Below, one piece after another: positions 1 to 64,000 of a stretch of DNA of 64,000 nucleotides. How positions within the stretch are numbered: position 1 is the stretch's first letter; each line of letters opens with the position of its first letter. The notes below the pieces were generated by a model. That model did no database searches and was not told the DNA's origin. It worked only from the letters and a program-made list of their open reading frames with translations. The stretch comes from an uncultured candidatus Brocadiaceae bacterium (GTDB lineage: Bacteria > Planctomycetota > UBA1135 > UBA2386). The position numbers and the translations under genes were made by a program. The stretch spans positions 1-64,000 of the forward strand of contig CAZABP010000022.1 in the NCBI GenBank assembly GCA_964483245.1, written 5' to 3'.

Positions 1-8
1 TGCGCGAT

Positions 9-57
9 GCTGCGCCGTTCGCAGCAGGGGTTCATGAATCATGCGGGCTAGGATCTC
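9..57 (+). repeat. conserved 49-nt element, copy 1 (copy 2 at 11424-11472)
   Basis: GCTGCGCCGTTCG(C/T)AGCAGGGGTTCA(T/C)GAAT..TGCGGGCTAGGATCTC shared with 4-5 mismatches; contains hairpin GCTGCG-CCGTT-CGCAGC. Confidence 0.7.
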
Positions 58-285
58 GCTCCTTGCCCTCGGCCGCGTTCTGCAAGTTCGTCGAACGGGA
101 ATGAACGACCTGCAGGGCGCGCGCGCGGTCGCGCCGGAGCAGGCGTGCGGCGCGGTGTGCTTCGCAGCGGTGCATGCTCTGCACGACGGTGCAACAACTG
201 CGTGCGCGCTGTGGTGCGCAGCGCAGGTGGCGGCATCCGCGTGGCGTGCGCCTGCGGGCACGTGCTTTGCGCGTGCACGCGGGTG

Positions 286-1119
286 ATGGGCCGCCCGCGG
301 AAGTCGTTGACTGCGCACGATGCCACGATTTCGGCGCTCGGCCTCGGGACCTGGGACTTGCGCGGTGATACCTGCATCGCCCGCGTCGCCGATGCGCTCG
401 AGCTCGGCTATCGACACATCGATACGGCCGAGATGTACGACAACCACCGCGAGGTCGGCGCCGGCATCCGCCGCAGTCGTGTGGATCGCGAGCAGGTGTT
501 CCTGACCACGAAGGTGTGGCGCGACGACTTGACACGCGGCGGTGTGCTCGCGAGCACCGAGCGCGCGCTGACGGAGCTCGGCACCGAGTATGTCGACCTG
601 TTGCTGATCCACTGGCCGAGCGACGATGTTCCGCTCGAGCACACGCTCGACGCGATGCTGGAGCTCCGTGCGCAGGGCAAGGTGCGCCATCTCGGCGTCA
701 GCAACTTTGCGCCGCCGTGGCTCGAGCGCGCAGTCGCACACGCGCCGATCGTCTGCAATCAGATCGAGTACCACCCTTTCCTGGCACAGGACGACGCGTT
801 GCTGCAGATCCGCGAGCACGGTCTCGCGCTGATCGCGTACTGCCCGCTGGCGCATGGCCGGGTCGCGACGAACGCGGCGCTGCGCGAGATCGGCCAGGCG
901 CATCGCAAGTCGCCGGCGCAGGTCGCGCTGCGGTGGCTGCTGCAGCAGGACTCCGTCGGCGCGATCCCGAAGGCGGCCGATCGCCGGCATCTGGAGCAGA
1001 ACTTCGACGTGTTCCATTTCTGCCTGGACGATCTGCAGATGCACCGGGTCGGCGAGCTGGCCGACCGCGGCGAGCGGTTGCCGGAGCGACAGCTCGTGCG
1101 CGGCCGGCGCGGCCGTTGA
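286..1119 (+). CDS. aldo/keto reductase (2,5-diketo-D-gluconate reductase-like)
   Basis: ALGLGTW and IDTAEMY signatures, LIHWP motif, about 277 aa. ATG at 286 chosen because AKR N-terminus aligns there; the longer ORF upstream is Arg-rich. Confidence 0.8.
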   Translation: MGRPRKSLTAHDATISALGLGTWDLRGDTCIARVADALELGYRHIDTAEMYDNHREVGAGIRRSRVDREQVFLTTKVWRDDLTRGGVLASTERALTELGTEYVDLLLIHWPSDDVPLEHTLDAMLELRAQGKVRHLGVSNFAPPWLERAVAHAPIVCNQIEYHPFLAQDDALLQIREHGLALIAYCPLAHGRVATNAALREIGQAHRKSPAQVALRWLLQQDSVGAIPKAADRRHLEQNFDVFHFCLDDLQMHRVGELADRGERLPERQLVRGRRGR

Positions 1120-1137
1120 ATCGCGGCGCCGCCCGGA

Positions 1138-1876
1138 TCAGGCGACGCTGCGCGCCGTGCGGGCGAAACCGAGCACGCGCCGTTCTTCGTCCGGATCGCG
1201 GGCCAGCGTCCGGATCGAGCGATCGAGCAGCGTCTCGAGCCACGCACCGAGCCCTGCCGGGGCGGTCGGCCGTCGCTGGAAGTTCTCGAACGCCTGCAGG
1301 AACACCTCCTCGACGCAGTCTTCCAGCGAGATGCGGACGCCGAGCTGCGCCGCGGCGTCCGGATGCAACTCGATCCTGCGGCCCAGGCGCATGCGCAACG
1401 TCTCGCGGTAGAGCGCGATCGCGTTGCGAAACGCCGGATAGTCCCCGTCAGCGGCGGCTTCGGCGAGCTGGTGGAGATCCGGCTCGACCGGCGCCCGCAC
1501 ATGCCGGGTCGGGATCTCGACCTGGCCGCGGCGCTCGCGGCCGCGTCGCTCGTGACCGTTGCGGGAGTCGCGGAACGCTCGCACGCTGCTGATCAGGCGG
1601 CGTACGCATCGCTTGAACGCGGGATGCGGGCGCGCAGCGATGCGCCGCGCGAAGAAGTTCAGGCTCCGGGCGAGCAGCAGGTCGAGCTTCACCTCCCACG
1701 CGCCGGTGCGCGCGTGCTGGGACAGATCGACATGCAGCAGGGATGCGGGGAAGCGTGCGACCACGCGTTCCAGCAGCTCCAGATCCTGCTCGCAGGCCGC
1801 CCATTCATGGGCGGAGAGGCTGCAGCGGTGCAGCGAGTATTCGACGATCAGCTCGTCGCGTCTCTCGAACGACATC
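1138..1876 (-). CDS. hypothetical protein
   Basis: 246-aa ORF from ATG at 1876 (MSFERRDEL...), GC3-rich codon usage, convergent with the AKR gene; no domain recognised by eye. Confidence 0.4.
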
Positions 1877-1950
1877 GAACCTCCTGGTGTCGGACTCGTC
1901 GTCGCGCCGGCGGCAGCAAGCAGTGTGCCTGCCGTGGCCGTGGCACGATT

Positions 1951-1963
1951 GGGGTCTGACCCC
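1951..1963. repeat. palindromic repeat GGGGTCTGACCCC (REP-like hairpin)
   Basis: Perfect 13-nt palindrome with partial T/A flanks, intergenic between genes 1985-4183 and 1138-1876. Confidence 0.8.
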
Positions 1964-1984
1964 TTTCTTGCCAAATGCCGCGCG

Positions 1985-4183
1985 TCAGAACCGGATGCGC
2001 GGTCGCTGCAGCCGGCGCAGCTCCGGGGTGCCTTCGATCGCTTCGACCCAGGCGTCGAGCGGCACGTCGGTGAACTGCTGCACGACTCCGCTGGGCCAGC
2101 GGATCTGCAGCCGCCGGATCGCGCGGGCGTTTCCGAGTCCGATCTCCTGGCGCAGCGTCGAGCCGCCGAAACTGCTGACGGCGCCGGCGCAGCGATGCAA
2201 CGTGCGCGGTCCATCGGGCGTGTCGAGTTCCAGCTGCAGGCGCGCACCGACCGCATCGCGGTTGCTGCGCGTGCCGCGCAGCTCGACGACGAGCTGATGA
2301 TTGCCGGTGCCGGGATTCACGTACAGCGCGTTGTAGTAGCGGTCGCCGGGATAGAAGCCGCCGAGCTGGTGGAACAGGTCCTGATCGCCATCGTGATCCA
2401 GATCGGCGAATGCGATCCCATGCCCCTTCTGCAGGTGACCGAGCCCGGCCGCATAGGTGACGTCGACGAAGCGCTGGCCGCCGTCGTTGCGCAGCAGCAG
2501 GTTCGGGATCAGCATCTCGTACCCCGGCTCACCGGTGCCGAGATAGATGTCGAGCCACCCGTCGCCGTCGATGTCGCCGAAGTTGGCACCCATCGGCAGA
2601 CTGACGCGCGCGAGACCGACCTCGCGCGTGACGTCGGTGAAGCGCCCGCCGAGGTTGCGATACATCCGCAGCGTCTCGCCGCCGGTCGGCGGTGCGGTCG
2701 CGCCATTGCTGCGTAGCAGATCGCCGACGACTTCGGCGAGCGTCGCCTGATAGCCGGCCACGAACAGGTCGAGCCGCCCGTCCTGGTCGTAGTCGAAGAA
2801 CCAACACGCAAAGCTCCGCCCGCTCGGCTCGGTCACCCCGAGCTCCGCCGCGACGTCGGTGAACCGCATGCCACCGTCGTTGCGATAGAGCCGGTTGGGA
2901 CCGACGTTCGAGACATAGAGGTCGAGGTCGCCGTCGTCGTCGTAGTCGCCGGCGGCGACGGCCTTGCAGTAGCGGTCGTTCGTCACGCCCGCCGCCGCCG
3001 CGACGTCGGTGAACCTGCCGTCGCCGTCATTGCGGAACAGCTGCGAGGGATAGTCGCCGCCCGGCGGCTCGCGCAGCTCGCGGCGGGATTCGTTGCCGAT
3101 GTAGAGATCGAGGTCACCGTCGCTGTCGAAGTCGGCCCAGACCGCGGCCTGCGTCGGTCGCGCGGGCATGGCGAGCCCCGCGGCGGCGGTGACGTCTTCG
3201 AACCTGCCGTGGCCGTCGTTGCGCAGCAGGGAGTTGCGGATCTGCCCATCGTCCATCAGCCACGCGCCGCGCAGGACCAGCAGATCGACGTCCCCGTCGT
3301 TGTCGTAGTCGGCCTGGACACAGTTGAGTCCGCCGAGCTGCCGTGCGAGCCTGGACTCGTGCCCGACGTCGGCGAACGTGCCATCGCCGCGGTTGCGGAA
3401 GCAGCGCATCGGCCCGAACGGATCGGACGTCGACGAGACCAGGTCCAGGAACCCATCCCGGTCGAGGTCGGCGACGACCGCCCCGCCGCAGAGATCGAGC
3501 GCCGCGATGCCGAGCCGCGGGGCATGGTCGACGAAGCGCGGGATGCCCGGCGCGGTCACGTCCGGCAGCGCGATCTGCAGCGGGAGCGGGAGCGCGTCCG
3601 GGTGACGGGCGGCAGCCAGTGCGGCGACGTTCGCCAGCCAGCGGACGCCGAGCTCGTACGGCTGCGCCTGCAGGTGATCGAGGAACGCGCCGAGCGCGCG
3701 CTCGGCAGGCTCTGCTTCGCGGTGGATCCCGCCGCCCTGGAGCGGCCAGATGCAACAGTCGTGGTCGTGCCGGTCGATGCAGTTGCGGATCTCGGCACGG
3801 CGCAGCCAGGCGAGTCCCCGCCAGTAGTCGAGCTGCGGCAACTGCGCGCGGAACTGCGGCAGCGTCGCGGCGGCGCTGCGCGCACGCTCGATCGCAGCGG
3901 TCGCTTCCTCCGCGTTGCCCAGCCGCAGGTGCTGCCACATCAGCTGCACGTCCAGATCCACGCGGCGCACGTGCGCGTCCGGCGCGAGCTGCGCCCGCTC
4001 TGCCTCGAGCGCCCGCAGCGGTGCCTGCCCGAAATACGGGTTGCCGCCGGCCCGCAGCCGCTCCGCGACCGCGAGCAGGTCCGGCATCGGCGGCGGCGCC
4101 GCGGCCGGTTCCGGGTCACCGCCGCAGGCCGGGAGCAGCAGCAGGACCGCGGCGAGCGGGTGGCGCAGGCTGCGCGAGTGCAT
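1985..4183 (-). CDS. CRTAC1-family lipoprotein with FG-GAP/VCBS repeats and ASPIC/UnbV C-terminal domain
   Basis: Lipobox LLLPAC; many DxDGDxD calcium-binding FG-GAP-like repeats (DYDNDGDVDLL, DFDSDGDLDLY, DYDDDGDLDLY); C-terminal UnbV_ASPIC-like segment. Confidence 0.75.
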   Translation of the reverse strand: MHSRSLRHPLAAVLLLLPACGGDPEPAAAPPPMPDLLAVAERLRAGGNPYFGQAPLRALEAERAQLAPDAHVRRVDLDVQLMWQHLRLGNAEEATAAIERARSAAATLPQFRAQLPQLDYWRGLAWLRRAEIRNCIDRHDHDCCIWPLQGGGIHREAEPAERALGAFLDHLQAQPYELGVRWLANVAALAAARHPDALPLPLQIALPDVTAPGIPRFVDHAPRLGIAALDLCGGAVVADLDRDGFLDLVSSTSDPFGPMRCFRNRGDGTFADVGHESRLARQLGGLNCVQADYDNDGDVDLLVLRGAWLMDDGQIRNSLLRNDGHGRFEDVTAAAGLAMPARPTQAAVWADFDSDGDLDLYIGNESRRELREPPGGDYPSQLFRNDGDGRFTDVAAAAGVTNDRYCKAVAAGDYDDDGDLDLYVSNVGPNRLYRNDGGMRFTDVAAELGVTEPSGRSFACWFFDYDQDGRLDLFVAGYQATLAEVVGDLLRSNGATAPPTGGETLRMYRNLGGRFTDVTREVGLARVSLPMGANFGDIDGDGWLDIYLGTGEPGYEMLIPNLLLRNDGGQRFVDVTYAAGLGHLQKGHGIAFADLDHDGDQDLFHQLGGFYPGDRYYNALYVNPGTGNHQLVVELRGTRSNRDAVGARLQLELDTPDGPRTLHRCAGAVSSFGGSTLRQEIGLGNARAIRRLQIRWPSGVVQQFTDVPLDAWVEAIEGTPELRRLQRPRIRF

Positions 4184-4228
4184 GCGGCGCGCATGCTAGC
4201 CCGCATGACCTGACAGATTGGCGGAACC

Positions 4229-4247
4229 AAAGGGGTCAGACCCCTTC
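4229..4247. repeat. palindromic repeat AAAGGGGTCAGACCCCTTC
   Basis: 19-nt hairpin (7-bp stem, 5-nt loop) in the divergent promoter region between genes 4183(-) and 4313(+). Confidence 0.8.
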
Positions 4248-4312
4248 AGTTCCACGCGGGGGTGTGCCGATCTCCGACAGGCCGGGGCCAGCAGTCCCGG
4301 CAGGAGACTCGC

Positions 4313-5026
4313 ATGAAGCAGGCATGGATCGCGTCGTTGTTTCTCTGCACGGTCGGCCTGGCGCAGGAGCAGCCAGTGCCGCCAGCGCAGCCGATGCAGC
4401 CAGTGCCGCCGGTGCCGCAGCAGGCGCGCGTGTTCTTCGCGTTCGAGGATGCGCCGTTGCACCGCGTCCTCTCGACGATCGCCAAGATCTCCGGCCGGAG
4501 CGTCGAGGCGTCGGCGGAGATCCGTGAGCGGCCGGTGACGTTCCGCGTCAAGAACCTGCCGTGGCGCGATGCGGTGACCGCGATCGCGAGCTCGGTCGGC
4601 GCCACGGTCATCGAGGAGGATGGGACGCTGCGCGTCGTGGCACGGGATGAGCTCATGACGAAGCACTTCCAGCCGAAGTGCGTCGTGCTCGGCAGCGACC
4701 TGCTCGAGAAGCTGCGGAGCGAGCTGACGCCGCGCGGCACGATCGAGTTCTTCGACAAGAACAACCTGTTGATCGTGCGTGACGAGCGCGACGTCGTCGA
4801 CCGGATCGACGGCCTGATCCGCCAGCAGGATCTCGGGCTCCCGGAGCTCGAGAAGCAGCTGCGCGAGATCGCTCTCCGGATCGGCACGTTGAGCACGACG
4901 GGTGCCGCGACGGATGCCGCGCAGATCGCGAAGCTGCTCGCGACGACCGAGGAGATCACCAGGCAGCTGCGCGCGCTGCAGCAGCAACACCAGCCGGCGG
5001 CGCCTGCCCCGCAGCCAGGCCGATGA
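4313..5026 (+). CDS. secreted STN plus secretin-N domain protein lacking a secretin C-terminal barrel
   Basis: Signal peptide MKQAWIASLFLCTVGLAQ; STN-like segment (FEDAPLHRVLSTIAKISGRSVEASAEI...), Secretin_N-like segment (NNLLIVRDERDVVDRIDGLI); coiled-coil, Pro-rich C-terminus. Confidence 0.6.
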   Translation: MKQAWIASLFLCTVGLAQEQPVPPAQPMQPVPPVPQQARVFFAFEDAPLHRVLSTIAKISGRSVEASAEIRERPVTFRVKNLPWRDAVTAIASSVGATVIEEDGTLRVVARDELMTKHFQPKCVVLGSDLLEKLRSELTPRGTIEFFDKNNLLIVRDERDVVDRIDGLIRQQDLGLPELEKQLREIALRIGTLSTTGAATDAAQIAKLLATTEEITRQLRALQQQHQPAAPAPQPGR

Positions 5027-5760
5027 CGACCGAGGATCTCTACTCGCTGTTCGCGGAGTACTCCGGCCTGCCGGTCGAGGACGTCCGCAACGCGGCAGCG
5101 AACTACGCCCTGTTCAACCAGAAGCATTGGCGCGACTGCGCCGGCGAGACCTGGGAGGAACGCGTGCGCGAGTTCTACGCACGGGCGAACGGGTACGTGT
5201 TCGACCTGATCCATTCCAATCGCTCGAAGGAACACCTGCTCGCGATCTACCGGCACTTCGGGCATTGGCCGTGGATGCAGCGTGCGGGACCGGACGTGCT
5301 GGAGTTCGGTGGGGGACTCGGACTGACCTGTTCGATCTTCCGCGAGCTCGGGCGCAACGTGACCTACGTCGACATCGACGGGCCGGTGTCCAGATTCGCG
5401 CGGTGGTACTTCGCGCGCACCGGCCAGCAGGACATCGAGGTCTGGCTGACGCCGCAGGAGCGGGCCGTGCTGCCGCCGGACCGGCAGTGGGACTTCGTGT
5501 TCTCGGACTCGGTGATCGAGCACCTGCTCGATCCGTCTGGCACCGTGGACACGCTCGCGCGTGCCGTGCGTCCCGGCGGCGTGCTGTACCTGATCATCGA
5601 CGCGCACACCGTCGACGAACGGTTCCCGATGCACCGCCACATCCAGCTCACCGAGTTGTTGGCCGGCGCGCCCGCGCTCGCGGCGATGCATCACGTACTG
5701 CACGACGGGGACGGGCTGAACGTGTTCCGCGCCCCGGCGCGGGTCACCGTCGAAGCCTGA
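5023..5760 (+). CDS. class I SAM-dependent methyltransferase
   Basis: LEFGGGLG glycine-rich SAM motif; about 245 aa; ATGA overlap with upstream STN gene. Confidence 0.75.
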   Translation: MTTEDLYSLFAEYSGLPVEDVRNAAANYALFNQKHWRDCAGETWEERVREFYARANGYVFDLIHSNRSKEHLLAIYRHFGHWPWMQRAGPDVLEFGGGLGLTCSIFRELGRNVTYVDIDGPVSRFARWYFARTGQQDIEVWLTPQERAVLPPDRQWDFVFSDSVIEHLLDPSGTVDTLARAVRPGGVLYLIIDAHTVDERFPMHRHIQLTELLAGAPALAAMHHVLHDGDGLNVFRAPARVTVEA

Positions 5761-5835
5761 GCGATTGCAGCGGACGGGGTCGGCCGGCACGCTCGCCCCA
5801 TGGCTTCTCCTGTTGCATGGTCTCTGTCGGTTGCT

Positions 5836-5870
5836 GATCCCGAAGGGGTCTGACCCCTTTGGGATCAGGA
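5836..5870. repeat. extended palindrome GATCCCGAAGGGGTCTGACCCCTTTGGGATC
   Basis: 31-nt near-perfect palindrome containing the same core, in the convergent region between gene ends 5760(+) and 5875(-); likely a bidirectional terminator hairpin. Confidence 0.8.
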
Positions 5871-5874
5871 CCAG

Positions 5875-6990
5875 TCACTTTGCGCTGGCAGGGTCGAGCT
5901 TCCACTCGCCCCCGAGCGTCGATTTGCACGCATCAGGTGCTCCGTCGGTAGTGCACCGCAGCTCGATCCGGTCGCGCAGCTCCGGTTCGCCGCCCGCCAG
6001 CCGGATCTCGGGTGAGCGCGCCAACAGCCGGCGCCGCTGCGGATCCGTCGCGTCTCGCCACAGCTCGAACTGGTACCTGCCGGGCGGGATGAGCTTCAGC
6101 TCCCAACGACCGGGCGCCTGCGGGGGCGGGCGGATCTCATGGCTGAGGCCGGTGCCAACGCAACTGAATCCGAGCGTCACGCGTCCGGCATCGATCCCTT
6201 CGCAGGCGAGCTCCAGGCCGAGCGTCATGCTGTGCCCGCGCTCGATCGTGATGGTGTCGCTGCGCCATTCCGCGATGGATCGGATCGTTCTCGCAGCACG
6301 CGGGATCACGCCGTCGCCAGCCATCCGGACCTCGAGCGACGCTGCTCCGTCCCGGATGTCCCGCACCAGGCGGAACATGCCACTGGCATCGGTGGTCAAG
6401 GTCTCGAACGCGCCGCTTCCGTTGTCGTAGCGCATCTGCACATTGGCGCTGGCGACTGGAACGCCCGCCGGATCCACCACGAATCCGATCCGGGCAGCCG
6501 CGGTCGTCAACACCGGGTTCCAGATCGAGGTCTCATCGGGACGCAACGTGAGTGTGGTCACGGCCTTTGGTCCTGGATTGCCGACCGTCCCCGGGTTGGT
6601 CGTGTGCCAGGCGACGAGGCGCACTTCGCCGAGTGGAAGCCCGTGCAGCTCGAAGGCGCCAGTCGCATCCGTCTCGGTTCGGATCGAGCCGAAGGAACCG
6701 TACTCGCCATGCTCGACGCCGATGCCCGTCTCGGCGCGTTCCCCTGTCGCCCCGTCATACGCCACGCCGCGCACGAGGGCCGAGCGTTGCAGCGTCAGCT
6801 CGATCGGGTCCTCGGTCCTCGATGCCCAGTAGATCTCGGTCTGCAGCAGCGCGAATCCCTGCGCCTTGACGGCGACCCGATGGAACAGCGGACTCGACAG
6901 CTCGAGGCCACGGATGGTCACCATCCCCGCCATGTCCGTGTGTAGTTCCTTCCCATGCGGCATGTAGTTGCAGGACGCTTTGCGCGTCAC
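5875..6990 (-). CDS. carboxypeptidase-regulatory-like beta-sandwich repeat protein, possibly the C-terminal part of the upstream sigma-fusion ORF interrupted by TAG
   Basis: No signal peptide; same reading frame as ORF 7015-8745, separated by one TAG at 7015-7017; repeated beta-sandwich-like segments similar to upstream ORF. Confidence 0.5.
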   Translation of the reverse strand: MTRKASCNYMPHGKELHTDMAGMVTIRGLELSSPLFHRVAVKAQGFALLQTEIYWASRTEDPIELTLQRSALVRGVAYDGATGERAETGIGVEHGEYGSFGSIRTETDATGAFELHGLPLGEVRLVAWHTTNPGTVGNPGPKAVTTLTLRPDETSIWNPVLTTAAARIGFVVDPAGVPVASANVQMRYDNGSGAFETLTTDASGMFRLVRDIRDGAASLEVRMAGDGVIPRAARTIRSIAEWRSDTITIERGHSMTLGLELACEGIDAGRVTLGFSCVGTGLSHEIRPPPQAPGRWELKLIPPGRYQFELWRDATDPQRRRLLARSPEIRLAGGEPELRDRIELRCTTDGAPDACKSTLGGEWKLDPASAK

Positions 6991-7014
6991 TGGGTCGAAG
7001 TCGCGAGCGACCCG

Positions 7015-8510
7015 CTAATGACCGAGGAACAGCGAAGCGTGTGGAACGGGATTGCCTGCGGCGTCCCGGATGCGCACGCGACGCTCGGGTGCGACCCTGC
7101 CGAGCGTCAGTCGGATCTCCGCTGGCTCCAGCTCCTGGTTGATGCCGCAGAGCGGTGAGCGCACGAAGCCCTCGAGCTCGGCGCCCAGCATGAATGGACC
7201 GGTAGGTTTCACGAGGAGCTCGAACCGCCCCGACGCATCGGCACGACCGGCAATGGCGATTGGCCGGGCTGCGAGATCATCCGTCTGCATCAGGACCGCA
7301 CCTGCTGCAGGAGAACCGTCAGCGTGCACGACGACACCGCGCAGCCTGCGCGCGGGGGGCACATCGATCCGCAGCTCTTCCGTGCTGCCCGTGGCGACCT
7401 GCACGCGGCCACTGCCGCCACGGAACGGATGCGCGACAAACGACCCGGGTCCGAATGGGCCGAATCGTGCACGGCCATCGGCATCTGCATACGCAACCAG
7501 CGTCTCGTGCGCGGATCTCCTCGGACTTGCGAAGTACGTGTGCGCGATCGCGGCGCCCGGAACAGGAGTCTCCGTCCCGGCCTCGACGAGGCGGACGAGG
7601 ACCCACCCGTGAGGGTCTGCCGCCGGCGCCTCGGCGCGCCCTGATCCCTCCGGCGTTCCCTTCTCCGCGAGCTCGAGTCCGGCTGCCGGTGTCTCCTGCC
7701 CGAGGGCAGCGCTCACGGCTCCGGCAGAGTCTGTGGCAGATTCGTGGCCACCGGGCGAGCCATGTGCGCCGTTCACGATGAGCGCGCCCGACACCAGCAA
7801 TGCCGCCGCGACGACTCCGAGGACGAGCTTCTTCATGGCAAGTGCTCCGCCGATCACGATCGGTGCGACCGTTCCCGCGACTCCCGACGCCGCTGCCCGG
7901 ACGATCGCCTCGCGGGCTGCGGCCAGTCCAACTGCGGCCTCTGCGTGCGCCAGCACCGACACGGCCACCCCGGCCGGCAGCATGCGGCGCAACATCCCGA
8001 GGCCACGTTCGATCTGCTTGCGCACCGCAGCCGGCGATCGCCCGAGCGCATGCGCGATCTGGACCGAGCTCAGCCCGTGCAGCAGGCGGAGCACCAACGC
8101 ATCGCGGTATGGATCCGGCAGCGATTCGACGGCTCCGAGGACATGGTGCATCGATTCGCTGTCGATCGCGGCGCGCAGCGGATCCGGCTCCTGCGACTGC
8201 GGCGCGTCGTGCTGCAGCGCGTGCGATGGCCGTCGCGCCTCCGCGCGCCGTAGGTCCTGCGCCCGATGCGCGAGGATCCCCGCCAGCCACGCCAGTACCG
8301 GTTGCTCCCGATCCCAGCTCGCCGCATCGCGCACTGCCTGCAGGAACGTCGTCTGGACCAGATCCTCGGCGGAGGCCGGGTCGCGCGTCCAATGACTCGC
8401 CAGCAACAGCAGCTTCGGTGCTGCGCGATCGAACAGCTCCGCCATCGCAGCGGGATCCCCGCTGTGGCACCACTGTTCGAATGCCTCGTCTTCGGGCGCG
8501 CGCGTCACGC
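7015..8510 (-). CDS. ECF sigma-70 factor fused to transmembrane segment and extracytoplasmic beta-sandwich domain
   Basis: GTG start 8510; sigma region 2 (AEDLVQTTFLQAVR) and region 4 (LPDPYRDALVLRLLHGLSSVQIAHALGRSPAAVRKQIERG); then TM helix KKLVLGVVAAALLVSGALIV and about 270-aa periplasmic domain; no stop between the parts. Confidence 0.65.
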
Positions 8511-8554
8511 TGCGGATGCGACCGGTGGCGCGCGAGTGTGACAAGGTGAGACCG

Positions 8555-8579
8555 AAAGGGTCTGACCCCTTTAGGATCA
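8555..8579. repeat. palindromic repeat GAAAGGGTCTGACCCCTTTAGGATC
   Basis: Same core (one G short) 5 nt upstream of the MFS ATG and 45 nt upstream of the ECF sigma GTG (divergent). Confidence 0.75.
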
Positions 8580-8583
8580 CCGC

Positions 8584-9774
8584 ATGCCGGGCGGCACGAC
8601 TCCGGACCGCGCGCTCGCGCTGATCTCGCTCGCGGTCCTGCTCGCGTCGGCGACCTGGTTCTCGGGGACGGCGGTTGCGCCGGAGCTCGCGCTGGCGTGG
8701 GGACTCGGGTCCGGCGGGAGCGCGTGGCTGACGTCGTCGGTGCAACTCGGCTTCATCACCGGGACGTTCGCGCTGGCGCTGTTGAACCTTGCCGACCGGT
8801 TCGATGCGCGGCGTGTGTTCGCGCTCTCGGCACTCGGCGGCGCCGCGGCGAACGCTGCGTTCGCGCTGCTGGGCGACGGGCTCGCGCTGGCGACGCTGTT
8901 CCGCTTTGCCACCGGGTTCGCGCTCGCCGGCGTCTATCCGGTCGGCATGAAGCTGGTCGCCTCCTGGTCCGCGACCGGCCTCGGCTGGCGGCTCGGGGTC
9001 ATGGTCGGCGCGTTGGTCGCGGGCACCGCGATCCCGTATGGCATCCGTTGGCTCGGCCTGGAGCTCCCGTGGCGCGCGACGGTGCTGGCCGCGTCAGCCT
9101 GCGCAATGGTTGGCGCGCTGGTCGTGTTGTTGCTGCCACATGGTCCACACCTGCGCGGACGCGCGGCATTCGCGCCCCGCATGGTCTGGCGCGTATTCCG
9201 GGATCCCGCGTTCCGGGCCAACTCGTTCGGCTACTTCGGGCACATGTGGGAGCTGTACGCGCTGTGGTCGCTGATCGCGTTCCCGCTGCAGGCTTCGCTC
9301 GGCGATACGACCGCGGTGCCGCTGCTCGCGTTCCTCGTGGTCGCCGCGGGAGTGGTGGGCTGTGTCGGCGGTGGTTGGCTGTCCCGCCGGATCGGCGAGC
9401 GGCGCACGGCGCTGTTCGCACTGATCGGCAGCGCATGCGCGTGCCTCGGCTCCGGCTGGTTGTTCGCGTGCCCACCTTGGCTGTTGATCCCGTGCCTGCT
9501 GCTGTGGGGCATGCTGGTCGTCGCCGATTCGCCGCAGTTCTCCGCGCTCGCGGCGCGCCTGTGTCCGCCGGAATACACGGCAACGGCGCTGACGATCCAG
9601 AACGGCATCGGCTTCGCGATCACGGTCGTGTCGATCCAGTGCGTCGCTTGGACCGCCGAACTGGTCGGCTGGCGTTGGGCCTTCCTGCTGTTGGCCCCTG
9701 GCCCATTGCTGGGCGCGGCGGCGATGATCCGCCTCGGCCGGCTCGTCCCGAGTACTCTCGGCGGCCCGCCGTAG
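8584..9774 (+). CDS. MFS transporter
   Basis: 396 aa, about 12 predicted TM helices, MFS-like loop motifs. Confidence 0.75.
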   Translation: MPGGTTPDRALALISLAVLLASATWFSGTAVAPELALAWGLGSGGSAWLTSSVQLGFITGTFALALLNLADRFDARRVFALSALGGAAANAAFALLGDGLALATLFRFATGFALAGVYPVGMKLVASWSATGLGWRLGVMVGALVAGTAIPYGIRWLGLELPWRATVLAASACAMVGALVVLLLPHGPHLRGRAAFAPRMVWRVFRDPAFRANSFGYFGHMWELYALWSLIAFPLQASLGDTTAVPLLAFLVVAAGVVGCVGGGWLSRRIGERRTALFALIGSACACLGSGWLFACPPWLLIPCLLLWGMLVVADSPQFSALAARLCPPEYTATALTIQNGIGFAITVVSIQCVAWTAELVGWRWAFLLLAPGPLLGAAAMIRLGRLVPSTLGGPP

Positions 9775-9802
9775 TGCGCCCTTCCGCTGCCCGGAGCAAC
9801 CC

Positions 9803-10273
9803 ATGGCCTTCGATCTACCCCTGCCTTCCTCCCTCGTCGCGGGCGCCAGTTCCGGCATGGAGTGGGCCTGGTTCGGGATCGCGGCGACGTTCGCGTTCGC
9901 GCTGCTGCCGTTCCTGATGTATGGGCTGCGCCGCCTGTTCGAAGGCCCCGCCGCGCGCGAGTTCGCGATCCTGGAGAAGGAACTGGCGCGCAAGGACCTC
10001 GATCCGGCACGCCGCGACCAGATCATCGACAAGATCGCCACGCGGGTCGCCACCCAGCGGCCGGGCACCTCGCTCGTGAGCCGGCTGATGGTGGGGGTGG
10101 GTTGGGTCGGTCTCGTGATCGGAATTGCGATCGCCTCGATGACCTACGGGAATGCCCAGCAGGGAGCGATCTACCTGGCGATCGCCGGTGGAACCCTGAT
10201 GACGCTGCCGTTCATCATCCGCGAGTGGGACCGCCGCAGCGGCACGGCGCAGGACACGAGCCCGTTCCGCTGA
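9803..10273 (+). CDS. small integral membrane protein (hypothetical)
   Basis: 156 aa, 3-4 hydrophobic helices, GC3-biased; sits between the MFS and type III PKS genes. Confidence 0.45.
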   Translation: MAFDLPLPSSLVAGASSGMEWAWFGIAATFAFALLPFLMYGLRRLFEGPAAREFAILEKELARKDLDPARRDQIIDKIATRVATQRPGTSLVSRLMVGVGWVGLVIGIAIASMTYGNAQQGAIYLAIAGGTLMTLPFIIREWDRRSGTAQDTSPFR

Positions 10274-10344
10274 GCGGCGGAATGGCCGCGCGGGCCGGGC
10301 CCCGGGCAGCCGCCGGCGCCTGAGCGTCGTATACCGCTGTCGGC

Positions 10345-11439
10345 ATGGACGAAGCCGGCACCGTGACGATCCCCTCGACCGCCCCCGCGATCGCCGCCGT
10401 CGGCGTGGCGCTCCCGCCGCACCGCTACCAGCAGCAGGAGATCCTGCAGGCGGTGCAGCAGATCTGGCGCGAGCATGCCGCCGAGATCCGGCGCCTCGGT
10501 TCGTTGCACGAACACACGCTGGTCGACGCACGCCACTTCGCGCTGCCGCTCGAGCAGTATGCCGAGCTGACGTCGTTCGGCCGCGCCAACGATGCCTGGA
10601 TCCGCGTCGCGCGCGAGCTCGGCGCGCGCGCGATGACTGACGCGCTCGCGCAGGCCGGTTTCGCTCCGCGCGATATCGATGCGATGTTCACGGTCAGCGT
10701 CACCGGGATCTGCAGCCCGTCACTCGACGCGCTGCTCAGCAACGATCTCGCGCTGCGGCCGGATCTGAAGCGCACGCCGATCTTCGGTCTCGGCTGTGCG
10801 GGTGGCGCAGCCGGGATCGCGCGTGCCGCCGACTACCTGCGTGGTGATCCGGACGGAGTGGCAGTGTTGCTGTCGGTCGAACTCTGCACGTTGAACTTCC
10901 AGCGCGACGATCTCTCGGTTGCGCACCAGATCGCGACCGGCCTGTTCGGCGATGGCGCCGCTGCGGTCGTCCTGGTCGGCGCGCGCCGTGCGCGCACGCA
11001 GCAGCCGCGCGTCGTCGCGACGCGCGCGCGTCTGTATCCCGACACCGAAGAGCTGATGGGCTGGCGCATCGACGAGCGCGGCTTCCGGATCCAGCTCCTG
11101 GCGGCCGTCCCGGACGTCGCGCGCACGCGCTTGCCAGCCGACGTCGACGGGTTTCTCGCCGAGCACGGTCTGCAACGCGCCGACATCGCTGCCTGGATCG
11201 GCCATCCGGGCGGACCGCGCGTGCTCGAAGCGATGCAGGAAGGGCTCGGGCTGTCGCGCGAGCAGCTCCGGCACGCGTGGGACGTGCTGCGCGAGACCGG
11301 GAACCTGAGCAGCACGTCGGTCCTGCTCGTGCTCGCGCGCGTGCTGGCGGAGCGAGCGTGGCCGCCTGGCGCACCAGCGTTGCTGTTCGCGCTCGGGCCC
11401 GGGTTCTGCGCGGAGTTGGCGCTGCTGCGCCGTTCGTAG
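10345..11439 (+). CDS. type III polyketide synthase (chalcone/stilbene synthase family)
   Basis: Active-site Cys in GLGCAGGAAG, His in GHPGGPRVL, Asn in GNLSSTSVL; about 364 aa. Confidence 0.8.
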   Translation: MDEAGTVTIPSTAPAIAAVGVALPPHRYQQQEILQAVQQIWREHAAEIRRLGSLHEHTLVDARHFALPLEQYAELTSFGRANDAWIRVARELGARAMTDALAQAGFAPRDIDAMFTVSVTGICSPSLDALLSNDLALRPDLKRTPIFGLGCAGGAAGIARAADYLRGDPDGVAVLLSVELCTLNFQRDDLSVAHQIATGLFGDGAAAVVLVGARRARTQQPRVVATRARLYPDTEELMGWRIDERGFRIQLLAAVPDVARTRLPADVDGFLAEHGLQRADIAAWIGHPGGPRVLEAMQEGLGLSREQLRHAWDVLRETGNLSSTSVLLVLARVLAERAWPPGAPALLFALGPGFCAELALLRRS

Positions 11440-11472
11440 CAGGGGTTCACGAATAGTGCGGGCTAGGATCTC
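11424..11472 (+). repeat. conserved 49-nt element, copy 2
   Basis: Spans the type III PKS stop codon and the 5' region of gene 11501-13567. Confidence 0.7.
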
Positions 11473-11500
11473 CCGCCGCCCGCGCCGCCCGTCGACCCGC

Positions 11501-13567
11501 ATGCGAGCCGTCAGTCCCCTGCTCCTGCTTTCCCTCCTCTCCGGAATCTGCGCGCAGGATCCGTCGCGCACGCCGGCGGCTGCCCGGGCCGCGCAGTTTC
11601 CGCCGGCGCTCGCCACGCTCGTCGACCGCTACGACTGCTGCCTGTGGATCGGTGATCCGTACCCGATCTGGCAGCGGATCCTCGGCTCGCCGCAGCTGCA
11701 GGAGCTCGCGCGACACCCCCGCGCAAGCGAGCTGCTCCGCAGCATCGACATGGACGTGCCACCGGAGCAACTCGTCGGACTCCTTCCGGTGTGGATGCCC
11801 TGGATCTCGGCCTGGATTCCGACCGAGACCGTCGTCGGCTTCAACGACGCGACGCTGGCGGATGCCCTGGAGCTCGCGACGGCCTGGGCGTTCGTGCAAG
11901 CTGCCGGAGCGGCGACTCCAGGCGAGCAGGAAGGTGCGCGGGATCTGCTCCGGCAGAGCGTCAAGCTGCTGCGTGCGCTCCGTGTTCCGACCGCACGGCT
12001 CGAGTTTCAGGCGCGCACCGAAGCGGTCGCGCAGAAGTGGTTCGACGATTGCGCGGACTGGCTCTCTGCTGACCCGGTACACGCCTACGTCGAGCTGCAG
12101 GAGCAACAGGACGAGCTGATCGTGGGGTTCCGGGTGGCCGAGTGGCTGCAGGATTCGCTCCGACGCGCCGCGGTCGGCCCGACGTACTTGCGCGCGCGGC
12201 ACTTGCTGGAGCCAGTGCGCCAAGCCGTTGCAGCGCTGCCGACCTGGCCAGGATTCGTCAGGCGCGAGGGCAGCCGCGTGCTGATCCAGATCGGCGACAG
12301 ACCTGCGGCCGTGCTGCCCGTGCTCGACTCGGACGTGGCCGAATTCGCGATCGGTCCACGGCCGTTGATCTGGGCCCGATGGAACGTGGAGGCGCTCGAC
12401 ATGGCACGCATCGATGTCGGGTACTGGATCAACAACGATATGAAGCCGTTGCGCGCCGAGCTCGTCGACCAATTCCTCGAGCAGGCAGAGTTGGGGCACG
12501 CGGTCGATCGGCTCCTGACGACGTTCGACGACCAGCCGACCGAGGGCGCAGTCGCAGTCCGGCTCGGACACGGGGTCGATTGCCGCCTTCGGTTCGCCGC
12601 GGATCCGGACAGTCCATCTGCGCGCACCACCATCGCTGTTGCCGGGCTGCTTCGGTTCGCGATACCGGACCTGCTGCATTCCGAGCTGGATGCCGTGCAG
12701 CCGCTGGACGAGTTCCTGCTCGAGGTCCGGGAGAGACTCGACGAGTTCTGGTGGGAACAGACTTCGCTCTCGTATCTCACGGCGTTGCAGTCGGAGAAGC
12801 TGCAGGCACTGTCCGAGGCGTTCGAGGCGCGGTGGGGACGGTTGCAGGAATACCTGGAGGCCGAGGAGTCGGCGGTGTTCGAGCGCGGCGCCGCACTCCT
12901 GGTGGCGACCGGCACGGAGCCGGCGGAGCTCGTCGTGGAGGGGGCCCGCGCACCGCAGCAGGACGCCGCAACCGCGCAGCCGCCCCGCACGACGTTCCGC
13001 ATACCGGGGGTCGCGCTGATCGGGATCCCGACCGACGTCGAGCAAGGCCATGCGTTCGCCGGTCACCTGGCGGCCGGAGTACGGCACGCGTTCGATCCCG
13101 CCGGACCGGTTCAGGCACCGGCCGCATGCGACGTCGGCCTCGGAGTGCCGACCTGGCAGCTGAACGTCGGCCCCTGCCAGATCGCGGGGCGCAGGTTGAC
13201 CCTCCACGGTTCCGATGCGGCGCCGCACTACTTCGTCGCCGATCGATACCTCGTGATCTCGAGCTCGATCTCACTGAGCCGCAGATTGCTCGCCGCGGCG
13301 AAGCCGGACGCCGTCGACTTCGACGATGCGCGTGCATATCGCGTGGATCGCAGCCAGCATCGGCTCCGCGCGTCTGCTGCCGCGGAATTGCGTGAGCTGG
13401 TTCAGCAGGTGGGGCGCGCGACAGACGGCTTGCAAGTCGAAGTTGCGCGGGCGACGACCGTACTGCAGGCCGTGGAGCTGTTCAGCGCGCTGTGCGCCGA
13501 CCAGCGCTCACGCACCTGGATCGACGGAACGCAAGGCTTTACGCGGTTCCTCCTCGAGCTGCGCTGA
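11501..13567 (+). CDS. secreted hypothetical protein (688 aa)
   Basis: Signal peptide MRAVSPLLLLSLLSGICAQ; balanced amino-acid composition, unlike the Arg-rich antisense ORF; no domain recognised. Confidence 0.5.
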   Translation: MRAVSPLLLLSLLSGICAQDPSRTPAAARAAQFPPALATLVDRYDCCLWIGDPYPIWQRILGSPQLQELARHPRASELLRSIDMDVPPEQLVGLLPVWMPWISAWIPTETVVGFNDATLADALELATAWAFVQAAGAATPGEQEGARDLLRQSVKLLRALRVPTARLEFQARTEAVAQKWFDDCADWLSADPVHAYVELQEQQDELIVGFRVAEWLQDSLRRAAVGPTYLRARHLLEPVRQAVAALPTWPGFVRREGSRVLIQIGDRPAAVLPVLDSDVAEFAIGPRPLIWARWNVEALDMARIDVGYWINNDMKPLRAELVDQFLEQAELGHAVDRLLTTFDDQPTEGAVAVRLGHGVDCRLRFAADPDSPSARTTIAVAGLLRFAIPDLLHSELDAVQPLDEFLLEVRERLDEFWWEQTSLSYLTALQSEKLQALSEAFEARWGRLQEYLEAEESAVFERGAALLVATGTEPAELVVEGARAPQQDAATAQPPRTTFRIPGVALIGIPTDVEQGHAFAGHLAAGVRHAFDPAGPVQAPAACDVGLGVPTWQLNVGPCQIAGRRLTLHGSDAAPHYFVADRYLVISSSISLSRRLLAAAKPDAVDFDDARAYRVDRSQHRLRASAAAELRELVQQVGRATDGLQVEVARATTVLQAVELFSALCADQRSRTWIDGTQGFTRFLLELR

Positions 13568-13581
13568 TCCGCCCTGCGCCT

Positions 13582-14091
13582 TCACGCGCTCGCCTGTTCC
13601 CGCGCCGCCTCACGCCGCTCCTCGAGCTGCACCGCCTGCTCGACGTCGAGATCGAGGCAGAACCGCGGCGCCGGGCGGAACCCTGCGTGGTGGAAGAACG
13701 ACAGCAGCCGTTGATCCTCCCACGACACCTCGGTCTCCAGCGCGCGGATCCCGAGCCCCTGCAGGTTCTGCAGCAGTTGCCGCAGCAGCGCGCGGCCGAC
13801 GCCGCGGCCGGCGAACGCCGGGTGCACGCCGAGGGTGTCGAGCACGGCGACCTGCTCGGTGGCGCCGAACTCACCGTAGTAGACGCGCGCCAGCAGGAAC
13901 CCGGCGAACGTGCGATCGACCACGGCGGCCAGCGAGACCTGGATCCCGGTGTCGGCCAGCGCGCGCGACAGCTTGTGACGGAAGAACTCCTCGCGCCGCC
14001 GCCCGGTGATCCGCGAGTCCAGCATGATCACGGATTCGAGATCGGCCTCGTGCAGGCCACGGACCAGGATGTTGTCGGTTTCGATCGCCAT
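13582..14091 (-). CDS. GNAT family N-acetyltransferase
   Basis: Acetyl-CoA binding motif (QVAVLDTLGVHPAFAGRGVGRALL); ATG at 14091; last gene of the coupled operon. Confidence 0.75.
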   Translation of the reverse strand: MAIETDNILVRGLHEADLESVIMLDSRITGRRREEFFRHKLSRALADTGIQVSLAAVVDRTFAGFLLARVYYGEFGATEQVAVLDTLGVHPAFAGRGVGRALLRQLLQNLQGLGIRALETEVSWEDQRLLSFFHHAGFRPAPRFCLDLDVEQAVQLEERREAAREQASA

Positions 14092-14099
14092 CGGACGCC

Positions 14100-14828
14100 T
14101 CATGCAGTGCATTGGCCGCCGTCGACGCGCAGCACCTGGCCGGTGACGTGCCGTGCGAGGTCGGAGCACAGGAACAGGATCGCGCGCGCGACATCGTCGG
14201 GGTCGCCGAGGCGGCCGAGCGCGGTCTCTTCGAGCGCCGTCGTGATCACATCGCCGGACAGGTCGCTGGTCATCGGCGTGCGGATCAACCCCGGCGCAAC
14301 CGCGTTGACGCGGATGCCGAACCGGCCGAGCTCGCGCGCGGCCGACTTCGCGAAGCCGAGCAGCCCGGCCTTGCTGGCGGCGTAGTTGGACTGGCCGAAC
14401 TTGCCGCGCTCACCGTTGATCGACGAAACGAGCACGGCCGCGCCGCGGCCGGCGGCGCGCATGCCCGGCACCAGTGCGCGCAGCAGCCAGAACGCCGAAT
14501 CGAGATTGACGCGCATGACCGCGCTCCAGTCCGCCGGACGCATCTTCCACAGCACGGCGTCTCGCGTGATCCCGGCACAGTGCACGAACAGCTCGAAGCG
14601 CTGCGGCTCCAGCTCGCTGCACAGCCGTTCGAGCGCCACGGGATCGCTCAGATCGCACGGCAACGGATGCGCGCCGGGCGGCGGCGTCAGCCCCGGGCGA
14701 TCGAGACTGGTGACATCGGCGCCGGCCGCGCCCAGCAGTGCCACGGTCGCGGCGCCGATGCCGCCGCTGCCGCCGGTCACCAGCGCCCGGCGTCCATGCA
14801 GCGACAGCAGTTCGCCCGGAGTGTGCAT
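14100..14828 (-). CDS. SDR family oxidoreductase (FabG-like)
   Basis: TGGSGGIGAA Rossmann motif, NAAS and YAASKAG catalytic motifs; ATGA overlap with upstream gene. Confidence 0.8.
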   Translation of the reverse strand: MHTPGELLSLHGRRALVTGGSGGIGAATVALLGAAGADVTSLDRPGLTPPPGAHPLPCDLSDPVALERLCSELEPQRFELFVHCAGITRDAVLWKMRPADWSAVMRVNLDSAFWLLRALVPGMRAAGRGAAVLVSSINGERGKFGQSNYAASKAGLLGFAKSAARELGRFGIRVNAVAPGLIRTPMTSDLSGDVITTALEETALGRLGDPDDVARAILFLCSDLARHVTGQVLRVDGGQCTA

Positions 14829-15688
14829 CAGCCGGCCCGCAACGGAACGCCGCGTTCCTGCAGCTTGCGCGCGCGGAACGCGCCCCACAGCGCGGCGCCG
14901 ATCGCGCCGGCCAGGATCGATTGCTCGTGGGCGACGATCTCGACTTCGGCGCCGAGTTCCTGCGCCGACTCCTGCAATGCCGCCAGCAGGCCGACGTCCC
15001 GCGCGAGTCCGCCGGTGATCAGCACGCGACCACGCGCCCCTAGTGACGTCAACAACCGCAGATAGCGTCCGGCCATCGACTGGTGGATCCCCTTGACGAT
15101 GTCCGGGATCAGCAGACCGCGCGAGACCATGTTGATGACGTCGGTCTCGGCCAGCACGGCGCAGATCGAAGAGCAGGCTTCCGGCTGCGCCGACTGCAAG
15201 GACAGCGGGCCGATCTCCTCGATCGTGACGCCGAGATAGCGGCAGATGTTCTCGAGGAACTGGCCGGATCCGGACGCGCACTGGCTGGTCATGCGGTAGC
15301 CGAGCACCTTCGCGCGCTCGTCCATCTGCACGGCACGGGCGTGCAGCGCGCCGATGTCGATGATGGAACGCGCCTGGGGGTCGAGGAACAGCGCGCCGCG
15401 GGCATGCGTCGTCATCCCGTAGAAGTGGCCGGTGCGGCAACGGACCGCCTCGCCCTCCCCCGTCGTCGCGATGTAGTCGAGTTCCGTCTGCGCGAGGCCG
15501 ACCTGCGCGAGCGCCGCCGCCAGCGCCTCGTCCGCCACCGCCAACGGGTCGCGCCGACGCAGGCGTTCGCAGTGGCCGGCCATCAGCGTCGCGCCGTCGC
15601 CGTCGTCCCGGACGAGCGCGACCTTGATCGCGCTCGACCCGACGTCGATGCCGGCAGTGAGCAGGACGTCATCACCCGCTCGGCTCAT
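14828..15688 (-). CDS. bcrD: benzoyl-CoA reductase subunit D-like ATPase (BadF/BadG/BcrA/BcrD family)
   Basis: 286 aa; acetate/sugar kinase-fold ATPase motifs ([21 protein letters not shown]); size and position match BcrD (about 282 aa) in a bcrCBAD order. Confidence 0.65.
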
Positions 15689-16995
15689 GTCGCAACCTCC
15701 TGGGCCGCTGGCTGCCGGCTGTCGCGCCAGGCGAACAGCGCGGCGCCGAGCGCGCCGGTGTAGATCGAGTCCGGTGAGATGTTCAGCGTGCGCTCGCCAT
15801 AGTTCTCGGCGACCAGTGCGCGCAGCGCCGTGACCGCCTCGGGATTCCTGGCGACGCCGCCGGTGAACGTGAACTCGTCGTGCACGCCGCCGGAACGCGC
15901 CAGCAGCGACATCGCGCGCAGGATGATCGCGCGGTGCAGCCCAGCGAGGATGTCCTCACGCTTCTCTCCGAGCGACAGACGTTCGCGCAGCTCGGCGCCG
16001 GCGAATACGGTGCAGGTCGAGTTGATCCTGACCTTGCGGGTCGCCTGCGCGGCCAGCGGTCCGAGCTCGTGCAGTCCGAGATTCATCTCGTCGGCGATGT
16101 AACCCAGATAACGGCCACAACCTGCCGCACAGCGATCGTTCATCTGGAACGAGGTGACGATCCCCTGCGTGTCGATCTGGATCGCCTTGGTGTCCTGGCC
16201 GCCGATGTCGAGCACGGTGCGGGTGCGCGGGTACATCTGGTGTGCGCCGAGCCCATGGCACAGGATCTCGGAGCGGATCCGCTTCTCCGGGAACGGCAGG
16301 CGCTGCCGGCCATAGCCGGTGCCGACCACGGCGGCCTGCTCGAGCTCGACCGCGGCCACGGCGTCGACGGCGCGTGCCAACGGCGCGGCCGGGCGGCCGA
16401 GCCGCCGCAGCGCGTCATGCGCCAGGTCGGCGAAGTCACCGATCGCCACCGTCGAGTTCTCGACGTCGAGGATCGCCTTGTCGAACAGCGCGATGAGCTG
16501 GTCGAAGCGGACGACCTGTGCACGTGCCTCGTCTTCGGCGAGCTCGACGTAGCGAGCGCCGGCAAGATCGCGGAAGAAGTCGCTCTTGCGCGATGCGCCG
16601 GCCGTGAACAGCGACGGTGCCTCGGCGGCCATACGGATGGCGATCCGCTCGACTGCCGCGCACACGGCGGCGCTGCTGCCGAGCCGAGCCGCCTGCCGGG
16701 CGAGGTCGCCGCGCAGCGCATCGAGCTGGGCGAGGTACTGGCCGGCGCGGAACGCGAGCTCGAACTCCTGCATCGCCGCCGCCCGCGCGGCGTCGCCCTG
16801 CGGTCCGAGCTGGGCCTCGATCAACGAGAACCGCGTGTTGACCAGCGCCTCGCTCAACGCGACGTTGCAGGCGACGTCGTAGTTGCTGCGGCTGTTGGTG
16901 ATTCCGCGGCCGAGCAAACGGCGTTGGTCGTCGAGCACGACCGCCTTGGTCGTCGTCGAACCGAGATCGATGCCGGTCGTGTAGCGCAGCTTCAC
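15685..16995 (-). CDS. bcrA: benzoyl-CoA reductase subunit A-like ATPase (BadF/BadG/BcrA/BcrD family, long form)
   Basis: GTG start overlapping upstream stop (GTGA); 436 aa; [15 protein letters not shown] and DIGGQDTK ATPase motifs; size matches BcrA (about 438 aa). The Arg-rich N-terminal 298 codons of the raw ORF were rejected. Confidence 0.65.
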
Positions 16996-18278
16996 GACGC
17001 ACCTCCGCCCGCCCGCTTCTGCTCGATCATCTGGAAGTACGATTCCAGCCGGTTCTTGATGTTGGACGCCGAGAAGTAGCGCGGATCCACCAAGTCGCTC
17101 TCGATGAATCCGCCGGGCCGGCCGGTGCGCGCTTCGACTTCGCGCAACATCATCAGTTGGCCGGCGCTGAACGAGTTGCAGCTCTTGACCGAGTTCACCA
17201 GGAAGCCGTCGGCGCGGTAGTCGTCGACGTATCGCGCCAGCATCGCGACCCGCGTCGGCAGGTTCAGGTTCGTGTAACACCCCATGCAGTAGTCGGCGAG
17301 CGACTCGAGCGGGCGCGCCGGGTCGTGGCGGAAGCCGTTGTCGTAGACGCCGCCGACCTTGGTGTAGGTCGAGGCGACGACGACCGCCCCCTCGTCGGCG
17401 AACATCTGCCAGAACTGTCGGAAGCTGGTCCAATTCGGCGGGCCTTCGACGACGAGGCGGTAGCGCTCGCGCCCGATCTCGCCGTCCGGCGTGATGGGAC
17501 CCTTGCCGGCGCGGGCGCGCTCCGTCACTTCCTCGCGCAGCTCGCGGTAGTAGTCGATCGCATCCTGCGTGCCGCGGAACGCCGTGAAGATCGGACCGAT
17601 GTAGTAGACGCCGCCGAAATACGCGTCGATCGGCGACGGCACCTGTTTCGCCGATTCGAGCACGTCGACGAGATGCTGTTCGGCACGCGCCGAGCGCGCC
17701 AGCAGCTCGCGCAGCCGGTCCTCGTCGTAGGCCTTGCCGCTGATCTGCTCGAGTGCGGGGATCACCTTCTTGCGCAGCTGATCGACGACGTAGCGGCGCA
17801 TCGCCGGCGTGATCTCGCCGTCCCCCTGATATGGCACGTGCAGCATCACGGTCGGCGCGCCGTACTCGAGTGCCAGGATCTCGAACCACTTCATGAACGT
17901 GAAGCAGCCGGTGTACGACAGCAACAGCAGGTCTGGCGGTGGCAGCCGCTCACCGGTCGGACCGACGTTGCCCGACTTCAACATGCCGACGTCGCACTTG
18001 ACGTAGGTGCAGACGTCCTCGGAGTGGCCGAGCTTCTCGGCCAATGCGATGTAGTCACGTGACTTGCCGCGCATCCCCGACTGCAGCGCGTTGATCTCCG
18101 GCAGCACCGGGAGCACGTCGAAGGCGGCCAGCAGCTCGGTCAGGTTGCCCGGTACGAACGTGTAGGCGCACTTGGCGCCGGTCTCCGGTGCGCGCGCGAG
18201 CCGGGTGAAGTGCTCGGCGATCATGCGCTTCTGCCGCTCCTGGCTGCGGTCCTTCTGCGCGGGAACAGGATTCGCCAT
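16992..18278 (-). CDS. bcrB: benzoyl-CoA reductase subunit B-like (HgdB/BcrB/BadE family)
   Basis: 428 aa; 2-hydroxyacyl-CoA dehydratase family; conserved Cys residues (CTYVKCD, YTGCFTF, CMGCYTN); ATG 2 nt after upstream stop, preceded by GGAGCGGAG. Confidence 0.65.
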
Positions 18279-18280
18279 GA

Positions 18281-19453
18281 CTAGACTCCGCTCCACAGCT
18301 TGATCGAGTCCGCAAACGTGCCGGCCTGCTCCCGGATCACCTGGAACTGCCCGGTGTTCTCACTGAACTTGAATGCGGTCCACGGGATGCCGGCGCGCTC
18401 GATCGCTCGCGTCGCCATCGGCTGGTCCAGCAGGGCGGGGTCGCAGAAGCTGGCGGCCGCGAAGATCACGCCTTCCGCTCCGCTCTGCCGCACGCGGTCG
18501 ACCAGTTCCTGCCCCTTGGAGTCGTCCGCGATGTAGCGGATCGGGCTCGCGACCGACTGGTGCAGGAACGCATCCACCAATGCGGCCAGCGGCTCGCCGT
18601 CCGTCCGGATGTCGCCGCGGATCCAGCGATGCACGAGGATCAGGTCGTCGTCGACGATGTAGCAGCCGGCACGCTCGAGGGTCTTGATCAAACCCAGCGG
18701 CGGCTGCTCGCAGAACGAACCGGTCAACACGACGCGCGCCTGGTCGAGCGGCCGCCGCGAGTCGTCCGCGGCGACGAGGGCGGCGTAGCGCTCGAGCAGG
18801 TCGAGATGTTCGTCGACCGGCAGGATCAGGCCGGCGCGCATCACGACGTACAGTTCGGCGGACGGCACCTTCCACGGCTGCTCGCGCCGCATCTGGTACA
18901 GCGCGTCGACGCTGCGGCGGTGGCGGTTGAACAGCGCGATGGCCTGACGCAGCGCCGTCGCCTCGAGCGGACGCGCGCCCCGCTCGGCGAGGTCGTGGCT
19001 GAGCTCGGTGAGCTCGTGCCGCCAGAACTCGCCGCCGATCGCTGCATCGAAGTCCTGCGGCACGTCGAGGTAGCGCACCAGCTTGGCCGGGAACTGCAGC
19101 TTCCACATCCCGGACAGGTTGCGGATCACATCGCAGGTGGCCGGGAACAGCATGCCGTCCAGACAATCGAAGCTGCCGTTGAGACCGAGCTCGATCGTGC
19201 TGCGCGGGATGTGGCAGATGTAGGACTGATAGAACGCGTCGCCGCGGATGATCTCGACGTCGTCGCCGCCGCCGGCGATGCCGACCGGGAGCACGCCCTG
19301 CGCCCACAGCAGTTCGCGCGGGGCGTAGACCGGCAGGTAGCCGACCGCGAGACCGTGCGTGCGCTGTTTCCAGGTGCGCACGGTGCCAAGCGTCAGGTCG
19401 CGCACGACCTGCTCGGCAGTGGACAACAGCGCCTTCAGCTCGCCCGCGGTCAT
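18281..19453 (-). CDS. bcrC: benzoyl-CoA reductase subunit C-like (HgdA/BcrC/BadD family)
   Basis: 390 aa from ATG 19453 (ATGA overlap); HGD-D family pattern (GYLPVYAPRELLWAQGVLPVGIAGG); size matches BcrC (about 386 aa). Confidence 0.65.
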   Translation of the reverse strand: MTAGELKALLSTAEQVVRDLTLGTVRTWKQRTHGLAVGYLPVYAPRELLWAQGVLPVGIAGGGDDVEIIRGDAFYQSYICHIPRSTIELGLNGSFDCLDGMLFPATCDVIRNLSGMWKLQFPAKLVRYLDVPQDFDAAIGGEFWRHELTELSHDLAERGARPLEATALRQAIALFNRHRRSVDALYQMRREQPWKVPSAELYVVMRAGLILPVDEHLDLLERYAALVAADDSRRPLDQARVVLTGSFCEQPPLGLIKTLERAGCYIVDDDLILVHRWIRGDIRTDGEPLAALVDAFLHQSVASPIRYIADDSKGQELVDRVRQSGAEGVIFAAASFCDPALLDQPMATRAIERAGIPWTAFKFSENTGQFQVIREQAGTFADSIKLWSGV

Positions 19454-20232
19454 GCGTGCCTCCATTGCGGTGGGCGCTTGTCCAGGAACGCCCGGATCCC
19501 TTCGCCGGCATCGGCGACATGCATCAGGTCCGTGCGGTACAGCTGTTCCGCCGCGGCCAGGTCCTGTTCGAAGCGCCGCGCGAAGCCGAGCCGCGCGGCG
19601 GCGACGGCGTAGCGCAGACTCGCAGCGGACAGCGGCAACAGGTGCCGTTCGCACCAGGCGAGCGCGGCAGCCCACGGATCTGCTGCAATCTCGTCGACCA
19701 GGCCACAGCGCAGCGCCTCGTCGGCGGTCATGGTGCGCCCGGTCAGCAGCAACTCGTCGGCGGCGCCGCGCGGCATGCGCTCGGGCAGCACGATCGAGCC
19801 GACCGGCGCGAACACGCCGAGCTTGATCTCCGGTTGGCCGAGGCGCGCATCCGGCGCGGCGATCAAGCGGTGTGCGAATGCGGCCAGCTCCAGCCCGCCG
19901 CCGAGGCACTGTCCGCGCACGGCTGCGAGTACGGGTACACGCGCGGCGAGGATCGCGCGGAACAGAGCATGGAAACCGGTCAGCATCGCGCCGACCTGCT
20001 CCGGCAGATGCTCTTCGACGCTGGCGCCGAACGAGAAGTGCGGGCCGTCCCCTTCGATGCAGACGGCGCGCAGGCGGGGAGCGGCCGCGGCGCGATGGAA
20101 CAGCTCGGTCAGCGCCCGCGTCATCGCGCTGTCCAGCACGTTGCCCTTGGGTCGCGCCAGCAGCGCGCGCCAGACCGACTCCCCGGCGTGCGCTTCGACG
20201 CGGACCGGCCCGTCCAGCACCGGCGCGGTCAC
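19450..20232 (-). CDS. dch: enoyl-CoA hydratase/isomerase family protein, dienoyl-CoA hydratase-like
   Basis: GTG start (GTGA overlap); about 260 aa crotonase fold (FSFGASVEEH, GQCLGGGLELA); size and position fit Dch. Confidence 0.55.
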   Translation of the reverse strand: MTAPVLDGPVRVEAHAGESVWRALLARPKGNVLDSAMTRALTELFHRAAAAPRLRAVCIEGDGPHFSFGASVEEHLPEQVGAMLTGFHALFRAILAARVPVLAAVRGQCLGGGLELAAFAHRLIAAPDARLGQPEIKLGVFAPVGSIVLPERMPRGAADELLLTGRTMTADEALRCGLVDEIAADPWAAALAWCERHLLPLSAASLRYAVAAARLGFARRFEQDLAAAEQLYRTDLMHVADAGEGIRAFLDKRPPQWRHA

Positions 20233-21335
20233 GACCCCGCCGCCGCCGCGTGCGCGGCATGCAGGATCTCTTCGGTCAGCGCCGCGTCCCAGCCTGCGCC
20301 CTCGGCGAGCCGGCGGCGCAACAGCAGGAAGTCCGCCTCGCGGCATTGCCGGCCGCCCTCGTGGAACGCGCGGAAGCCGGCGCGTCCCTCGGTCATCATG
20401 TTCAGTCCGAGCCAGGCGCGGTTGCTCTCGCGATTGCGGTCCCAGTGCGCGAGCTTGTGCTTGCGGACGCTCTCGATCGTCTTGGTCAGACAACCAGGCA
20501 TCGTCATCGCCAGCGACGTCACGAGCTGGTCGACCGCCTCGTCGAGCAGGCTCAGATCGATCTCGCCGAGCGAGACCAGCTTCTTCGCCGCAGCCAGCTC
20601 ACTGCCCTGCTTGAACTCGCCGTGCACGACCCGGCCGAAGTCGTCGGTCCATGTCTCGGTGACGACCATCGGGTTCGGCACGAAGCGTCCGTCGACCTTC
20701 AGCGCCGGCACGAGCCGCGTCAGCAGACCGAGCCGGTGTGCCTTGTGCGCGCTCCACGGCTCGCACAGCGCGCAGCTCTCCATCGCGCGTTCGATGCCGA
20801 CGAACAGCGGCAGGAAGTCGGTGCTGCCACCATCCGGCGCCGAGCCATGCTTCGGTCCGGCCTGCCCGAAAGTCGCCAGATCCTGCGCCAGCGAGAAGTC
20901 GCAGGCCATCCCGATCTCCTGACCACCCGCGATCCGCATCCCGTTGACGCGGCAGATCACCGGTTTGTCGCAGTGCAGGATCGCCGTCACCATGTCGTTG
21001 AACAGGCGCATGTACTGCCGGTACTCCTCCGGCCGGCCGGCGTAGTACTCCGCATACTCGGCAGTGTTGCCGCCGGTGCAGAACGCGCGCGTGCCGGCGC
21101 CGGTGAACACGACGGCGACGCAGGCGCGGTCGTTCGACGCGGCGCGCATCGCCAGGATCACGCCTTTCACCATCGCCGTCGTGTACGAGTTCAGTTGGCC
21201 CGGGTTGTCGAGCAGGATCCGCGTCGCGTGCAGGCCGTCGACCGGCCTGCCGGCGGGATCCCTGACCGGGAGCGGATCGATGCGGATGCCGCGTTGCTCG
21301 ACGCGGTCGACGAGATCGTGGTTCTTGTGGTCCAT
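20229..21335 (-). CDS. oah: crotonase-superfamily hydrolase, 6-oxocyclohex-1-ene-1-carbonyl-CoA hydrolase-like
   Basis: 368 aa, crotonase core plus C-terminal extension (length typical of ring-opening Oah/BamA-type hydrolases, about 377 aa); sits between the had-like and dch-like genes. Confidence 0.55.
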   Translation of the reverse strand: MDHKNHDLVDRVEQRGIRIDPLPVRDPAGRPVDGLHATRILLDNPGQLNSYTTAMVKGVILAMRAASNDRACVAVVFTGAGTRAFCTGGNTAEYAEYYAGRPEEYRQYMRLFNDMVTAILHCDKPVICRVNGMRIAGGQEIGMACDFSLAQDLATFGQAGPKHGSAPDGGSTDFLPLFVGIERAMESCALCEPWSAHKAHRLGLLTRLVPALKVDGRFVPNPMVVTETWTDDFGRVVHGEFKQGSELAAAKKLVSLGEIDLSLLDEAVDQLVTSLAMTMPGCLTKTIESVRKHKLAHWDRNRESNRAWLGLNMMTEGRAGFRAFHEGGRQCREADFLLLRRRLAEGAGWDAALTEEILHAAHAAAAGS

Positions 21336-21339
21336 GGGT

Positions 21340-22410
21340 TCAGTCCGGCAGCAGCACGACGCGCCGTGACACGCGGTGGGCGTGCAGGTCGGCGAAGGTC
21401 TGGTTGATCGAAGACAGCGGCCGGGCTTCGAGGAACGGGGCCAGCGCGACGCGGCCGCTGAGCACGAGGTCGAGCACGGCCGGGTAGTGCTGCGGCAGGC
21501 AGCCCCAGTTCCCTTCGGCGCGCGCGTCGAACGCCATCAGGTTGGACAAGCGCACGGAGACCTTGTCCGGCGTATAGCCGACGACCGACAGATAGCTGCC
21601 CGGCTCGAGCAGGCCGAACGCTGTCGTCTGGCCGGCCGCGGTCCCCGACGTCTCGAAGATCCGCACGCGCCAGGTCGGGATCCCTCGCTCGGCCAGCAAC
21701 ACGCGCACGCGTTTGCGCAGGTCGCGGAACTCGAGCTGATCGACGCGCCAGGTCGCGGCCGCGCCGTGCTCCTGCATCATCGCCAGCCGCTCGTCGCGCA
21801 CGTCGAGCGCCACGACGACGGCGCCGCGCGCCGCTGCGAGCTGTACGCCGAACCCGCCGACGCCGCCACAGCCGACGAAGATCGCGAGATCTCCCGCCGC
21901 GAGCTCACTGCGCTGGATCGCCTGGTATGGCGTCGTCACGGCATCCGCGATCACTGCCAGGTCCGCCAGCGCGAGACCGTTCGGATTGACGGTCCGGTCG
22001 TCGAGCGGGGGGACGCGACAGAGGCCATGCGCCGGCACGCGCACATGACTGGCGAAACCGCCGTGCACGTCATTGCCTGGGAAGATCTGCTTGCTGCAGA
22101 TCGAGCCGTGGCCGCTGGCGCATGCGGCACAGGTGCCGCACGGGATCACGGCGGGCACGACGACGGCGGTGCCGAGCCAGTGGTCCGCGCCGGATCCGGC
22201 CGTGACGACGCGGCCGCTGATCTCATGTCCCAGCGTCAGCGGCAGGGGATGCCGCGTCGGCACGCCGTCGTAGAAGAAGCCGAGATCGGTATGGCAGACG
22301 CCGCAGCCGGCGACTTCCACCAGGACTTCACCTGGACCGGGGGCTTCCTCGCGGTGAACGAGAGTCTGCGGCTTGCCCGGTTCGTGGACCGTCCAGGCGG
22401 CAACTTGCAT
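21340..22410 (-). CDS. had: zinc-dependent medium-chain alcohol dehydrogenase, 6-hydroxycyclohex-1-ene-1-carbonyl-CoA dehydrogenase-like
   Basis: GHEISGRV zinc motif, CGTCAAC structural-zinc cysteines, GCGGVGG NAD(P) motif; first gene of the operon. Confidence 0.6.
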   Translation of the reverse strand: MQVAAWTVHEPGKPQTLVHREEAPGPGEVLVEVAGCGVCHTDLGFFYDGVPTRHPLPLTLGHEISGRVVTAGSGADHWLGTAVVVPAVIPCGTCAACASGHGSICSKQIFPGNDVHGGFASHVRVPAHGLCRVPPLDDRTVNPNGLALADLAVIADAVTTPYQAIQRSELAAGDLAIFVGCGGVGGFGVQLAAARGAVVVALDVRDERLAMMQEHGAAATWRVDQLEFRDLRKRVRVLLAERGIPTWRVRIFETSGTAAGQTTAFGLLEPGSYLSVVGYTPDKVSVRLSNLMAFDARAEGNWGCLPQHYPAVLDLVLSGRVALAPFLEARPLSSINQTFADLHAHRVSRRVVLLPD

Positions 22411-22478
22411 CGATGCCTCCAGCGCGGGATCGGGGACGGCCCGCGAACCCGCGCTGGCGCGCTGAATTGCCGGCTCTT

Positions 22479-22496
22479 GCTGACGCGAGCGTCAGC
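22479..22496. promoter_or_regulatory. perfect palindrome GCTGACGC-GA-GCGTCAGC between the 11-heme cytochrome stop and the had-operon start
   Basis: 18-nt inverted repeat 24 nt downstream of the cytochrome stop and about 70 nt upstream of the had ATG; candidate operator or terminator hairpin. Confidence 0.4.
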
Positions 22497-22519
22497 CTGG
22501 CCGCAGCGCCGTGGTCAGG

Positions 22520-25288
22520 TCACGGCAGCCAGTTGCCGGCGCTGCCCTTGACCAGGCCGTCGGCGTCCAGCCACGAGTCGAGCACGATGCCGGTCGCCGG
22601 GTCGCTGAGCCGGCGGATCAGCGTCGCGCCGAGCGGGCCGGCGAACGTCGGGTCGGTTGCGCCGTCGCGCAGGTTCGGCACGTTCGGCACGACCATCGCG
22701 TGGTTGTTCGACGCGGTAGCGACGCCGGTCGGCAGCACGACGCGGTCCAGGTTGTAGTGGACGAGTGCCGGGTTGAAGCGCGTGTTCGGCGCGACATTGA
22801 ACGGCTGGCGGTTGGCGTCGCTGTCGAGCGGGTTGATCGGTCGGCCCTGCCGGTCGAACAGGAACAGACCGCTGCCGAGGCCGGCGACCATGTGCACCCA
22901 GATCGGCGAGTTCATCTGGTTGCCCGGATTCTGACCGATGTGCGATTGCAGCATCGTGAAGTCCAGGTTGCCGAAGTCGTTGTTCGCCATCTGCGTGCGG
23001 AACGTGCTGTAGATCCCGCTGTAGTTGGTCATGCCCTCGCTGGTCAGGTGGCACGCGACGCAATAGCGCGGTCCTTCATTGCTCGAAGTGACCTTGCCGC
23101 GGATCGAGTGCGCCAACATCGTGTTGAACCCCAGCGCCGGGAACTGCACGCCCGGATTGGCGCCGCGCCCCTCACGGTCGGAGAAGCAGAACACCTCCGA
23201 CCGCGCGTTGTTCAGGTCCTTGTATTGGAAGAACACCTTCGTGTTGGCGTTGAACTGCTCGATCTTGTTGTCCGGACCGACGCCGAGCTGGAACGGCACC
23301 GGTGACTGGTAGACGAAGTCGGCGTCCTCTTCCTCGAACACGATCCGCTGTCCGGTGATGTTCGAGAAGTTGTTGCCCTCGTCGTATTCACCCTGCAGGT
23401 GGCAGCCGATGCAGGTGTTGGTCCACGCCGAGTGGCACGACGCGCAGCTCATGTTGTCCATGTGGCTGAAACCGGCGGTGACGCCGCCAGCCTGCTGCGG
23501 GCCGATGCCGGTCGCCGCATTGCCGTCGGCGCGGCCCATCGAATACGACGCCTTGGCGCTGTAGACCGGCTGGTTCGTGAACGGGTGCAGCTTGCCACTG
23601 TCGACGACGACGTCCTTGGTCTGCACGACGAACAGGCGCCGGCCGCTGGTGCGGCTGGTCAGATACAGGTTGCCGTCCGCCTCCTTGACGACGTGGCGCA
23701 GCACCCTGCCGGCACCATCGAAGGCCATCTCCTTCTGTGTGCCGTCGTAGGCGGTGCCGACCATGGTCGGCGCATACGTGTCGACCTTGCCGTGGCACGA
23801 CTCGCAACGGATCTTGACGGCGTGCTCCATGCGGCTCGCGATCTGCTCGCCGTTCGGATCTCCGACGTCACCGCCGTGCACTTCGTAGCTGCCGTGGCAG
23901 TCGATGCAGCCCATGCCGGCCGCGTAGTGCACGTCCTCCGGCGTGTCGTCGCGGTTGTCGCCGTCGTAGTCCTCCATCAGGATGTACTGGTTCGCGTTGC
24001 GGCCGTTGAACGTGTTGTTGTCGACGACCGGATCGAACAGGCGCGTGTCGCGCGCGGTGTTGGTGAACCGGACCGGGTTGGCCGGGTACTGCACGCGGTT
24101 GCGCAGGTTTTGGTTCTGATCGAGGCGGATGCCCCAGTACTGCATGACCGTGCGGTTCGAACCCTGGTGGCAGCCGGCGCAGGTGTGGTCATCGATGCCC
24201 TCCTGCTGCATGCCGTTTGCCAGCGTTTTCTTGACGCTCAGGATCCGGTGCGCGCGCACGTGCGCGCGCTCCGGCTCGTCGATGTCATCCGGATCGATCG
24301 GTTCGGTCCGGTCGACGTTCGGGTCGCGGCTGCCGGTGCGCCCACCCAGGCTGTACGGCATGTGGCACGCCGTGCAGCCGGACGAGCGGTAGTCACCGGC
24401 GCGGTTGTTGGCGCCAGCGCTGCCGAGGTGGCAGTCACCGCAGGTGAATGCGATCTGCTCGTGGTACAGGTGCGCCAGCGGCGAGTTGCTGATCACGCTG
24501 CCGTCGGGATTCACGTCGTCGAGCAGCCCGGCCGCGTTGTAGGCCTGGTTGCGGAACATCCCCTGCCCCGGCGTGCCGCGCACGCTGTAGACCGGGTACT
24601 CCTTCAGCTCGCCGATCATGCCGAATGGCGCGGTCGCCGGGTTGAAGTCCGGGTCGACGACGGCGCGGAAGCCGAGGTCGTTCGCCGTGTCCAGGTACAG
24701 CCCGACGTGCGCCGGCAGGTGGTTGTCGTGGCCGGCCGCATACGTGGCGCCACCGAGGATGCCCATCTCGGTCGCCAGTGGACTGCCGGCGACGGAGTCG
24801 GCGTGGTTCTGGTGGCACTGCCCGCACGAACGCGCCTGCGTGACCACACGCAGGTCACCCGGCTGAATGAACTGCAGATAGTCGATCGCCGTGTACGTGC
24901 GCCCGTTGGCCGTGTAGTCCGGGAACTTGTCGATGCCGGCCAGAGTCAGCCGGTTGAAATACGCCAGCTGGTTGACGCGGAGGTTCTCGCGGTCGCCGAT
25001 CTGCGGCGGCGGCGGCACGTGGCTCTCCTCCTTCGTGGCGCCGTCCGGATTGCCGCCGTGACAGGTCGTGCAGGTCAGGTTGTCGGCACCTGGGAATGGG
25101 TGGGGGTTCTCGAGCCCCGGCCCGCTGTAGTCGTTGCCGGTCGACCCGTTGTGGCAGGTCATGCACGACTGCGCAGTCGAGGCGGAACCGTCCCGTCCGC
25201 CGCCGCTGCATGCGGCCAGCAGCGCGAATGCGCTGAGCGAAACGGCACGGAACCACGGAACGCGGAGACCGCGGCGCGGATTGCTCAT
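22520..25288 (-). CDS. multiheme c-type cytochrome lipoprotein (11 CXXCH)
   Basis: ATG at 25288; lipobox LLAACSGG; 11 CXXCH motifs (CMTCH, CTTCH, CGQCH, CGDCH, CTACH, CAGCH, CIDCH, CESCH, CASCH, CIGCH, CVACH); 922 aa. Confidence 0.8.
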   Translation of the reverse strand: MSNPRRGLRVPWFRAVSLSAFALLAACSGGGRDGSASTAQSCMTCHNGSTGNDYSGPGLENPHPFPGADNLTCTTCHGGNPDGATKEESHVPPPPQIGDRENLRVNQLAYFNRLTLAGIDKFPDYTANGRTYTAIDYLQFIQPGDLRVVTQARSCGQCHQNHADSVAGSPLATEMGILGGATYAAGHDNHLPAHVGLYLDTANDLGFRAVVDPDFNPATAPFGMIGELKEYPVYSVRGTPGQGMFRNQAYNAAGLLDDVNPDGSVISNSPLAHLYHEQIAFTCGDCHLGSAGANNRAGDYRSSGCTACHMPYSLGGRTGSRDPNVDRTEPIDPDDIDEPERAHVRAHRILSVKKTLANGMQQEGIDDHTCAGCHQGSNRTVMQYWGIRLDQNQNLRNRVQYPANPVRFTNTARDTRLFDPVVDNNTFNGRNANQYILMEDYDGDNRDDTPEDVHYAAGMGCIDCHGSYEVHGGDVGDPNGEQIASRMEHAVKIRCESCHGKVDTYAPTMVGTAYDGTQKEMAFDGAGRVLRHVVKEADGNLYLTSRTSGRRLFVVQTKDVVVDSGKLHPFTNQPVYSAKASYSMGRADGNAATGIGPQQAGGVTAGFSHMDNMSCASCHSAWTNTCIGCHLQGEYDEGNNFSNITGQRIVFEEEDADFVYQSPVPFQLGVGPDNKIEQFNANTKVFFQYKDLNNARSEVFCFSDREGRGANPGVQFPALGFNTMLAHSIRGKVTSSNEGPRYCVACHLTSEGMTNYSGIYSTFRTQMANNDFGNLDFTMLQSHIGQNPGNQMNSPIWVHMVAGLGSGLFLFDRQGRPINPLDSDANRQPFNVAPNTRFNPALVHYNLDRVVLPTGVATASNNHAMVVPNVPNLRDGATDPTFAGPLGATLIRRLSDPATGIVLDSWLDADGLVKGSAGNWLP

Positions 25289-25425
25289 GGTGGAACCCTC
25301 TTCCCTGTGGATTCCCGCGCGAGCTGACATCACGCGAGAATCGTGACGACGAAGCATACGCCGGTTATCGGCAGCCGGCCGCAGGTGTCTTGTTCTGCGA
25401 CGCCGCGCCGCTCTCGCAATGGGAC

Positions 25426-25487
25426 GCTTGGTGTCAGACTCCAACCCTCCCGAATCGGGAGGGATGGTGTCAGACTCCAACCCTCCC
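25426..25487. repeat. compound palindromic repeat (two TGGTGTCAGACTCCAACCCTCCC units around a CCCTCCC-GAATC-GGGAGGG hairpin)
   Basis: Direct 23-nt duplication plus nested inverted repeats; between the 11-heme cytochrome and AlkD-like gene starts. Confidence 0.8.
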
Positions 25488-25520
25488 ATGCCGGCGGGTC
25501 CTGCGGGCTAGACTCCGCGA

Positions 25521-26390
25521 ATGCCCAGCGCACGCACCAAGACGAAGTCCGCTTCGACGCCGACGCGGAAATCCACCGCGAAGCCCGCCGCGAAGTCCCG
25601 CGCGAATGCTGCGACCAAGATCGAGGCCAAGACCGCCGCCAAGGCCCCGCCGGGGCGCATGTCGCTGGACGAGGTCATGCACGCGCTGGAGCGGGCCGGG
25701 TCGGCGCAGACACGCAAGACCTACGCGCGCCATGGCGCGCAGGAGCCGATGTTCGGCGTCAGCTTCGCCGAGCTGAAGAAGCTCGTGAAGCAGATCAAGA
25801 TGGATCACGAGCTGGCGCTCGCACTGTGGGCGACCAGGAACCACGACGCGCGCATGCTGGCGATGAAGATCGCCGACCCGGCGCGGATGCGGCCGGCCGA
25901 CCTCGACCGTTGGGCGAAGGAGAACCAGATGCGGATGTGCAGCGGGTATGTCGCGATGCTCGCCGCCGAGGGCCCGCACGCCTCGGCGAAGGCCCGCGAA
26001 TGGCTCGCATCCTCCGACGAGGCGCTGCGCACCGCCGGCTGGACCCTGGTCGGTCACATGGCGAGCATCGACGAGGACACCCCCGACGACTGGTTCGCGG
26101 CGCGGCTCGCGGAGATCGAGGACTCGATCCACGCGGCGCCGAACGCCGAGCGGGAGGCGATGAACATGGCGCACATCGGGATCGGCGGCCGCAGTCCCGC
26201 GCTGCGGAAGGCGGCGCTGGCGGCCGCCAAGCGCATCGGCAAGGTCGAGGTCGATCACGGCGACACCGCCTGCAAGACCCCGGACGCCGCCGCCTACATC
26301 GAGAAGACGTGGACCCACGCGGCAGCCAAGAAGTTCGCCTCGCCCGCCGCCCAGGAGCGTGCGCGGGAACCGATGCGCACGCGCTGCTGA
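25521..26390 (+). CDS. DNA alkylation repair protein (AlkD/AlkC-like HEAT-repeat glycosylase family) with Lys/Ala-rich N-terminal tail
   Basis: Core resembles the DNA_alkylation family (YARHGAQEPMFGVSFAELKKL..., LALALWATRNHDARMLA); N-terminal 45 aa histone-H1-like AKPAAK repeats. Confidence 0.5.
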   Translation: MPSARTKTKSASTPTRKSTAKPAAKSRANAATKIEAKTAAKAPPGRMSLDEVMHALERAGSAQTRKTYARHGAQEPMFGVSFAELKKLVKQIKMDHELALALWATRNHDARMLAMKIADPARMRPADLDRWAKENQMRMCSGYVAMLAAEGPHASAKAREWLASSDEALRTAGWTLVGHMASIDEDTPDDWFAARLAEIEDSIHAAPNAEREAMNMAHIGIGGRSPALRKAALAAAKRIGKVEVDHGDTACKTPDAAAYIEKTWTHAAAKKFASPAAQERAREPMRTRC

Positions 26391-26455
26391 GGGAGGCTTG
26401 GGGTCAGACTCCATCCCTCCCGTTTCAGGAGGCATGGAATCTGACGCCAACCAGG
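26391..26455. repeat. compound palindromic repeat, second copy
   Basis: GGGAGGCTTGGGGTCAGACTCCATCCCTCCC-GTTTCA-GGAGGCATGGAATCTGACGCCAACC starts 1 nt after the AlkD-like stop. Confidence 0.8.
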
Positions 26456-26520
26456 GTCCGGGCTGGCAATAGGCTGCCATTGCGGGCGCAATTGCGTCTG
26501 ATCCCTGCTGGCGGACACCG

Positions 26521-27117
26521 ATGACCCAGGTCTTCCTCTACTGTGCGGCGATCGGCGGCGCGCTGCTGGTCCTGCAGTTCGTGCTGCTGCTGCTCGGCGG
26601 TGGCGGCGGCGATGGCGTGGATGGGATGGACTCGCATGGGGGAGCGCACCACCACGGGGACGCCGGTGGCGGTGGCGACGACCTCGGCCACGACCAGTCC
26701 TGGTTCTTGAAGCTGCTGTCGCTGCAGACGCTGAGCGGCTTCGCGACGTTCTTCGGCCTGATCGGGCTGGCCTGCACTTCGGCAGGCTGGGCTCCCGCAG
26801 TCTCGCTGGTGGCCGCCGTGCTCGCCGGTGTCGTCGCGGTCTGGTTGGTCGGCAAGGTCATGCAGGCGGTCAGCAGCCTGCAGAGCTCCGGCACGCTGAA
26901 CCTGACCAACGCAATCGGACACCAGGCGCGTGTCTATCTGCGCATACCGGCCGGCAGCGCGGGGCAGGGGCGCATCCTGCTGGTGATCCAGGGCCGCAAC
27001 GTCGAGTGCAAGGCGATCACGCGCGGCCCTGAGCTGGCCAATGGTGCGCAGGTGCGCGTCATCGCGGTGCATGACGAGATCCTGGAAGTCGAGCCGCTGG
27101 CCGCCGACCCGCGCTGA
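26521..27117 (+). CDS. NfeD family membrane protein
   Basis: N-terminal TM helices, Gly/His-rich loop, C-terminal OB-fold-like segment; immediately upstream of a flotillin gene. Confidence 0.65.
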   Translation: MTQVFLYCAAIGGALLVLQFVLLLLGGGGGDGVDGMDSHGGAHHHGDAGGGGDDLGHDQSWFLKLLSLQTLSGFATFFGLIGLACTSAGWAPAVSLVAAVLAGVVAVWLVGKVMQAVSSLQSSGTLNLTNAIGHQARVYLRIPAGSAGQGRILLVIQGRNVECKAITRGPELANGAQVRVIAVHDEILEVEPLAADPR

Positions 27118-27162
27118 GACGATGCCCTCCTCCTCCCACGCCACCCCCCAGAAGGACCCGCG

Positions 27163-28761
27163 ATGATCACTCTGCTCCAAGGCGACATTCCCGACGCTCC
27201 GTGGCTGCTGCTGGCGGTCATCGCGTCGGTAGTCGTGGCGCTGTCGCTGCTGCTCGTCGTGGTCAAGCGCTACAAGCGCTGCCCGTCGAACAAGATCCTC
27301 GTGATCTACGGCAAGGTCTCGGCTGGCCACTCGTCGCGCTGCATGCACGGTGGTGGCGCATTCGTCTGGCCGCTGATCCAGGACTACTCGTACCTGACGC
27401 TCGATCCGATGCAGATCGAGATCCCGCTGCGCGGTGCGCTGTCGGCCGAGAACATCCGCGTCAACGTTCCGTCGGTGTTCACGGTCGCGATCGGCACGAG
27501 TCCGGCCGTGATGCAGACGGCCGCGATCCGGCTGCTTGGCCTCGACATGCGCCAGATCATGAAGCAGGCCGAGGACATCATCTTCGGCCAGCTCCGCCAG
27601 GTGATCGCGTCGATGACGATCGAGGACATCAATCGCAATCGCGACAAGTTCCTCGACAACGTGCAGAGCTCGCTGACGCCCGAGCTCGAGAAGATCGGTC
27701 TGGTGTTGATCAACGTCAACATCACCGACATCACCGACGAGTCGGGTTACATCGAAGCCATGGGCCGCAAGGCGGCCAGCGAGGCGATCCAGTCGGCCGA
27801 GATCGACGTCGCGCAGCAGCAGAAGCGCGGCGCGATCGGCGTCGCCGACGCCAAGCGCGAGCAGGACGTCATGGTCGCCGGGGCCGACCGCACGCGCGAG
27901 ATCGGCACCAAGCAGGCCGAGCGCGAGAAGCTGGTCAAGCTCGCCGATCTCGAGAAGGAGACCAAGGTCGGCCAGAGCCAGGCGGAGTTCGAGCAGCAGG
28001 CGCAGGTCAAGACGCAAGAGCAGGTCATGCGCATCCAGGTCGCCGAGGCCGAGGCGCAGGCGGTCACCGGCGAAAACGTCGCCCGCGCGCGGATGGCCGA
28101 TGCCGACGCCACGCTCAAGGTCAAGCAGGCCGAGGCGTTCCAGTTGGCGGAAACGCGCCGCCGCGAAGCCGACGCGGCCGTCCGGCACGCGCAGTACATG
28201 GCCGAGGCCCGCACGGCCGAGGCGCTGGCCGCCAAGATCGAGCAGGAACAGCGCGCCGAGCTCGAAGCCGCGGCCAAGGCGCAGAAGGCCCGTCTGATCG
28301 TCGATGCTGAAGCGGCCGCCGCGCAGGTCAAGCTCGAAGCCGAAGCGGCCGCGGCGGCGATGTTCGCACGCCTCGAAGCACAGGCCCGCGGCGAGTACGA
28401 GATCCTGGCCAAGAAAGCCGACGGCCTGAAGCGGATCGTCGAGAGCTGCGGCGGCGCACAGCCGGCGTTCCAGATGCTGATGCTCGAACACCTCCCGCAA
28501 CTGGCCGAGACCGCCGCCAAGGCGATCGCCAACGTCCGCTTCGACAAGGTCGTCGTCTGGGACGGCGGCCAGGGCAAAGGCGCGACGGCCAGCTTCCTGC
28601 AGAACCTCGCGCACGCGCTCCCGCCGATGCTGCAGATGATGAAGGACGTCGGCGGCGTCGAGATGCCGGACTACCTCGGCAAGCTCGTCCCCAGCGACGG
28701 CAACGGCGCCAGCAACGGCGAGCCGGTCGTGCCGCGCACGAGCGAGCCCAAGCCGGCGTAG
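27163..28761 (+). CDS. flotillin-like SPFH/band-7 protein
   Basis: N-terminal TM helix, SPFH core, long Ala/Glu/Gln-rich coiled-coil typical of FloT/YqiK; 532 aa. Confidence 0.8.
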   Translation: MITLLQGDIPDAPWLLLAVIASVVVALSLLLVVVKRYKRCPSNKILVIYGKVSAGHSSRCMHGGGAFVWPLIQDYSYLTLDPMQIEIPLRGALSAENIRVNVPSVFTVAIGTSPAVMQTAAIRLLGLDMRQIMKQAEDIIFGQLRQVIASMTIEDINRNRDKFLDNVQSSLTPELEKIGLVLINVNITDITDESGYIEAMGRKAASEAIQSAEIDVAQQQKRGAIGVADAKREQDVMVAGADRTREIGTKQAEREKLVKLADLEKETKVGQSQAEFEQQAQVKTQEQVMRIQVAEAEAQAVTGENVARARMADADATLKVKQAEAFQLAETRRREADAAVRHAQYMAEARTAEALAAKIEQEQRAELEAAAKAQKARLIVDAEAAAAQVKLEAEAAAAAMFARLEAQARGEYEILAKKADGLKRIVESCGGAQPAFQMLMLEHLPQLAETAAKAIANVRFDKVVVWDGGQGKGATASFLQNLAHALPPMLQMMKDVGGVEMPDYLGKLVPSDGNGASNGEPVVPRTSEPKPA

Positions 28762-28827
28762 GGAGGTATGGGGTCTGACCCCAACCCTCCCGAAACGGGA
28801 GGCTTGGGGTCAGATTCCAAGCCTCCC
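28762..28827. repeat. compound palindromic repeat, third copy
   Basis: GGGAGGTATGGGGTCTGACCCCAACCCTCCC-GAAACG-GGAGGCTTGGGGTCAGATTCCAAGCCTCCC in the convergent region between flotillin and the 7-heme cytochrome. Confidence 0.85.
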
Positions 28828-28845
28828 ATTGCGGCGCTCAGAGGA

Positions 28846-29493
28846 TCAACGGATCCGCGCGTGGTTCCAGCTCGTCGTCACGTGGCAGCGTTGGCAGTCG
28901 TCGACGAAGCCGAGACCGATGTGCGGCGGGTTGTTGGCCTGCTGGACGTCGTCGACGTGACACGCGACGCACGCCGTGTCGGTCGGATAGATCCGCCCGG
29001 TCCAGATGCCGGGATGGCAGCGGTGGCAGCCGACCGCGAGGTGGGCGCCGGTCAGCGGGAACCGGGTCCGGTTGTGCATCTCGATCTGCCCCTCCGGCAT
29101 CCAGGTGCGCTGGCCGTGGCACTTGGTGCAGTCCTTGCCGAGCTCGCCTTGATGGAAGTCCTCGTGGCAGCCGGCGCAGCCGCGCGCGGCGAACACTTCG
29201 ACCGGCCCGCGGTCGTTGTGGCAACGAAGACACCGTGCCTGCGCGTGCGCGCCGACCAACGCGACCCCGGTCTCACGCTCGTGATCGAAGCGGAAGTCGT
29301 CGACCAGCACGTTCCAGGTCCGGCCGACGTGGCACAGGCTGCAATCGGCCGGGAACGAGTCGTGCGGCAGCACCGGACCGAGCGCCGACCACCAGCGATG
29401 CAGCGCGCCGTCGCGCGGCCCCTGCACCATGCAGCCGACCATGATCAGCAGCGGCAGCAGCGCCGCGATCAGCAGGTTTCTCTTGGTGCGCAT
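28846..29493 (-). CDS. 7-heme c-type cytochrome, paired-CXXCH type
   Basis: Signal peptide with possible lipobox (LIMVGC); 7 CXXCH; F-x-H...G-x-H...CxxCH repeats like the doubled-CXXCH domains of metal-reducer cytochromes. Confidence 0.8.
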   Translation of the reverse strand: MRTKRNLLIAALLPLLIMVGCMVQGPRDGALHRWWSALGPVLPHDSFPADCSLCHVGRTWNVLVDDFRFDHERETGVALVGAHAQARCLRCHNDRGPVEVFAARGCAGCHEDFHQGELGKDCTKCHGQRTWMPEGQIEMHNRTRFPLTGAHLAVGCHRCHPGIWTGRIYPTDTACVACHVDDVQQANNPPHIGLGFVDDCQRCHVTTSWNHARIR

Positions 29494-29506
29494 CGCTGTG
29501 CTCCGC

Positions 29507-31219
29507 TCAGAACTTCTGTTGCATGTAGAACCCGATCGACCACGCCAGATCCTCGCCGATCAGATCGAGCTGCCCATAGACGGACAGATCCTGACCCGCC
29601 GCGGTGTAGAAGCTGCGGCTGCCGCGGAACCGGTGTTGATCGAGGTCCGCGACGTCGCTCGGAAAACCGAACTCGTGCACGTGCGAGTACTCGTACAACC
29701 ACTGCCACATCCCATCGTTCGCGTCGGTCTCCCAGATGACCCGGCCGCCGATCACGGCGACCGCGTCCCCGGTGTTGCCGAACAGCGCGACCGTCGTGCG
29801 GCTCCGTTCGCCGAACCAGTCCTTGCGCTCGAACCCGAGCTCCCCGGCGACGCCTTCATGGTCGTCGTCGTTCCACGCCGCCAGATACGTGTGCAGATCC
29901 GTCTCCCGCGACCAGCGCCACCAACCGTCGAACGACAGCAGGTCCGACTCCGCGCGCGCGATCTCGGCCGCCCAGGTCGGCAGATAGTCCTGCCGCAGCA
30001 CCTCCGGATACGCATTGCGCCGCCACGCGAACTGCAAACGGTTGCCGTTCTCATAGCTGCGTGACGCCGATGCGACCGCCTGCGTCAGCTCGAGGCCGGT
30101 CCCCTTGTTGACGTCGTTGCCGCGGTAGTAGTCGATCCAGAACGTGCCGTGGAGCTGCCACGCATCCAGCGGCAGGTAGTGCCCCTTCAACACCACGAGA
30201 TCCCGGTCCGAATCGCCGTCGTGCCAGGTCTTCTGGAAGCCGCCGCCGAACGAGATCGTCTGCGCGAGGTCCGCCGACCACACGTAGTACAGCGACGCCT
30301 GCACGTCGTCCCAGCCGTCCAGGTTGTCGTTCGGCTCCGGCATGAAGCCGACCGCGGCACCGAACCGGTCGCCGAAGTGTCCGCGGATGCCCCACTCGAT
30401 CCCGTCCAGGATCCCGAACTCCGGCATCCCGACCTGCAGGAAACGCCCGAGCTTCCACATCTGCGGCGAGAACCGGTCCCCGCCCAGCCGGTACGAGAAG
30501 TCCCGCACCAGCCCATTGCCGCCGTCGGCGTCGTTGTATTCGGTGCGTGAGTTCAGCTCGCCGTCGAAGCGCAGCTCGCCGCCGAGATGGAACGGATTCG
30601 TCAACCGCGCATCGATGCCGGCGCGGATGAACGACTCGTCGAAGTCGCTCTCCGGATGCTTGGTCGCATCCCCGATCACGTACAGCCGCCCGCTCAGACC
30701 CGCGAGCCGTTCACTCGGGGGCACCGCGTCGACCTGCGCCAGCAGCGGTTTGTCAGGCGTGTAGTTCTCGTCCCGGTTGCGCCACTCCGGCTTGGTCGGA
30801 TCCTGAGGTGGTTCCTGGCCGGGTTGCTGCGGCTGCGGCTGCTGCGGGTCGACCGGTGATGGCTCCACCGGCGGCGGTGGCGGCACCGGGCGCGGCTGTT
30901 CGAACCGGCCGACCGGTACCAGCACTTCGCCGCGCGTGCCGGGTGCCGGCGACACGGCGCGCAGCTGCAGCTCGACCAATGCGCTGCGCTCGTCGATCCG
31001 CGCGATCGTGCCGTGCAGGATCTCACCGCTGCGCGGGCGCAGTTCGACGGCGTCGCCGACCTCGATCCGGTCGTTGCGCCCACGGTCGACCGTGACCGTC
31101 CCGGGTGTCGGCGACGAGACGACGCGTAGCTCGAGGCGGCGATGCGTCAGGTCCTGTGCCAGCAGCGGCGCAGCGAGGAACAGCAGGGCCGCCGGCGTCC
31201 AGCGCATCGCTGGCTTCAT
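29507..31219 (-). CDS. outer-membrane beta-barrel protein (porin-like), candidate porin of a porin-cytochrome complex
   Basis: Signal peptide MKPAMRWTPAALLFLAAPLLAQD; Pro/Gln-rich linker; alternating amphipathic strands rich in Gly/Tyr/Trp/Asp; C-terminal aromatic residue (..MQQKF). Confidence 0.65.
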   Translation of the reverse strand: MKPAMRWTPAALLFLAAPLLAQDLTHRRLELRVVSSPTPGTVTVDRGRNDRIEVGDAVELRPRSGEILHGTIARIDERSALVELQLRAVSPAPGTRGEVLVPVGRFEQPRPVPPPPPVEPSPVDPQQPQPQQPGQEPPQDPTKPEWRNRDENYTPDKPLLAQVDAVPPSERLAGLSGRLYVIGDATKHPESDFDESFIRAGIDARLTNPFHLGGELRFDGELNSRTEYNDADGGNGLVRDFSYRLGGDRFSPQMWKLGRFLQVGMPEFGILDGIEWGIRGHFGDRFGAAVGFMPEPNDNLDGWDDVQASLYYVWSADLAQTISFGGGFQKTWHDGDSDRDLVVLKGHYLPLDAWQLHGTFWIDYYRGNDVNKGTGLELTQAVASASRSYENGNRLQFAWRRNAYPEVLRQDYLPTWAAEIARAESDLLSFDGWWRWSRETDLHTYLAAWNDDDHEGVAGELGFERKDWFGERSRTTVALFGNTGDAVAVIGGRVIWETDANDGMWQWLYEYSHVHEFGFPSDVADLDQHRFRGSRSFYTAAGQDLSVYGQLDLIGEDLAWSIGFYMQQKF

Positions 31220-33288
31220 CGGCGTCCGGGGCCGCGACGCTGGAACGGCCGGCCGGCGTCGCCATGGCAGGCGACGCAGTCGGTCGGCAGTGGCCGGTAG
31301 CGGATGACGTCACGGTCACCCTGGCGGAACGGCTTGTGGCATGACGAGCAGGCGACGTTGCGGTGTTGGTCCCCGAGCTTGAACCGTGAGTGGACGTCGT
31401 GGCGGAACACCAGGTCGGCGAACGATTCGGCACCCCGGTGACAATTCCGGCAGTCGACCGGGCCGCCTTCGTCGAACTGACCACCGTGCGGATCCTGGTG
31501 GCAGTCACTGCAGTGCTTGCCGTAGGTGCGCGCCCAGGTGCGGCCGTGCTCGTCCGGCTCGGCGAGGCGCGCATGGCACGAGCTGCAATCGGTGCGCTGA
31601 TGCGCCCCCTGCAACGGGAACCCGGTCCACTGCGCATGATCGAACCCGTTGGGGAACGCACGGAACGACGAGTCGACGTGGCAGCGCGCGCAGCTCGTGC
31701 GCCCGAGCACGGCGCGCGGCAGGCCGAGCCGATCGAACTCCCCCTGGTGCGGATCGGCATGACAGGTCACACAACCCTTGAACTCGCCGTGCTTGCGCGC
31801 GACCGAGCCGAACCGGCGCCCGAGCTCATCCGGCTCGAGCGTGGCTTCGTGGCAGGCCGCGCAGTCCGCCTGCGCATGCGCGCCGGTCAGCGCGAACCCG
31901 GTCCAATGCCCGTGATCGAAGCCGCCCTGCGGCAGCTCGGCGAACTTCGTCGGTGCATGGCAGTGGGCGCAGGTGCCGGCCGGATTCGCACCGAGCCCGC
32001 GGGAAAAGCGGTCGAAGTAACCCCGGTGCGCATCCTCGTGGCATTGCTCGCAGCGCGACGCCGTGCCATGGAATGTCGCCGGTTGGTCCGCGTGGGCACG
32101 CTCGTGGCACTTGCTGCACTCGACCTCCGCATGGCTCGCGACCAGCGGGAAGTTCGTTGTTGCGTGCTTCTGTACCGTGAACGCATGCGGCGCGAAGTGC
32201 GTCCGCTCGTGGCAGTCGATGCAGCCGTTCGCCGCGAACGCCTTGCCGTCGAACTCACCGCGGTGCGCGTCCTCGTGGCAGCTGCGGCACTCGTCCGCCG
32301 ACCGTCCCGGATACCGCGCGTGGAACGGCTCGCGCGCCGGATCGTGACACTGCTCGCAGCGCACGGCGTCGTGCGGCAGCGCGAGCGTGAACCCGCTGCA
32401 AGCGTGCTGCTCCGGCGTCGTGAACACGCGCTCGTCGCGGAACTGCGTGTGGTTCGACGCGTGGCAGACCTTGCAGGATGATTCCGGCGCCACGCGCTCC
32501 AGCGCGGCGACGGCACTGACGAACTCCGGCCGGTGCGGCGATTCGTGGCAGTCGGCGCAACCGCGCGCGCGCCCCGCTACGCGCCGCTCGCCGATCGCCT
32601 CCAGTGAGTGCGCGTCGTCCGCCGCGTGGCACTCGCGGCAGGCGAGCTGCGCATGCCCGCCGGTCAGCGGCAGATGCCGGTCGTGACCATCCGCCGTCAG
32701 CTCGTTCCAGGCGAGCTGACCATGGCACTGGCTGCAGCTGATCTGCATCCGCCCTTCGTGCGCATCCTCGTGGCAGGACCCGCAGTCCTGCTGCAAGCCG
32801 AGGAACCGTTTCGCCCCCTTGGGCAGCTGCGCCACATCTGCGTGCGCATGGCACTGCTTGCAGTCGAGCGTCAGGTGGGTCCCGGCCATCGCGAAGCCGA
32901 CGGTCTGGTGGTCGAACTTCAGCGGATCGCCGACGCCGGCCATCGCGAAGCTGAGCCGGTTGACCAGCACGAACTCCTCGCCGTGGTGTTCGCTGTGGCA
33001 GCTGCCGCAGAGCTTCGCGCGCTCGGCGTCCAGTCCGCCGTGCAGCCCCTTGCGCTGCTCCAACTGCTCGCCGATCGGCGCGTGGCACTCCAGGCAGCTC
33101 GCGGTCATCTCGCCGAACCAGCCGCCGTGGCAGTGCGCGCAGCTGCCGAGCCCGACCAGCTCCGGTTCGCGCGCGTGCACGCCCGAGATCGGTCCGGGCG
33201 CCGTGCGCGTCAGATCGCTGGCGACGATCGCCAACACCCCGGCGAGCGACAGCGCGGCGATCCACAGCCTCGGGTGCAGGATCCTCAT
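31216..33288 (-). CDS. 23-heme c-type cytochrome, paired-CXXCH repeats
   Basis: ATG 33288 with GGAGGTGG Shine-Dalgarno (RBS) 5 nt upstream; N-terminal signal/anchor; 23 CXXCH counted; ATGA overlap with upstream gene. Confidence 0.8.
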   Translation of the reverse strand: MRILHPRLWIAALSLAGVLAIVASDLTRTAPGPISGVHAREPELVGLGSCAHCHGGWFGEMTASCLECHAPIGEQLEQRKGLHGGLDAERAKLCGSCHSEHHGEEFVLVNRLSFAMAGVGDPLKFDHQTVGFAMAGTHLTLDCKQCHAHADVAQLPKGAKRFLGLQQDCGSCHEDAHEGRMQISCSQCHGQLAWNELTADGHDRHLPLTGGHAQLACRECHAADDAHSLEAIGERRVAGRARGCADCHESPHRPEFVSAVAALERVAPESSCKVCHASNHTQFRDERVFTTPEQHACSGFTLALPHDAVRCEQCHDPAREPFHARYPGRSADECRSCHEDAHRGEFDGKAFAANGCIDCHERTHFAPHAFTVQKHATTNFPLVASHAEVECSKCHERAHADQPATFHGTASRCEQCHEDAHRGYFDRFSRGLGANPAGTCAHCHAPTKFAELPQGGFDHGHWTGFALTGAHAQADCAACHEATLEPDELGRRFGSVARKHGEFKGCVTCHADPHQGEFDRLGLPRAVLGRTSCARCHVDSSFRAFPNGFDHAQWTGFPLQGAHQRTDCSSCHARLAEPDEHGRTWARTYGKHCSDCHQDPHGGQFDEGGPVDCRNCHRGAESFADLVFRHDVHSRFKLGDQHRNVACSSCHKPFRQGDRDVIRYRPLPTDCVACHGDAGRPFQRRGPGRR

Positions 33289-35612
33289 CCGCCACCTCCG
33301 CGCAGGATCGAGCCGTACGCGAGCGCGTGGACGACGTGCACGATGACCAGCAGCACCATCAACGCGGCGACCCAGCGGTGGACGTAGCGCCACGTTGCGA
33401 GCAGCGCGCGCAGGTCCTCGTAGTGCGCCGCCATGACGGCGAGCCAGTGGGCTTCCCGCGCGAGCTGCACGGTCTCGCGGATCTGCGGCTCCGGCACGCC
33501 GTCGCGGCGACCGGTCGCCGCCAGCTCCCGCAGCAGCTTGCGCAACGAGCGTTGCATGCCGAGCAGGCCGAGCAGCCGGCCGACGAACGAAGTCCGCCAT
33601 TGCCGCTGGTGCAGCAGCGCGTCGATCCGCTCCCGCGCGAGCTGGCGGAAGCGCGCCTGCTCGCGATCCCAGTCGGCCGACGCACGGCCGAGCTTCGCCC
33701 GCACCTCGGCCAGCGCGAGCTCACGCCCGTTCGTCGCCCGTGGCACGTACGCATAGAAGTACCGCCCGATCGCGCCGCTGACGAACAGCACGACGAGACC
33801 CCAGAACGCGTGCCCGCCCGGCGTATCGCGCGGATTCATCGCCGCATGCAGCAGCGCGCACAGCAGCGCGAGCGTGCCGGTCGCGACGTGCACGCTCATC
33901 CAGGCCTGCAAGGACCCGAGCCGCACGCGCAGCCGCGGCGAGCGGCGCACCAGATACGCGAGGTTCATCACGATCAACACGACCGCGAAGATTCCGAGCC
34001 ACAGCCCAAGCCCGTCACCGGGCCGCAGCCAGGTGTGCTTCTCGCTGGTCGCGCGTTCGACCTGCGCACCGGCGTAGTAATCGAAGTGCCACAACGCCCA
34101 GGTCAGCGCGCCGAGCGACAGCACGAATCCCGCGCCGAGCGCACGCATCAGCCCGGTGCCTTGTGCTTCGGTCGCCGGCGCCTTTGGCCGCAGCTCCGGA
34201 TCGAACGAGACCCCGCTCTGCTCGAGCAGTTCGAACGGGGCGATCCCGCCGATCATCACGAACACGTCGTCGTTCGGCAGCCGCATCCGCCGCAGGCCCT
34301 GCGGAGTCTGCACGTCCAGCTCGACGGCGTCGGGGCGGATCGCGACGACTTCGCTGTGGAACACGATCTTCAGCCGGCCGGCGGCGAGATCGCGCTGCAC
34401 CCGCTCCTGGTTCTTGGTGCGGATCCGGAACAGCTCCGCCTTGCGGTACGACAGCGTGACCTGGTTGCCCGGCTGCTCGGCCAGCGCCAGCGCCGCCTCC
34501 ACCGCGCTGTCACCGCCGCCGACGACGAGGATCCGCCGGCCGGTGAACGAGTGCGCATCGAGCAGCGAGTACGCGACCTTCGGCAGCTCCTCGCCCGGGA
34601 CCCCGAGCAGCCGCGGCACGCCGCGCCGCCCGATCGCCAGGCAGACGTGACGCGCCGCCCAACGTTGCGTCACCGGGCCGGGGCCGCGTGCAGCGGTGCC
34701 GGGCCGTGCGGCAGCGGCGCCGGCCGCGACCCCTACGGCTTCGCGGCGCGCCGCCTCGTGGTGCACTTCCGCGCGAACCTCGAAGCCACCCTGCCCGTCC
34801 GCGAGCAGCCCGGTGAACACCTGCCCGTATTCGACCGGCAGCTCGTGCTCCGCCGCGATCCGCTGCCAGAGCTCGATCAGCTCCTCCTTGGTGTAGGTCG
34901 GGCGATCGAGCGCGCCGCCGAGCGGCAGCTCGACCGGCATCGTCAACACCAGCTTGCGGCGCGGGTACTTCGCGACCGTGCCGCCGAGCCACTGCTCCTG
35001 TTCGAGCGCGATCGCGCGCAGGCCCAGGCGTCTGGCTTCGAGCAGGCACGCGATTCCGGCCGGTCCGGCACCGACGACGACGAGATCGAACCGCTCGTCG
35101 CCAGGGATCGGCTCGGCGGCGACGCGACGTGCGACCTCGGCCGCGACCGCGGTGCCCTGCTCGACCGCGCTCTTGATCAACGCATGCGCGGTCACCTCGC
35201 CGGCGAGGAACAGCCCGGGCGAGCCGATCGCTTCGAGGCTCTCGTCGAGGACCGGGACGTCGCGCCGCGTCTCGAGGTTCGTCAGCGTGACCGTGATTGC
35301 GCCGACCGGACACTCCCGTTCGCACTCGGCGACGCCGACGCAGCGCGCCGGATTGACGACGGCGGCCTGCCCGTGCACGAGCGCCAGCACGCCTTCCTCC
35401 GGACAGACCTGCACGCACGTGCCGCAGCCGAGGCAGCGCGAGAGGTCGATCGTCGGGTGCTGCAGCTTCGTCTCGGCGCCGCCGAGCTCGTGCGAGCGAT
35501 CGCGTTCGGCGACCGACTTCGCCATCCGGCGCAGGTCGGTCCGGCGCGCCCACACGCTCAGGAACGCGATCCCGAGCGCGAAGACGAGCGTCAGCAGCAG
35601 GCTCCAGCTCAT
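33285..35612 (-). CDS. membrane-bound ferredoxin-flavoprotein oxidoreductase with C-terminal ferric-reductase-like bis-His transmembrane domain
   Basis: N-terminal TM helix; two 4Fe-4S motifs (CLGCGTCVQVCP, CVGVAECERECP); FAD/NAD(P) Rossmann motifs (VVVGAGPAGIA, LVVGGGDSAVEAA); C-terminal about 250 aa with 4-5 TM helices carrying H-x13-H pairs. Confidence 0.6.
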   Translation of the reverse strand: MSWSLLLTLVFALGIAFLSVWARRTDLRRMAKSVAERDRSHELGGAETKLQHPTIDLSRCLGCGTCVQVCPEEGVLALVHGQAAVVNPARCVGVAECERECPVGAITVTLTNLETRRDVPVLDESLEAIGSPGLFLAGEVTAHALIKSAVEQGTAVAAEVARRVAAEPIPGDERFDLVVVGAGPAGIACLLEARRLGLRAIALEQEQWLGGTVAKYPRRKLVLTMPVELPLGGALDRPTYTKEELIELWQRIAAEHELPVEYGQVFTGLLADGQGGFEVRAEVHHEAARREAVGVAAGAAAARPGTAARGPGPVTQRWAARHVCLAIGRRGVPRLLGVPGEELPKVAYSLLDAHSFTGRRILVVGGGDSAVEAALALAEQPGNQVTLSYRKAELFRIRTKNQERVQRDLAAGRLKIVFHSEVVAIRPDAVELDVQTPQGLRRMRLPNDDVFVMIGGIAPFELLEQSGVSFDPELRPKAPATEAQGTGLMRALGAGFVLSLGALTWALWHFDYYAGAQVERATSEKHTWLRPGDGLGLWLGIFAVVLIVMNLAYLVRRSPRLRVRLGSLQAWMSVHVATGTLALLCALLHAAMNPRDTPGGHAFWGLVVLFVSGAIGRYFYAYVPRATNGRELALAEVRAKLGRASADWDREQARFRQLARERIDALLHQRQWRTSFVGRLLGLLGMQRSLRKLLRELAATGRRDGVPEPQIRETVQLAREAHWLAVMAAHYEDLRALLATWRYVHRWVAALMVLLVIVHVVHALAYGSILRGGGG

Positions 35613-35670
35613 CGCGTCGGTTCCTGCCCCGCGTGGGGGGCGCCAGCGGGGTCAGGCAGGTCGGATCACC

Positions 35671-36480
35671 TCAGCGGCGCGTGGCCGTGCTGCGCGGCGT
35701 CGTGGTCGGGTTCGGGTTCGGTTTGGGGTTCGGGTTCGGCGTCGTCTGCATCGACGGCTCCAGCGGCGCGGCGCCGGACGGCGCGGCCGGGTCCATCGTC
35801 GTCGCCGTGGCCGAGTTCGCGATGTAGTCGCGTGCCGTCTCGAGGCAGCGGTTGAACCGTGTGTCCAGCTCGAGCGACAGATCGGCGATCGCGCGGGCGT
35901 CGTCCTTGATCTCGGTCAGCGCGCCGGAGTTGAAGTCGTGGCGCAGGAAGTACGCCAGGTCGCGCGCCTGCTGGTTGAAGCTGTCGTAGCCGGCTGCGGC
36001 GCTCTTGGCGTGTGCGATCAGGCTCTGGTAGCGCTGCCAGGTCATGTCGTAGCGCGCCTGGCTGCGCCGGCGCAGCTGCAGGTTCGAGATCTCGAGCAGG
36101 TCCTGGTTCCAGTGGTCGAACACCGGCGTCGCGGCCGACTGCAGCTCGCGCACGGTGCCGTGCAACCGCTCTGCCTGCTGCTCCGACTCCTGGATCGCCC
36201 GCTGGTACTCCCCGAACGCGGCGCTCGGGTCACCCTTTGGATTCGCCGACGTCAGCGCTGCCATCAGATCGGTCGTGCTCTGAACCTTCTGCTTGCTCAG
36301 TTCCGCCTCGACGTGGACGCGCTCGACCCAGGTCATCAGCGCATCGATGCGCTCGACGGTCGGGCTCGTCGCGGGGCCGCTGCCGACCAGCCCAGAAACC
36401 CAGCTGCAGGCACCGAGGCCCGCCAGCGCAAGCACGCCGGCAGACGTCGCCAAGATCTTCGTTGCTCTCACTCTCGTCAC
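35671..36480 (-). CDS. lipoprotein (hypothetical) with C-terminal PNPNPKPNPNP repeat
   Basis: Lipobox LAGLGAC; coiled-coil-like body; C-terminus encoded by a GGGTTC hexamer tandem repeat. Confidence 0.5.
   Translation of the reverse strand: MTRVRATKILATSAGVLALAGLGACSWVSGLVGSGPATSPTVERIDALMTWVERVHVEAELSKQKVQSTTDLMAALTSANPKGDPSAAFGEYQRAIQESEQQAERLHGTVRELQSAATPVFDHWNQDLLEISNLQLRRRSQARYDMTWQRYQSLIAHAKSAAAGYDSFNQQARDLAYFLRHDFNSGALTEIKDDARAIADLSLELDTRFNRCLETARDYIANSATATTMDPAAPSGAAPLEPSMQTTPNPNPKPNPNPTTTPRSTATRR
35705..35743. repeat. GGGTTC-type hexanucleotide tandem repeat (about 6 units)
   Basis: GTCGGGTTCGGGTTCGGTTTGGGGTTCGGGTTCGGCGTC encoding PNPNPKPNPNP at the C-terminus of lipoprotein 35671-36480. 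Confidence 0.7.
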
Positions 36481-36611
36481 CTCGTCGTGGCCGCGGACCG
36501 GCGGGCACGGATCTCCTTCCGTCGGAACGCTTTCGGCACCTGGGCGATGCGGCCTGAAGGCCCCGGCCGATCCGGCTCAGCCGCGGGCGCCGGAACGCCG
36601 ATGCAGGGCCC

Positions 36612-37664
36612 ATGGGATCGCAGTCATCGGCCTGGCTCGGGCTCCTGCTGTTGGCAGGATGCGGGGGTGCGGAGCGGACGCACCGGATCGGCCCGCCGCG
36701 CGTCGTGCCGGGGGAGCTGAAACTCGAAGTCCCGCCGGCAGTCCGGCATGGATTCGCGATGCAGGCACCGGATCCGGCGGCGTCGGCGCAGGCTTCGCTC
36801 GCCTACGACCTGCCACCGGGCTGGGTCACCGGCGCGCCGGGCGGGATGCGGATGCTGAGTTTCACGGCACCGGGGGGCATCGACGTGTCGGTGACCTCGC
36901 TCGGCGGCGCGGGCGGTGGGCTCGCAGCGAATCTCGACCGTTGGCGCGAACAGCTCGGACTCGCACCACTGACGCCGGCGGAGCTGGCGGCGTTGCCGCG
37001 TCGCACGGTGCTCGGCAGCGACGACGCGGTCGCGATCGACTTCCGCGGCGCCTGGCGCGGCGGCGGTCAGGAGATCGCGCAGGCGCGGATGCTTGGCATC
37101 GTCGTGACGCAGCCGGGTGGCACGCTGTTCGTCAAGGCCGTTGGGGCCGCGACCGCCGTCGATGCACAGGTGCGCGCATTCGACGCGTTCGTCGCGAGCC
37201 TGCGGCCGGCGACGGCGGCCGCACCTGCGGCTCCGGGTGGTGCTGCGGCGCCGCCGGCGACGGGCGGTGATCTCGCGTGGAGCGTGCCCTCGGGCTGGAC
37301 CAGTGAACCGGGCGCGGCGATGCGCGCGGTCACGCTGCGGCCGGGCGGAGATCGGGAGCTCGATGCCTATGTCGTCGTGCTCAGCGGCGCGGCCGGTGGC
37401 GTCGCCGCAAACCTCGACCGTTGGCGCGAGCAGCTCGGGCTGCCGAAGCTGACGCAGGCCGAGCGTGATGCGCTGCCGAGCATCGACATGCTCGGCGCGC
37501 CGGCGCCGCTGTTCTTCGCCGAGAACGGCAAGCTCGCCGTGCTCGGGACGGTCGCGCGGCTCGGGCAGGACAGCCTGTTCGTCAAGCTGGTCGGACCGGC
37601 CACGAAGGTGCCGCAGCATCGCGATGCGTTCGTGCGGTTCTGCCAGAGCTTGGTGCTGCGATGA
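36612..37664 (+). CDS. lipoprotein with internally duplicated about 120-aa domain (hypothetical)
   Basis: Lipobox LLLAGCGG; two copies of a module containing GG(L/V)AANLDRWREQLGL(A/P)..T..E..ALP; stop overlaps ccsBA start. Confidence 0.5.
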   Translation: MGSQSSAWLGLLLLAGCGGAERTHRIGPPRVVPGELKLEVPPAVRHGFAMQAPDPAASAQASLAYDLPPGWVTGAPGGMRMLSFTAPGGIDVSVTSLGGAGGGLAANLDRWREQLGLAPLTPAELAALPRRTVLGSDDAVAIDFRGAWRGGGQEIAQARMLGIVVTQPGGTLFVKAVGAATAVDAQVRAFDAFVASLRPATAAAPAAPGGAAAPPATGGDLAWSVPSGWTSEPGAAMRAVTLRPGGDRELDAYVVVLSGAAGGVAANLDRWREQLGLPKLTQAERDALPSIDMLGAPAPLFFAENGKLAVLGTVARLGQDSLFVKLVGPATKVPQHRDAFVRFCQSLVLR

Positions 37665-40600
37665 GTTGGCTGCTGCAAGGATTCGCGGTGCTCGCGTCGT
37701 ATCGGCTGGCGTTCGTCTGCCTGGCCGGGCTGTTCGTGACGACCTGGCTCGGAACGCTGTACCAGGTCGACCACGGGCTGTGGGCGGCGCAGTGGGCGTA
37801 CTTCGAATCGTGGCTGCTGTGGCAGCGGCTCGGGGATCTGTTCGTTGGCAGCGGGATGCCGGCGTGGCTCGACGACAGCAGGCTCGCGCTGCCGTTGCCG
37901 GGCGGGATGCTGTGGATGTCGCTGCTCGGCGTCAGTCTCGTCTGCGGCGGCTTCGTGCGGCTGTTGCGCTCGATGCGCGGTGGCGCGCGGCTGATCCCAC
38001 GCGCCGGCGTGTTGGTCGTGCACTGCGGGATCGCGCTGCTGTTGATGGCTGGCTGGGTGCGGTTCGCGCAGGCCAGCGAGGGTTCGATCACGCTGACCGA
38101 GGGGCAGACGGCACGCAGCTATGCCAGCTTCCACGACTGGGAGCTCGTCGTCGCGCGGCAGGTCGGCGATGGCGAGGTCGAAGAGCACCTGATCCCGGGC
38201 GCGCGGTTCCTGGACCTGGAGGACGGCGAGCAGGCGGAGTTCGTCTCCGACCTGCTGCCGTTCCGGATCGTCGTCGTGCAGGCGGCGCGCAACAGCGACG
38301 TGCGCCGGCACGGCGGTGAGTTCCTGCTGCGGCGCAAGCTCCCGCTGGCGGAGAACGAGCGCAACATGGCTGGTTGCGTGGTCGCGCTGCGCGATGCGAG
38401 CGGCGGTGAGCTGCGCGGCGTGCTGTGCGGCACCGACACCGCACCGTGGACGGTCGGCATCGGTGACGAACGCTGGGCGCTGGCGCTGCGCAAGGAGACC
38501 TGGCCGCTGCCGTTCGCGTTGCGGCTGGAGGACTTCACGGCGGAGATGCACCCTGGCACGACGAAACCGAAAGCCTTCCGCAGCGATGTCACGGTGCGGA
38601 CCGCTGCCGGCGAACGACGTACCAGGATCGAGATGAACGAGCCGCTGCGGCTCGGCGACGTCGTCGTGTACCAGAGCACCTGGGGTCAACAGGGAGGGAT
38701 GCCGGGGGCGCCGCTGTTCTCCGGGTTCCAGGTCGTGCGCAATCCGGCGGATCAATGGCCGCTGTACGGCTGCATCCTGATCGCGCTCGGGATGCTGCTC
38801 GCGTTCGGTTGGACGCTGGTGCGGTTCCTGACGCGCGAGACGTCGCGGGTCCGCGGCGCCGGTGCACTGCTGCTGGCCGGCGTGTTCGCCGCGCCATTGA
38901 GCACGCAGGCGCAGGAACCGCGCGCGCAGCCGTGGCCGGCCGCGGCGCTCGAGCATTGCGCGCGGCTGCCGGTGCAGGAGGACGGCCGCGTCAAGCCGCT
39001 GTTGACGCACGTCTCGTATCTGCTGCTGCGGATCAACGGCAAGCGCACGGTCAGCCTCGGTGCCGACCCGAGGTTCGGCGCCGCGGCCGGTGCGTCGCTC
39101 GACCCGGTTGCGTGGGCGCTCGACGTGCTGCTGTTCCCCGAGCAGGCGGACCTCTACCCGGTGTTCCAGGTGCAGACCAGCGAGGTGATCGATGCGATCG
39201 GCCTCGAGCACGACGGCAAGCGCAAGCGCGACCGGTACTCGTTCGCGGAGCTGCGCCCCGGTCTGCCGCAGTTGCTGGCACTCGCACAGCGGTTCGAGCG
39301 GATCGCCGAGAAGGACCGCTCCGGGATCGAGCAACAGCTCGTGATGCTGGCGCGCAACATCGCCGACTACGACCGGCTGGCGCGTTCGCTGGATGCTGCC
39401 CGGCTGCGGTTCCAGCCCGAAGGGGACGCGACGCTGCTTGCGCTGCTGGGCGGCCGCAGCGAGCTGCGGTTCTCGGAGCTGCTGCCGCATTGGCCGGCGC
39501 TGCAGACGGCGCGCGAGCAGAGCGCGGGCGCCAAGCGCTGGATCGCGCAGGCGCAGGGGATCGGCCGCGACGATGGCCTGCTGCACGTGCTGCCGCCACC
39601 GGATCCGGCGCAGGCTGCGTGGTTGCTGCCGGCCGATCTCGTGCGCGAGCATGCCCCGCCGGTCGCCGAGCCGGTGCTGGCGCTGCTGGCGCTGTTCGAG
39701 GAGCTGGTCGATGCGCGGCAGCAGCCGGCCCGGTTCGCTGCGGTCGCCGGCAGGCTGGACGAGGCGCTGCACGCGCAGCTGCGCGCGCGCGGCGAAGGCG
39801 CGAAGCTCGACCTCGAAGTCTCCTATCTGCAGGCGGACTGGTGCTGGCGCGCGCTGCTCGCGTTCGGACTCGCGCTGGTCGTGACCGCGGTCTCCTGGCT
39901 GCGACCGCGCAGCCGCCTGCTCGGCGGTGCGGCCTGGCTCGCGACGCTGCTCGGCGCCGGCCTGCTGGTGACCGGCATCGTGATCCGCTGCATCCTGCGC
40001 GATCGGCCGCCGATCAGCGGGCTCTACGAGACGATCCTGTTCGTGACCGCGGCGATCGTGCTGACCGGGCTCGTCGTCGAGCGGTTCTGGCGCCGCCGCG
40101 TGCTGTTGTCGCTGGCGGCTCTGCTCGGGTTCGCCGGGATGTTCCTGGCCGGACGGTTCGAAGCGAGCGAAGCACGCGACACGATGCCGACGCTGCAGGC
40201 CGTGCTCGACACGAACTTCTGGCTCGCGACGCACGTCACGGTCATCAACCTCGGCTACGCCGGTGCATTGCTCGCCGGCTTCCTGGCGCACCTGTATCTG
40301 CTGCGCGGGCGGCGGCGCGATCCGGCGTTCAGCGCCGCGATCGCACGCGCGACGTACGGCACGCTGTGCTTCGCGACGTTGTTCACGACCGTCGGCACGA
40401 TCCTCGGCGGGATCTGGGCGAACGATTCGTGGGGCCGGTTCTGGGGTTGGGATCCCAAGGAGAACGGCGCGCTGATGATCGTGCTGTGGAACCTGATGAT
40501 CCTGCACGGGCGGCTCGGCGGGATCGTCCGCGAGCACGGGATCGCGATGCTGGCGGTCGCCGGCAACGTGGTCGTCGTGTTCTCCTGGTTCCACACCAAC

Positions 40601-40762
40601 CTGCTCGGCGTGGGGTTGCACAGCTACGGGTTCGCGAGCGGGCTGAGCCTGGCGGTCTGGACGTTCTATGCGCTCGAGGTGGGAGTCCTGGTCGCCGCGC
40701 AGATCCTGCATGTCCGGGCGCGTGCATTGGCCTCCGTCGACCCGGCCGCAGCCGCTGGCTAA
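37661..40762 (+). CDS. ccsBA: fused cytochrome c biogenesis protein CcsBA (system II, ResB/Ccs1 fused to CcsA/ResC)
   Basis: 1033 aa; N-terminal ResB-like TM and large periplasmic domain; C-terminal CcsA part with WWD motif WGRFWGWDPKENGAL and conserved His. Confidence 0.75.
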   Translation: MSWLLQGFAVLASYRLAFVCLAGLFVTTWLGTLYQVDHGLWAAQWAYFESWLLWQRLGDLFVGSGMPAWLDDSRLALPLPGGMLWMSLLGVSLVCGGFVRLLRSMRGGARLIPRAGVLVVHCGIALLLMAGWVRFAQASEGSITLTEGQTARSYASFHDWELVVARQVGDGEVEEHLIPGARFLDLEDGEQAEFVSDLLPFRIVVVQAARNSDVRRHGGEFLLRRKLPLAENERNMAGCVVALRDASGGELRGVLCGTDTAPWTVGIGDERWALALRKETWPLPFALRLEDFTAEMHPGTTKPKAFRSDVTVRTAAGERRTRIEMNEPLRLGDVVVYQSTWGQQGGMPGAPLFSGFQVVRNPADQWPLYGCILIALGMLLAFGWTLVRFLTRETSRVRGAGALLLAGVFAAPLSTQAQEPRAQPWPAAALEHCARLPVQEDGRVKPLLTHVSYLLLRINGKRTVSLGADPRFGAAAGASLDPVAWALDVLLFPEQADLYPVFQVQTSEVIDAIGLEHDGKRKRDRYSFAELRPGLPQLLALAQRFERIAEKDRSGIEQQLVMLARNIADYDRLARSLDAARLRFQPEGDATLLALLGGRSELRFSELLPHWPALQTAREQSAGAKRWIAQAQGIGRDDGLLHVLPPPDPAQAAWLLPADLVREHAPPVAEPVLALLALFEELVDARQQPARFAAVAGRLDEALHAQLRARGEGAKLDLEVSYLQADWCWRALLAFGLALVVTAVSWLRPRSRLLGGAAWLATLLGAGLLVTGIVIRCILRDRPPISGLYETILFVTAAIVLTGLVVERFWRRRVLLSLAALLGFAGMFLAGRFEASEARDTMPTLQAVLDTNFWLATHVTVINLGYAGALLAGFLAHLYLLRGRRRDPAFSAAIARATYGTLCFATLFTTVGTILGGIWANDSWGRFWGWDPKENGALMIVLWNLMILHGRLGGIVREHGIAMLAVAGNVVVVFSWFHTNLLGVGLHSYGFASGLSLAVWTFYALEVGVLVAAQILHVRARALASVDPAAAAG

Positions 40763-40774
40763 CTTCGTCCGGCG

Positions 40775-42043
40775 ATGCCCGACGAGGACCTGCTCGAGCT
40801 GTTCTGGTCGTTCGCGATCGCGCTGTCGATCGGCGCGCTGATCGGTCTCGAACGGGAGAAGAAGAAGGAGGGGGACAAGGGGTTCGCGACCGGTGGGCTG
40901 CGCACGTTCATCCTGTATGCGCTCGCCGGCGCGCTCGGCGCGCTGCTGACCAAGGAACTCGCCTCCCCGTGGCCGCTGACCGCCACGATCCTGGCCGTCG
41001 CGGCGATCGTCCTGGCCGGCTACCTGCTGCACTCGAAGCTGGCCGCCGGCCAGTTCGGCCTGACGACCGAGCTCGCTGCGATCGTCACCTGCCTGCTCGC
41101 TGCGGTTGCGGTGCTCGGTCAGGCGGAGATTGCCGTCGCGACCGCCGTCGCAGTCTCCGCACTGCTGTGGATGAAGGCCCCGCTGCACGGCGCCGTCGCG
41201 AAGCTCGGCTCGCAGGACATCTACGCCGGGCTGAAGCTGCTGTTCGCGACGTTCGTCGTGCTGCCGCTGCTGCCGGACGAGCCGATCGATCCGTGGGAGG
41301 CGTGGAATCCGCACAAGCTCTGGCTGCTGGTCGTGCTGATCTCGAGCCTGTCGCTGGTCGGCTACGTCGCCGTGCGCGCGCTCGGCGACACCCGCGGGAC
41401 GCTGCTGACCGGGATCGCCGGCGGCCTCGTCTCGTCGACGGCGATCACGCTGGCGTTCTCCAAGCAGTCCGCCGATTCGCCGCAATCGGCACCGTCGCTG
41501 GCGAGCGGCATCCTGCTGGCCTGGACCATCATGTGCGTGCGCGTGCTGGTCGAGATCGCGATCGTGCATCCGCCGCTGCTCGGTCCGGCCGCGATCCCGA
41601 TCGGTGCGATGGGTCTCGTCGCGGCCGGCTTCGCCGGGTTCAAGATCTGGCGGCAGGCGAAGGATTCTGCGCCGAGCCCGGAGGTTCCGCTGCGCACCCC
41701 GTTCAGCCTGATCGCGGCGATCAAGTTCGCGGGGCTGTTCGCCGCGGTGTTGCTGGTCGTCAAGCTGACGCAGAAGTACCTGCCCGGCGGCAGCGTCTAC
41801 GTCGTGGCCGGCCTGGCCGGCACGACCCACGTCGATGCGATCACGCTGTCGATGGCCGGGGATGCGCAGAGCAGCGGGAATCTCGGCGTCGCGGTGACCG
41901 CGATCACGATCGCGACGATCGCGAACACGCTGGTGAAGACCGGGATGACGGTCGGACTCGGGAGCGCGGAGCTGCGCAAGCACATGTTGATCGCCGGCCC
42001 GGCGATCGCGGCGGCGGGGATCGTGGCGCTGGTCGTGAGTTGA
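40775..42043 (+). CDS. MgtC/SapB family membrane protein with DUF4010-like C-terminal domain
   Basis: N-terminal MgtC-like motif (GALIGLEREKKKEGDKGFATGGLRTFILYAL) followed by multiple further TM helices. Confidence 0.65.
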   Translation: MPDEDLLELFWSFAIALSIGALIGLEREKKKEGDKGFATGGLRTFILYALAGALGALLTKELASPWPLTATILAVAAIVLAGYLLHSKLAAGQFGLTTELAAIVTCLLAAVAVLGQAEIAVATAVAVSALLWMKAPLHGAVAKLGSQDIYAGLKLLFATFVVLPLLPDEPIDPWEAWNPHKLWLLVVLISSLSLVGYVAVRALGDTRGTLLTGIAGGLVSSTAITLAFSKQSADSPQSAPSLASGILLAWTIMCVRVLVEIAIVHPPLLGPAAIPIGAMGLVAAGFAGFKIWRQAKDSAPSPEVPLRTPFSLIAAIKFAGLFAAVLLVVKLTQKYLPGGSVYVVAGLAGTTHVDAITLSMAGDAQSSGNLGVAVTAITIATIANTLVKTGMTVGLGSAELRKHMLIAGPAIAAAGIVALVVS

Positions 42044-42050
42044 TCCGCCC

Positions 42051-43535
42051 CTACAACGCCGCCCGCATCGTGCCGTGCTCCAGCAGCGCACGATGCAGAT
42101 CGAAGCAGTGCCGCAGGTCCTGCCGCAGGTGGCCCGGCGGCGCCGACTCCAGATAACGCAGCAGGTAGTCCCGGTACTCCGGATGCGCGCACTGCTCGAT
42201 GATCCGCCGCGCGCGCTCACGCGGGCCGAGGCCCCGTAGATCCGCGAGCCCCTGCTCGGTGACCAGCACCTGCACCGAGTGTTCGGTGTGGTCGACGTGG
42301 CTGCACAGCGGCACGACCGTCGACACGTCGCCTTCCTTGGCCGTGCTCGGCGCCATCAGGATCGACAGCGCGCCGTTGCGCACGAAGTCCCCCGAGCCGC
42401 CGATTCCGTTCATCATCTGCGTGCCGCAGACATGCGTGGAGTTGGCGCAGCCGTTCAGGTCCAGCTCCAGCACGGTGTTGATCGTCACGACGCCGAGCTG
42501 GCGGATCACGGCCGGCTGGTTCGAGATCTCCTGCGGGCGCAGCACGATCCGCGGACTGAAGAAGTCCATCGCGTCGAACACGTGCTGCATGACCGGCTCG
42601 GTGAAGCTCAACGACGCAGTCGATGCACCGAGCACCTTCTGCTGCTCGAGCAGCGGCACGATCGAGTCCTGGAGCACCTCGGTGAACATCGTGAACGGCG
42701 GGATCTGCGGATCGGCGCCGAGCGCGGCCATGACGGCGTTCGACAGGTTGCCGACGCCGGCCTGGACCGGCAGGAACTCGCGCGGCATCCGGCCGAGCCG
42801 CAATTCGTCCCCGAGGAACTGCGCGACGTGCCGGGCGATGCGGCGGCTCGTCTCGTCGGGTGCCCCGAACGCGTGCAGCCGGTCCGGCTCGTCGGTCTCG
42901 ACGATCCCGACGATCCGCCGCGGATCGACGCTCGCGTATGGCGTCCCGATCCGGTCCAGCGGCTCGTGGATCGGGATCGGCGAGCGGCGTGGCGGCGGTG
43001 GCAGCAGCGCGATGTCGTGCATCTCGGCGAGCCGAGGCGACGGCCGTCGGTTGCGCTCGATCAGGATCCGCTCGGCGTGCCGCAACAGGCTCGGTGCGAT
43101 CCCGATCCCGGTCGTCAGGTAGACGCGGCCGTCTTCGGTGACTTCGTGCGCCTCGACGATCGCCCAGTCGATCGCGCCGAAGAATCCGAACTCGATCATC
43201 TGCGGCAGGTGCGACAGATGCATGTCGACGAACGCCGTGCGGCCGTCGTTGATCCGTGTGCGCAGCGCGCGCGAGCTCTGATACGGGGCGCGCCACGCGA
43301 TTGCGTCGGCGTCGGCGAGTGCGTCGTCGACGTCCGGTCCGGTCGATGCACCGGTCAGCAACTGCAGCGCGAGCGGTGTGCCCGCTGCCTGCATCGCCCG
43401 CGCCCGCGCCAACAATGCGCGTGGGATCGCCTTGGGCGTGCCGGTCGCCGTGAATCCGGACAGCCCCAGCTCGGCCCCGCGCGGAATCAGCGCGGCCGCC
43501 TCGGCGGCGTTCAGCGACGCATAGCGGGAACCCAT
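42051..43535 (-). CDS. acetyl-CoA hydrolase/transferase family protein (succinyl/propionyl-CoA:carboxylate CoA-transferase-like)
   Basis: ATG 43535; 494 aa; N-terminal GFTATGTPKAIPRAL and conserved family core; Arg-rich first 152 codons of the raw ORF rejected. Confidence 0.7.
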   Translation of the reverse strand: MGSRYASLNAAEAAALIPRGAELGLSGFTATGTPKAIPRALLARARAMQAAGTPLALQLLTGASTGPDVDDALADADAIAWRAPYQSSRALRTRINDGRTAFVDMHLSHLPQMIEFGFFGAIDWAIVEAHEVTEDGRVYLTTGIGIAPSLLRHAERILIERNRRPSPRLAEMHDIALLPPPPRRSPIPIHEPLDRIGTPYASVDPRRIVGIVETDEPDRLHAFGAPDETSRRIARHVAQFLGDELRLGRMPREFLPVQAGVGNLSNAVMAALGADPQIPPFTMFTEVLQDSIVPLLEQQKVLGASTASLSFTEPVMQHVFDAMDFFSPRIVLRPQEISNQPAVIRQLGVVTINTVLELDLNGCANSTHVCGTQMMNGIGGSGDFVRNGALSILMAPSTAKEGDVSTVVPLCSHVDHTEHSVQVLVTEQGLADLRGLGPRERARRIIEQCAHPEYRDYLLRYLESAPPGHLRQDLRHCFDLHRALLEHGTMRAAL

Positions 43536-43537
43536 GC

Positions 43538-45013
43538 TCAGCGCCCGTCGAGCCCCGCCGCGATCGCGTCGCAGACCTTCTCCAGCACGAGCACGCGCGC
43601 GAGGTTCTTGTCGTTGGCCGGAATCACATGCCACGGCGCGAGCTTGGTGTCGGTGCGCATCAACATCTCGTCGACCGCCGCGACGTACGCATCCCACTTC
43701 TCGCGGTTGCGGTAGTCCTCGTCCGTGATCTTCCAGGCCTTGTACGGCTCCTGCTGACGCGCCTCGAACCGGCGCAACTGCTCGTCCTTGTCGATGTGCA
43801 GCCAGAACTTGGCGACCGTCATCCCATGCTCGGCGAGCTGCGCCTCGAAATCGTTGATCTCGTCGTAGGCACGGCTCCAGGCCGTCTCGGTTGCAAACCC
43901 CTCGACCCGTTCGACCAGCACGCGGCCGTACCAGGTGCGATCGAACAGCGCGATCTGCCCCGGCCGCGGCAGCCGCCGCCAGAACCGCCACAGCCAGTGC
44001 CGGGCCCGCTCCTCCTCGGTCGGCGCCGCGATCGGGTGCATCCGCAGGTCGCGCACCGAGATCGCGGCCGCGAGCCGGCGGATCGCGCCCCCTTTGCCGG
44101 CGGCGTCCCAGCCCTCGAACGCGAACACGCAGGTGTGCCCGCTGTTGCGCACCTTGCGCGCCAGCTTGCGCAGCCGCGCCTGCAGCGCATCACAGCGCTC
44201 GTCGTACTCCGCTTCGTCGAGCTGCGCGGACAGGTCCACGTCGGCGAGACGGTGCGGCACCGGCGGTCGCGGCTGCGCCGGGAGCTGCGCCGCCGGCTGT
44301 TCCGCCGCCGCGAGCCGCTGCCGCAGCGCGGACAACAGCGTCGTCGCGATCGTCAGATCGCGGTGCTCGCGGTCACTGCTCTCGACGATCGTCCAGGGGC
44401 AGGCGGCGGAGTGGGTGCGTTCGAGGAACTCGTCGGCGACCGCGATCGCCTTGTCGTAGTCCTCGTAGAGCTGCCAATCCGAATCTTCGGCGCGCGCTTC
44501 GTACAGCTTGTCCTTGGCCGCCTTCGCCAGGTGCTTCTTCAGCGCCTTCTTCGGCAGGTGCAGCCAGAACTTCAGCAGCAGCGTGCCGTCGACGACCAGC
44601 TCCTCCTCGTGGCGCCGGACGTGGTCGATCGTCTGCGAGAACTCCGCCGCGCTGATGTCGCGGCGCCAGCGCGCGGCGATCGTCATCACCGGCCACGCGC
44701 CGACCCACAGTGCGATCCTTCCGTGCGGTGGCAGCTCGTTCCAGTAGCGCCACGCCTTGGGATACATCTGTTCGAGCACGTCGCGCTGCCCGAACCAGCG
44801 CGTCGCGATGTAGCGCTGGTCCATCCACTCGTTGAGCCGATCGACGACTTCTTCGACGCCGGTCCGGTCGTCGCCGGCCAGCAGGATGAGGCACGCGAAC
44901 CCTGCGCGCTTGAGGTCCTCTTGCGTGTTGATCAGGTCCACGCGGAGCTGCGGCTCCTGTGCCTTGAACTCCTCCTTGGTGATGCTGGCGCCGGCCTCGG
45001 CTGTATCGAGCAT
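43538..45013 (-). CDS. ppk2: two-domain polyphosphate kinase 2 family protein (polyphosphate:AMP phosphotransferase-like)
   Basis: 491 aa with two PPK2 modules; Walker-A-like FEGWDAAGKGG and lid motif; 2 nt downstream of the CoA-transferase stop. Confidence 0.75.
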   Translation of the reverse strand: MLDTAEAGASITKEEFKAQEPQLRVDLINTQEDLKRAGFACLILLAGDDRTGVEEVVDRLNEWMDQRYIATRWFGQRDVLEQMYPKAWRYWNELPPHGRIALWVGAWPVMTIAARWRRDISAAEFSQTIDHVRRHEEELVVDGTLLLKFWLHLPKKALKKHLAKAAKDKLYEARAEDSDWQLYEDYDKAIAVADEFLERTHSAACPWTIVESSDREHRDLTIATTLLSALRQRLAAAEQPAAQLPAQPRPPVPHRLADVDLSAQLDEAEYDERCDALQARLRKLARKVRNSGHTCVFAFEGWDAAGKGGAIRRLAAAISVRDLRMHPIAAPTEEERARHWLWRFWRRLPRPGQIALFDRTWYGRVLVERVEGFATETAWSRAYDEINDFEAQLAEHGMTVAKFWLHIDKDEQLRRFEARQQEPYKAWKITDEDYRNREKWDAYVAAVDEMLMRTDTKLAPWHVIPANDKNLARVLVLEKVCDAIAAGLDGR

Positions 45014-45122
45014 GACCGGAGCTTAGCCCGTGCGTCTGCGGCAGCGGCGCGGTGGTGGGGGGCGCAACGTCCGCTGGCAGCCGCGCGCGCGACTGCTAGA
45101 GTCCGGCACCTCTGAACCCACC

Positions 45123-45617
45123 ATGACAGCGAAGCGAGCAGGAATCTGGCCCCCGCAGACCGCGCGGGACCTCATGAAGACCGACCTGGTCACGATCGGC
45201 AAGACCGCGCGCCTCGGCGAGGCGATGCGGCTGTTGTGCGACCACCGGATCTCCGGCATGCCGGTGACCGACGAGTCCGGACACGTCGTCGGTGTCGTGT
45301 CGATCCGCGACATCCTCGACTTCCTGTCGGAGAACCCATCGTCGCAGCCCTCGTTCGCGCGCAGCTTCTACATGGCGAACGCCGAGGCGGACGAGGACTT
45401 CGACTACGACGAGATCGAGGTGCCGGAGAACCTCGAGGACACCGTGGCCGAAGTCATGACGGCCGAGATCTACGCGATCCCGGTCGACGCGGGGGTGCAG
45501 GAGATCGTCAAGAGCCTGGCCAAGCACCGGATCCATCGCCTGCTGGTCAAGGACGGTCGCAAGCACGTCGGGCTCGTCAGCGCGATGGACGTGCTGGTGG
45601 CACTCGCGAAGGATTGA
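45123..45617 (+). CDS. CBS domain pair protein
   Basis: Two CBS motifs (GMPVTD..GHVVGVVSIRDIL and HRLLVKDGRKHVGLVSAMDVL). Confidence 0.7.
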   Translation: MTAKRAGIWPPQTARDLMKTDLVTIGKTARLGEAMRLLCDHRISGMPVTDESGHVVGVVSIRDILDFLSENPSSQPSFARSFYMANAEADEDFDYDEIEVPENLEDTVAEVMTAEIYAIPVDAGVQEIVKSLAKHRIHRLLVKDGRKHVGLVSAMDVLVALAKD

Positions 45618-46354
45618 GCGCGCGCTCGCCGCTGTCCGCCGCGACCGACCGCGTCGTCGCGGCGACCGCCGGGCTCGAGTTCGGCGCGCCGGTCGCGTGT
45701 GTCTATCAGCCGCTCGTCCATGCGCGGGCGCCGCATCGGGAGTACCTGCGGCGGTTCGGCACCGGGCGCAAGCGCGTGCTGCTGCTCGGCATGAATCCCG
45801 GCCCGTTCGGGATGGTGCAGACTGGCGTTCCATTCGGCGAGGTCGCGGCGGTGCGTGACTGGCTCGGCATCGAGGCCCCGGTACAGGCACCCGCACGGCA
45901 GCATCCCCGCCGGCCGGTGCACGGCTTCGCCTGCCAGCGCAGCGAAGTCAGCGGGCGGCGGCTGTGGGGGTTGCTGCGGGCGCGGTTCGGCACGCCGGAG
46001 CGGCTGTTCGCCGACTGGTTCGTGCACAACTACTGCCCGCTGGCCTTCGTCGACGCGGGCGGGCGCAATCTGACCCCGGACCAGCTCCCGGCGAAGATGC
46101 GCGAGCCGCTGTTCGCCGCTTGCGACGAGTACCTGCGCGCGGTCGTCGCGACCCTGTGCCCGGAGCTGATCGTCGGCGTCGGCACGTTCGCCGAGGCGCG
46201 CGCGCAGGCCGCCCTGGGCGGGGACGGGCCGCGCATCGGTCGCATCCTGCATCCCAGTCCGGCGAGTCCGGCGGCGAACCGGGGTTGGGAGGAGACGGTC
46301 TGCCGCGAGCTCGCAGCCCTCGATGTGCCGCTGCCGGCGGCGCGCGGGAGCTGA
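45614..46354 (+). CDS. SMUG1-like single-strand-selective uracil-DNA glycosylase family protein
   Basis: GMNPGPFGMVQTGVPFG motif typical of SMUG1/UDG family 3; TTG start overlapping the CBS stop (TTGA) is the only in-frame start before the motif. Confidence 0.65.
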   Translation: MSARSPLSAATDRVVAATAGLEFGAPVACVYQPLVHARAPHREYLRRFGTGRKRVLLLGMNPGPFGMVQTGVPFGEVAAVRDWLGIEAPVQAPARQHPRRPVHGFACQRSEVSGRRLWGLLRARFGTPERLFADWFVHNYCPLAFVDAGGRNLTPDQLPAKMREPLFAACDEYLRAVVATLCPELIVGVGTFAEARAQAALGGDGPRIGRILHPSPASPAANRGWEETVCRELAALDVPLPAARGS

Positions 46355-47220
46355 TCGCGTGCAACCGGGGCCGGGGGCGCGCGGTGGGATCACGTGGGTC
46401 GTGTTGGCGAGCGTGGCGTTGAGCACCGCACCAGTCACGGCCAAGGCGGCGCTGTCGGACGGCAACGACCCGACCACGCTGATCACGTTCCGGATCGTCG
46501 TCGGCGCCGCGGCGCTGTGGCTGCTCGCCTTGCTCGTGCAACCGCGCTGGCTGCGCGTCGACCTGCGCACCTGGGGCTGGTGTGCGGCCGCCGGCGCCGC
46601 GAACGCCGCGAGCATGCTGTGTTACTACATCGGGCTGCGCGACATCGATGCGTCGCTGGCGACGTTGGTGTTCAGCGCGTTCCCCGCCGCGGTGCTGCTG
46701 CTGCTGTGGCTCGCCGGCGAGCGTGTCACGATGCTCTCGGTCGTCCGCCTGCTGCTCGCGCTGACCGGTGTCGCGCTGCTGTCCGGCAGCGGTGGCACGG
46801 CCGGCCTGGGTGGCACGTTGTTGATCCTGATCGCGGTGTGGACATTCGCGCTGCACGTGAACCTGGTGCAGTGGCGGCTGCACGGTGTCCCCCCGATCCA
46901 GGTCGCCATCCACGTGGTCGGCGCGATGGCGCTCTGTCTGCTCGCGTACTGGGGTGTCACGCAGGGGGCGGCTCCGCAGTGGCCGAACGCGTTCGGGTGG
47001 GGCGTCGTCGTCTGGACCGGACTCGTGGCGACGGCGTTCGCGCGGTTTGCGATCTTCACCGGGATCGCGCGGATCGGCAGTGGGCAGACCGCGCTGCTGC
47101 TGCCGGTCGAGACGCTGTGCATCCTGCTGTGGTCGCTGTTGTTCCTGGGAGAACGGCTGGAGCTGCAGGCGGTCGCCGGCGGAGTCCTCGTGTTGACGAG
47201 TGCGCTGCTCGCGGTGCGCG

Positions 47221-49527
<2,307 letters not shown>

Positions 49528-49586
49528 CTGTATCGGGATCGGTGCGGCGGAGGCTTCAGGAAGACTGCGGGTCTGGTGAGCGCCCG

Positions 49587-51896
49587 ATGCGATCGGACCC
49601 GCGGCACCCGACTGCGAATCCCCGTAGATTCCGCCCCGTGCGCTCCCGACCCTTGCTGCCGCTGGTCCTGCTCGCCCTGCTCCTTCCGCTCCCCGCGCAG
49701 ATCCAGGAGACCGGCGTTGCCGCGTTCCAGCAGGCCTGTCGCGACGTCACCCGGGACGCGGTGATCCTCAATCTGGCCGCCCACCCTGACGACGAGGCGG
49801 CCAGCACGATCGTCTGGCTGCGCCGTCAGGGGTTCCGGACCGTGACGCTGTACACGACCGGCGGCGAAGGCGGACAGAACGCGATCGGCCGCGACATCGG
49901 CAAGGCACTGGCACGGATCCGACGGCAGGAGACGCTCGCCGCTGCGCGCCATACCGGGACCGAGGTGCGCTGGCTCGGTTTCTACGACTTCGGCTACTCG
50001 AAGACGCTCGACGAGACGCTCGCCGCGTGGGATCGCGACGAGCTGCTGCGCCGGTTCGCGGCGGTCCTCGACGAGCTGCAGCCGGATCTCGTGATCACCA
50101 ACCACACGATCGACGGCGGGCATGGACACCACCGCGCAACGGCGTGGGCGGCGCAGCAACTGCTGCCGGCGCGCGGCATTCCGCTGCTCGTGCGGCACCG
50201 CGAGCGGCCCGAGGATCCAACGACCAAAGACGCGGCGAAACCGGAGCCGCCGCCGATCGCGCTGACGGTCGACGTCGCGCGGATCGATCCGATCACCGGC
50301 AAGACCTACGCACGCCAGGCCTACGACGGCTATCTCGAGCACCGCAGCCAGGGCCCGTTCGGCACGCACGACCCGGCGGCCGTGCGCCCGGTGCAATGGG
50401 TGCGCGCCGGCAGCGACAGCGGTGACCCGATCGCCGCGTTGCGCGACAGCCTCGACGACGAAGCCGCACCCGCGGCGCTGCGGGAACTCGCACCGCGGCT
50501 GCGGGCATTCGGCGCCGAACGCCCGCGGGTCGAACACCTGCGCGAAGCGGCGGAGCTGCTCGCCGCGCTCCGCCAACTCGACTTCACTGCGTCCCCGGCG
50601 CGCCTGCGCTCGCGCCTCGCCTGGCGGATCGGTGCCCTGCAGCGGGTCCTGCTGGCCGGCCATGGCGTCGCCGTGCTCGCCACCTCGACGCGCCCGACCG
50701 CGACGCCGAACGGCGACGGCGAGCTGCGCGTCGTGCTGCAGGCGGAGCAGCCCGAGCTCGTGTCCGGCCTGCAGGTCCAGTTCGGCGACGCGATTGCCGC
50801 GGACGGCGATTCCGCGCTGGTGCGCCGGCTGCAGCTGCGGATTCCGGCCGACGCGGCCGAGCTGACCGAGATCCGCCCGACGGTCCGGTTCCGTCTCGCG
50901 ACGGCCGACATCGAGCTGCAGCCGACCGTCGAGCTGCGCACCGTGCCCGAGGTCCGGCTCGCGTTCGACCGCGAGCTCGTGCTGGTGCCGCGTGTTGGAG
51001 GCGAACGCGAGCACTACCTGGCACTCGACGTCGACTATCACGGCGCCGAGGCGCGCGAGCTCGAGCTGCAGCTCGACGCACCCACTGGTGTCACGATCGA
51101 GTCTTCGAGCCGGGTCCTGCGCGTTTCGCCCGACGACCGCGAGGCCGGTGTGCTGCTTCGTCTGGCCATCGATCCGGCCCCGCTCGATGACCAGAGCGAG
51201 CTGATCGCAAGGCTCGGCGATGCACGCGCGTCGATCCGGATCGCGCCGGTCGACGTCCAGATTCCGGCCTCGCTGCGCGTGGGGCTGGTGCGCGGTCCGG
51301 ACGACTCGCTGCTGCGCACGCTCGAGGACCTCGGGGTCGAGTTCGTCGATCTGGACTCACGTGCGCTCGCACGCGCCGACCTCAGCCGCTTCACGACGCT
51401 GGCGATCGACATGCGCGCGCGCCATCACCGCGCTGACCTCGACGACCACCGCGAGCGGATCCTGCGCTTCTGCGCGGCCGGCGGGCGGGTCGTCGCGTTC
51501 TATCACAAGCCGCACGAGTGGAACGCACGCGCCGGCCGGCCACCGCTGTCCCCGTTCCCGCTCGAGGTCGGCGATGCGCGCGTCGCCGAGGAGGACGCCA
51601 CCGTCGTGATCCTGGATGCCGATGCTCGCCTGCTCGCATCGCCGCACCAGATCACGTTGGCGGACTTCCGCGACTGGGTGCAGGAGCGCGGGCTCAACTT
51701 TCCCAAGAGCTGGGACGCGGCCTGGCGTCCGTTGCTGCGGATGCACGACCGTGGGGAAGACCCGCTCGAGGGGGCGTTGCTGGTCAGCCGCCACGGGGAG
51801 GGGAGCTACGTGTACTGCTCGCTGGCGCTGTACCGGCAGTGGCGGCGCGGGCACGAAGGCTCGCTCCGGCTGCTGGTCAACCTGCTGACCCCTTGA
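49587..51896 (+). CDS. PIG-L/LmbE family deacetylase domain protein with large C-terminal extension
   Basis: Signal peptide; AHPDDE motif of the LmbE-like zinc deacetylase fold; 769 aa. Confidence 0.65.
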   Translation: MRSDPRHPTANPRRFRPVRSRPLLPLVLLALLLPLPAQIQETGVAAFQQACRDVTRDAVILNLAAHPDDEAASTIVWLRRQGFRTVTLYTTGGEGGQNAIGRDIGKALARIRRQETLAAARHTGTEVRWLGFYDFGYSKTLDETLAAWDRDELLRRFAAVLDELQPDLVITNHTIDGGHGHHRATAWAAQQLLPARGIPLLVRHRERPEDPTTKDAAKPEPPPIALTVDVARIDPITGKTYARQAYDGYLEHRSQGPFGTHDPAAVRPVQWVRAGSDSGDPIAALRDSLDDEAAPAALRELAPRLRAFGAERPRVEHLREAAELLAALRQLDFTASPARLRSRLAWRIGALQRVLLAGHGVAVLATSTRPTATPNGDGELRVVLQAEQPELVSGLQVQFGDAIAADGDSALVRRLQLRIPADAAELTEIRPTVRFRLATADIELQPTVELRTVPEVRLAFDRELVLVPRVGGEREHYLALDVDYHGAEARELELQLDAPTGVTIESSSRVLRVSPDDREAGVLLRLAIDPAPLDDQSELIARLGDARASIRIAPVDVQIPASLRVGLVRGPDDSLLRTLEDLGVEFVDLDSRALARADLSRFTTLAIDMRARHHRADLDDHRERILRFCAAGGRVVAFYHKPHEWNARAGRPPLSPFPLEVGDARVAEEDATVVILDADARLLASPHQITLADFRDWVQERGLNFPKSWDAAWRPLLRMHDRGEDPLEGALLVSRHGEGSYVYCSLALYRQWRRGHEGSLRLLVNLLTP

Positions 51897-51909
51897 TCAT
51901 CGACCCCGC

Positions 51910-52437
51910 TCAACCCTGCTGGAGCAGCAGCAGCATGCTCAGTGACTTCGCGTCCCGGATCCGGCCGCGCCGCGTGAGCTCGTGCAGCTCGGCGAGGCGG
52001 ACTGGCACGACCTCCAGGTACTCGTCGTCGTCGAGCTCCGCCTGCGCCGGTCGCAGGTCACGCGCCTCGTACAGGTGGATCACCTCGGTGCAGAAGCCGG
52101 GGGCCGTGAACACCGAGCCGAGCTTGCGCCACCGCCGTGCGGCGTAGCCGGTCTCCTCGACCAGCTCGCGGCGCGCGCACCGCAGCGGCGATTCGCCTCG
52201 CTCGAGCGTGCCGGCCGGGAACTCCAGCAGCCATTGCCGTGCGGCGGCCCGCCACTGCCGCACCAGCAGGACCCGGTCCTTCGTCAGGAACGGCAGGATC
52301 GCGACTGCGCCCGGATGCCGCACGATCTGCCGCTCGAACTCGCGCCCGTCCGGCGCCTGCCAGCGTTCGGCGACGACATCGAACGGGCGCGCGGCCAGAC
52401 GCGGGCGCTCGCGCAGCAGGCGGAACTTGCGGCTCAT
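51910..52437 (-). CDS. NUDIX hydrolase
   Basis: Nudix box GESPLRCARRELVEETG; ATGA overlap with upstream addA. Confidence 0.8.
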   Translation of the reverse strand: MSRKFRLLRERPRLAARPFDVVAERWQAPDGREFERQIVRHPGAVAILPFLTKDRVLLVRQWRAAARQWLLEFPAGTLERGESPLRCARRELVEETGYAARRWRKLGSVFTAPGFCTEVIHLYEARDLRPAQAELDDDEYLEVVPVRLAELHELTRRGRIRDAKSLSMLLLLQQG

Positions 52438-55400
52438 GACGGCACGACCTCGATCCGATCGTCGAGCAGATACCACAGCTCGAACCGCGGCGGCGCAGCC
52501 AGTCCGAGCGCGCGCTGCACGGCACGCGGATACACGCGCGCCTGTGCTGCATGCTGCGCCTGCTCCCCAGGCGCGCCGGTCTTGTAGTCGGCGACGACGT
52601 GCTGCTGCCGTGCGGGGTCGAAGTACAGCAGGTCGATCGCCCCGGCGAGCGCGTCGGTCGCCGCGTCTTCGCCGGTGGCCGCGACGACGAACGGCAGCTC
52701 ACGCGCCAGGATCTGGTCGCCGAGCGCCTGGAACCGCCGCCACGGCTCGCCGCGCAACAGGCGGGTCAACGCCTGCGCGGCGAGCGGCTGCAGCTCCGGC
52801 GGCGTGATCGCGAACAGTGACTCGCGCAGCTCGGCGTCGGACACGGCCGGTGGAACGGTCTCCATCAGGCGGTGCAACAGGATCCCGAGTTGCTGCGCCG
52901 CGTCGCGCGGGCGTGCGTTGCCCGCGGAACGCGAGGGATCGCGCGGATCCTCCGCATCGTCTGCGATGCGCGAGGTCGATGCGGCGGCGACGCGCGGCAC
53001 ACGCTGTTGGCGCACGGCCTGCTCGGTCGCGCGGTGCAGCGACTCGGCGCCGGCCAGCAGGCGGGCCAGTGGCAGCGGCTGCGGGGTCCCCGGCTCGCGC
53101 TCCGGCAACGCACGCAGCGCCGGCACGCGCCACAGCGCGCCGTCCTCCCAGCGACCCGCGTCTGCGTCCCCTGCTCCCGCCAGCGCCACGAGGTCGGGAG
53201 GCGTGCGGAACGCGACGGCCTCGATCAACTTCGTCATCGACGAGGCGTCGCGCGCGGCGGCCGGCCAGCTCCCGGCGAGCACGAGCCGGTCCGCGGCGCG
53301 CGTGGCCGCGACGTACAGCAACCGGATCGCCTCGGCGCGGGCGACGCGCTCCCGCTGTGCTTCGACCTCTGACCAACCGAGCGACGGCCAGCCGAACAGC
53401 CGCGCCTGCAACATGCCGTGCTGCCGGACGACGTCGGTGCGCTCCGGATCGCGCTCGTGCCACGGCAACCGCGTGTGCAGATCGACGACGTAGACATGCG
53501 GCCACTGCAGCCCCTTGCTCTTGTGGACCGTCATGACCTGCACCGCGTCCATCCCGGCGTCACCGGGAGCACCTTCGGCGGCACGAAGCAGCCCATCGAG
53601 TCCACGCCGTAGCTCGCGCAACAGCACCTCTGGCCCGCGCTCCGGATTGCACAGCGCCTGTTCGACCACGTGGAAGAACCGCTGCAGGTTCGCCAGCCGA
53701 TGCAGCCCGAGGAACCGCGCAGCCGCGGTCGCCGGGAGTGCGAGCCGGTCGCGCAACAGCTGCAGGAACTCGTCGACCGGCTGCGACTGCAACGCGGCGC
53801 GCAGCTGCGCCAGCGCCGTCAGCGCGTCCCGCAGCGAATCCTCCCAGCCCGCGTGCGCCGGCGCATCCTCGAGACCGTCGCGTGCGCTCCGCACACAGTG
53901 CTCGAACGCCTCCGGCAGGCTCGTGGAACCGTGCAGCTCGGCGGCGAGTGCCGGCAACCCTGCCTGCCAGAGCCCGGCGAGGGCCGCATCCGGGACTCCG
54001 CAGAACGGGGCGCGCAGCATCGCGAACAGCGCGACGAGGTCGGTCGGATCGAGCACGGCGCGCAGCAGGGCGGCGGCATCCACGATCTCACGCCGTTGGT
54101 AGAAGCTCCCCTCACGCTCGATCGCGAACGGCACGCCTGCCTGCCGCAACGCGTCGAGGTACACGTCGACCTGCGTCGCCGAGCGCAACAGCACGGCGCA
54201 GGCCGACCAAGCAACGCCATGCTGGTCGTGCAGCAGGCGCAGGTCGTGCGCCAACGCTGCCGCGCCGAGCTCGCGGGCCGGATCGGCCGGGGTGCTCGCG
54301 TGCCGCTTCGGCCCGTCGGTGAGCCACGTCACCCAGTGTTCCGCCGCGGCATGGCCGGGCAACGTGCAGCCGGGATCGTCACGGCGCCTCTCGCTGACCA
54401 GCAGCGGCTCCCATCCGGCCTGGATCCCCTCGTCGTGTACGAGCAGCGGCGCGCAGATCCGCGCGACTTCCTGCAGCACCGGGTCGACCGAGCGGAAGTT
54501 GACCAGCAGCGGCTGCCGCGGCCGCCCGTCCAGCGCCTCCCGCACGAACGCTTCGTAGGCGGCGAGGTCGGCATTGCGCCAGCCATAGATCGACTGCTTC
54601 GGATCGCCGACCAGGAACAGCGCCGGGCGCTCGGCCGGGGGTCCGCGCAACGCGATCGCGCGCAGGATCCCGCACTGCAGCTGGTCCGTGTCCTGGAACT
54701 CGTCCACCAGCAGCTGATCGAGTCCCGTGCGCAGCGTCGCCGCCACGACCGGATCGCTGGTCAGCAGATCGTGCGTGCGCTGCAGCAGGGCCTGGAACGA
54801 CAGCACGCCGAGCGCATCGGTGCGGGCGCGCACGTCGCGCAGCAACCGTGCCAACACGCGACGTGCGGCCGCGAACGCCGCGGGGTCGAACCCGCGCAGA
54901 CTCGCGAGCATCGGCGCCACGATCGCCGCGCAGGCCTCGATGCGTGTGGCGCGCTCGCCGAAGCACCTGGCTTCGGCCTGCGTGAATTCGCCCGCTGCGA
55001 ACTCCCCGATCCGCGCATCCAGCTCGCCGGCAGCCCGTGCGACCCCGGCCAGCGCATCGCCGGCCGGCAGCGCCTGCTGGCATGCCACCAGCGTCCCGAG
55101 CACGCGGCATGCCTTGATGAGGTTGCGCGTCGGCTGGTCCGGCAACGTCTCCCGCAGATGTCCGATCAGCTCCTCGAGGGGAGCCGTGAGTGCCGCGCGG
55201 AACGCCGCGAGCCGTTCCTCGGGGTGCGGATCCTGCTCCAGCCACTCCGCAGCCACGTCCTGCTGCGCGAGCTTCGTGACCGCCTCGGCGATCTCGGTCG
55301 GTCCGACGTCGTGCCGCAGCAGCGCGAGATGATCCGGATCCCCCGGCTCGCCGTACGCCGCCGCGAGCGCGCCGAGGACGACCTCGTCGACGATCGCCGG

Positions 55401-55913
55401 CAACCGCGCCTGCTCCGCGTCGACCGTCGCCTGCGGATGCAGCCCGGCCGCCTGGCTGAACGTGCGCAGCAGCCGCTGGCACCACGCATGGATCGTCGAG
55501 GCCTGCAGCCGCTCGATGCAGAGCAGCACGGCTTCCGCGCGCGCGGCCAGATCGTCCGGATCCGCTCCCGTCTCGGCCGGCTCGAAGCCGGCGATGTCCG
55601 CACTGCGCTGCTCGCGCACGAGCTCCAGCGCTTCGGTGACGCGGCGCGTCATCTCGGCCGCCGCCTTGTCGGTGAACGTGATCGCGACCAGCCGCTCCAG
55701 CAGGCGCGCCGCGACCTCGCGGTCGTCCGCGGCGTCCGGCGCGTGCTTGCGCCAGCCGGGGCCGAGGCACCAGACCAGGATCCGCGCGACGAGCAGCGAG
55801 GTCTTGCCGGTGCCGGCACCCGCTTCGACCACGACGACGCCATCGTGGCACGTGCGCGCGGTGCGCCGCGCCTGCGCGTCCACTGCGAGCAGCTCGTCCC
55901 GCGTGCGCGTCAC
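52434..55913 (-). CDS. addA: ATP-dependent helicase/nuclease subunit A (UvrD-like helicase with C-terminal PD-(D/E)XK nuclease)
   Basis: GTG start overlapping addB stop (GTGA); Walker A GAGTGKTS; UvrD motifs; C-terminal nuclease motif (DLLYFD...VADYKTG). Confidence 0.75.
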   Translation of the reverse strand: MTRTRDELLAVDAQARRTARTCHDGVVVVEAGAGTGKTSLLVARILVWCLGPGWRKHAPDAADDREVAARLLERLVAITFTDKAAAEMTRRVTEALELVREQRSADIAGFEPAETGADPDDLAARAEAVLLCIERLQASTIHAWCQRLLRTFSQAAGLHPQATVDAEQARLPAIVDEVVLGALAAAYGEPGDPDHLALLRHDVGPTEIAEAVTKLAQQDVAAEWLEQDPHPEERLAAFRAALTAPLEELIGHLRETLPDQPTRNLIKACRVLGTLVACQQALPAGDALAGVARAAGELDARIGEFAAGEFTQAEARCFGERATRIEACAAIVAPMLASLRGFDPAAFAAARRVLARLLRDVRARTDALGVLSFQALLQRTHDLLTSDPVVAATLRTGLDQLLVDEFQDTDQLQCGILRAIALRGPPAERPALFLVGDPKQSIYGWRNADLAAYEAFVREALDGRPRQPLLVNFRSVDPVLQEVARICAPLLVHDEGIQAGWEPLLVSERRRDDPGCTLPGHAAAEHWVTWLTDGPKRHASTPADPARELGAAALAHDLRLLHDQHGVAWSACAVLLRSATQVDVYLDALRQAGVPFAIEREGSFYQRREIVDAAALLRAVLDPTDLVALFAMLRAPFCGVPDAALAGLWQAGLPALAAELHGSTSLPEAFEHCVRSARDGLEDAPAHAGWEDSLRDALTALAQLRAALQSQPVDEFLQLLRDRLALPATAAARFLGLHRLANLQRFFHVVEQALCNPERGPEVLLRELRRGLDGLLRAAEGAPGDAGMDAVQVMTVHKSKGLQWPHVYVVDLHTRLPWHERDPERTDVVRQHGMLQARLFGWPSLGWSEVEAQRERVARAEAIRLLYVAATRAADRLVLAGSWPAAARDASSMTKLIEAVAFRTPPDLVALAGAGDADAGRWEDGALWRVPALRALPEREPGTPQPLPLARLLAGAESLHRATEQAVRQQRVPRVAAASTSRIADDAEDPRDPSRSAGNARPRDAAQQLGILLHRLMETVPPAVSDAELRESLFAITPPELQPLAAQALTRLLRGEPWRRFQALGDQILARELPFVVAATGEDAATDALAGAIDLLYFDPARQQHVVADYKTGAPGEQAQHAAQARVYPRAVQRALGLAAPPRFELWYLLDDRIEVVPS

Positions 55914-58900
55914 GTCTGTGCTCCGATCTGCCACAGCCTGCGCAGGGCGGCGAACTCCGGTCCCTCGTCGGCGGCCAACACGCGGAGGTGACGGCGCATG
56001 CCGCTGTCGCCGCGGATGCAGGCCTCCTTGAACTCGCACCAGTCGCAGCTCTTCGGCTCGTCACCCGCCCGGTTCTCGAGGCGCGGCGGGAACCATCCCT
56101 GCGCGAGCGCATGCAGCAGCGTCGCCGCCACGTCGTGCAGCTTGCCCGGCAGGTCGTCCGGCAGCGTGCGCTCGGTGACGCCGTCGGGGCGCAGGTGCAG
56201 ATAGCGGCCGCGGCAGGACTCACCGGTCGCGGCAGCGAGTGCGTAGGCGGCGGCCTGCAGCCGCCGGCCTTCGCGGAACTGCTGCGGCAGATCGTCCGGT
56301 GGCTTGCCGGTCTTGTAGTCGGTCAACAGCAGGCCGTGCGCATCGCGGTCGATGCGGTCGGCGCGGAACCGCAGCGGCAGCGGCTCCGGCGCGTGCCGGA
56401 GCATCGTGGTCCCGGCGACTTCGACGCCGAGCAACCGGCGCTCCGGCGTCGCCGTCGCGAGCTCGTGCCGCAGCGCCAGCTCGACCAGATCGCGCACGCG
56501 CTCGGCCAGGACCCGGCAGAGGCCCCGCAGCCGGACCCCTTCGCGGTCGGCGACCTGCTGGGCCGCGAGCACGGCGGCCTGCATCAACTCCTGCGGATCC
56601 GGGAGCCGCAGCACCTGCCCCACGCGGTTGGCGAGCTGCGGGAGCTCCGCAGCTTCGTCCGGGCCGAGCAGCGCGGCCAGCGCCAGATGCACGGCGTCTC
56701 CGAGCATCGCCGGCGTGATCTGCGGCAGCGCCAGCAGCGGATCCGGCACCCGCTCGAGTCCGAGTCCGCGCGCGAGCCAGGTGCGCCACGGGCAGGTCGC
56801 GTAGTTCTCGAGCCAGGTCACGGCGGGACTCGCGGCGACGCTGGCGGCGACCCGCGCCGGCAGCTTGCCGAAGAACGAGCGCAGGCGCGGCACGTCGCGC
56901 AGCCGGTCCCACTGCATCAGCGCAATCCGGCGCGCACGCGCCACCGCCGCGGCGGCCCGCGGGCCGGTGCGCAGCTGCGCAGCGAGCGCCTGCTCGAGCG
57001 CATCCAGGTCACCGGCGAGCGCCGCGTGCAACGTGACTTCGTCGGCCGGCAGTGGCCGCCCGGCCGCGGCGTCCGCGGCGAGCCGCAGATCGACGCGCGG
57101 CGCGATCCCGATGACCGGCGGCAACCTGCCGCCGACCGCGAGCAGCTCGAGGAACGGCGAGCGTGCCAGCTCGTGCCCGTCGGCATCGCTGTGCTGCCAC
57201 GCGAGCTGCACGCGCGGTGCCGCCGACAGCAGGCTCGCGAACAGCTGCCGCTCCTCGTCGCTGCTGCGCGCCGAAGTCCGCAAGGCCGGGAGCACGGCCG
57301 CGAGCGCGTGCCGCGCGCTGTCGGGGAGCAGCGGGTCTTCCCGCTGCGGCCGCGGGAACTCACCGCGTTGCAGTCCGAGCAGGAACAGCTCCGTGGCGAC
57401 CAGCCCGCGCGCGTGCAGCGCGTCAGTCACGCGTACGCCGCCGTCGCCACCGAGCGGAGGCGCGAACAGCTGCTCCAACAGCGGTGGCAGCAGCGCGAAG
57501 AACTCCTCGCCACGCAGCCGCAGCGCCGGCCAGCCGCAGAGCTCGGACGCGATGCGCTCGCGCTCCTCCGCCGGCCAGCCGAGCTCGTCCCGCAGCAGCT
57601 CGCCGAGGCGGGCGGCATGCGATGGCAGCGGCTGCGTCTGCGGCCAGCCGCGGAGCTGCTCGACCATGCGCCGCGCCGCAGCGCGCGCCGCCGTCAACAC
57701 GGCGCGGGGCAGCCAGCGCCGCCGCGGCGCACCGTCTTCGTCGTGGCTGCGTTGCGGCAGCGGCACGTCGCGCAGCTCCGTCTCGTCGAGCTCCGCCAGC
57801 TCGCGCAGGTCGCGCAGTCCGCGGGCGCGCAGCGCGAGCATCAGGTCGCGCAGTCCGGCGGCGCCCGCGTCCGGGATCAGCCGTTGCGGGTCGGCCAGCG
57901 CAGCGGACCAGGTCTCCAGCGGGGCCGAGCCTTGTCGCTCGAGCAAGCGGCCCAGCGCCAGCCGGCGGCGTGCACCCGGTGCCAACACCGCCGGCGCGGC
58001 CGGCCCGGTGAACGGAATGCCGTGCTTGCGCAATTGCTGGCGCAGGGCGACGGCGTGTCCGTCCAACCGGCGGGCGACGACCAGCAGATCGGTGGCCGCA
58101 GTCCCACCATCGAGCGCAGTGCGCAGCCGCTGCGCCAGCTCACGTGCTTCTCCCTCGGGGCCGGAGGCGTGGAATGGCTCGGCGAGCTCGACCGGGTCCG
58201 GCGGTTGCGGGTCGAGCTCGACCGGTCCCCCGATCGCCAGCTCGAGATCCTGTGCGAGCGAAGTCAGCGGCTCGGTCGGATCGCGCGGCTCCGGCGGAGC
58301 TTCGACGTACAGCACGGCGCCCAGTCGCCGCAGCGCGCCGAGCAGCTCACATCCGAGCCCGGTCGCATCGGCGAACCCGTGCACGAACAACGTCGTCCCG
58401 CCGAGCAGCTCCGGGCCGCGCTCATCCAGCAGACGCGCGGCACGCCCGAGCGCCAGCTCGCTCGTCTCGAGGCCGAGCTGCTCTGCCTGCTGCAGCGTCT
58501 GCAGGGCCGCGTCGATCAGGGCACGCGCGCGGCGCGCGACTTGCGGGCGGGCAATCGCCTGCGCGGCTTCGTGGGCCGCGTCCTGCAGCTCAGGACGGAG
58601 GCCGGCATCCAGCAGCGCGCGGATCGGCTGTACGAGTGCCGGTTCACTGCGCTCGAACCGCTGCAGCAGCGGCAGCAGCTCCGGTTGCGCCGCGGCCGCG
58701 CGCCGTGCCAGCAGGTCGAACAGCGGTGTGGCGATGGAGGCTGGCCGACCACCACGCTCGAGCAGCTCGCGCGCGAGCGACCACAGCGTGGACACCCGCA
58801 CGCCGAGCAGGGCGCCATGCGCGCGTGCCAGCGCGGCCAGCATCTGTTCGCGCAGGTCGGCCGAGGCGACGACGATCAGGATCCGCGCCCGCGTGCGGTC

Positions 58901-58993
58901 CTGTGGCAGCGCCGCGGCGACGTCCGCCAACACGCGGCGTTGCGCTGCGCGCGCACCGGCGCAGCGGACGATGCGCCCGCCGCGCGGTGCCAC
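55910..58993 (-). CDS. addB: helicase/nuclease subunit B (AddB-type, inactive helicase plus Fe-S nuclease domain)
   Basis: GTG 58993; C-terminal RecB-like nuclease (LLLTDYKTGKP) with four Cys typical of the AddB Fe-S cluster (C-x-W..., CDWCEFKEAC). Confidence 0.7.
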   Translation of the reverse strand: MAPRGGRIVRCAGARAAQRRVLADVAAALPQDRTRARILIVVASADLREQMLAALARAHGALLGVRVSTLWSLARELLERGGRPASIATPLFDLLARRAAAAQPELLPLLQRFERSEPALVQPIRALLDAGLRPELQDAAHEAAQAIARPQVARRARALIDAALQTLQQAEQLGLETSELALGRAARLLDERGPELLGGTTLFVHGFADATGLGCELLGALRRLGAVLYVEAPPEPRDPTEPLTSLAQDLELAIGGPVELDPQPPDPVELAEPFHASGPEGEARELAQRLRTALDGGTAATDLLVVARRLDGHAVALRQQLRKHGIPFTGPAAPAVLAPGARRRLALGRLLERQGSAPLETWSAALADPQRLIPDAGAAGLRDLMLALRARGLRDLRELAELDETELRDVPLPQRSHDEDGAPRRRWLPRAVLTAARAAARRMVEQLRGWPQTQPLPSHAARLGELLRDELGWPAEERERIASELCGWPALRLRGEEFFALLPPLLEQLFAPPLGGDGGVRVTDALHARGLVATELFLLGLQRGEFPRPQREDPLLPDSARHALAAVLPALRTSARSSDEERQLFASLLSAAPRVQLAWQHSDADGHELARSPFLELLAVGGRLPPVIGIAPRVDLRLAADAAAGRPLPADEVTLHAALAGDLDALEQALAAQLRTGPRAAAAVARARRIALMQWDRLRDVPRLRSFFGKLPARVAASVAASPAVTWLENYATCPWRTWLARGLGLERVPDPLLALPQITPAMLGDAVHLALAALLGPDEAAELPQLANRVGQVLRLPDPQELMQAAVLAAQQVADREGVRLRGLCRVLAERVRDLVELALRHELATATPERRLLGVEVAGTTMLRHAPEPLPLRFRADRIDRDAHGLLLTDYKTGKPPDDLPQQFREGRRLQAAAYALAAATGESCRGRYLHLRPDGVTERTLPDDLPGKLHDVAATLLHALAQGWFPPRLENRAGDEPKSCDWCEFKEACIRGDSGMRRHLRVLAADEGPEFAALRRLWQIGAQT

Positions 58994-59298
58994 TAGCCGC
59001 GCTTGCGCAGGGTCAGCTCGTAGGTGCCGAGCGCGATCTGCGGTACGTCCTGCAGCGTGCCGCGCCAGGTCTCGTGGTCGGCATGCGTCACAACCAGCTC
59101 GTCGTCCAGCTCGACGGCGTACGGCAGGTCGCACGGCGTCTCGAGCGCGAGGTTCAGCCGCGTGATCAGCACCTTGGCGCCGGCCGGCTTCGTCACGAAC
59201 CGCGTGACCGGCTCGAGCTCCTGACCGTCATGCGGATTCGAATAGCCACAGGCGCCGAGCAGCAGCGACAGGGCTACGAGCGACAGGCGAAGTTTCAT
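58993..59298 (-). CDS. small lipoprotein (hypothetical)
   Basis: Lipobox LLLGACG; 101 aa; stop overlaps addB start. Confidence 0.55.
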   Translation of the reverse strand: MKLRLSLVALSLLLGACGYSNPHDGQELEPVTRFVTKPAGAKVLITRLNLALETPCDLPYAVELDDELVVTHADHETWRGTLQDVPQIALGTYELTLRKRG

Positions 59299-60650
59299 GG
59301 AGGGGTGCTCTTCGTCAGGGTTTCGCGCGCCGGATCCGAGGTCAGCGGGGGTGCGCCGCCAGCCAGCGTCGGTGCGATGCCGAGAACATACGTGTTGAAC
59401 CCGTCGCGGACGCGCACGCGTACCTGTTGTGGTGCTCCGGTCGCGTGCCGGTCACGCGCCGCCCGCAGCGTCACCATGTACTCCCCGGCCGGCAGCTCGA
59501 TCCGGACCGCCTGCAGGTAGGCCGGCAGCAGGTGCCAGCTGCGCAGGTCGGCGCTCTCGACGCCGGTCCACAGCATGCCGAGCAGCGAGACGGCGAAGTC
59601 GATCGCCATCGACTTGTCGCTGCGCTCGTTCGAGTTCTCGCCATACGTGGCCTTGACCCCTTCGGTCACGGCGATCTTGAACGCACGCCGCAGCACGGCG
59701 CGCGCGACGATGTCCGGTTGGATCGCCTCGAACTCCGCCTGCGCGCACAGGTTGACGTCGGTGATCGTCTCGGTGTGCGCGACCTCGTTGCCGTCGATCG
59801 AGACCACCAGCGACGTTGGATTGTCGGCCTGGAACGCCAGCGCCGGGATCGCGACGCTGGTCAGGTTCGGGATCCCGCCGGTGCGTTGGTTGTGGATCCA
59901 GATCGTCTGCGCGATCGCCAGCGCCGTCGCGGAGACCGGCTCGGTGCTCTCGACCCGGGCGGGCGCGAGGCCGACGAAACCGAGCACGTGCAGGACCCCG
60001 TTGCCCGGATCGGAGTGGCGGCCATTGCGGACCCGCTCCAGATCCGCCTGCGCATACGGCCAGTCCGGCTCCAGCTCGGCCACCTGCTCGAACGCGAGCC
60101 GCGCCTCGTCGCGCGCCGACGGCTTCTCCTCGTTCAGGATCGCCCGCAGGTACGACCCGAACGCGACGAGCTTGTAGTCCTGCTTCGGCTTCTCGCCGCC
60201 ATCCCGCACGTACGCATCGATGATCTCGCGTTGGCGTTCGAGCACCTGGATCGCGTAGGCGTTCGCATCCCGCCCGCCGGCCATCAGGTCGGCGACCGCC
60301 AGGATGGCGCGGATCAGGACCTTCTCGTAGTCGGCACCGGACCAGTCGAGCTGCCGGTCATCCAGCAGCATCGAGCCGAGCGAACCGAAGAAGGAGTCGG
60401 AGCTCAGCTCGGCCATCCGGTCGCGCGACGCACGCAGCGCGTCGGTCGCTTCTCCCGGCTCGCCGCGGGCGAGCTCGACGATCCCGCGCTCGGCGCGGTA
60501 CAGGTGCGCGTCGCCGCCGTCCTCGAGCGCGAGCAGCCGGTCACGCGCCGCGTCGTACGAGCCTTGCTCGTACAGCGAGACGATCTCCGGCATCGGGTCA
60601 CTCGCGCAGGCCGTGGCCAGCGCGAGCGGGATCAGCAGCGCTGCGCGCAA
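59295..60650 (-). CDS. lipoprotein (hypothetical, about 451 aa)
   Basis: TTG start giving signal plus lipobox LALATAC; downstream of the LpoB-like gene. Start uncertain (only non-ATG starts lie near the signal peptide). Confidence 0.45.
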   Translation of the reverse strand: MRAALLIPLALATACASDPMPEIVSLYEQGSYDAARDRLLALEDGGDAHLYRAERGIVELARGEPGEATDALRASRDRMAELSSDSFFGSLGSMLLDDRQLDWSGADYEKVLIRAILAVADLMAGGRDANAYAIQVLERQREIIDAYVRDGGEKPKQDYKLVAFGSYLRAILNEEKPSARDEARLAFEQVAELEPDWPYAQADLERVRNGRHSDPGNGVLHVLGFVGLAPARVESTEPVSATALAIAQTIWIHNQRTGGIPNLTSVAIPALAFQADNPTSLVVSIDGNEVAHTETITDVNLCAQAEFEAIQPDIVARAVLRRAFKIAVTEGVKATYGENSNERSDKSMAIDFAVSLLGMLWTGVESADLRSWHLLPAYLQAVRIELPAGEYMVTLRAARDRHATGAPQQVRVRVRDGFNTYVLGIAPTLAGGAPPLTSDPARETLTKSTPP

Positions 60651-60664
60651 GCTCCCCCGACGGA

Positions 60665-61264
60665 TCAGTTCCGGTATTCCTTGCGCAGCCGTTCGGAGAC
60701 CTTGTCGTTGAAGCCGGTCTCCACGTCGACGAGCTCCAGCGTCAGCATGTAGTTCTTCTGCGTGACCCCGGAGTCCGCCTCGGTCGTGCCGCGCGTCAGC
60801 TTCGGGAACAGCAGGCATTCGACCGGGTTGCCCTGCTGCTCGAGCAGCTCGATGAACTGCCGCCGCTTGGCCGGGATGAACAGCTCGTCGTTGCGCAGCC
60901 GCAGCTCGCGCATCGCCGCGTCGACGAACCGCCGGCTGATCGTCCGGTAGCGGCCGGCACGGTTGATCGACGTGTCGATGATCTCGTACAGCTGTTCGTG
61001 CCAATCCCCGAGCTCCTCACCGCTGGCATTCTCGACACCGAGCACGGCCACCTTGAGCTGGCGGTTGTTGGTCAGCGAGGCACTGTGCAGGCTCAGCAGC
61101 CGGTCGACCGCCCCGGCCGTCAGCCGGTCGTAGGTCTCGGCGCCGGCGCGGTTGGCGCCGACGTAGTCCTGGTCCGCGTCGCTCATGACGCGGGCCTTGG
61201 GGTTGGACTCGCAGGCAGCGAGCAGCAGGGGGAGCAACAGCGTGGTTCGCAGCAATCGGTTCAT
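60665..61264 (-). CDS. lipoprotein, LpoB/DUF799-like (tentative)
   Basis: Lipobox LLLAAC; pattern KVAVLGVENASGEELGD...L...L..AGRY.T..R resembling LpoB-type lipoproteins; about 199 aa. Confidence 0.45.
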   Translation of the reverse strand: MNRLLRTTLLLPLLLAACESNPKARVMSDADQDYVGANRAGAETYDRLTAGAVDRLLSLHSASLTNNRQLKVAVLGVENASGEELGDWHEQLYEIIDTSINRAGRYRTISRRFVDAAMRELRLRNDELFIPAKRRQFIELLEQQGNPVECLLFPKLTRGTTEADSGVTQKNYMLTLELVDVETGFNDKVSERLRKEYRN

Positions 61265-61302
61265 GAATGGAATCCCTCCGGGCCTGGCGGGCGCACCGGC
61301 GC

Positions 61303-62019
61303 TCACGGGGTGCCGGCCGGCCAGCGACCGACCTTGTCGTAGTACTTCTGCAGGCGTTCGGCGAGTGCGCCGGAATCCAGCTCGACGCGGTATTGCGCGA
61401 CCAGGCTTCGGTCGGACATCCGCCGGCACTGCCAGTCGATCGCGAGATGCTCGTCGCGCTTCGTGCGGTCGAAGATGACGCGCTCGGCGCGCCCGTAGAT
61501 CACGTAGCCGGCCCCGACGCGCTCGGCCATCCACCAGATGTCGTCGGCGCCGGCGAGCTCGTTCGGCGAGCGGTTGACCGCCTTCAGGTCGTTGACGAGG
61601 CGGTCTCCGGCCAGGATGCCGGTCGCACCCGACTGCTCGAGCAGCCATGCCGTGCGCTCGGCGAGGTGCTCGCCGAGACCGTTGACGACGCTCTTGCCGG
61701 GGGTCGGGCTCGGGCTCAGCGCCGGGAACACGGCGACGATGCCCTGCTGCGCGCGCACCGCGGCGAGGACCTTGTCGGTGAACGGCTGCAGGAAATCGGC
61801 ATCACCTGCCGGCGCCGATTCCGGGGCCGGCGCGGGCGGCGCGGGACGCTCGTTCGTAGCCGCCGCCGGCGGCTCCTCCTTGCGGTCGTGCGGGTTGTCG
61901 ACCTGGTTCTCCCGTGTGTCGACACCCGGGATCGGTTGGTGGGGCACGCGTTCCGGGCCCGAGCAGGCGGCGGCAGCCAGGACCAGCAGCGCGCCGCAGA
62001 GTCGTTGCGAGACGTTCAT
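61303..62019 (-). CDS. lipoprotein (hypothetical, weak LpoB-like pattern)
   Basis: Lipobox LAAAAC; Pro/Ala-rich linker then a globular domain; first gene of the lipoprotein-addBA block. Confidence 0.45.
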   Translation of the reverse strand: MNVSQRLCGALLVLAAAACSGPERVPHQPIPGVDTRENQVDNPHDRKEEPPAAATNERPAPPAPAPESAPAGDADFLQPFTDKVLAAVRAQQGIVAVFPALSPSPTPGKSVVNGLGEHLAERTAWLLEQSGATGILAGDRLVNDLKAVNRSPNELAGADDIWWMAERVGAGYVIYGRAERVIFDRTKRDEHLAIDWQCRRMSDRSLVAQYRVELDSGALAERLQKYYDKVGRWPAGTP

Positions 62020-62140
62020 GTCCGGGATCCTCCCAATCGGATGCGCGGCAGTCTACGGGCGGATCGGCGCGGTGCGAGCGATCGATCGGCGCCCGGTCCC
62101 GACGCTGCCTGAGTCGAGCGGTAGACTCCTCGGCCCGCTC

Positions 62141-63322
62141 ATGCCGGTCATCCGCGAACGACGTTTCCTGCGCGTGAAGCTGGACATGGTCACCCGGTGC
62201 CAGATCCGGTGCATCATGTGCCACTTCGCGCACCCCGACTTCCAGGAGAGCCCGGAGCGGCTGGGTGGCGAGCTGCTCGAGAAGGTCGCGCGCGAGCTGT
62301 TCCCGCGCGCACACGAGGTGGCGCTGTCGTCGAGCGCGGAGCCGCTGATGGCCCCTGACCTGCCGCGCGCGCTCGAGCTGTGCCGCGAGCATGGGGTCCC
62401 CGCGTTCCACTTCTCGACCAACGCGCTGAGCATGACCGAAGGGATCATGCGCAAGGTCATCGACGTGCGGATGCCGCACCTGACGATCTCCTGCGACGGC
62501 GCCACGAAGGAGACCTACGAGAAGATCCGCAAGCCCGCCCGCTGGGAGCCGTTCGTGCGCAAGCTGGAGCTGATCCAACGCGTCAAGCGGGACCTCGGTG
62601 TGGACCACCCGCAGCTGACGCTCACCTGCGTGTTGATGAAGAGCAACGTCCAGGAGGCGCCGGACGTCGTGCGGTTCGCGCACGCGCACGGCTTCCAGCA
62701 GGTGCACTTCAACTACATGGCCGTCATGGGCGGACTCGGCGTCGAGCACGAGACGGTCATGGACATCCCGAAGCTGACCAATGCCAAGGTCGCCGAGGCC
62801 AAGCGCATCGGCGACGAGCTGGGGGTCTCCGTCTGGTGCCCGATGCCGCTGCCGGAATCGTTCGAAGGTGCCGGCGACGCGACCGATGCGCAGCGCAGCG
62901 ACGCCGGTGGCGGCAGCGCGATCGGTGGGCCAGCAGGGGACCTGCCGGCGACCTCGTTCTCGGTGGCCGAGTTCTTGAACCACAAGAACCGCGAGTTCCT
63001 GCTCGCCGCCAAGCAGAAGCAGCACCACAACCGGCCGTGTTACTTCCCGTGGTACTACATCCACGTGAATCCGGACGGGACCGTGTTCCCGTGCGGATGC
63101 TGGTTCGAGTTCTCGACGTTCGGCGACTTCAAGACGCAGACGTTCGAGGAGATCTGGACCGGGCCGAAGTACAAGGAGCTGCGCGACCAGCTGTACCACA
63201 TGCGGTTGCGCGACGTCTGCGCCAACTGCTCGGTCGCCAACATGGGGCGGCCGGATGTGCGTGCGTCGTTCAGCCACCGCGCGAAGGTGCGGCGGCAGCA
63301 GGTCGGAACGACGCCCGGCTGA
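62141..63322 (+). CDS. radical SAM protein with SPASM domain
   Basis: CxxxCxxC (CQIRCIMC) at the N-terminus; C-terminal SPASM-like cysteines (CYFPWYYIHVNPDGTVFPCGCW ... CANC). Confidence 0.75.
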   Translation: MPVIRERRFLRVKLDMVTRCQIRCIMCHFAHPDFQESPERLGGELLEKVARELFPRAHEVALSSSAEPLMAPDLPRALELCREHGVPAFHFSTNALSMTEGIMRKVIDVRMPHLTISCDGATKETYEKIRKPARWEPFVRKLELIQRVKRDLGVDHPQLTLTCVLMKSNVQEAPDVVRFAHAHGFQQVHFNYMAVMGGLGVEHETVMDIPKLTNAKVAEAKRIGDELGVSVWCPMPLPESFEGAGDATDAQRSDAGGGSAIGGPAGDLPATSFSVAEFLNHKNREFLLAAKQKQHHNRPCYFPWYYIHVNPDGTVFPCGCWFEFSTFGDFKTQTFEEIWTGPKYKELRDQLYHMRLRDVCANCSVANMGRPDVRASFSHRAKVRRQQVGTTPG

Positions 63323-63373
63323 CCGATCCGCCGGGCCCGCGCTTGCACTGCCGCACGGCTGCGCTTCGCTGCG

Positions 63374-63982
63374 GTGATGCGTTCCTCGGCTGTGGCATTC
63401 CTGGTCCTGGCCGGCTGCGCCGGCGCCCCCGCGCCCGGTGAGCTGATCGAGACGTTCGACCGCGGCATGCCGGCGGTCGTCGGCGGTGGTACCTGGCAGC
63501 TCGAACCGGACCCGGACGATGCGGCGAACCAGATCCTCGTGCAGCGCGGGCGCAACGAGAACTCCGTGTTCAACCTTCTGCTGTTCGAACGCGCGACGGC
63601 GCAGGACGTGGATCTGCGCGTGCGGCTGCAGGCGATCGCGGGAGTCGTCGATCAGGGTGGGGGCCTGGTCTGGCGCGCCCAGGATCTGCGCAACTACTAC
63701 ATCGCGCGCTGGAACCCGCTCGAGGAGAACCTGCGCGTCTACACGGTCGTCGACGGCAAGCGGACACAGCTCGCGAGTCTCGACGTCGTGTGCGATCCCG
63801 AGTCATGGCACGAGCTGCAGGTCGAGATGCGCGGCACGGTGATCTCCTGCACGCTGGACGGTCGGCCGCGGCTCGTCTGCAAGGATCAGACGTTCGAGGG
63901 ACCGGGTCGCGTCGGCGTGTGGACCAAGGCGGACGCGGAGACTGCGTTCGACGATCTGCTGCTGAAGGCACCGTCGCGATGA
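63374..63982 (+). CDS. lipoprotein with DUF1080/LamG-like (3-keto-disaccharide hydrolase-like) domain
   Basis: Lipobox LVLAGCAG; about 200 aa beta-sandwich pattern. Confidence 0.5.
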   Translation: MMRSSAVAFLVLAGCAGAPAPGELIETFDRGMPAVVGGGTWQLEPDPDDAANQILVQRGRNENSVFNLLLFERATAQDVDLRVRLQAIAGVVDQGGGLVWRAQDLRNYYIARWNPLEENLRVYTVVDGKRTQLASLDVVCDPESWHELQVEMRGTVISCTLDGRPRLVCKDQTFEGPGRVGVWTKADAETAFDDLLLKAPSR

Positions 63983-64000
63983 AGTGGGTGCGTTGGCTGT

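Follow-up and report, generated by a model that had tools for sequence, protein, structure and literature searches.

A recent nonsense mutation very probably splits a membrane-anchored ECF sigma factor gene in an uncultured planctomycete

Background

C-terminal extensions are the second most common mode of regulation among ECF sigma factors, and in Planctomycetes they run long, vary in Pfam content and show little conservation (Casas-Pastor et al. 2021, PMC7826278; Pinto & da Fonseca 2020, PMC7671368). In ECFs of this kind the extension replaces an anti-sigma factor with a gene of its own, and the best-studied examples (SnoaL-like, TPR and Cys-rich) are cytoplasmic. In the RseA/RsiW paradigm, single-pass membrane anti-sigma factors are under regulated proteolysis; truncation of the periplasmic part can deregulate them, and single-pass anti-sigma factors with shortened periplasmic domains are prone to intramembrane cleavage.

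The locus described here lies in a 64-kb stretch of DNA (the window; 64,000 nucleotides) from an uncultured candidatus Brocadiaceae bacterium. Like ECFs with fused C-terminal extensions, its product consists of sigma regions 2 and 4 only, followed by a long extension; unlike the best-studied ones, this extension is predicted to cross the membrane, and unlike other extended ECFs it has been shortened by a nonsense codon. The word 'carboxypeptidase' has 0 occurrences in the main texts of PMC7826278 and PMC7671368, and the combination of a transmembrane (TM) helix with about seven CarboxypepD_reg-like beta-sandwiches is therefore unnamed in them. The layout is like that of RseA/RsiW in having a cytoplasmic sigma-interacting part, one TM helix and a periplasmic sensing domain, a comparison of mechanism and not of membership; unlike RseA/RsiW, the sigma factor is covalently fused here and no anti-sigma domain family was detected with Pfam. 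The two ORFs of this locus are very probably a single gene of about 877 residues that was split by a recent, strain-specific GAG-to-TAG nonsense mutation.

Results

Layout of the locus

The two ORFs share a reading frame on the minus strand (7015-5875 = 1140 = 380 x 3). The upstream one terminates in ...LFLGH-TAG with the stop at 7017..7015, and the downstream ORF (5875..6990, 371 codons) is opened by GTG 6990 and closed by TGA 5877..5875, although gene callers start this C-terminal remnant at ATG 6924 (349 aa, P0034). Between the TAG and GTG 6990, the first possible restart codon, lie eight sense codons (6991..7014, read 7014..6991 on the minus strand) that encode RVARDFDP, the same residues as in intact alleles; the preliminary description of an in-frame pair one TAG and eight sense codons apart was thus accurate. 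Because the DNA is 69% GC and long ORFs are present in all frames, such a pair with one stop between its members is unremarkable; the case for one gene rests on homology and not on the shared frame.

The start of the upstream ORF had been placed at TTG 8745, the mechanical ORF start, but alignment to the N-termini of P0002 and P0006 and to the family consensus favours GTG 8508 as the probable real start. Other start calls are GTG 8580 (Prodigal, 521 aa, P0033) and ATG 8445 (NCBI, 476 aa, P0036). Counting from GTG 8508, the N-terminal part of the gene has 497 codons (7018..8508, minus strand), and the codon sum is 497 + 1 + 379 = 877, close to the joined protein of approximately 878 aa proposed earlier.

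Domain architecture and structure model

Pfam analysis of the upstream ORF identified sigma-70 region 2 (PF04542 Sigma70_r2; 8230..8436, minus strand, residues 104-172 of the 576-aa mechanical ORF; E 4.2e-11, 42.9 bits against a cut-off of 24) and an ECF-type sigma-70 region 4 (PF08281 Sigma70_r4_2; 7999..8136, minus strand; E 5.1e-10, 39.3 bits against a cut-off of 25.7), with no match to sigma region 3 or region 1. The NCBIfam model TIGR02937 (sigma70-ECF) scored 66 bits against a cut-off of 42.9, and all NCBIfam subfamily models were under their cut-offs, the top one being TIGR02983 (80 bits against 141.6). With regions 2 and 4 above cut-off and regions 1.1 and 3 absent, the protein is an ECF (group 4) sigma-70 factor. 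With about 620 residues past region 4 in the intact sister-strain protein P0001 and about 270 in the truncated window product, it also belongs to the ECFs with a C-terminal extension, a class that requires more than 50 aa fused after region 4.

Hydropathy analysis showed one strong TM segment in the upstream ORF (LVLGVVAAALLVSGALIVN; 7771..7827, minus strand; 19-residue Kyte-Doolittle mean of 2.45), which the AlphaFold2 model of P0001 shows as a single helix at residues 249-270. In the downstream ORF both a TM segment (19-residue Kyte-Doolittle maximum of 1.16) and a signal peptide are absent, as had been reported in the preliminary description, and its N-terminus is not hydrophobic. CarboxypepD_reg (PF13620) matched the downstream ORF in two stretches at 51.5 bits, above the gathering cut-off of 32.3, and the upstream ORF at 31.9 bits, marginally below it. 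The two ORFs had been called paralogous; the same repeat type is indeed found in both halves, but both halves belong within one protein.

The AlphaFold2 model of the intact allele (mean pLDDT 71.7) is all-beta beyond residue 325 and contains about seven 7-stranded units. Upstream of the stop, 7018..8508 covers the two ECF sigma domains (2 and 4), the helical juxtamembrane region and the one TM helix; behind these come a disordered linker, the first two beta-sandwich domains and strands 1-2 of domain 3. The remnant encodes the remainder of beta-sandwich 3 and about four further beta-sandwich domains, as judged from PF13620 and the structure model. In the model, the stop cuts within the third periplasmic CarboxypepD_reg-like beta-sandwich (6787..7089, minus strand), leaving no intact domain there in either fragment: strands 1-2 (residues 500-506 and 516-520) are upstream of residue 522, the Glu/stop position, and a loop with pLDDT below 50 directly past the stop (523-541) leads to five more strands (544-597). 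The junction fragment aligned to PF13620 across the stop over profile positions 4-63, although this match is weak and sub-threshold (E 0.08), and the family motif G.V.D..G.P...A.V spans the stop site in 25 homologues.

Homologues and sister haplotypes

A homologue search returned 32 matches, essentially all of which are single proteins of 872-1327 aa with Sigma70_r2/r4_2 and CarboxypepD_reg; the lone short match, P0014 (505 aa), is on a 1,676-bp contig, and none of the 32 corresponds to the second half standing alone. Each of the 25 homologues that were aligned (872-1142 aa, Planctomycetes-type) is one protein and extends 364-588 residues beyond the stop column. The relatives with a source name are labelled Planctomycetes or Planctomycetota. 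A scan of species-representative genome contigs with P0001 found only two distant relatives (27-28% identity), and an exact search of metagenome contigs with a 52-mer spanning the stop, its variable base set to N, gave 0 matches. Exact look-up in the contig index found the Prodigal-style 521-aa and the 349-aa products; the 371-aa GTG-start product and the NCBI 476-aa product were absent from this index.

P0001 (96% identity, 100% coverage) is a sister-strain protein of 901 aa as called, or 877 aa from the likelier start, that reads ...LFLGH-E-RVARDFDP... through the junction. Its contig is syntenic with the window and 98.1% identical to positions 2918-9253, and the sole difference between 7244 and 6188 (1,056 bp) is a G->T change at 7017. 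Another intact haplotype, represented by P0035 in two runs, has GAG too, so that two sister haplotypes at 97-98% DNA identity encode Glu in one continuous ORF where the window has TAG (7015..7017, minus strand). GAG is present in L001, L008 and L009, and TAG in the window, L004-L007 and L010-L013; the GAG runs are SRR27710303 and SRR31738699/700. Continuity of the ORF in orthologues, which the preliminary description had proposed to check, was therefore found both in the sister strains (901-aa call) and in distant homologues, which are single long proteins; no orthologues were encountered that form two genes of which the second has an export signal. There are 0 TAG-haplotype-specific sites downstream of the stop. 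Whole-gene dN/dS is 0.3-0.4; comparison of the two intact alleles over the C-terminal half gives 0.34, which indicates that this half is a normally constrained coding region. The comparison demonstrates that the mutation is real and recent and that the intact allele persists in sister strains, in line with the recent pseudogenisation that had been one of the initial readings.

Differences between the haplotypes are clustered. A diversity-generating retroelement was considered as their source and rejected, as the substitutions are not adenine-specific and blocks are shared among haplotypes in a mosaic; synonymous divergence is also raised between haplotypes (dS 0.19-0.24 in the TM/linker segment), and the clustering fits allelic recombination.

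Surroundings

The sigma gene is flanked by a divergent MFS transporter gene and a convergent methyltransferase gene; neither of these two neighbours, the ones that were examined, has an anti-sigma Pfam domain. Just 3' of the gene, between the two convergent genes, is a palindromic element (GATCCCGAAGGGGTCTGACCCCTTTGGGATC, 5836..5866, no strand assigned) that may act as a bidirectional transcript end; it has no T-tract and was not called in the terminator scan. A promoter/terminator consensus scan of 5600-8800 found no sites, including none between the two halves, which is weak evidence in such organisms.

Alternative explanations for the stop codon

A sequencing or assembly error, with a genome that is truly GAG and a gene that is intact, would be suggested by the mismatch at one base to a 98%-identical relative, nothing else being changed within 1 kb. 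The TAG, however, occurs in a 100% identical gene in 8 independently assembled contigs from 6 separate runs (SRR18162974, -75, -76, -77, SRR10807626 and SRR10807893) as well as in the window, and because the sequences are identical base for base, it is not a random error; the six runs belong to two accession series only and may all sample one culture, reactor or site, a shared origin that would still exclude random error but would say little on allele spread. Public proteins also include NCBI-sourced entries (476 aa and 349 aa) whose sequences match the two truncated products exactly. The stop is thus real in the DNA, by the same base in contigs of six runs and two series, and an error is extremely improbable; of the preliminary alternative 'nonsense mutation or sequencing error', the first part holds, given GAG in the sisters, and the second does not. 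Programmed readthrough or recoding of the TAG (by a suppressor tRNA or as pyrrolysine) to give a regulated full-length product had also been raised. The frame is kept, the 379 downstream codons are intact and the stop is followed by C, a context in which bacterial termination is relatively weak, but an intact downstream frame is expected anyway with a mutation so young. The TAG itself is not conserved among orthologues, with GAG in both sister haplotypes and varied sense residues at the stop column in distant homologues. TAG is the stop of 7/40 high-GC3 ORFs, among them two conserved neighbours, an MFS gene (396 aa) and a type III PKS gene (364 aa), which have the same lengths in relatives; because TAG ends these neighbours, genome-wide TAG reassignment was rejected. 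No suppressor tRNA or tRNA-CUA is present within the 64-kb window, where the sole tRNA is tRNA-Ala(GGC), and the 100 nt past the stop show no unusual structure, folding no better than shuffles (z = -0.43). Programmed readthrough is accordingly highly improbable, although trace near-cognate readthrough at a low level might occur.

Functional fission, in which the ORFs would now be two useful genes for a shortened sigma-sensor and a separate beta-sandwich protein, is very unlikely. Gene callers and NCBI-sourced entries do list two proteins (476 or 521 aa, and 349 aa), and an allele that is the consensus in contigs of six runs is not strongly counter-selected. The cut, however, falls inside a beta-sandwich domain, the second ORF has no export signal though the homologous region is periplasmic in the intact protein, none of the 32 matches is a free-standing second half, and no compensatory change followed the mutation. 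The ribosome-binding site and start of the downstream ORF, which had been marked for inspection, were not convincing either: no convincing Shine-Dalgarno sequence was seen at the four candidate starts (GTG 6990 and ATG 6963, 6933 and 6924), and the only purine-rich run upstream of the candidate restarts is GGGAAGGAA, ending 13 nt before ATG 6933.

Discussion

A single gene recently disrupted by a nonsense mutation is the reading we favour. The ancestral gene encodes about 877 residues (901 by the Prodigal start): sigma domains 2 and 4 in the cytoplasm lead through a short helical juxtamembrane region into the one TM helix, which is followed by a disordered linker and, in the periplasm, about seven CarboxypepD_reg-like beta-sandwich domains. 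In the window strain, one G->T transversion turned the GAG (Glu) at codon 522 (Prodigal numbering) into TAG. Translation is expected to end there, giving a sigma-TM protein whose periplasmic part consists of two complete domains plus a stub of two strands, and the remaining ~380 codons would be untranslated or weakly translated from an internal start, the product of which would be cytoplasmic and non-functional, with its start in the middle of a domain. With the sigma module untouched, the truncated protein is probably still inserted into the membrane, and signal-dependent control is probably lost or deregulated because most of the presumed sensory/binding array is gone. By analogy, the direction of deregulation could be constitutive release, and proteolytic release as in RseA/RsiW could apply to the window protein.

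The window allele is an ordinary young truncated allele. Like ordinary bacterial nonsense alleles, it has a single base change that makes a stop in an otherwise intact frame, an intact allele in conspecific strains with >97% DNA identity, and no secondary decay; its one particular trait is an N-terminal output module, the sigma factor, that remains whole, and for this reason the allele may be a regulatory change rather than a null. That the truncation is adaptive rather than neutral decay, converting a signal-gated tethered sigma factor into a deregulated and perhaps constitutively released one, is unlikely. If it were true, the mutation would have removed five of about seven periplasmic beta-sandwiches, the gene would be a contingency locus that evolves fast and is shuffled by recombination in this Planctomycete population, and weak near-cognate readthrough of TAG-C might supply trace full-length sensor.

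The split gene bears on no long-standing open question. For annotation, the NCBI-sourced 476-aa and 349-aa entries are to be treated as parts of a single disrupted gene, and no family of free-standing beta-sandwich proteins should be built on the 349-aa 'protein'. We know of no experimental demonstration by anyone of how this class of regulator signals. The two alleles constitute a small natural experiment, in which strains of the same species carry the membrane-anchored ECF sigma factor either at full length or with its sensor truncated, and comparison of the sigma regulon between TAG and GAG strains could reveal the role of the periplasmic repeat array.

An in-frame stop codon divides one ECF sigma factor gene

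On the minus strand, a single reading frame extends from 8745 to 5872, in which a 576-codon mechanical ORF terminates at ...RIRDAAGNPVPHASLFLGH-TAG (TAG at 7017..7015) and is followed by eight codons (RVARDFDP; 7014..6991) and by a 371-codon ORF running from GTG 6990 to TGA 5877..5875 in frame with the first, bearing out the preliminary description of two same-frame ORFs separated by one TAG and eight sense codons. CarboxypepD-type repeats, also described for both ORFs, were recovered by Pfam (CarboxypepD_reg, PF13620; 51.5 bits in two stretches downstream, borderline upstream), together with Sigma70_r2 and Sigma70_r4_2 in the upstream ORF, the N-terminus of which was placed in the ECF superfamily by NCBIfam (TIGR02937, 66 bits against a cut-off of 42.9). 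Hydropathy analysis gave a single strong hydrophobic segment in the upstream ORF (~7827..7771; 19-residue Kyte-Doolittle mean 2.45) and none in the downstream ORF (19-residue maximum 1.16), in agreement with the latter's reported lack of a transmembrane (TM) segment or export signal. Since long ORFs arise in every frame of this 69% G+C DNA, the shared frame means little by itself, and the case for one gene was made by homology.

With the stop written as X, the fused translation was searched against a collection of 5.8 billion proteins and matched 32, nearly all single chains of 872-1327 aa with Sigma70_r2/r4_2 and CarboxypepD_reg-type domains; source names, where given for the few matches, were Planctomycetes or Planctomycetota. 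The sole clearly short match (P0014, 505 aa) is cut by the end of its 1,676-bp contig, and none of the 32 matches to the fused query was a stand-alone relative of the downstream half. In a 26-protein alignment every homologue runs 364-588 residues past the stop column, and the stop position falls in a recurring repeat motif (G-x-V-x-D-x-x-G-x-P-x-x-x-A-x-V), where the homologue P0005 reads GRVVDADGNPVPHAWLAIGVDEDARDE and the window reads VRIRDAAGNPVPHASLFLGH, the stop, then RVARDF. The best match, the sister allele P0001 (901 aa, 96% identity, 100% coverage), is continuous and reads ...LFLGH-E-RVARDFDP... at this position. The orthologue comparison that had been proposed thus upheld the reading of one protein broken by a stop, and shows that the ancestral state is a single gene.

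The nonsense substitution is real and recent

The contig carrying P0001 (L001; Logan assembly, SRR27710303) is syntenic with window positions 2918-9253 and 98.1% identical, and between 7244 and 6188 (1,056 bp) the sole difference is a G to T change at 7017 that converts GAG to TAG. Four further members were found in the 90%-identity cluster of P0001: a second intact allele (P0035, 901 aa), the upstream product of the window from Prodigal's start (P0033, 521 aa), the upstream product from ATG 8445 (P0036, 476 aa, NCBI-sourced; 7018-8445, minus strand), and the downstream ORF from ATG 6924 (P0034, 349 aa, NCBI and Logan; 5878-6924, minus strand). P0036 and P0034 are entered as separate proteins (longest contig 82,359 bp), with nothing to mark them as parts of one disrupted gene.

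GAG contigs came from SRR27710303, SRR31738699 and SRR31738700. Random sequencing error was rejected because the T recurs in independent assemblies from six runs in two accession series (SRR18162974, -75, -76, -77, SRR10807626 and SRR10807893); the aligned TAG contigs (L004-L007) equal the window at every base over the gene parts covered. Three haplotypes, A (TAG), B (L001) and C (L008/L009), are mosaics of one another: B and C jointly differ from A in 8469-7558, B alone differs in 7477-7244 and 6188-6125, and C alone differs in most of 6979-5924. Comparison of the three haplotypes left A with a single private site between 7558 and the gene end, the T at 7017, and with none in the 1,140 bp past the stop, which shows that the nonsense change is derived and young. 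Young nonsense alleles confined to particular strains are a common, well-understood type of variation.

Programmed readthrough of the TAG, which had also been put forward, is unsupported because the closest relatives lack the TAG, and the 100 nt beginning at the stop folded no more stably than shuffled controls (z = -0.43). Nothing in the window points to codon reassignment: the adjacent MFS gene (8584-9774, 396 aa) and the type III polyketide synthase-like gene (10345-11439, 364 aa) have TAG as their ordinary stop codon and keep their lengths in related contigs, and TAG terminates 7 of the 40 high-GC3 ORFs. The sole tRNA in the window is tRNA-Ala(GGC). Between the halves there is no sigma-70-type promoter and no intrinsic terminator pattern. 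The plausible ribosome-binding site sought for the downstream ORF did not emerge, no well-spaced Shine-Dalgarno being present at any of the candidate restart codons (GTG 6990, ATG 6963, ATG 6933 and ATG 6924), and the sole purine-rich run, GGGAAGGAA, stops 13 nt short of ATG 6933. Functional fission into two useful genes is unlikely, since the second half, homologous to a periplasmic region, has no export signal and starts partway through a domain, and no compensating change has arisen in it.

The stop falls within a predicted domain

An AlphaFold2 model of P0001 was built with the 26-sequence alignment (mean pLDDT 71.7, pTM 0.49), with high confidence in the sigma domains and most beta-strands. 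It comprises a helical region (29-232; sigma-2, sigma-4 and a juxtamembrane helical pair), a TM helix (249-270), a disordered linker (271-319) and thereafter about seven beta-sandwich units. Residue 522, the Glu/stop position, lies immediately after strands 500-506 and 516-520 (pLDDT about 90); beyond it come a loop of low confidence (523-541) and five more strands (544-597). A 111-residue junction fragment aligned weakly (E 0.08) with CarboxypepD_reg profile positions 4-63, across the stop, and neither half of the fragment alone matched this profile. Because modelled strands flank residue 522 and the profile alignment spans the stop, the stop is predicted to interrupt a domain; in the model the upstream product ends as a two-strand stub and the downstream ORF opens mid-domain. 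The helical segment joining sigma-4 to the TM helix (7900-8000, minus strand; P0001 ~203-232) carries a motif conserved in the family alignment (consensus GRGLAAVR; window AVGLAAAR) and could be an in-cis regulatory or anti-sigma-like element.

Divergence, start codon and surroundings of the gene

Among these conspecific haplotypes (window, L001, L008 and L009) the sigma-fusion gene (5875-8580) is a local divergence hot spot, A and B differing at 80 sites in the 2,706-bp gene versus 27 substitutions in ~3,640 bp of flanks. By the Nei-Gojobori method, dN/dS was 0.32-0.40 for the whole gene and 0.34 for the C-terminal 379 codons between two intact alleles, the latter indicating, from substitution patterns, that the region past the stop is a normally constrained coding region and not a spurious ORF. 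Mosaic blocks (8469-7558, 7477-7244, 6188-6125 and 6106-5923), which the three haplotypes share in differing combinations, together with synonymous divergence of up to 0.19-0.24 in the TM/linker segment, suggest that allelic recombination, rather than relaxed constraint alone, lies behind this divergence.

Three starts are in use for the gene (minus strand): Prodigal's GTG 8580, NCBI's ATG 8445 and the homologue-supported GTG 8508. Both the mechanical TTG 8745 and GTG 8580 read across a palindromic intergenic element (8555-8571), and the MFS gene, which runs the opposite way, starts at 8584, just 3 bp from GTG 8580. ATG 8445 drops family-conserved residues (consensus F-x-R-F-R-x-x-G-D-P-x-A-L-A-R-V-F-D; window AFEQWCHSGDPAAMAELFD). 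GTG 8508 is the most likely start, matching the homologue P0006 in N-terminal length, and would make the intact protein 877 aa long.

The palindromic element (core AAGGGGTC[A/T]GACCCCTT, long form GATCCCGAAGGGGTCTGACCCCTTTGGGATC) occurs three times within 4.3 kb (4230-4246, 5836-5866 and 8555-8571), always intergenic, with no copy in the other ~60 kb of the window and 0 expected by chance. The copies bracket a secretin-N/methyltransferase pair and the sigma gene, and the element translates as GSDPFG in spurious ORFs, including the N-terminus of Prodigal's 901-aa call. A 14-bp indel separates L001 from the window at the 4230 copy. The element may be a putative REP-like element or bidirectional transcript end. 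Divergent from the sigma gene are three plus-strand genes (8584-11439), in an arrangement kept in related contigs, encoding the MFS transporter, a 156-aa protein with no Pfam match (9803-10273) and the type III polyketide synthase/chalcone-synthase-like protein; as a conjecture, they are candidate sigma-factor targets.

Proposed consequence of the truncation

Fused C-terminal extensions have been treated as in-cis regulators replacing anti-sigma factors, and those of Planctomycetes are long and highly variable (PMC7826278, PMC7671368). By the criteria tested, the window protein is an ECF sigma factor with a C-terminal extension. Ribosomes would terminate at the TAG, releasing a protein of ~497 residues (counted from GTG 8508) in which the sigma module would be whole and the TM anchor and two beta-sandwiches of the periplasmic part would be kept; the leftover ~380 codons would go untranslated or give, at most, a fragment stranded in the cytoplasm. 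As a guess, we favour a periplasmic array that detects or binds some envelope ligand and thereby controls whether the sigma domain is active or released; on that view the truncated allele would no longer perceive the signal, and would be either locked off or deregulated and constitutively on. Shortening the periplasmic parts of single-pass anti-sigma factors can leave the system deregulated and constitutively on, which the second outcome would parallel by analogy only.

A practical lesson for annotation is that a single gene accounts for both NCBI-sourced proteins (476 aa and 349 aa), each of which is a fragment of it. Strains that naturally carry GAG or TAG may offer a mildly interesting comparison of a full-length with a sensor-truncated membrane-anchored sigma factor.

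Follow-up and report, generated by a model that had tools for sequence, protein, structure and literature searches.

A run of nine minus-strand genes from an uncultured high-GC bacterium very probably encodes a central benzoyl-CoA module with a class I, ATP-dependent benzoyl-CoA reductase of the BCR (Thauera) type, accompanied by an SDR and a GNAT gene in the roles proposed below. The original prediction read the first seven genes as had-oah-dch-bcrC-bcrB-bcrA-bcrD, and equivalog models, identities to the Thauera aromatica proteins, cluster ligands and gene order agree on this assignment. The pathway, which breaks down the benzene ring without oxygen, is well known; the host is less familiar and probably a planctomycete. 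Its cassette is closest to the cassettes of Planctomycetota MAGs; a flanking PPK2 gene gave no information on the taxon.

Organization of the operon

The genes lie in series between positions 13582 and 22410 of the 64-kb window (the whole stretch of DNA that was analysed). All nine ORFs are intact and were found with the positions and sizes originally claimed for them. From the region upstream of had to the GNAT gene, the features are:

22411..22519, minus strand: region 5' of had, probably promoter/operator; 109 nt, read from the sequence
21340..22410, minus strand: had; 356 aa; TIGR03201 dearomat_had; Pfam ADH_N and ADH_zinc_N
20229..21335, minus strand: oah; 368 aa; TIGR03200 dearomat_oah
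19450..20232, minus strand: dch; 260 aa; TIGR03189 dienoyl_CoA_hyt
18281..19453, minus strand: bcrC, benzoyl-CoA reductase gamma subunit; HGD-D fold, 390 aa; TIGR02263
16992..18278, minus strand: bcrB, benzoyl-CoA reductase beta subunit with the active site; 428 aa; TIGR02260
15685..16995, minus strand: bcrA, the longer ATPase subunit of the electron-activating module; 436 aa, starting with GTG; TIGR02259; Pfam BcrAD_BadFG
14828..15688, minus strand: bcrD, short ATPase subunit; 286 aa; TIGR02261
14100..14828, minus strand: FabG/PhaB-like classical SDR; 242 aa; Pfam adh_short_C2 and adh_short
13582..14103, minus strand: GNAT N-acetyltransferase; 173 aa; Pfam Acetyltransf_1

Direct reading of the sequence shows junctions as tight as had been proposed. 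ATGA overlaps join dch to bcrC, bcrA to bcrD and the SDR gene to the GNAT gene, GTGA overlaps join oah to dch and bcrB to bcrA, and bcrD meets the SDR gene in TGATG, a 1 nt overlap; the two remaining junctions are gaps of 4 nt (had to oah) and 2 nt (bcrC to bcrB). Five genes (had, bcrC, bcrB, bcrA and bcrD) have a GGAGG-like Shine-Dalgarno motif ahead of them. The overlaps suggest that translation is coupled across the operon. No protein is truncated, as the alignments to the family models cover each one over its full length, and in Logan contigs that encode identical proteins the genes were independently called with the same lengths, 356, 368, 260 and 390 aa. The GC3 of the operon genes (0.81-0.88) is in line with that of the flanks, which hold unrelated genes for multihaem cytochromes and a type III PKS. 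The 109-nt region upstream of had has an 18-nt palindrome, GCTGACGC-TC-GCGTCAGC, at 22479-22496, which is not conserved among relatives, and no sigma-70 consensus site was found in this region.

Ring-opening enzymes and the reductase

Genes were named by NCBIfam equivalog models with curated cut-offs. All seven core genes match such models, five above the cut-off and two, dch and bcrA, 2 and 19 bits under it. Had matches its model over the full length at 458 bits (cut-off 339) and Oah scores 547 bits (cut-off 464), with BadI a distant second-best model at 112 bits. Dch, at 290.4 bits, falls about 2 bits short of its cut-off of 292.5, but the best generic crotonase model reaches only 129 bits on it, 160 bits below the specific one. 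The scores favour pathway-specific enzymes, as predicted, over generic crotonases and alcohol dehydrogenases. The position of dch between oah and bcrC is kept in 61 of 71 related loci. The Dch/Had/Oah branch of the central benzoyl-CoA pathway accordingly appears, from these family assignments, to be encoded here.

The reductase has the four subunits of a BCR-type enzyme: two with the HGD-D fold (B and C), both matching Pfam PF06050, and two ATPases (A and D), both matching PF01869 (BcrAD_BadFG). BcrC scores 500 bits against TIGR02263 (cut-off 421) and BcrB 693 bits against TIGR02260 (cut-off 487); the BzdN and BzdO models give 95 and 76 bits. BcrC is 53% and BcrB 66% identical to the characterised subunits of T. 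aromatica K172, as against 32% to MbdO/N and 25-26% to BzdO/N. In NJ trees, which are without support values, both fall in the T. aromatica BCR-type clade, far from MbdO/N and BzdO/N. The phylogenetic check proposed for the HgdAB-like subunits therefore comes out on the side of BCR.

The conserved cysteine ligands of the [4Fe-4S] clusters, which had also been proposed for checking, are all present and invariant in 68-80 related loci. BcrB and BcrC were aligned with both BzdO/BzdN and MbdO/MbdN. In BcrB, Cys90, Cys125, Cys367 and Glu61 align with Cys95, Cys128, Cys380 and Glu65 of BzdO and are invariant in 80 relatives. Cys80, Cys107, Cys248 and Cys337 of BcrC, invariant in 78-80 relatives, fit the MbdN-type four-Cys pattern in the alignment. 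BcrA matches model positions 4-432 of 432 in TIGR02259 at 559.5 bits, 19 bits below the cut-off of 578, and carries the BcrA-specific insertion of about 150 aa. Its Cys289 and Cys328, within the motifs NDRCAAG and STCTVFA, align with NDKCAAG and TCTVFA of MbdQ and are invariant in relatives; they are presumably the counterparts of the HgdC cluster ligands. BcrD scores 358 bits against TIGR02261 (cut-off 313) and aligns with the HadI activator (4eht); 68 relatives all keep its Cys137 and Cys176.

These features are consistent with the following mechanism. BcrA and BcrD would form an ATPase dimer with a bridging [4Fe-4S] cluster that takes up a low-potential electron, and ATP hydrolysis would drive this electron into BcrBC. 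BcrC would hold a four-Cys [4Fe-4S] cluster and BcrB the active-site cluster, bound by three Cys; the fourth ligand of the latter, which is water in the structure of BzdO, would deliver hydrogen to the ring together with Glu61. The predicted product, cyclohexa-1,5-diene-1-carbonyl-CoA, would be hydrated by Dch, oxidized by Had and opened by Oah to give 3-hydroxypimelyl-CoA.

It is improbable that the enzyme is instead a BCR-type aryl-CoA reductase specialised for a substrate with a ring substituent (methyl-, hydroxy-, amino- or halobenzoyl-CoA). The crotonases and the alcohol dehydrogenase would then also act on the substituted ring, on the model of Magnetospirillum pMbN1 and its 4-methylbenzoyl-CoA pathway. 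Parallel pathways with their own Dch, Had and Oah paralogues exist, so the linked dch, had and oah genes do not fix the substrate; the scores of BcrA and Dch slightly below their cut-offs, and the associated GNATs, which hint at aromatic amines as ligands, point the same way. Against this, the motifs around the BcrB active-site ligands are the same as in T. aromatica BcrB, BcrB is 72-87% conserved over many phyla, as expected for a central hub substrate, and the window holds a single such cassette. Benzoyl-CoA remains the likelier substrate.

Genes downstream of bcrD and partners outside the window

As originally noted, no ferredoxin gene follows bcrD; an SDR and an acetyltransferase gene do, and no 2[4Fe-4S] ferredoxin ORF is present there or elsewhere in the window. 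This arrangement is not a local oddity. An SDR orthologue stands directly 3' of bcrD in 43 of 62 related loci and the GNAT gene is kept after bcrD/SDR in 45 of them; one or both follow bcrD in most related loci of Planctomycetota, Acidobacteriota, Gemmatimonadota, Eisenbacteria, Krumholzibacteria and Myxococcota.

Among NCBIfam models and PDB entries, the SDR matches 3-oxoacyl-ACP and acetoacetyl-CoA reductases best, and its sequence contains the TGxxxGxG and YxxxK motifs. In gammaproteobacterial relatives bcrD is followed by an acyl-CoA ligase fusion gene and then by a gene for a FadB-type 3-hydroxyacyl-CoA dehydrogenase; myxobacterial relatives carry another SDR gene downstream of bcrD. Membership in a 3-oxoacyl-thioester reductase family, synteny and the dehydrogenases in the same slot of relatives suggest that the SDR is most likely a 3-hydroxypimelyl-CoA dehydrogenase, with the substrate proposed from context. 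It would thereby start the lower pathway, oxidizing 3-hydroxypimelyl-CoA to 3-oxopimelyl-CoA.

For the GNAT, the proposed and likeliest role is that of a BadL-like small-molecule acetyltransferase. It has the GNAT fold and lies in a benzoyl-CoA cluster, and in 22 related loci, though not in this window, an Rrf2 regulator gene stands directly 3' of it. Synteny and this neighbour match the logic of the badL (GNAT)-badM (Rrf2) pair of Rhodopseudomonas palustris, which has been studied experimentally (PMC6191541). About 22 loci have a second GNAT paralogue between oah and dch. Since neither an Rrf2 nor a TetR regulator was found in the window, a BadL-like regulatory circuit is incomplete here; the GNAT may acetylate a small aromatic amine to yield an effector for a repressor encoded outside the window.

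The pathway had been called complete. This holds for the central module, which leads from benzoyl-CoA to 3-hydroxypimelyl-CoA, but not for the ligase, the electron donor and lower beta-oxidation, which are absent from the window. Searches of the 64 kb found no small CxxCxxCxxxC-type ferredoxin ORF and no gene for benzoate-CoA ligase, KGOR or glutaryl-CoA dehydrogenase; lacking the first three of these, the window encodes the central module alone. Genes for the CoA ligase, for the remaining beta-oxidation steps and for the electron donor (ferredoxin with its reductase) would have to lie elsewhere. A linked ferredoxin gene (fdx, badB) is a trait of the model clusters, not of the reductase itself; of 80 related loci, only about 2 have one.

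The missing ferredoxin, ligase and regulator could also mean that the cassette is a horizontally acquired island, silent or non-functional in its host. The unrelated flanks (multihaem cytochromes, type III PKS), and their variation between relatives in several phyla that have the cassette in common, would suit such an island. We nevertheless consider it very unlikely: the nine ORFs are intact and full length, GC3 is the same as in the flanks, the cluster ligands are conserved, and the absence of partners is judged from 64 kb of the genome only. The retention of the ferredoxin-less architecture in dozens of genomes speaks for purifying selection and for a donor encoded at another locus.

Comparison with known systems

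The 2-hydroxyacyl-CoA dehydratases HadBC/HgdAB, with their activators HadI/HgdC, are also members of the BCR/HAD radical enzyme superfamily, and their activator ATPases are likewise of the ASKHA type with a bridging cluster. That the HGD-D and ATPase genes here encode such a dehydratase and activator (HgdAB/HadBC/FldBC type), as the common folds, the shared families PF06050 and PF01869 and the presence of HadB/HadC, HadI and HgdC among the PDB matches might suggest, is refuted by model scores (HadB/HadC 158/164 bits, cut-offs 750/700, far below those of BcrB/BcrC), by the 66% identity of BcrB to its T. aromatica counterpart and by the NJ trees; moreover, the activator is homodimeric in HadBC/HgdAB, whereas BcrA and BcrD are two distinct subunits forming a heterodimer, one with the BcrA-specific insertion, and the reductase genes adjoin the ring-degradation genes had, oah and dch.

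BzdNOPQ (BZD type) of Aromatoleum sp. CIB (PDB 8s02) shares the fold and the three-Cys-plus-Glu ligation in the O/B subunit. BcrC does not preserve the BzdN-type [8Fe-9S] site with its six Cys, having Leu and Pro in place of at least two of them (the cysteines of the TMCTY and CPFC motifs of BzdN); BzdO His131 corresponds to Phe128 of this BcrB. Among solved structures, the 3-methylbenzoyl-CoA reductase MbdONQP (MBR type; PDB 9g87, 9gai) matches BcrB, BcrC and BcrA best. The two enzymes have in common the four-Cys gamma-subunit pattern and a Phe at the BzdO His131 position; however, at 32% identity MbdONQP forms a separate long branch in the NJ trees, and neither of its ATPase subunits is long (269 and 273 aa, versus 436 and 286 aa here).

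The badDEFGAB cluster of R. palustris, with badL and badM, likewise combines a BCR-type four-subunit reductase with a GNAT within a catabolic cluster. It uses BadK, BadH and BadI, whereas this locus has Dch, Had and Oah; its operon includes the ferredoxin gene badB and the ligase gene badA (PMC6191541), both absent from this locus, and its Rrf2 gene badM has no counterpart in the window. The had-oah-dch-bcrCBAD-fdx cluster of T. aromatica K172 has fdx after bcrD, in the place taken here by the FabG-like SDR and the GNAT. From had through bcrD the gene order is the same, the subunit sizes match, and the Cys and Glu ligands sit in identical motifs.

Gene order and identity of the cassette

The cassette consists of nine uninterrupted reading frames on the minus strand (13582-22410), running from had to a GNAT gene in a window of about 70% G+C. 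The seven core genes were named with NCBIfam equivalog models, which carry curated cut-offs and gave a single clear best model for each of the seven; the alignments span essentially the entire model. Pfam matches identify fold-level families only.

Genes of the cassette from had onward (13582-22410, minus strand): product length; best equivalog model, score and cut-off; junction with the following gene as read from the sequence
had: 356 aa; TIGR03201, 458 bits (cut-off 339); gap of 4 nt
oah: 368 aa; TIGR03200, 547 bits (cut-off 464); overlap GTGA
dch: 260 aa; TIGR03189, 290.4 bits (cut-off 292.5); overlap ATGA
bcrC: 390 aa; TIGR02263, 500 bits (cut-off 421); gap of 2 nt
bcrB: 428 aa; TIGR02260, 693 bits (cut-off 487); overlap GTGA
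bcrA: 436 aa; TIGR02259, 559.5 bits (cut-off 578); overlap ATGA
bcrD: 286 aa; TIGR02261, 358 bits (cut-off 313); TGATG, overlap of 1 nt
SDR: 242 aa; overlap ATGA
GNAT: 173 aa

GGAGG-like ribosome-binding motifs precede had, bcrC, bcrB, bcrA and bcrD, and from the overlaps it is reasonable to infer that the genes may be translationally coupled. Short Logan contigs encoding identical proteins supply independent gene calls, with which the lengths of the first four genes agree. Exact matching of the 428-aa BcrB gave no contig, and that of BcrD and Had gave short Logan contigs only, which carry no taxonomy. The original prediction had described the nine-gene series, its gene sizes and its junctions; because the reading frames, the directly read junctions and the Logan lengths all agree, that description is accurate.

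Rival models give much lower scores: 164 bits for HadC (cut-off 700), 158 bits for HadB (cut-off 750), 95 and 76 bits for BzdN and BzdO, and, with Dch, 129 bits for the best generic crotonase model. The PDB holds no BCR-type structure; the best solved relatives there are MbdONQP (9g87, 9gai), HadBC, BzdNO and the HgdC/HadI activators. Protein searches for named cultured references returned environmental or MAG sequences only, and the plasmid collection contained no BCR-type homologue, its matches being to the dehydratase family at about 25% identity. The source data published with Fuchs et al. 2025 (PMC11971306) supplied the reference sequences for comparison. Over their full length, BcrB and BcrC of the window are 66% and 53% identical to those of Thauera aromatica K172, as against 32% and 32% for MbdO and MbdN of T. 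chlorobenzoica and 25% and 26% for BzdO and BzdN of Aromatoleum CIB. Neighbor-joining trees of BcrB and BcrC (80 related loci plus references) show one compact clade that includes both T. aromatica and, within a sub-clade labelled Planctomycetota, the window, with MbdO/N and BzdO/N on separate long branches; the trees carry no support values, and nothing beyond this main division is drawn from them. A phylogeny was the check that the original prediction had named as able to overturn its reading, and the outcome supports the provisional assignment to the BCR type: by both identities and trees BcrB and BcrC fall with T. aromatica and away from the MBR and BZD types. Judged on its sequence, the cassette very probably encodes a BCR-type benzoyl-CoA reductase.

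Cofactor ligands of the reductase

According to the BzdNO structure paper, the catalytic [4Fe-4S] cluster of BzdO is held by Cys95, Cys128, Cys380 and a water molecule, with Glu65 and His131 adjoining the water ligand. In pairwise alignment, these five residues correspond to Cys90, Cys125, Cys367, Glu61 and Phe128 of the window BcrB, whose ligand-flanking motifs are identical to those of T. aromatica BcrB. Phe is found at residue 128 (about 17895-17897, minus strand) of the window protein and likewise in T. aromatica BcrB, MbdO and 80 of 80 relatives. With Phe in place of His131, the BZD-type proton relay cannot be identical in the BCR- and MBR-type enzymes. BcrC retains cysteines 80, 107, 248 and 337 in the pattern of MbdN, and at least two of the BzdN cysteines (in the TMCTY and CPFC motifs) are replaced by Leu and Pro. 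The six-cysteine [8Fe-9S] site of BzdN is thus not conserved, for which reason BcrC would be expected to carry a plain [4Fe-4S] cluster.

The T. aromatica enzyme contains three [4Fe-4S] clusters, with which a plain cluster in BcrC would agree. Cys289 and Cys328 of BcrA lie in the motifs NDRCAAG and STCTVFA, with which the counterpart motifs of MbdQ align, and Cys137 and Cys176 of BcrD lie in the corresponding motifs QCASG and SICAV (aligned to HadI); we take both pairs to correspond to the bridging-cluster cysteines of HgdC (Cys127/Cys166). The cysteine ligands of the [4Fe-4S] clusters, which the original prediction had singled out for checking, are all present in the window, and the ligand residues of BcrA, BcrB, BcrC and BcrD show no variation in 68-80 related loci.

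Surroundings of the cassette

The pathway had been called complete. What stands is the central module, which starts at benzoyl-CoA and ends with 3-hydroxypimelyl-CoA; the 64-kb window does not contain a benzoate-CoA ligase, a 2-oxoglutarate:ferredoxin oxidoreductase (KGOR) or a glutaryl-CoA dehydrogenase. Since these partner genes are absent and the flanks have nothing to do with aromatic catabolism, the window encodes the central module only. Neither an Rrf2 nor a TetR regulator is found in the 64 kb. A small 2[4Fe-4S] ferredoxin reading frame is likewise missing throughout the window, which bears out the claim that bcrD is followed by an SDR and an acetyltransferase instead of a ferredoxin gene.

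Features flanking the cassette
8575-11439, plus strand: MFS transporter (weak aromatic-acid symporter match), 156-aa reading frame without a family, type III polyketide synthase
11456-13567, plus strand: convergent gene for a secreted-looking 703-aa protein, 14 nt between its stop and that of the GNAT gene
22479-22496: perfect 18-nt palindrome, GCTGACGC-TC-GCGTCAGC
22520-25489, minus strand: 11-haem cytochrome (11 CxxCH)
28846-29559, minus strand: electron-transfer-like gene
31216-33720, minus strand: electron-transfer-like gene
33285-35651, minus strand: fusion of Fer4-dicluster and FAD/NAD(P) oxidoreductase
37469-40762, plus strand: electron-transfer-like gene
42051-43541 and 43538-45013, both minus strand: CoA-transferase (acetyl-CoA hydrolase/transferase family) and two-domain PPK2 (polyphosphate:AMP phosphotransferase), overlapping by 4 nt

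The 11-haem cytochrome gene lies upstream of had on the same strand (stop at 22520, had start at 22410). It was rejected as an operon member, being syntenic in none of the relatives and lying 109 nt from had, with the palindrome in between. The palindrome, recorded at 86 nt upstream from had, might serve as an operator or as a terminator hairpin for the cytochrome transcript. The relatives do not share it ahead of had, apart from a loosely similar GACGC...GCGTC repeat in one locus (L014). No operator motif common to the relatives was found upstream of had, where palindromes are lineage-specific only, and a scan for promoter and terminator consensus sequences gave nothing useful. Proteobacterial and myxobacterial cassettes (L063, L066, L075 and L081) have both a TetR regulator gene between dch and bcrC and the palindrome AACGAACGTTCGTT upstream of had, at about -61; they represent a regulatory solution other than that of the GNAT/Rrf2 versions.

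The electron-transfer-like genes encode three c-type cytochromes with multiple haems (11, 7 and 23 CxxCH), the Fer4-FAD fusion and a ResB/CcsA cytochrome-biogenesis fusion, and have the look of a set for extracellular or periplasmic electron transfer. The relatives gave no sign of a link between this set and the reductase. The Fer4-FAD oxidoreductase was dismissed as the electron donor: it lies 11 kb away amid cytochrome genes, with no linking evidence. On the other side, the 703-aa protein has no match in Pfam or NCBIfam, and the polyketide synthase is DpgA-like (199 bits, under the cut-off); the genes at 8575-11439 are possibly a small phenolic-lipid or polyketide cluster adjoining the aromatic-degradation operon. 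The flanks also contain planctomycete-like FG-GAP/ASPIC genes, which, along with the nearest relatives of the cassette, point to a planctomycete as the probable host. A protein search with the PPK2 gave one close relative (79%) and then matches of about 55% in mixed phyla, and did not help to place the host; the single close relative indicates that the lineage is poorly sampled.

Related loci and comparison with known systems

Environmental sequences contain thousands of BcrB homologues. The closest named ones are from Planctomycetota MAGs (up to 87% identity), followed at 70-82% by Acidobacteriota, Gemmatimonadota, Eisenbacteria, Krumholzibacteria, Myxococcota and a few Proteobacteria. When synteny was mapped by tblastn over 80 GTDB loci, nearly all had the full had-oah-dch-bcrCBAD order. 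Nine loci (L009, L020, L025, L028, L044, L046, L068, L077 and L079) lack dch from the cassette, so that oah abuts bcrC and those genomes must have the hydratase gene elsewhere or a substitute for it. The DNA downstream of bcrD is long enough for analysis in 62 loci; 43 of these have an SDR orthologue (47-68% identity) directly after bcrD, 45 have a GNAT, and 34 have both. A ferredoxin-like reading frame lies within 10 kb in only about two of the 80. Lack of fdx and possession of SDR and GNAT genes thus characterise the group and are not peculiar to one genome.

An insert of about 0.45 kb separates oah from dch in 22 of 71 loci and, where looked at (e.g., 7549-8013 of L002), encodes a further GNAT, a paralogue with about 34% identity to the terminal one. 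This second GNAT occurs in loci including L002, L008, L013, L017-L019 and L021, and is found neither in the window nor in the loci closest to it (L003, L004, L006 and L007). An Rrf2 regulator gene follows the terminal GNAT in 22 loci. In about seven, a gene for a hemerythrin-domain protein, which may have to do with O2 or NO sensing, lies 3' of the GNAT (14674-15117 of L003 and six others). A beta-eliminating lyase of the tyrosine phenol-lyase/tryptophanase family lies a few kb from the cassette in seven loci (L012, at 816-2192, L013, L045, L049, L051, L056 and L071), which hints at aromatic amino acids as a carbon source.

The SDR is of the classical, FabG/PhaB-like kind, with intact TGxxxGxG and YxxxK motifs; members of this family convert 3-oxoacyl and 3-hydroxyacyl thioesters into each other. 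Among gammaproteobacterial relatives, bcrD is followed by an acyl-CoA ligase fusion gene and then by a FadB-type 3-hydroxyacyl-CoA dehydrogenase, and two myxobacterial relatives have a different SDR downstream of bcrD. The product of Oah is 3-hydroxypimelyl-CoA, and in the simplest reading the SDR might well be the 3-hydroxypimelyl-CoA dehydrogenase.

In Rhodopseudomonas palustris, BadL, the GNAT of the bad cluster, acetylates aminobenzoates, and its products free the reductase operon from the Rrf2 repressor BadM; GNAT-Rrf2 pairs have likewise been reported from Magnetospirillum and Geobacter (PMC6191541). The GNAT-Rrf2 pairs of the 22 relatives are consistent with this model. Unlike BadL, the window GNAT has no Rrf2 partner in the window; a BadL-like role is tentatively proposed for it by analogy, the alternative being lysine acetylation of an acyl-CoA ligase. 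The recurrent pairing suggests that a small-molecule acetylation switch of the BadL/BadM style may be widespread.

To our knowledge, work on class I benzoyl-CoA reductases has been confined almost entirely to Proteobacteria. In the present locus and some 80 syntenic relatives, the Thauera-type central module is complete and its catalytic residues are conserved, in lineages that are Planctomycetota-like or otherwise poorly cultured; the range of bacteria likely to degrade aromatics anaerobically in soils, sediments and groundwater thus becomes wider. For the window alone, the result amounts in essence to a correct functional annotation. A similar point has been made for Krumholzibacteriota, one of the uncultured phyla from which class I genes with dch, had and oah were already known (PMC10936416). 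What is mildly new is the SDR/GNAT tail kept across phyla without a linked ferredoxin; the consistent occurrence of an SDR and one or two GNATs in its place, together with the repeated pairing of GNAT and Rrf2 genes, may merit further study.

The published order in T. aromatica is had-oah-dch-bcrCBAD-fdx, which the window follows as far as bcrD, where the SDR and GNAT genes take the place of fdx. It is conceivable, if rather unlikely, that the cassette is one of a distinct BCR-type variant (had-oah-[GNAT]-dch-bcrCBAD-SDR-GNAT-[Rrf2]) that has been widely transferred and occurs in at least six mostly uncultured phyla; this variant would have no dedicated linked ferredoxin, would draw electrons from a different donor and would depend on GNAT-made acetylated aromatics for pathway control or function. 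ATP-dependent ring reduction would then be common in Planctomycetota, Acidobacteriota and their neighbours of soils and sediments, and would be wired otherwise than in the proteobacterial models.

Follow-up and report, generated by a model that had tools for sequence, protein, structure and literature searches.

A porin-cytochrome gene cluster of Planctomycetota with a putative NAD(P)H-linked inner-membrane oxidoreductase

Introduction

To our knowledge, no characterised outer-membrane conduit of a diderm bacterium (Mtr, Pcc, Ext, Mto/Pio) starts anywhere but at an inner-membrane quinol dehydrogenase. The closest concept to the locus described here is that of the hypothetical PCC3 and PCC4 clusters of He et al. 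2017 (PMC5566968), which contain a di-heme-b inner-membrane protein (IMP) with the same motifs as those reported below; PCC3 of Gallionellaceae is treated in PMC10734462. A 2026 survey of metagenome-assembled genomes (MAGs; PMC13264449) noted ferredoxin-NADP reductase genes beside porin-cytochrome clusters, and the clusters of Verrucomicrobia and Acidobacteriota (PMC5615132; 2026 peat preprint) differ in composition from the present one. No paper on the Planctomycetota cluster was found in the literature searched.

The window analysed here is a stretch of 64,000 nt from contig CAZABP010000022.1 (assembly GCA_964483245.1) of an uncultured candidatus Brocadiaceae bacterium (Planctomycetota). Like PCC3 and PCC4, its cluster combines a porin with a periplasmic cytochrome of very high heme density and with outer or extracellular cytochromes, and all of these clusters are bioinformatic predictions without biochemistry. 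The hemes of the periplasmic cytochrome number 21, 24 or 27 in PCC3, and 23 in the window with 20, 26 or 29 in its relatives, both series stepping by three. By motif, without direct comparison to the reference IMPs, the membrane module is also shared: some 300 residues with five transmembrane (5-TM) helices, of which helices 3 and 5 carry W-x3-H-x13-H and helix 4 carries SGxxG. Unlike in PCC3/PCC4, this module forms a single protein with a presumably cytoplasmic Fe-S and FAD/NAD(P) part, or is encoded next to it in other phyla, which suggests a link to pyridine nucleotides rather than the quinone-pool link drawn for PCC3/PCC4. The outer cytochromes of the window are, in contrast to those of PCC3/PCC4, small (7 and 11 hemes) lipoproteins, and the hosts are Planctomycetota instead of Fe(II)-oxidising Proteobacteria. 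Judging from sequence alone, we lean towards the view that the cluster would encode a complete trans-envelope wire exporting electrons from cytoplasmic NAD(P)H. This reading rests on features that the analysis establishes: protein domains and motifs, the numbers of heme motifs, export signals, a predicted barrel and the co-conservation of the genes.

Gene organization

Four tightly packed minus-strand genes encode a fused inner-membrane oxidoreductase of 775 aa (33285..35612), a 23-heme c-type cytochrome of 690 aa (31216..33288), an outer-membrane protein of 570 aa (29507..31219) and a 7-heme lipoprotein cytochrome of 215 aa (28846..29493). The oxidoreductase and 23-heme genes overlap by 4 nt (ATGA, the start codon overlapping the stop of the upstream gene), as do the 23-heme and barrel genes, and a 13-nt gap separates the barrel gene from the 7-heme gene. 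The 23-heme gene starts at the ATG at 33288, with GGAGG 7 nt upstream, and a public gene caller returns the identical 690-aa product; on the strength of this start, the ribosome-binding sequence, the ATGA junction and the gene caller, a longer 794-aa reading frame extending to 33600 was rejected as a high-GC artefact. A promoter and terminator scan gave nothing informative.

The barrel gene directly adjoins genes for exported multiheme cytochromes, which satisfies the operational definition of a porin-cytochrome (PCC) cluster (Shi 2014; He 2017); a cytochrome-in-barrel complex and electron conduction are inferred. A preliminary description of the window had proposed this four-gene module and likened its layout to the Geobacter Pcc and Mtr conduits. 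The module held in its reading frames, all four present at the coordinates it gave, in its CXXCH counts and in its junctions, and the likeness is supported as a porin-cytochrome arrangement, its function being inferred and not shown. At the family level there is no sequence match between the window proteins and Geobacter sulfurreducens Pcc (OmaB-OmbB-OmcB) or Shewanella MtrCAB: scans against Pfam and NCBIfam returned no named Geobacter-type family, and the DmsE/MtrA model TIGR03508 scored 45 bits against a cut-off of 192 bits, so that membership in MtrAB/MtoAB/PioAB is not met. The window further departs from Pcc/Mtr in its barrel (22 predicted strands against 26 in MtrB), in its periplasmic partner (23 hemes against 8-10) and in an electron input that does not belong to the CymA, ImcH or CbcL kind of quinol dehydrogenase.

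The claim that a ccsBA maturation gene and two lipoprotein genes follow the module failed. The fused ResB-CcsA protein (System II cytochrome c maturation, 1033 aa; Pfam ResB and Cytochrom_C_asm, TIGR03144 CcsB-type match) is encoded upstream on the plus strand (37661..40762), in a divergent operon opened by the plus-strand gene of a 350-aa lipoprotein without assigned function (36612..37664; lipobox LLAGC, only a weak NPCBM_assoc match). The latter adjoins ResB/CcsA in about 30 related loci, and ResB and CcsA are separate genes in most relatives. The second lipoprotein, a DUF2959 protein (35671..36480, minus strand; Pfam DUF2959, E 4.5e-19; lipobox LGAC), in fact lies immediately upstream of the oxidoreductase, at a distance of 58 nt on the same strand, and is probably the first gene of the operon; it occupies this position in 50 of the 71 loci with enough upstream DNA. 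Additional Pfam scans of the DUF2959 protein, the 350-aa lipoprotein and the N-terminal domain of the barrel protein yielded nothing useful. A 729-aa minus-strand reading frame at 26425-28614, at first taken as ccsBA, is spurious by codon-position GC and has no Pfam match; the true genes there are on the plus strand (DNA_alkylation, NfeD, SPFH).

These three unrelated genes lie downstream of the cluster and are followed by the minus-strand gene of an 11-heme lipoprotein cytochrome of 922 aa (22520..25288; 11 CXXCH, lipobox LAAC). In most relatives the 11-heme gene directly follows the 7-heme gene, without the intervening genes of the window, and it is found downstream in 37 of 52 loci. In the relatives, the 11-heme cytochrome belongs to the system.

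The inner-membrane oxidoreductase

The 775-aa protein consists of an N-terminal transmembrane helix, a ferredoxin-like domain, an FAD-NAD(P) domain and a C-terminal 5-TM domain, with six hydrophobic helices in total. Matches to Fer4 (Fer4_6/7/10) and Pyr_redox_2/3 exceed the Pfam cut-offs. The ferredoxin-like domain carries seven cysteines (C60xxC63xxC66xxxC70P ... C91x5C97xxxC101P). The FAD-NAD(P) domain (residues ~170-480) resembles thioredoxin reductase (TrxR), YpdA and ferredoxin-NADP+ reductase (FNR), with invariant GAGPAG and GGGDSA motifs and no CxxC in residues 170-480. Its nearest PDB relatives are YpdA/Bdr, TrxR and TrxR-like FNRs (3ab1, 3lzw, 5twb IruO, 7a76), of which 7a76, 5twb and 3lzw are the best matches in sequence and fold. 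It thus meets the criteria for TrxR-like FNR/YpdA flavoproteins, namely two Rossmann dinucleotide motifs, the TrxR fold and the lack of a redox-active CxxC. Those proteins are soluble and stand alone, whereas the window domain is fused between the ferredoxin and putative di-heme membrane domains and anchored by the N-terminal helix.

In the 5-TM domain, the motifs W571-x3-H575-x13-H589 and W741-x3-H745-x13-H759 contain four transmembrane histidines, forming two H-x13-H pairs, that are invariant in 23/23 and 80/80 orthologue sequences; a further motif, SGAIG in the 775-aa protein, takes the form [S/T]GA[IV]G across the alignment. No match of this domain to a heme-b family reaches the Pfam gathering score, but weak matches recur: DUF4405 and Ferric_reduct give one below the threshold in 17/17 members, and Ni_hydr_CYTB does so in 16/17. 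For the ferric reductase superfamily (PF01794), the window domain scores 20.4 bits against a threshold of 28, the best E-value among the 17 members being 8e-6. Profile comparison also matched the domain weakly to helix B of cytochrome b6, which carries heme ligands. That the domain holds two b-type hemes is inferred from the invariant, correctly spaced histidines, without heme-binding data. The N-terminal helix is followed by an R/K-rich stretch, there is no twin-arginine signal and the positive loops lie on the same side; we therefore infer a topology in which the Fe-S/FAD module is cytoplasmic and the two His pairs line up in depth at both ends.

If the hemes are bound as inferred, the design parallels that of NOX, FRE and MsrQ/YedZ (PF01794), in which electrons leave a cytoplasmic NAD(P)H/flavin module and move outward across a membrane through a helix bundle whose two H-x13-H helices hold two bis-His b hemes. 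The dehydrogenase differs, being TrxR/YpdA-like with an extra ferredoxin domain where NOX has an FNR-fold FAD/NADPH domain, as does the proposed acceptor, a multiheme cytochrome instead of O2 or Fe(III) directly.

Another possibility for the nature of this protein is a quinone-linked conduit, in which the putative di-heme-b domain would act as a quinol dehydrogenase in the style of CbcL, ImcH or CymA feeding the cytochromes, while the fused flavo-FeS module would reduce quinone locally or act in regulation or repair. Reaction with quinones is the rule among bacterial di-heme-b membrane subunits such as NarI, FdnI, HydC and cytochrome b, the weak matches of the 5-TM domain include Ni_hydr_CYTB and Cytochrome_B, and a quinone-active cytochrome b was suggested for the IMP by He et al. 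(PMC5566968). A few IMP homologues also lie beside a cytochrome gene without an adjacent flavoprotein gene, on the short contig L090. Against this, the flavo-FeS module and the IMP remain fused or adjacent in several phyla, which points to direct electron hand-over, and the combination of FRD-type H-x13-H pairs with a dehydrogenase domain in the cytoplasm recalls the NOX/FRE enzymes, which do without quinone. We regard this reading as unlikely, although a quinone link cannot be excluded, because di-heme-b membrane proteins are usually quinone-reactive.

Multiheme cytochromes and the outer-membrane barrel

The CXXCH motifs number exactly 7 in the 28846-29493 frame and 23 in the 31216-33600 frame, and the counts are not due to chance, since orthologues keep them: of those of the 23-heme protein, 59/70 have 23 motifs (20, 26 or 29 in the remainder), while 56/69 of those of the 7-heme protein have 7 and 38/38 of those of the 11-heme protein have 11. 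The 23-heme and 7-heme proteins spend about 30 aa per heme, a low ratio that is a trait of wire-like cytochromes (PMC5566968); the 11-heme protein spends 84 aa. N-terminal export signals are present on all the cytochromes.

The 23-heme protein begins with a hydrophobic helix, which is likely an uncleaved membrane anchor, followed by a conserved SPGPL..VH motif, and ends in a basic tail. Its Pfam matches (Cytochrome_C7, Cytochrom_CIII, c3_2), together with weak matches to the GSU1996 fragment 3ouq (E 0.005) and to TIGR04257, relate it to the c7-domain 'nanowire' cytochromes of Geobacter, with which it shares c7/c3-like repeats and the low residue-to-heme ratio. It differs from them in being about twice as long and probably membrane-anchored, and in the linkage of its gene to those of a barrel and of an input module in the inner membrane. 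The 7-heme protein (lipobox MVGC) matches Cytochrome_C7, the 11-heme protein matches MtrC/MtrF domain II/IV weakly, at the Pfam cut-off, and the lipobox cysteine is conserved in both families.

The 570-aa protein has a signal-peptide-like N-terminus, a small beta domain (residues 26-102), a Pro-rich linker, a predicted barrel and a C-terminal F, and matches no Pfam or NCBIfam family. AlphaFold2 (pLDDT 80) predicts 22 beta-strands over residues 174-569, so the model meets the size of roughly 20 strands or more required to admit a cytochrome; from barrel geometry we estimate that it is wide enough for a heme chain.

Alternatively, the cluster might not cross the outer membrane. Its cytochromes would then store electrons in the periplasm or lead them to a reductase there, and the barrel, co-regulated with them, would serve for diffusion or uptake, for instance of a soluble metal chelate. 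Several observations make this reading unlikely. The barrel gene sits between two cytochrome genes (4-nt overlap, 13-nt gap), a place kept in 59/60 loci, and co-occurs with cytochromes even where gene order is shuffled; two of the cytochromes are lipoproteins, which suits the role of outer partner in known porin-cytochrome complexes; and the estimated barrel width would accommodate hemes.

Conservation in related genomes

Related loci were gathered by a profile search of genome contigs with the oxidoreductase alignment. The four genes keep order and strand in 59 of the 60 loci with enough DNA, all from Planctomycetota and including the isolate Saltatorellus ferox Poly30. In other phyla, homologues of the cluster parts co-occur in a different gene order and the oxidoreductase is split. 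In an Elusimicrobiota MAG (L087) the flavo-FeS and 5-TM parts are encoded by two separate, neighbouring genes, beside which lie homologues of both the 23-heme and the 7-heme cytochrome and of the barrel; a 19-heme protein at an Elusimicrobiota locus shares, in its N-terminal part, 48% identity with the 7-heme protein of the window. The same separation with adjacency is seen on an unassigned contig (L089), beside multiheme-cytochrome genes and a barrel homologue, and, in opposite order, in an Ignavibacteria MAG (L091), beside multiheme-cytochrome genes. The split-module loci are supported by E-values of 5e-93, 3e-31, 1e-78 and 2e-60 and by hhalign at 96-97%. Barrel homologues thus occur in two of the three split loci (L087, L089), and the 534-aa outer-membrane protein candidate of the Ignavibacteria has no detectable homology to the barrel family. 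Stand-alone 5-TM homologues of 280-300 aa (E to 1e-36), none tied to a named PCC3/PCC4 host, also carry H-x13-H at both sites in L087 and L088.

The preliminary description would have been refuted by a non-barrel protein, by cytochromes without export signals, or by a lack of co-conservation or co-transcription. None of these applies, with only conservation evidence bearing on co-transcription: the beta-barrel with an aromatic C-terminus (22 strands in AlphaFold2, terminal F), the N-terminal export signals and the conservation of the set (59/60) all held. So did its suggestion of a different electron-input protein, which is the most interesting part of the system. That the conduit might be undescribed held only in part, being preceded by the PCC3/PCC4 IMP (PMC5566968) and the FNR genes near clusters (PMC13264449).

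Proposed mechanism

What could be the path of electrons through this cluster? In the wire reading, the cytoplasmic TrxR-like, FNR-type FAD domain would oxidise NAD(P)H and pass electrons to the fused 7-Cys ferredoxin-like domain, and from there to the two putative b-type hemes on the W-x3-H-x13-H helices and across the inner membrane, with H575/H745 near the cytoplasmic and H589/H759 near the periplasmic face. The membrane-anchored 23-heme cytochrome would carry them over the periplasm, and the outer membrane would be crossed inside the 22-strand barrel; by analogy with OmaB-OmbB-OmcB and PCC3, this cytochrome is likelier than the 7-heme lipoprotein to span the periplasm and enter the barrel. 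The 7-heme and 11-heme lipoproteins may be terminal reductases at the outer membrane or surface, although surface exposure is without data for Planctomycetota, and the extracellular acceptor could be Fe(III)/Mn(IV) minerals, humics or possibly O2. The 41 c-hemes would be matured by the divergent ResB-CcsA operon. Domain architecture, His pairs, the weak but recurrent di-heme-b matches, heme counts, the low residue-to-heme ratio, the barrel model, overlapping start and stop codons, the 59/60 linkage and the loci with split but adjacent modules support this reading. Against it weigh the scores of the 5-TM domain below the Pfam gathering threshold and the Ignavibacteria outer-membrane protein without detectable homology to the barrel. 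Cofactor binding, topology, protein contacts, flow direction and physiological acceptor are all inferred, there being no experiment on any member. Outward flow would follow the membrane potential, and the system would therefore be an NAD(P)+-regenerating electron sink, akin to NOX or ferric reductases, and not a proton-pumping step.

The opposite direction, uptake through surface oxidation of Fe(II), Mn(II) or another donor with inward flow to the quinone pool or NAD(P)+, deserves consideration. The 5-TM domain carries the same set of motifs as the PCC3/PCC4 IMP, a protein known from Fe(II) oxidisers, and the proposal of uptake for PCC3/PCC4 (PMC5566968) counts against the export reading. Electrons can flow both ways through multiheme conduits such as Mto/Mtr (PMC10734462). 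TrxR-like FNRs are able to reduce NADP+ and work in either direction, which weighs against a fixed direction of export. However, inward transfer to NAD(P)+ (-320 mV) opposes the membrane potential and the Fe(II)/Mn(II) redox gradient, and the cluster has no proton-coupled module. Heterotroph-type genes are present in the window, no carbon-fixation or Cyc2-type genes are adjacent, and most PCC-bearing MAGs are interpreted as heterotrophs in the 2026 survey (PMC13264449). Uptake therefore appears improbable.

If export is correct, direct coupling to a cytoplasmic NAD(P)H flavoenzyme would set this conduit apart from the quinol-fed ones. It would work as a valve through which electrons are discharged and NAD(P)+ is regenerated, bypassing the quinone pool, in a logic closer to eukaryotic NOX/FRE enzymes or to the flavin-based extracellular electron transfer of Listeria. 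For the 5-TM IMP of PCC3/PCC4, which has long lacked an explanation, the cluster also suggests a function that can be tested. A bolder hypothesis is that the module, fused or split, is a quinone-independent, NOX-like NAD(P)H:extracellular-acceptor oxidoreductase acting across the whole Gram-negative envelope and conserved across Planctomycetota, Elusimicrobiota, Ignavibacteria/Bacteroidota and others. We advance it only tentatively and would narrowly bet against it; if true, it would be the first diderm extracellular electron-transfer route to draw directly on cytoplasmic pyridine nucleotides, and might clarify the role of the PCC3/PCC4 inner-membrane protein.

The oxidoreductase family occurs in about 295 species-level genomes, and its MAGs derive from activated sludge, groundwater, lakes, and hydrothermal and subsea-tunnel biofilms; this breadth suggests a possible role in Fe, Mn or humic cycling by heterotrophic Planctomycetota. 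The preprint describing the cultured hosts, Saltatorellus ferox Poly30 and Engelhardtia mirabilis Pla86, presents them only as isolates and reports no anaerobic or metal-reducing physiology. Through these two hosts, genetics and biochemistry of the system are feasible.

Gene layout of the cluster

Long spurious reading frames are common in the window because of its G+C content of about 70%, and the real frames were chosen by codon-position GC. Five consecutive genes lie on the minus strand: a DUF2959 lipoprotein (36480-35671; Pfam E 4.5e-19, lipobox LGAC), an oxidoreductase of 775 aa (35612-33285), a 690-aa cytochrome with 23 CXXCH motifs (33288-31216), a 570-aa protein without a family match (31219-29507) and a 215-aa cytochrome with 7 CXXCH motifs and the lipobox MVGC (29493-28846). 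Their junctions are, in this order, a gap of 58 nt, an ATGA overlap, an overlap of 4 nt and a gap of 13 nt. A 794-aa frame from the ORF list was rejected as the 23-heme gene, since GGAGG lies 7 nt upstream of the ATG at 33288 and a public gene caller also predicts a 690-aa product.

Downstream of the cluster are unrelated plus-strand genes (DNA_alkylation, NfeD, SPFH), and beyond them a minus-strand gene encodes a 922-aa lipoprotein cytochrome with 11 CXXCH motifs (25288-22520). Upstream and divergent are the plus-strand genes for a 350-aa lipoprotein (36612-37664) and a fused ResB-CcsA System II maturation protein of 1033 aa (37661-40762). The preliminary description, which had reported four packed genes for two cytochromes, a barrel and a membrane oxidoreductase, is thus confirmed in its gene content; the ccsBA gene and two lipoprotein genes that it placed downstream are real, but lie upstream. 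ResB and CcsA are fused in the window and in two related loci (L011 and L022), and are encoded by two genes in most others. Two very long minus-strand frames, 26425-28614 (729 aa) and 37367-42220 (1617 aa), lie opposite real genes; both result from the 70% G+C, and a reading of the window based on ORFs could be misled by them.

Conservation in Planctomycetota

A pattern scan limited to one genome per species found relatives of the oxidoreductase in 295 genomes, the best 80 loci all belonging to Planctomycetota MAGs and to Saltatorellus ferox Poly30; Planctomycetes bacterium Pla86 also has a member of the barrel family. The S. ferox locus lies at about 1.690-1.712 Mb of NZ_CP036434.1. Among loci with at least 4.7 kb of downstream DNA, the order oxidoreductase, 23-heme cytochrome, barrel, 7-heme cytochrome is kept on one strand in 59 of 60. 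The 11-heme gene comes next in 37 of 52 loci, and a DUF2959 gene stands upstream in 50 of 71. Only in L054 was neither a barrel gene nor a 7-heme gene detected behind the 23-heme gene, and two further loci (L047 and L055) carry about 1.2 kb of extra DNA between the 23-heme and barrel genes.

A second, 'type II' cluster combines a periplasmic cytochrome of 26-29 hemes with a 15-24-heme homologue of the 7-heme protein, and has neither the 11-heme nor the DUF2959 gene. It is found at loci L003, L058, L060, L061, L072, L078, L081, L084 and L085, and several MAGs harbour both types (for example, the locus pairs L007 and L085, L013 and L084, L039 and L060).

The proposed input oxidoreductase

The soluble part of the oxidoreductase matches 4Fe-4S ferredoxin-type and Pyr_redox_2/3 families above threshold, and the nearest solved relatives of residues ~170-480 are YpdA/Bdr, low-Mr thioredoxin reductases and TrxR-like ferredoxin-NADP+ reductases. 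Both dinucleotide motifs of the flavin domain are invariant, and no CxxC is present in this domain in the alignment, so the protein is not a disulfide reductase. Seven conserved cysteines are present in the ferredoxin domain, where V, H or I replaces the middle Cys of the second motif (residues 91-101, C-x2-[V/H/I]-x2-C-x3-CP). Such a set might hold one 4Fe-4S and one 3Fe-4S or otherwise atypical cluster rather than the standard 2x[4Fe-4S], although this is only an inference.

Five hydrophobic helices make up the C-terminal 309 residues. Two of them carry the motif W-x3-H-x13-H, with H575/H589 and H745/H759 invariant in 23 and then in 80 sequences, and [S/T]GxxG lies on the helix between them. 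Sub-threshold matches to DUF4405 and Ferric_reduct were obtained in 17 of 17 diverse members and to Ni_hydr_CYTB in 16 of 17; heme-ligand helix B of cytochrome b6 matched the membrane-domain profile weakly (E 0.03). The N-terminal helix lacks a twin-arginine signal and precedes an Arg-rich stretch, and the charges of the loops are consistent, which places the Fe-S/FAD module in the cytoplasm. This topology, with each His pair at matched membrane depth, is inferred from the sequence and modelled helices; the AlphaFold2 model of the whole protein is only moderate (pLDDT 67) and unfit as a check of the transmembrane fold.

The cytochromes and the predicted barrel

The 23-heme protein, with a ratio of 30 residues per heme, contains a further 41 histidines; it gives c7/c3-type Pfam matches and weakly resembles a GSU1996 fragment. 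The orthologues share no AxA site in the N-terminal hydrophobic helix, behind which an SPGPL..VH motif is conserved; we infer from sequence that the helix is a membrane anchor adjoining the input protein. Heme motif counts are well kept: 23 in 59 of 70 orthologues (the remainder 20, 26 or 29), 7 in 56 of 69 and 11 in 38 of 38, and the lipobox Cys is conserved in the 7-heme and 11-heme proteins. In the orthologues from loci L001-L085 the motifs of the long periplasmic cytochrome number 20, 23, 26 or 29, that is, steps of three. Together with the 21, 24 or 27 hemes of the Gallionellaceae PCC3 cytochromes (PMC10734462), this might reflect gain and loss of triheme c7-like modules. The long cytochrome of the window and its orthologues ends in a conserved poly-basic tail (e.g. 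RRRKRR).

For the 570-aa protein, 28 aligned homologues (29-48% identity) served to build an AlphaFold2 model (mean pLDDT 80), in which a signal helix precedes a small beta domain (residues 26-102), a disordered Pro-rich linker and an uninterrupted run of 22 predicted strands over residues 174-569. The small domain is conserved, with a VDRG..DG..VGD motif, and is kept in the barrel homologues of an Elusimicrobiota MAG and of the unassigned contig L089; the linker comprises 60-70 disordered residues rich in Pro, Gln and Glu. No family match was found for this region (residues 26-170). Conceivably, the small domain docks the periplasmic cytochrome or plugs the barrel.

Related loci beyond Planctomycetota

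The five-helix (5-TM) domain, used as query in an exhaustive search, returned 1376 representatives, 417 of them at E <= 1e-10, and many are stand-alone proteins of 280-300 aa. Gene contexts were inspected at four loci. The Elusimicrobiota locus L087 encodes, in order, a 19-heme cytochrome (48% identity to its window counterpart, E 2e-60), a barrel homologue (hhalign 96%), a 450-aa Fer4-FAD protein (39%, E 5e-93), a 296-aa 5-TM protein (34%, E 3e-31) and a 17-heme cytochrome (35%, E 1e-78). L089 has split modules in the gene order of the window, with a barrel homologue at hhalign 97%. In L091, an Ignavibacteria MAG, the 5-TM gene is followed by a Fer4-FAD gene (35% identity, E 1e-88), two cytochrome genes and the gene of an OMP candidate with no detectable relation to the window barrel. 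On the short contig L090 a 5-TM gene adjoins a cytochrome gene, with no flavoprotein gene adjacent. Modules that are fused in one lineage and adjacent in others are a classic sign of cooperation, and on the strength of this arrangement we infer that the flavo-FeS and predicted di-heme modules probably work together.

Relation to known clusters and putative electron pathway

The closest known concept is that of PCC3 and PCC4, hypothetical clusters defined by He et al. 2017 (PMC5566968), which are themselves without experimental test. Both include a conserved inner-membrane protein with SGxxG, a pair of W-x3-H-x13-H motifs and five TM helices, which those authors likened to ferric reductase domains; the median heme number of the periplasmic cytochromes in these clusters is 21. 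A 2026 survey of karst MAGs (PMC13264449) noted ferredoxin-NADP reductase genes beside porin-cytochrome clusters. The cluster-bearing MAG SAR44 (L038) shares the SAR prefix of its isolate name with the MAGs of that survey, whose main text does not mention it by name. OFTM MAGs are also among the related loci, and their source study gave porin-cytochrome genes as presence/absence only. In the literature searched, we found no paper analysing the Planctomycetota cluster, its fusion or the cross-phylum module. Shi et al. 2014 reportedly listed IALB_1838/1839 of Ignavibacterium album as an outlier Pcc pair, said to have the largest periplasmic cytochrome. Since L091 has the PCC3/PCC4-type membrane protein and Fer4-FAD beside cytochromes, the published pair may also represent the proposed NAD(P)H-linked module.

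The porin-cytochrome interpretation of the preliminary description is supported at the level of sequence analysis only: judged from sequence alone, the cluster is likely a variant of this kind for which we found no earlier description. Its distinguishing and testable feature is the NAD(P)H-type flavo-FeS module coupled to a putative di-heme membrane protein. Electrons would pass from NAD(P)H through FAD and Fe-S to the b heme on the cytoplasmic side and then to that on the periplasmic side, from which the 23-heme wire would carry them across the periplasm to the barrel, and the 7- and 11-heme lipoproteins to an external acceptor. Every step of this conduit is without experimental support. Outward flow is inferred because it would be downhill and aided by the membrane potential, while reduction of NAD(P)+ by Fe(II)/Mn(II) is strongly uphill and the cluster contains no coupling device. 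A link to quinone via the b-heme domain is a possible alternative that cannot be excluded. Docking of the 7-heme protein in the barrel, as previously suggested, remains possible; the analogy of OmaB-OmbB-OmcB and PCC3 makes the 23-heme protein the likelier one to enter from the periplasm.

Other genes of the window

A type III polyketide synthase with chalcone/stilbene synthase domains (10324-11439) adjoins an MFS transporter, recalling the alkylresorcinol clusters reported in Planctomycetota. An AddAB-like pair of large minus-strand genes, with no relation to the proposed electron conduit, occupies 52434-59227: one product is a UvrD-type helicase that includes a PD-(D/E)XK nuclease domain, and the other is likewise a PD-(D/E)XK protein.

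Follow-up and report, generated by a model that had tools for sequence, protein, structure and literature searches.

The question raised by this locus is what a c-type cytochrome with 23 hemes does in an uncultured planctomycete, and between which points of the cell envelope it may carry electrons. The window, the whole stretch of DNA that was analysed, is 64,000 nucleotides long. An initial annotation of it had described the cytochrome as a protein of 690 aa and had likened it to the paired-CXXCH nanowire cytochromes of Geobacter and Anaeromyxobacter. The 7-heme neighbour was recognized there, while the rest of the operon was missed: a fused flavo-Fe-S/putative di-heme-b protein is encoded directly upstream and an outer-membrane barrel directly downstream.

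Gene cluster and distribution

The genes of the cluster and its flank are listed below in the order of their coordinates, and five of them are designated as A, B, C, D, and G.

22520..25288, minus strand: G, a 922-aa 11-heme lipoprotein cytochrome with large non-heme regions (motifs, synteny, conservation)
28846..29493, minus strand: A, a 215-aa 7-heme lipoprotein cytochrome, 1 + 2x3 hemes (motifs, conservation)
29507..31219, minus strand: B, a 570-aa outer-membrane protein, the porin of the cluster
31216..33288, minus strand: C, the 690-aa 23-heme c-type cytochrome (motifs, repeats, conservation, Cytochrome_C7 at 91 bits, AF2)
33285..35612, minus strand: D, a 775-aa fusion protein (Pfam/NCBIfam, TM helices, motifs, conservation in 117 homologues)
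35671..36480, minus strand: a DUF2959 lipoprotein, at the head of the cluster, 58 nt upstream of D (PF11172, 69.9 bits)
36612..37664, plus strand: a 350-aa lipoprotein with an internal duplication, overlapping the start of CcsBA as ATGA
37661..40762, plus strand: CcsBA, a fused CcsB(ResB)-CcsA system II cytochrome c heme lyase, divergent from the cluster (Pfam/NCBIfam)

The order DUF2959-D-C-B-A-G is kept in essentially all of the 80 species-level planctomycete genomes that were fetched, and the DUF2959 gene lies upstream of D in 65 of 82 loci. Here, three unrelated genes on the plus strand (25521-28761) part G from A; elsewhere G follows A directly. CcsBA is found near the cluster in about 30 loci, and the 350-aa lipoprotein accompanies it in about 31. 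A scan of 28-37 kb for promoter and terminator consensus sequences gave nothing beyond the shuffled expectation.

The planctomycete genomes carrying the cluster come from soil, groundwater, lakes, sludge, and marine biofilms. Carriers include the cultured Saltatorellus, Engelhardtia, and Rohdeia, which are aerobic heterotrophs. We know of no report of metal reduction for these three, and a paper on them makes no mention of cytochromes or heme. No published description of the planctomycete cluster was found in a search that covered Saltatorellus/Engelhardtia cytochromes, Planctomycetota porin-cytochromes, Emticicia, a large-scale outer-membrane cytochrome survey, and a 2026 peat preprint.

Outside Planctomycetota, the D-type fusion was found on the plasmid pEMTOL02 of Emticicia oligotrophica (Bacteroidota), split into two adjacent genes. 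One encodes a membrane-domain protein of 281 aa in which the motifs of D are kept, and the other a Fer4/FAD protein of 440 aa, 36% identical to D residues 27-468. Next to them lie genes for two cytochromes, a collinear one of 23 hemes and another of 40, as well as for a homologous barrel and CcsBA. Read from its gene content, the Emticicia arrangement is an independent genetic linkage of the parts of D with a 23-heme cytochrome and a barrel.

The 23-heme cytochrome

The open reading frame of C is translated without stops, and the 23 canonical CXXCH motifs that had been reported were counted in it. They contain 46 of its 47 Cys residues and correspond to one heme per 30 aa; no CXXCK or other variant heme motif is present in C. 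When the residues of C were shuffled 20,000 times, CXXCH occurred 0.29 times on average and 4 times at most. Three features favour the start at 33288: a ribosome-binding site, its ATGA coupling, and homologues of matching length. The ribosome-binding site, already noted in the initial annotation, is GGAGGTGG, 3 nt before the ATG, with its GGAGG core 6 nt upstream. The ATG overlaps the stop codon of D as ATGA, and the same overlap is seen at the C/B junction. A 794-aa reading from 33600 was rejected, since it overlaps D and the homologues are ~690 aa long. A protein identical to C is on record in NCBI (82-kb contig), and 117 of the 120 closest homologues have exactly 23 CXXCH.

A hydrophobic N-terminal helix spans residues 8-26 of C, and residues 6-26 in the AF2 model (pLDDT 85.5), for which no fold matches were obtained. 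An export or anchor signal is therefore present, and it is probably a signal anchor. All 23 CXXCH and exactly 23 further His residues are invariant among 30 homologues of C (50-62% identity), and both sets are nearly invariant across 118. This conservation points to 23 bis-His electron-transfer hemes.

C consists of the N-terminal helix, hemes 1-3, six c7-like three-heme repeats, which align with one another, and a final two-heme unit. The description of C as a densely packed wire of repeated modules agrees with this layout and with the heme density. The proposed F-x-H...G-x-H...CxxCH module is real and is observed at hemes 4, 7, 10, 13, 16, 19, and 22; it marks the first heme of the three-heme repeat and is not a paired-CXXCH unit. 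C is a class III/c7-type multiheme cytochrome, passing the gathering cut-offs of Cytochrome_C7 (PF14522; 91.2 bits against 24.8) and Cytochrom_CIII (PF02085; 60.4 bits against 22.9). It fell short of the NCBIfam cut-offs for the nanowire_3heme model TIGR04257, a c7-type triheme domain of Geobacter 'nanowire' cytochromes (16.7 bits against 40), and for the DmsE/MtrA decaheme family TIGR03508 (45.2 bits against 192.2). Paired_CXXCH_1 (PF09699), which the initial annotation had named, reached 17.0 bits against a cut-off of 20.6 in a single stretch, residues 64-101, covering hemes 2-3.

A profile search of PDB (E <= 0.01) returned no chain of OmcS, OmcE, or OmcZ. The nearest solved relatives include the dodecaheme GSU1996 (3ov0, E 1.4e-6) and MtrA (6r2q_A), and the Desulfovibrio Hmc chains 1h29/1gws were matched at E ~8e-4. 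GSU1996, other Geobacter c7-domain polymers, and Hmc are built from repeated c7/c3-type heme units like C, but the likeness of GSU1996 and Hmc is weak and local, and the genomic context differs. GSU1996 has 12 hemes, one per domain being His-Met, whereas C has 23 with 23 invariant distal His.

These comparisons bear on the first interpretation of C, a nanowire cytochrome of the Geobacter/Anaeromyxobacter paired-CXXCH type that is extracellular or forms filaments. The weak similarity to GSU1996 would fit it, as would a weak precomputed Paired_CXXCH_1 match in about half of the C homologues. However, both Paired_CXXCH_1 and nanowire_3heme fall below their cut-offs in C, the solved nanowire chains are missing from the matches, and the lineage is Planctomycetota. 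Together with the translational coupling of C to the inner-membrane protein before it and the barrel behind it, the conserved N-terminal helix favours a periplasmic, membrane-tethered location. A nanowire of this type is thus very improbable. C had been expected to span the periplasm or the cell exterior; its context fits the periplasm, and the extracellular filament is not borne out.

Proposed electron path across the envelope

D begins with a TM helix, followed by a ferredoxin-like Fe-S domain, a thioredoxin-reductase-like FAD/NAD(P)-binding domain, and a C-terminal domain of five TM helices. The Fe-S domain contains CxxCxxCxxxCP and Cx5Cx3CP, and several 4Fe-4S families pass their cut-offs. 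Pyr_redox_3 matches at 113 bits, while YpdA and TrxR-like models match below their cut-offs. GGGDSA is followed by VTLSYRK..FRIR, which we take to resemble the NADPH 2'-phosphate site of thioredoxin reductases. D lacks a twin-arginine motif, and its TM0 and TM2 are each followed by basic residues; the flavo-Fe-S part therefore faces the cytoplasm.

In the C-terminal domain (residues 481-775), WX3HX13H is present on the third and fifth helices (WMSVH..x13..H at 571 and WRYVH..x13..H at 741) and SGAIG on the fourth (at 612; family consensus TGAIG). The four motif His residues are invariant in 117 homologues. From these two His pairs on two helices, the domain is inferred to bind two b hemes. Ferric_reduct (PF01794) reached 20.8 bits, short of its cut-off of 28; weak matches to DUF4405 (below cut-off) and Cytochrome_B were also obtained. 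Stand-alone relatives of ~300 aa were found at E 1e-20 to 1e-36, 53 of 58 with both motifs; tblastn of the membrane domain against plasmids gave no match.

On the outer side, the parts of B are, from the N-terminus, a signal peptide, a small beta domain (26-102), a linker rich in proline, and a barrel (174-569) of about 22 strands in the model; the last residue is Phe. A has 7 CXXCH in the same three-heme module as C, as had been proposed. Its Cys21, 7 CXXCH, and 7 extra His are invariant (62 sequences), as are Cys28, 11 CXXCH, and 12 extra His in G (59 sequences). In both, the lipobox Cys is invariant and the invariant His are numerous enough to give each heme two His ligands, and by analogy with Geobacter and Shewanella they are presumably exposed at the cell surface. 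A phmmer search of PDB with G gave insignificant matches to NrfA and MccA alone. G as a catalytic terminal enzyme was rejected, because its 12 invariant non-motif His suffice for bis-His ligation of all 11 hemes.

The chain could end inside the envelope, with C as a periplasmic electron store or distributor for reductive chemistry in the periplasm or at the outer membrane, for instance to repair oxidised proteins or to detoxify peroxide or metals, and with B as a substrate channel rather than a cytochrome sheath. Such a chain would resemble MsrQ feeding MsrP: members of the FRD family such as MsrQ bring cytoplasmic reducing power to periplasmic enzymes (PMC12525009). A Methylocystis plasmid carries the membrane-domain family with a cytoplasmic 2Fe-2S protein and without cytochromes, and a capacitor role was suggested for PCC3 cytochromes. 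Against this, all genomes examined show strict linkage of the cluster to a large barrel and two multiheme lipoproteins, the hallmark of outer-membrane conduits. The cluster contains no conserved catalytic partner enzyme, and the hemes of A and G all appear bis-His, so that none looks catalytic. An ending inside the envelope is rather unlikely, and a conduit architecture with C as the periplasmic wire is highly likely.

In the path that we prefer, NAD(P)H would reduce the FAD of D in the cytoplasm, as its domains suggest, and electrons would pass through the ferredoxin-like Fe-S domain. They would cross the inner membrane over a stack of two b hemes ligated by the four invariant His of the 5-helix domain, as motifs and topology suggest, and enter C, which its conserved N-terminal helix probably tethers to the inner membrane. 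The 23 bis-His hemes, counted and assigned ligands by conservation, would form a chain long enough for the periplasm. The outer membrane would be crossed inside or alongside the barrel of B, and at the surface A and G would reduce an external acceptor, with Fe(III) or Mn(IV) minerals, humic quinones, and O2 as candidates. A pyridine nucleotide is the donor in the main view, and the candidates are NADPH, NADH, or a ferredoxin-like partner.

With a pyridine-nucleotide donor, and with outward di-heme-b flow discharging the membrane potential, the system would work like a diderm NOX/FRE/STEAP. It would be better suited to assimilatory or redox-balancing reduction than to energy-conserving respiration. 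We infer from sequence an outward, NOX/FRE-like, and quinone-independent conduit; against quinone independence, the 5-helix domain of D may have a quinone site. That C is the periplasm-spanning wire of a conserved trans-envelope conduit from an NAD(P)H-type flavoprotein to the cell surface is probable as a whole, and for NAD(P)H-driven outward flow the balance is slightly favourable.

The same parts could carry electrons inward: a cathode, or Fe(II), Mn(II), or reduced humics outside the cell, would supply the inner membrane, where D would feed quinone or reduce NAD(P)+. Chains of bis-His multihemes are reversible, and the source of related OFTM MAGs is a tunnel biofilm that oxidises iron and manganese. 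The known cultured carriers, however, are heterotrophs and not lithotrophs. Reduction of NAD(P)+ (about -320 mV) by Fe(II) against an inside-negative potential would be doubly uphill, and the topology of D reveals no coupling site. Inward uptake was first proposed for PCC3 in iron oxidisers (PMC5566968); the discovery of PCC3/PCC4 was made in neutrophilic Fe(II) oxidisers, and both were modelled as conduits for uptake. In Sideroxydans ES-1, however, both PCC3 clusters are down-regulated on Fe(II) (PMC8788666). Inward flow is unlikely.

Relation to known systems and possible role

The closest described system is the PCC3 porin-cytochrome cluster, itself predicted from genomes (He et al. 2017, PMC5566968; Hoover et al. 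2023, PMC9900912). The inner-membrane protein of PCC3/PCC4 is defined by 5 TM helices, two WX3HX13H motifs, and SGXXG (PMC5566968), and compared by this motif description, D corresponds to it, with WX3HX13H on TM3/TM5 and SGXXG on TM4. An adjacent outer-membrane beta-barrel gene (B) and a heme-dense periplasmic repeat cytochrome are also shared, with 21, 24, or 27 hemes in the published proteins and 23 in C. The outer multiheme cytochrome of PCC3 has candidate counterparts here in the conserved lipoproteins A and G, which by analogy would lie on the surface side.

The two systems differ in several points. The inner-membrane domain of D is fused to a 480-aa membrane-anchored Fe-S and FAD/NAD(P) reductase, encoded by a separate adjacent gene in Emticicia, whereas the description of PCC3 is without a reductase component and assumes exchange with the quinone pool; He et al. 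proposed a quinone site on the inner-membrane protein (PMC5566968). C is fixed at 23 hemes. The candidate outer cytochromes are 7- and 11-heme lipoproteins, in contrast to a single PCC3 protein with a median of 34 hemes, and the hosts are Planctomycetota or Bacteroidota instead of Proteobacteria. PCC4, with cytochromes of 4, 5, and 10 hemes, and the 8-heme porin-cytochrome cluster of Verrucomicrobia were rejected on heme counts and gene content.

In MtrCAB of Shewanella and in OmaB-OmbB-OmcB/ExtABCD of Geobacter, the periplasmic cytochrome has 8-12 hemes against 23 in C, which is, in addition, probably anchored to the inner membrane. In the cluster, no quinol dehydrogenase of the CymA, ImcH, or CbcL type was seen; it has the flavo-Fe-S/putative di-heme-b protein instead. 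MtrB has 26 strands, against the ~22 modelled in B. In the arrangement proposed for D, as in NOX/FRE/STEAP and MsrQ, a cytoplasmic NAD(P)H/flavin module passes electrons outward to two b hemes on paired His of two helices. The reductase of D, however, is of the thioredoxin-reductase/Pyr_redox type with a ferredoxin-like Fe-S domain, not the FNR type of NOX, and on the far side its electrons would go to a 23-heme cytochrome, where the others reduce O2, a metal ion, or MsrP. A survey of the FRD superfamily makes no mention of a D-type fusion (PMC3591440).

Porin-cytochrome conduits are the known route for electrons across the diderm envelope. Every characterised one starts at the quinone pool and belongs to metal respirers or metal oxidisers. 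The cluster suggests that electrons may enter elsewhere, through a flavoprotein that uses a pyridine nucleotide and is joined to a di-heme-b membrane domain, and that one 23-heme protein could reach across the whole periplasm. PCC3-type clusters have been without an assigned function since 2017; for them it offers the hypothesis that the inner-membrane protein they conserve relays electrons across the membrane and receives them from cytoplasmic redox proteins. Since three cultured strains carry the cluster, these proposals are testable. More tentatively, the Saltatorellus/Engelhardtia lineage and some Bacteroidota might possess a quinone-independent circuit from cytoplasmic NADPH to the surface, used not for respiration but for reductive iron acquisition from particles, extracellular superoxide, or reduction of Mn or humics. 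If so, electrons would run from FAD through Fe-S clusters and 2 heme b to 23 + 7 + 11 heme c, and the circuit would be the diderm counterpart of eukaryotic NOX/FRE.

Reading frame, repeat structure and family of the 23-heme cytochrome

The genes considered here are listed in cluster order, with the divergent lipoprotein gene last.

Genes of the cluster and the divergent gene beside it
35671-36480, reverse strand, DUF2959 lipoprotein
33285-35612, reverse strand, D, 775-aa fusion protein
31216-33288, reverse strand, C, 690-aa 23-heme c-type cytochrome
29507-31219, reverse strand, B, 570-aa predicted outer-membrane barrel protein
28846-29493, reverse strand, A, 215-aa 7-heme lipoprotein
22520-25288, G, 922-aa 11-heme lipoprotein
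36612-37664, forward strand, 350-aa lipoprotein, with a gene for a fused CcsB-CcsA heme lyase, both divergent from the cluster

The gene for C is a stop-free open reading frame, and the 690-aa product contains 23 canonical CXXCH motifs, as the initial annotation had stated, at a density of 30 residues per heme. CX3-4CH and CXXCK variants were not found in C. The protein has 64 His and 47 Cys, 46 of which are inside the CXXCH motifs, and 20,000 shuffles of its residues gave on average 0.29 motifs and never more than 4, against the 23 observed. Residues 8-26 are hydrophobic and modelled as a helix; thus, neither frameshifts nor the lack of an export signal, the two findings named in advance as speaking against this gene, was seen. 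An identical protein is on record in NCBI, on an 82-kb contig.

A mechanical ORF list offered a 794-aa version of C starting at 33600. It was rejected because this start falls inside D and the homologues are ~690 aa long, and the start is therefore placed at 33288. GGAGGTGG lies immediately 5' of this ATG. This ribosome-binding site (window 33288-33305) is at the same time the Gly codons of the C-terminal RGGGG of D. The consensus of the D family likewise has glycines at its C-terminus, so the coding sequence of D and the translation signal of C may constrain each other. The stop codon of D and the start codon of C overlap as ATGA, and the stop of C overlaps the start of B in the same fashion.

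The motif-by-motif layout of C has a period of three hemes, with the formula 3 + 6x3 + 2 = 23. The sequence (F-x-H)...G-x-H-x4 precedes each of hemes 4, 7, 10, 13, 16, 19 and 22, the second heme of the unit is followed by [ED]-[DAS]-x-H-x-G-x-F, and the third heme ends the unit. Seven units of C and two units of the 7-heme lipoprotein A can be aligned mutually with 26-35% identity, which bears out the earlier proposal that A is built from the same module. The module F-x-H...G-x-H...CxxCH recognized at that stage is real, and the unit alignment places it at the opening of a c7-like three-heme repeat. Its assignment to the paired-CXXCH domains was not upheld by the Pfam scan, in which Paired_CXXCH_1 stayed below its cut-off.

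Family scores of C
Pfam Cytochrome_C7: 91.2 bits, cut-off 24.8
Pfam Cytochrom_CIII: 60.4 bits, cut-off 22.9
Pfam Paired_CXXCH_1: 17.0 bits, cut-off 20.6, one site only
NCBIfam nanowire_3heme: 16.7 bits, cut-off 40
NCBIfam DmsE/MtrA decaheme: 45 bits, cut-off 192

These scores are consistent with the predicted c7-like three-heme architecture, and a nanowire of the filament type found no support.

In an alignment of 30 homologues with 50-62% identity, all 23 CXXCH motifs are invariant, and so are exactly 23 further His residues (H38, 83, 101, 127, 138, 177, 202, 212, 252, 295, 306, 342, 375, 386, 421, 459, 471, 514, 551, 563, 601, 630 and 642). The conservation of both sets is nearly the same across 118 sequences. 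This is the pattern that 23 bis-His, low-spin, electron-transfer hemes would be expected to leave. Taken alone, C is an extreme but otherwise ordinary cytochrome of the c7/c3 class.

The database includes more than 1,800 relatives of C at E <= 1e-5. The best 120 of them are all ~690 aa and 50-62% identical to C, and 117 have exactly 23 motifs; every named one is from Planctomycetota, and all are annotated as hypothetical or as "cytochrome c3 family". Among contigs representing one genome per species, 467 stretches encode a relative of C. The best 80 of these are from named Planctomycetota, with a few titled only "bacterium"; the cultured strains Engelhardtia mirabilis Pla133, Saltatorellus ferox Poly30 and Rohdeia mirabilis Pla163 are represented among them by complete genomes. 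Record titles point to groundwater, lakes, bioreactors and a marine tunnel biofilm among the sources. Separately, a stretch of ~216 codons on many conjugative plasmids of sphingomonads (Sphingobium, Novosphingobium and Rhizorhabdus; hits H2-H15) matches residues 8-250 of C with 27% identity; its annotation is cytochrome C in one record and otherwise hypothetical.

Conservation of the gene cluster and its surroundings

The cluster proteins from the window were compared by tblastn with 82 fetched loci. The order DUF2959-D-C-B-A-G was observed in essentially every genome with a long enough contig. D, C and A are present in all 82 loci, B in 81, G in 70 and the DUF2959 lipoprotein in 65, while the 350-aa lipoprotein and CcsBA are near the cluster in about 30. 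In most other loci examined, no more than a few hundred bases separate A and G. In the window they are separated by three unrelated forward-strand genes at 25521-28761 (DNA-alkylation-repair-like, NfeD-like and SPFH/flotillin), and this block is a local, lineage-specific insertion.

A self-complementary, palindromic intergenic element (core GGGGTCTGACCCC) borders the three-gene block. It is located at 28768-28820, and also at 1949, 4230, 5843, 8557, 25428/25464 and 26398/26436, often as pairs ~36 nt apart that flank a CCTCCCGAAACGGGAGG hairpin. The window contains 18 matches with at most 3 mismatches, versus 1.5 expected. In form it resembles a REP-type element or a bidirectional terminator.

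The divergent 350-aa lipoprotein has an internal duplication in which AANLDRWREQLGL(A/P)(P/K)LT occurs twice, and the end of its gene and the start of the fused CcsBA gene share an ATGA. An accessory function in cytochrome c maturation is possible for this lipoprotein. Directly downstream from G, the reverse-strand region 14831-22410 encodes a zinc alcohol dehydrogenase, an enoyl-CoA hydratase, at least one 2-hydroxyglutaryl-CoA-dehydratase D-component and a BcrAD/BadFG-type activator ATPase; a further long ORF lies at 18281-20260. The encoded enzymes form a set of the oxygen-sensitive radical dehydratase or benzoyl-CoA-reductase-like kind, which hints at an anaerobic capability of the organism. 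A type III polyketide synthase (10324-11436, forward strand), an AddAB-like helicase-nuclease pair (52437-59227, reverse strand) and a radical SAM/SPASM protein (61508-63319, forward strand) are unrelated to the cluster.

The fusion protein D, its split form and the predicted outer-membrane partners

Pfam and NCBIfam indicated that D has, towards its N-terminus, a ferredoxin-like Fe-S domain (residues ~53-110), followed at ~175-477 by a thioredoxin-reductase/YpdA-like FAD and NAD(P) domain. The latter has two Rossmann motifs, GAGPAG and GGGDSA, and no redox-active CxxC was found in it. The second Fe-S motif (Cx5Cx3CP) has only three Cys, which suggests a complement like that of 7Fe ferredoxins for D, with a [3Fe-4S] and a [4Fe-4S] cluster. 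Behind the second Rossmann motif, a conserved VTLSYRK..FRIR is similar to the 2'-phosphate site of NADPH-dependent thioredoxin reductases, and on this likeness NADPH is favoured as the putative electron donor. In the window, the FAD/NAD domain also carries an Ala/Gly/Arg-rich insertion of ~32 residues (~34670-34765, residues ~283-314), which is absent from the other 116 aligned homologues.

Five hydrophobic helices lie in the last 295 residues of D; the third and the fifth each bear WX3HX13H (W571 and W741), and the fourth bears SGAIG. All four His are conserved without exception in 117 homologues. Matches to Pfam Ferric_reduct, DUF4405 and Cytochrome_B are present below cut-off. The same helix and motif features define the conserved inner-membrane protein of the predicted porin-cytochrome clusters PCC3 and PCC4, which was likened to the di-heme ferric-reductase domain (He et al. 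2017, PMC5566968). D has no twin-arginine signal, and basic residues follow its first helix and TM2; thus, the flavo-Fe-S part should lie in the cytoplasm, and each membrane face should have one b heme close by. An exhaustive HMMER search with the membrane domain alone revealed 1,371 representative relatives (413 at E <= 1e-10) in two main length classes, stand-alone proteins of ~270-310 aa and fusions of ~730-850 aa. Both WX3HX13H motifs are found in 53 of 58 stand-alone relatives, and both fusion-class relatives scanned (n=2) have Fer4 and Pyr_redox domains. This fusion is absent from the survey of the ferric-reductase-domain superfamily (PMC3591440).

A tblastn search against plasmids revealed the system in a second phylum, on pEMTOL02 of Emticicia oligotrophica DSM 17448 (Bacteroidota), at 74525-94369. 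The gene order there is ccsA (fused, 1028 aa), a 281-aa hypothetical protein, a 440-aa NAD(P)-binding protein, two cytochrome c3 family proteins of 635 and 1001 aa, a 538-aa hypothetical protein and a GW-domain protein. Both WX3HX13H motifs and an SGVVG occur in the 281-aa protein, which matches D residues 511-767 (E 9e-14). The 440-aa protein carries a TM helix as well as Fer4 and Pyr_redox domains and shares 36% identity with D 27-468 (E 1e-84). All 23 CXXCH motifs of the 635-aa cytochrome align one-to-one with those of C; the other cytochrome, of 1001 aa, contains 40. With hhalign, the 538-aa protein and the B profile align across 480 columns (probability 87%, E 4e-6). D is thus a fusion of two proteins whose genes are separate and adjacent in Emticicia, and the genetic linkage of the NAD(P)-type flavo-Fe-S protein to the conduit is independent of the fusion. 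The location of the whole system on a plasmid suggests that horizontal movement is possible.

On a plasmid of Methylocystis rosea (7240-9687), a relative of the D membrane domain adjoins a 560-aa 2Fe-2S protein, and no cytochrome c genes were found nearby. This hints that the di-heme-b membrane domain generally pairs with cytoplasmic redox proteins, and the module may pair with different cytoplasmic reductases.

B has 46 homologues and no match in Pfam or NCBIfam. In its AF2 model (pLDDT 84.4), a signal peptide precedes a small beta domain (26-102), which a disordered proline-rich linker connects to a predicted 22-strand barrel ending in Phe. Across ~60 genomes, the lipobox Cys is invariant in both A and G, together with 7 CXXCH and 7 further His in A, and 11 CXXCH and 12 further His in G. 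With these residues kept, A and G look like non-catalytic electron-transfer lipoproteins. G (84 aa per heme) has large non-heme regions, like MtrC and other surface cytochromes.

Proposed electron route and relation to PCC3

Alongside the observed heme counts, ligand conservation, domain content, lipoboxes, conserved gene order and split and fused forms, and the barrel fold shown by the model of B, it is very probable that the cluster encodes a trans-envelope conduit with C as its periplasmic wire. Near the N-terminus of C, P31-G32 is invariant and S14 and V18 nearly so; a cleaved signal peptide would rarely show such conservation, and C is probably tethered through its N-terminal helix. Extrapolated from 10-heme MtrA, at roughly 80 Å, the length of C would be about 180-200 Å. 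Electrons would pass from NAD(P)H to the FAD of D, through the Fe-S clusters to the cytoplasmic-side and then the periplasmic-side heme b, along the 23-heme chain of C, across the barrel B, and through the lipoproteins A and G to an external acceptor. It is conceivable that the conduit stops in the periplasm and serves as a capacitor or, like MsrQ, as a supply line, but this reading leaves the strictly linked barrel and two lipoprotein cytochromes unexplained.

For the trans-envelope conduit, we lean towards an outward flow driven by NAD(P)H. Inward electron uptake, the original idea for PCC3, is disfavoured on thermodynamic and topological grounds, and PCC3 is down-regulated on Fe(II) in Sideroxydans ES-1 (PMC8788666). 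Outward electron transfer through a di-heme-b domain, with NOX2 as an example, is electrogenic and runs down the membrane potential, so that no energy would be conserved at this step. An assimilatory or redox-balancing role therefore fits the system better than respiration. Candidate roles would be to reduce ferric iron for uptake, to reduce Mn oxides or humics, and to produce superoxide outside the cell.

PCC3, itself a genomic prediction only, is the closest described system (He et al. 2017, PMC5566968; Hoover et al. 2023, PMC9900912). Of its described defining features, the membrane-protein motifs (D), the predicted barrel (B) and a heme-dense, probably periplasmic cytochrome with repeats (C) were found here, a likeness at the level of features. 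The present cluster differs by its fused or adjacent NAD(P)-type flavo-Fe-S module and by its taxonomic range. The periplasmic cytochromes of PCC3 have 21, 24 or 27 hemes, multiples of three, whereas the number here is fixed at 23 and is the same in two phyla. Two smaller lipoprotein cytochromes are encoded here, in contrast to the one giant extracellular cytochrome of PCC3. No description of the planctomycete system was found in the literature searched. The system around C is uncharacterised, widespread and testable in culture, and the cluster suggests an entry point into extracellular electron transfer that is missing from current models.
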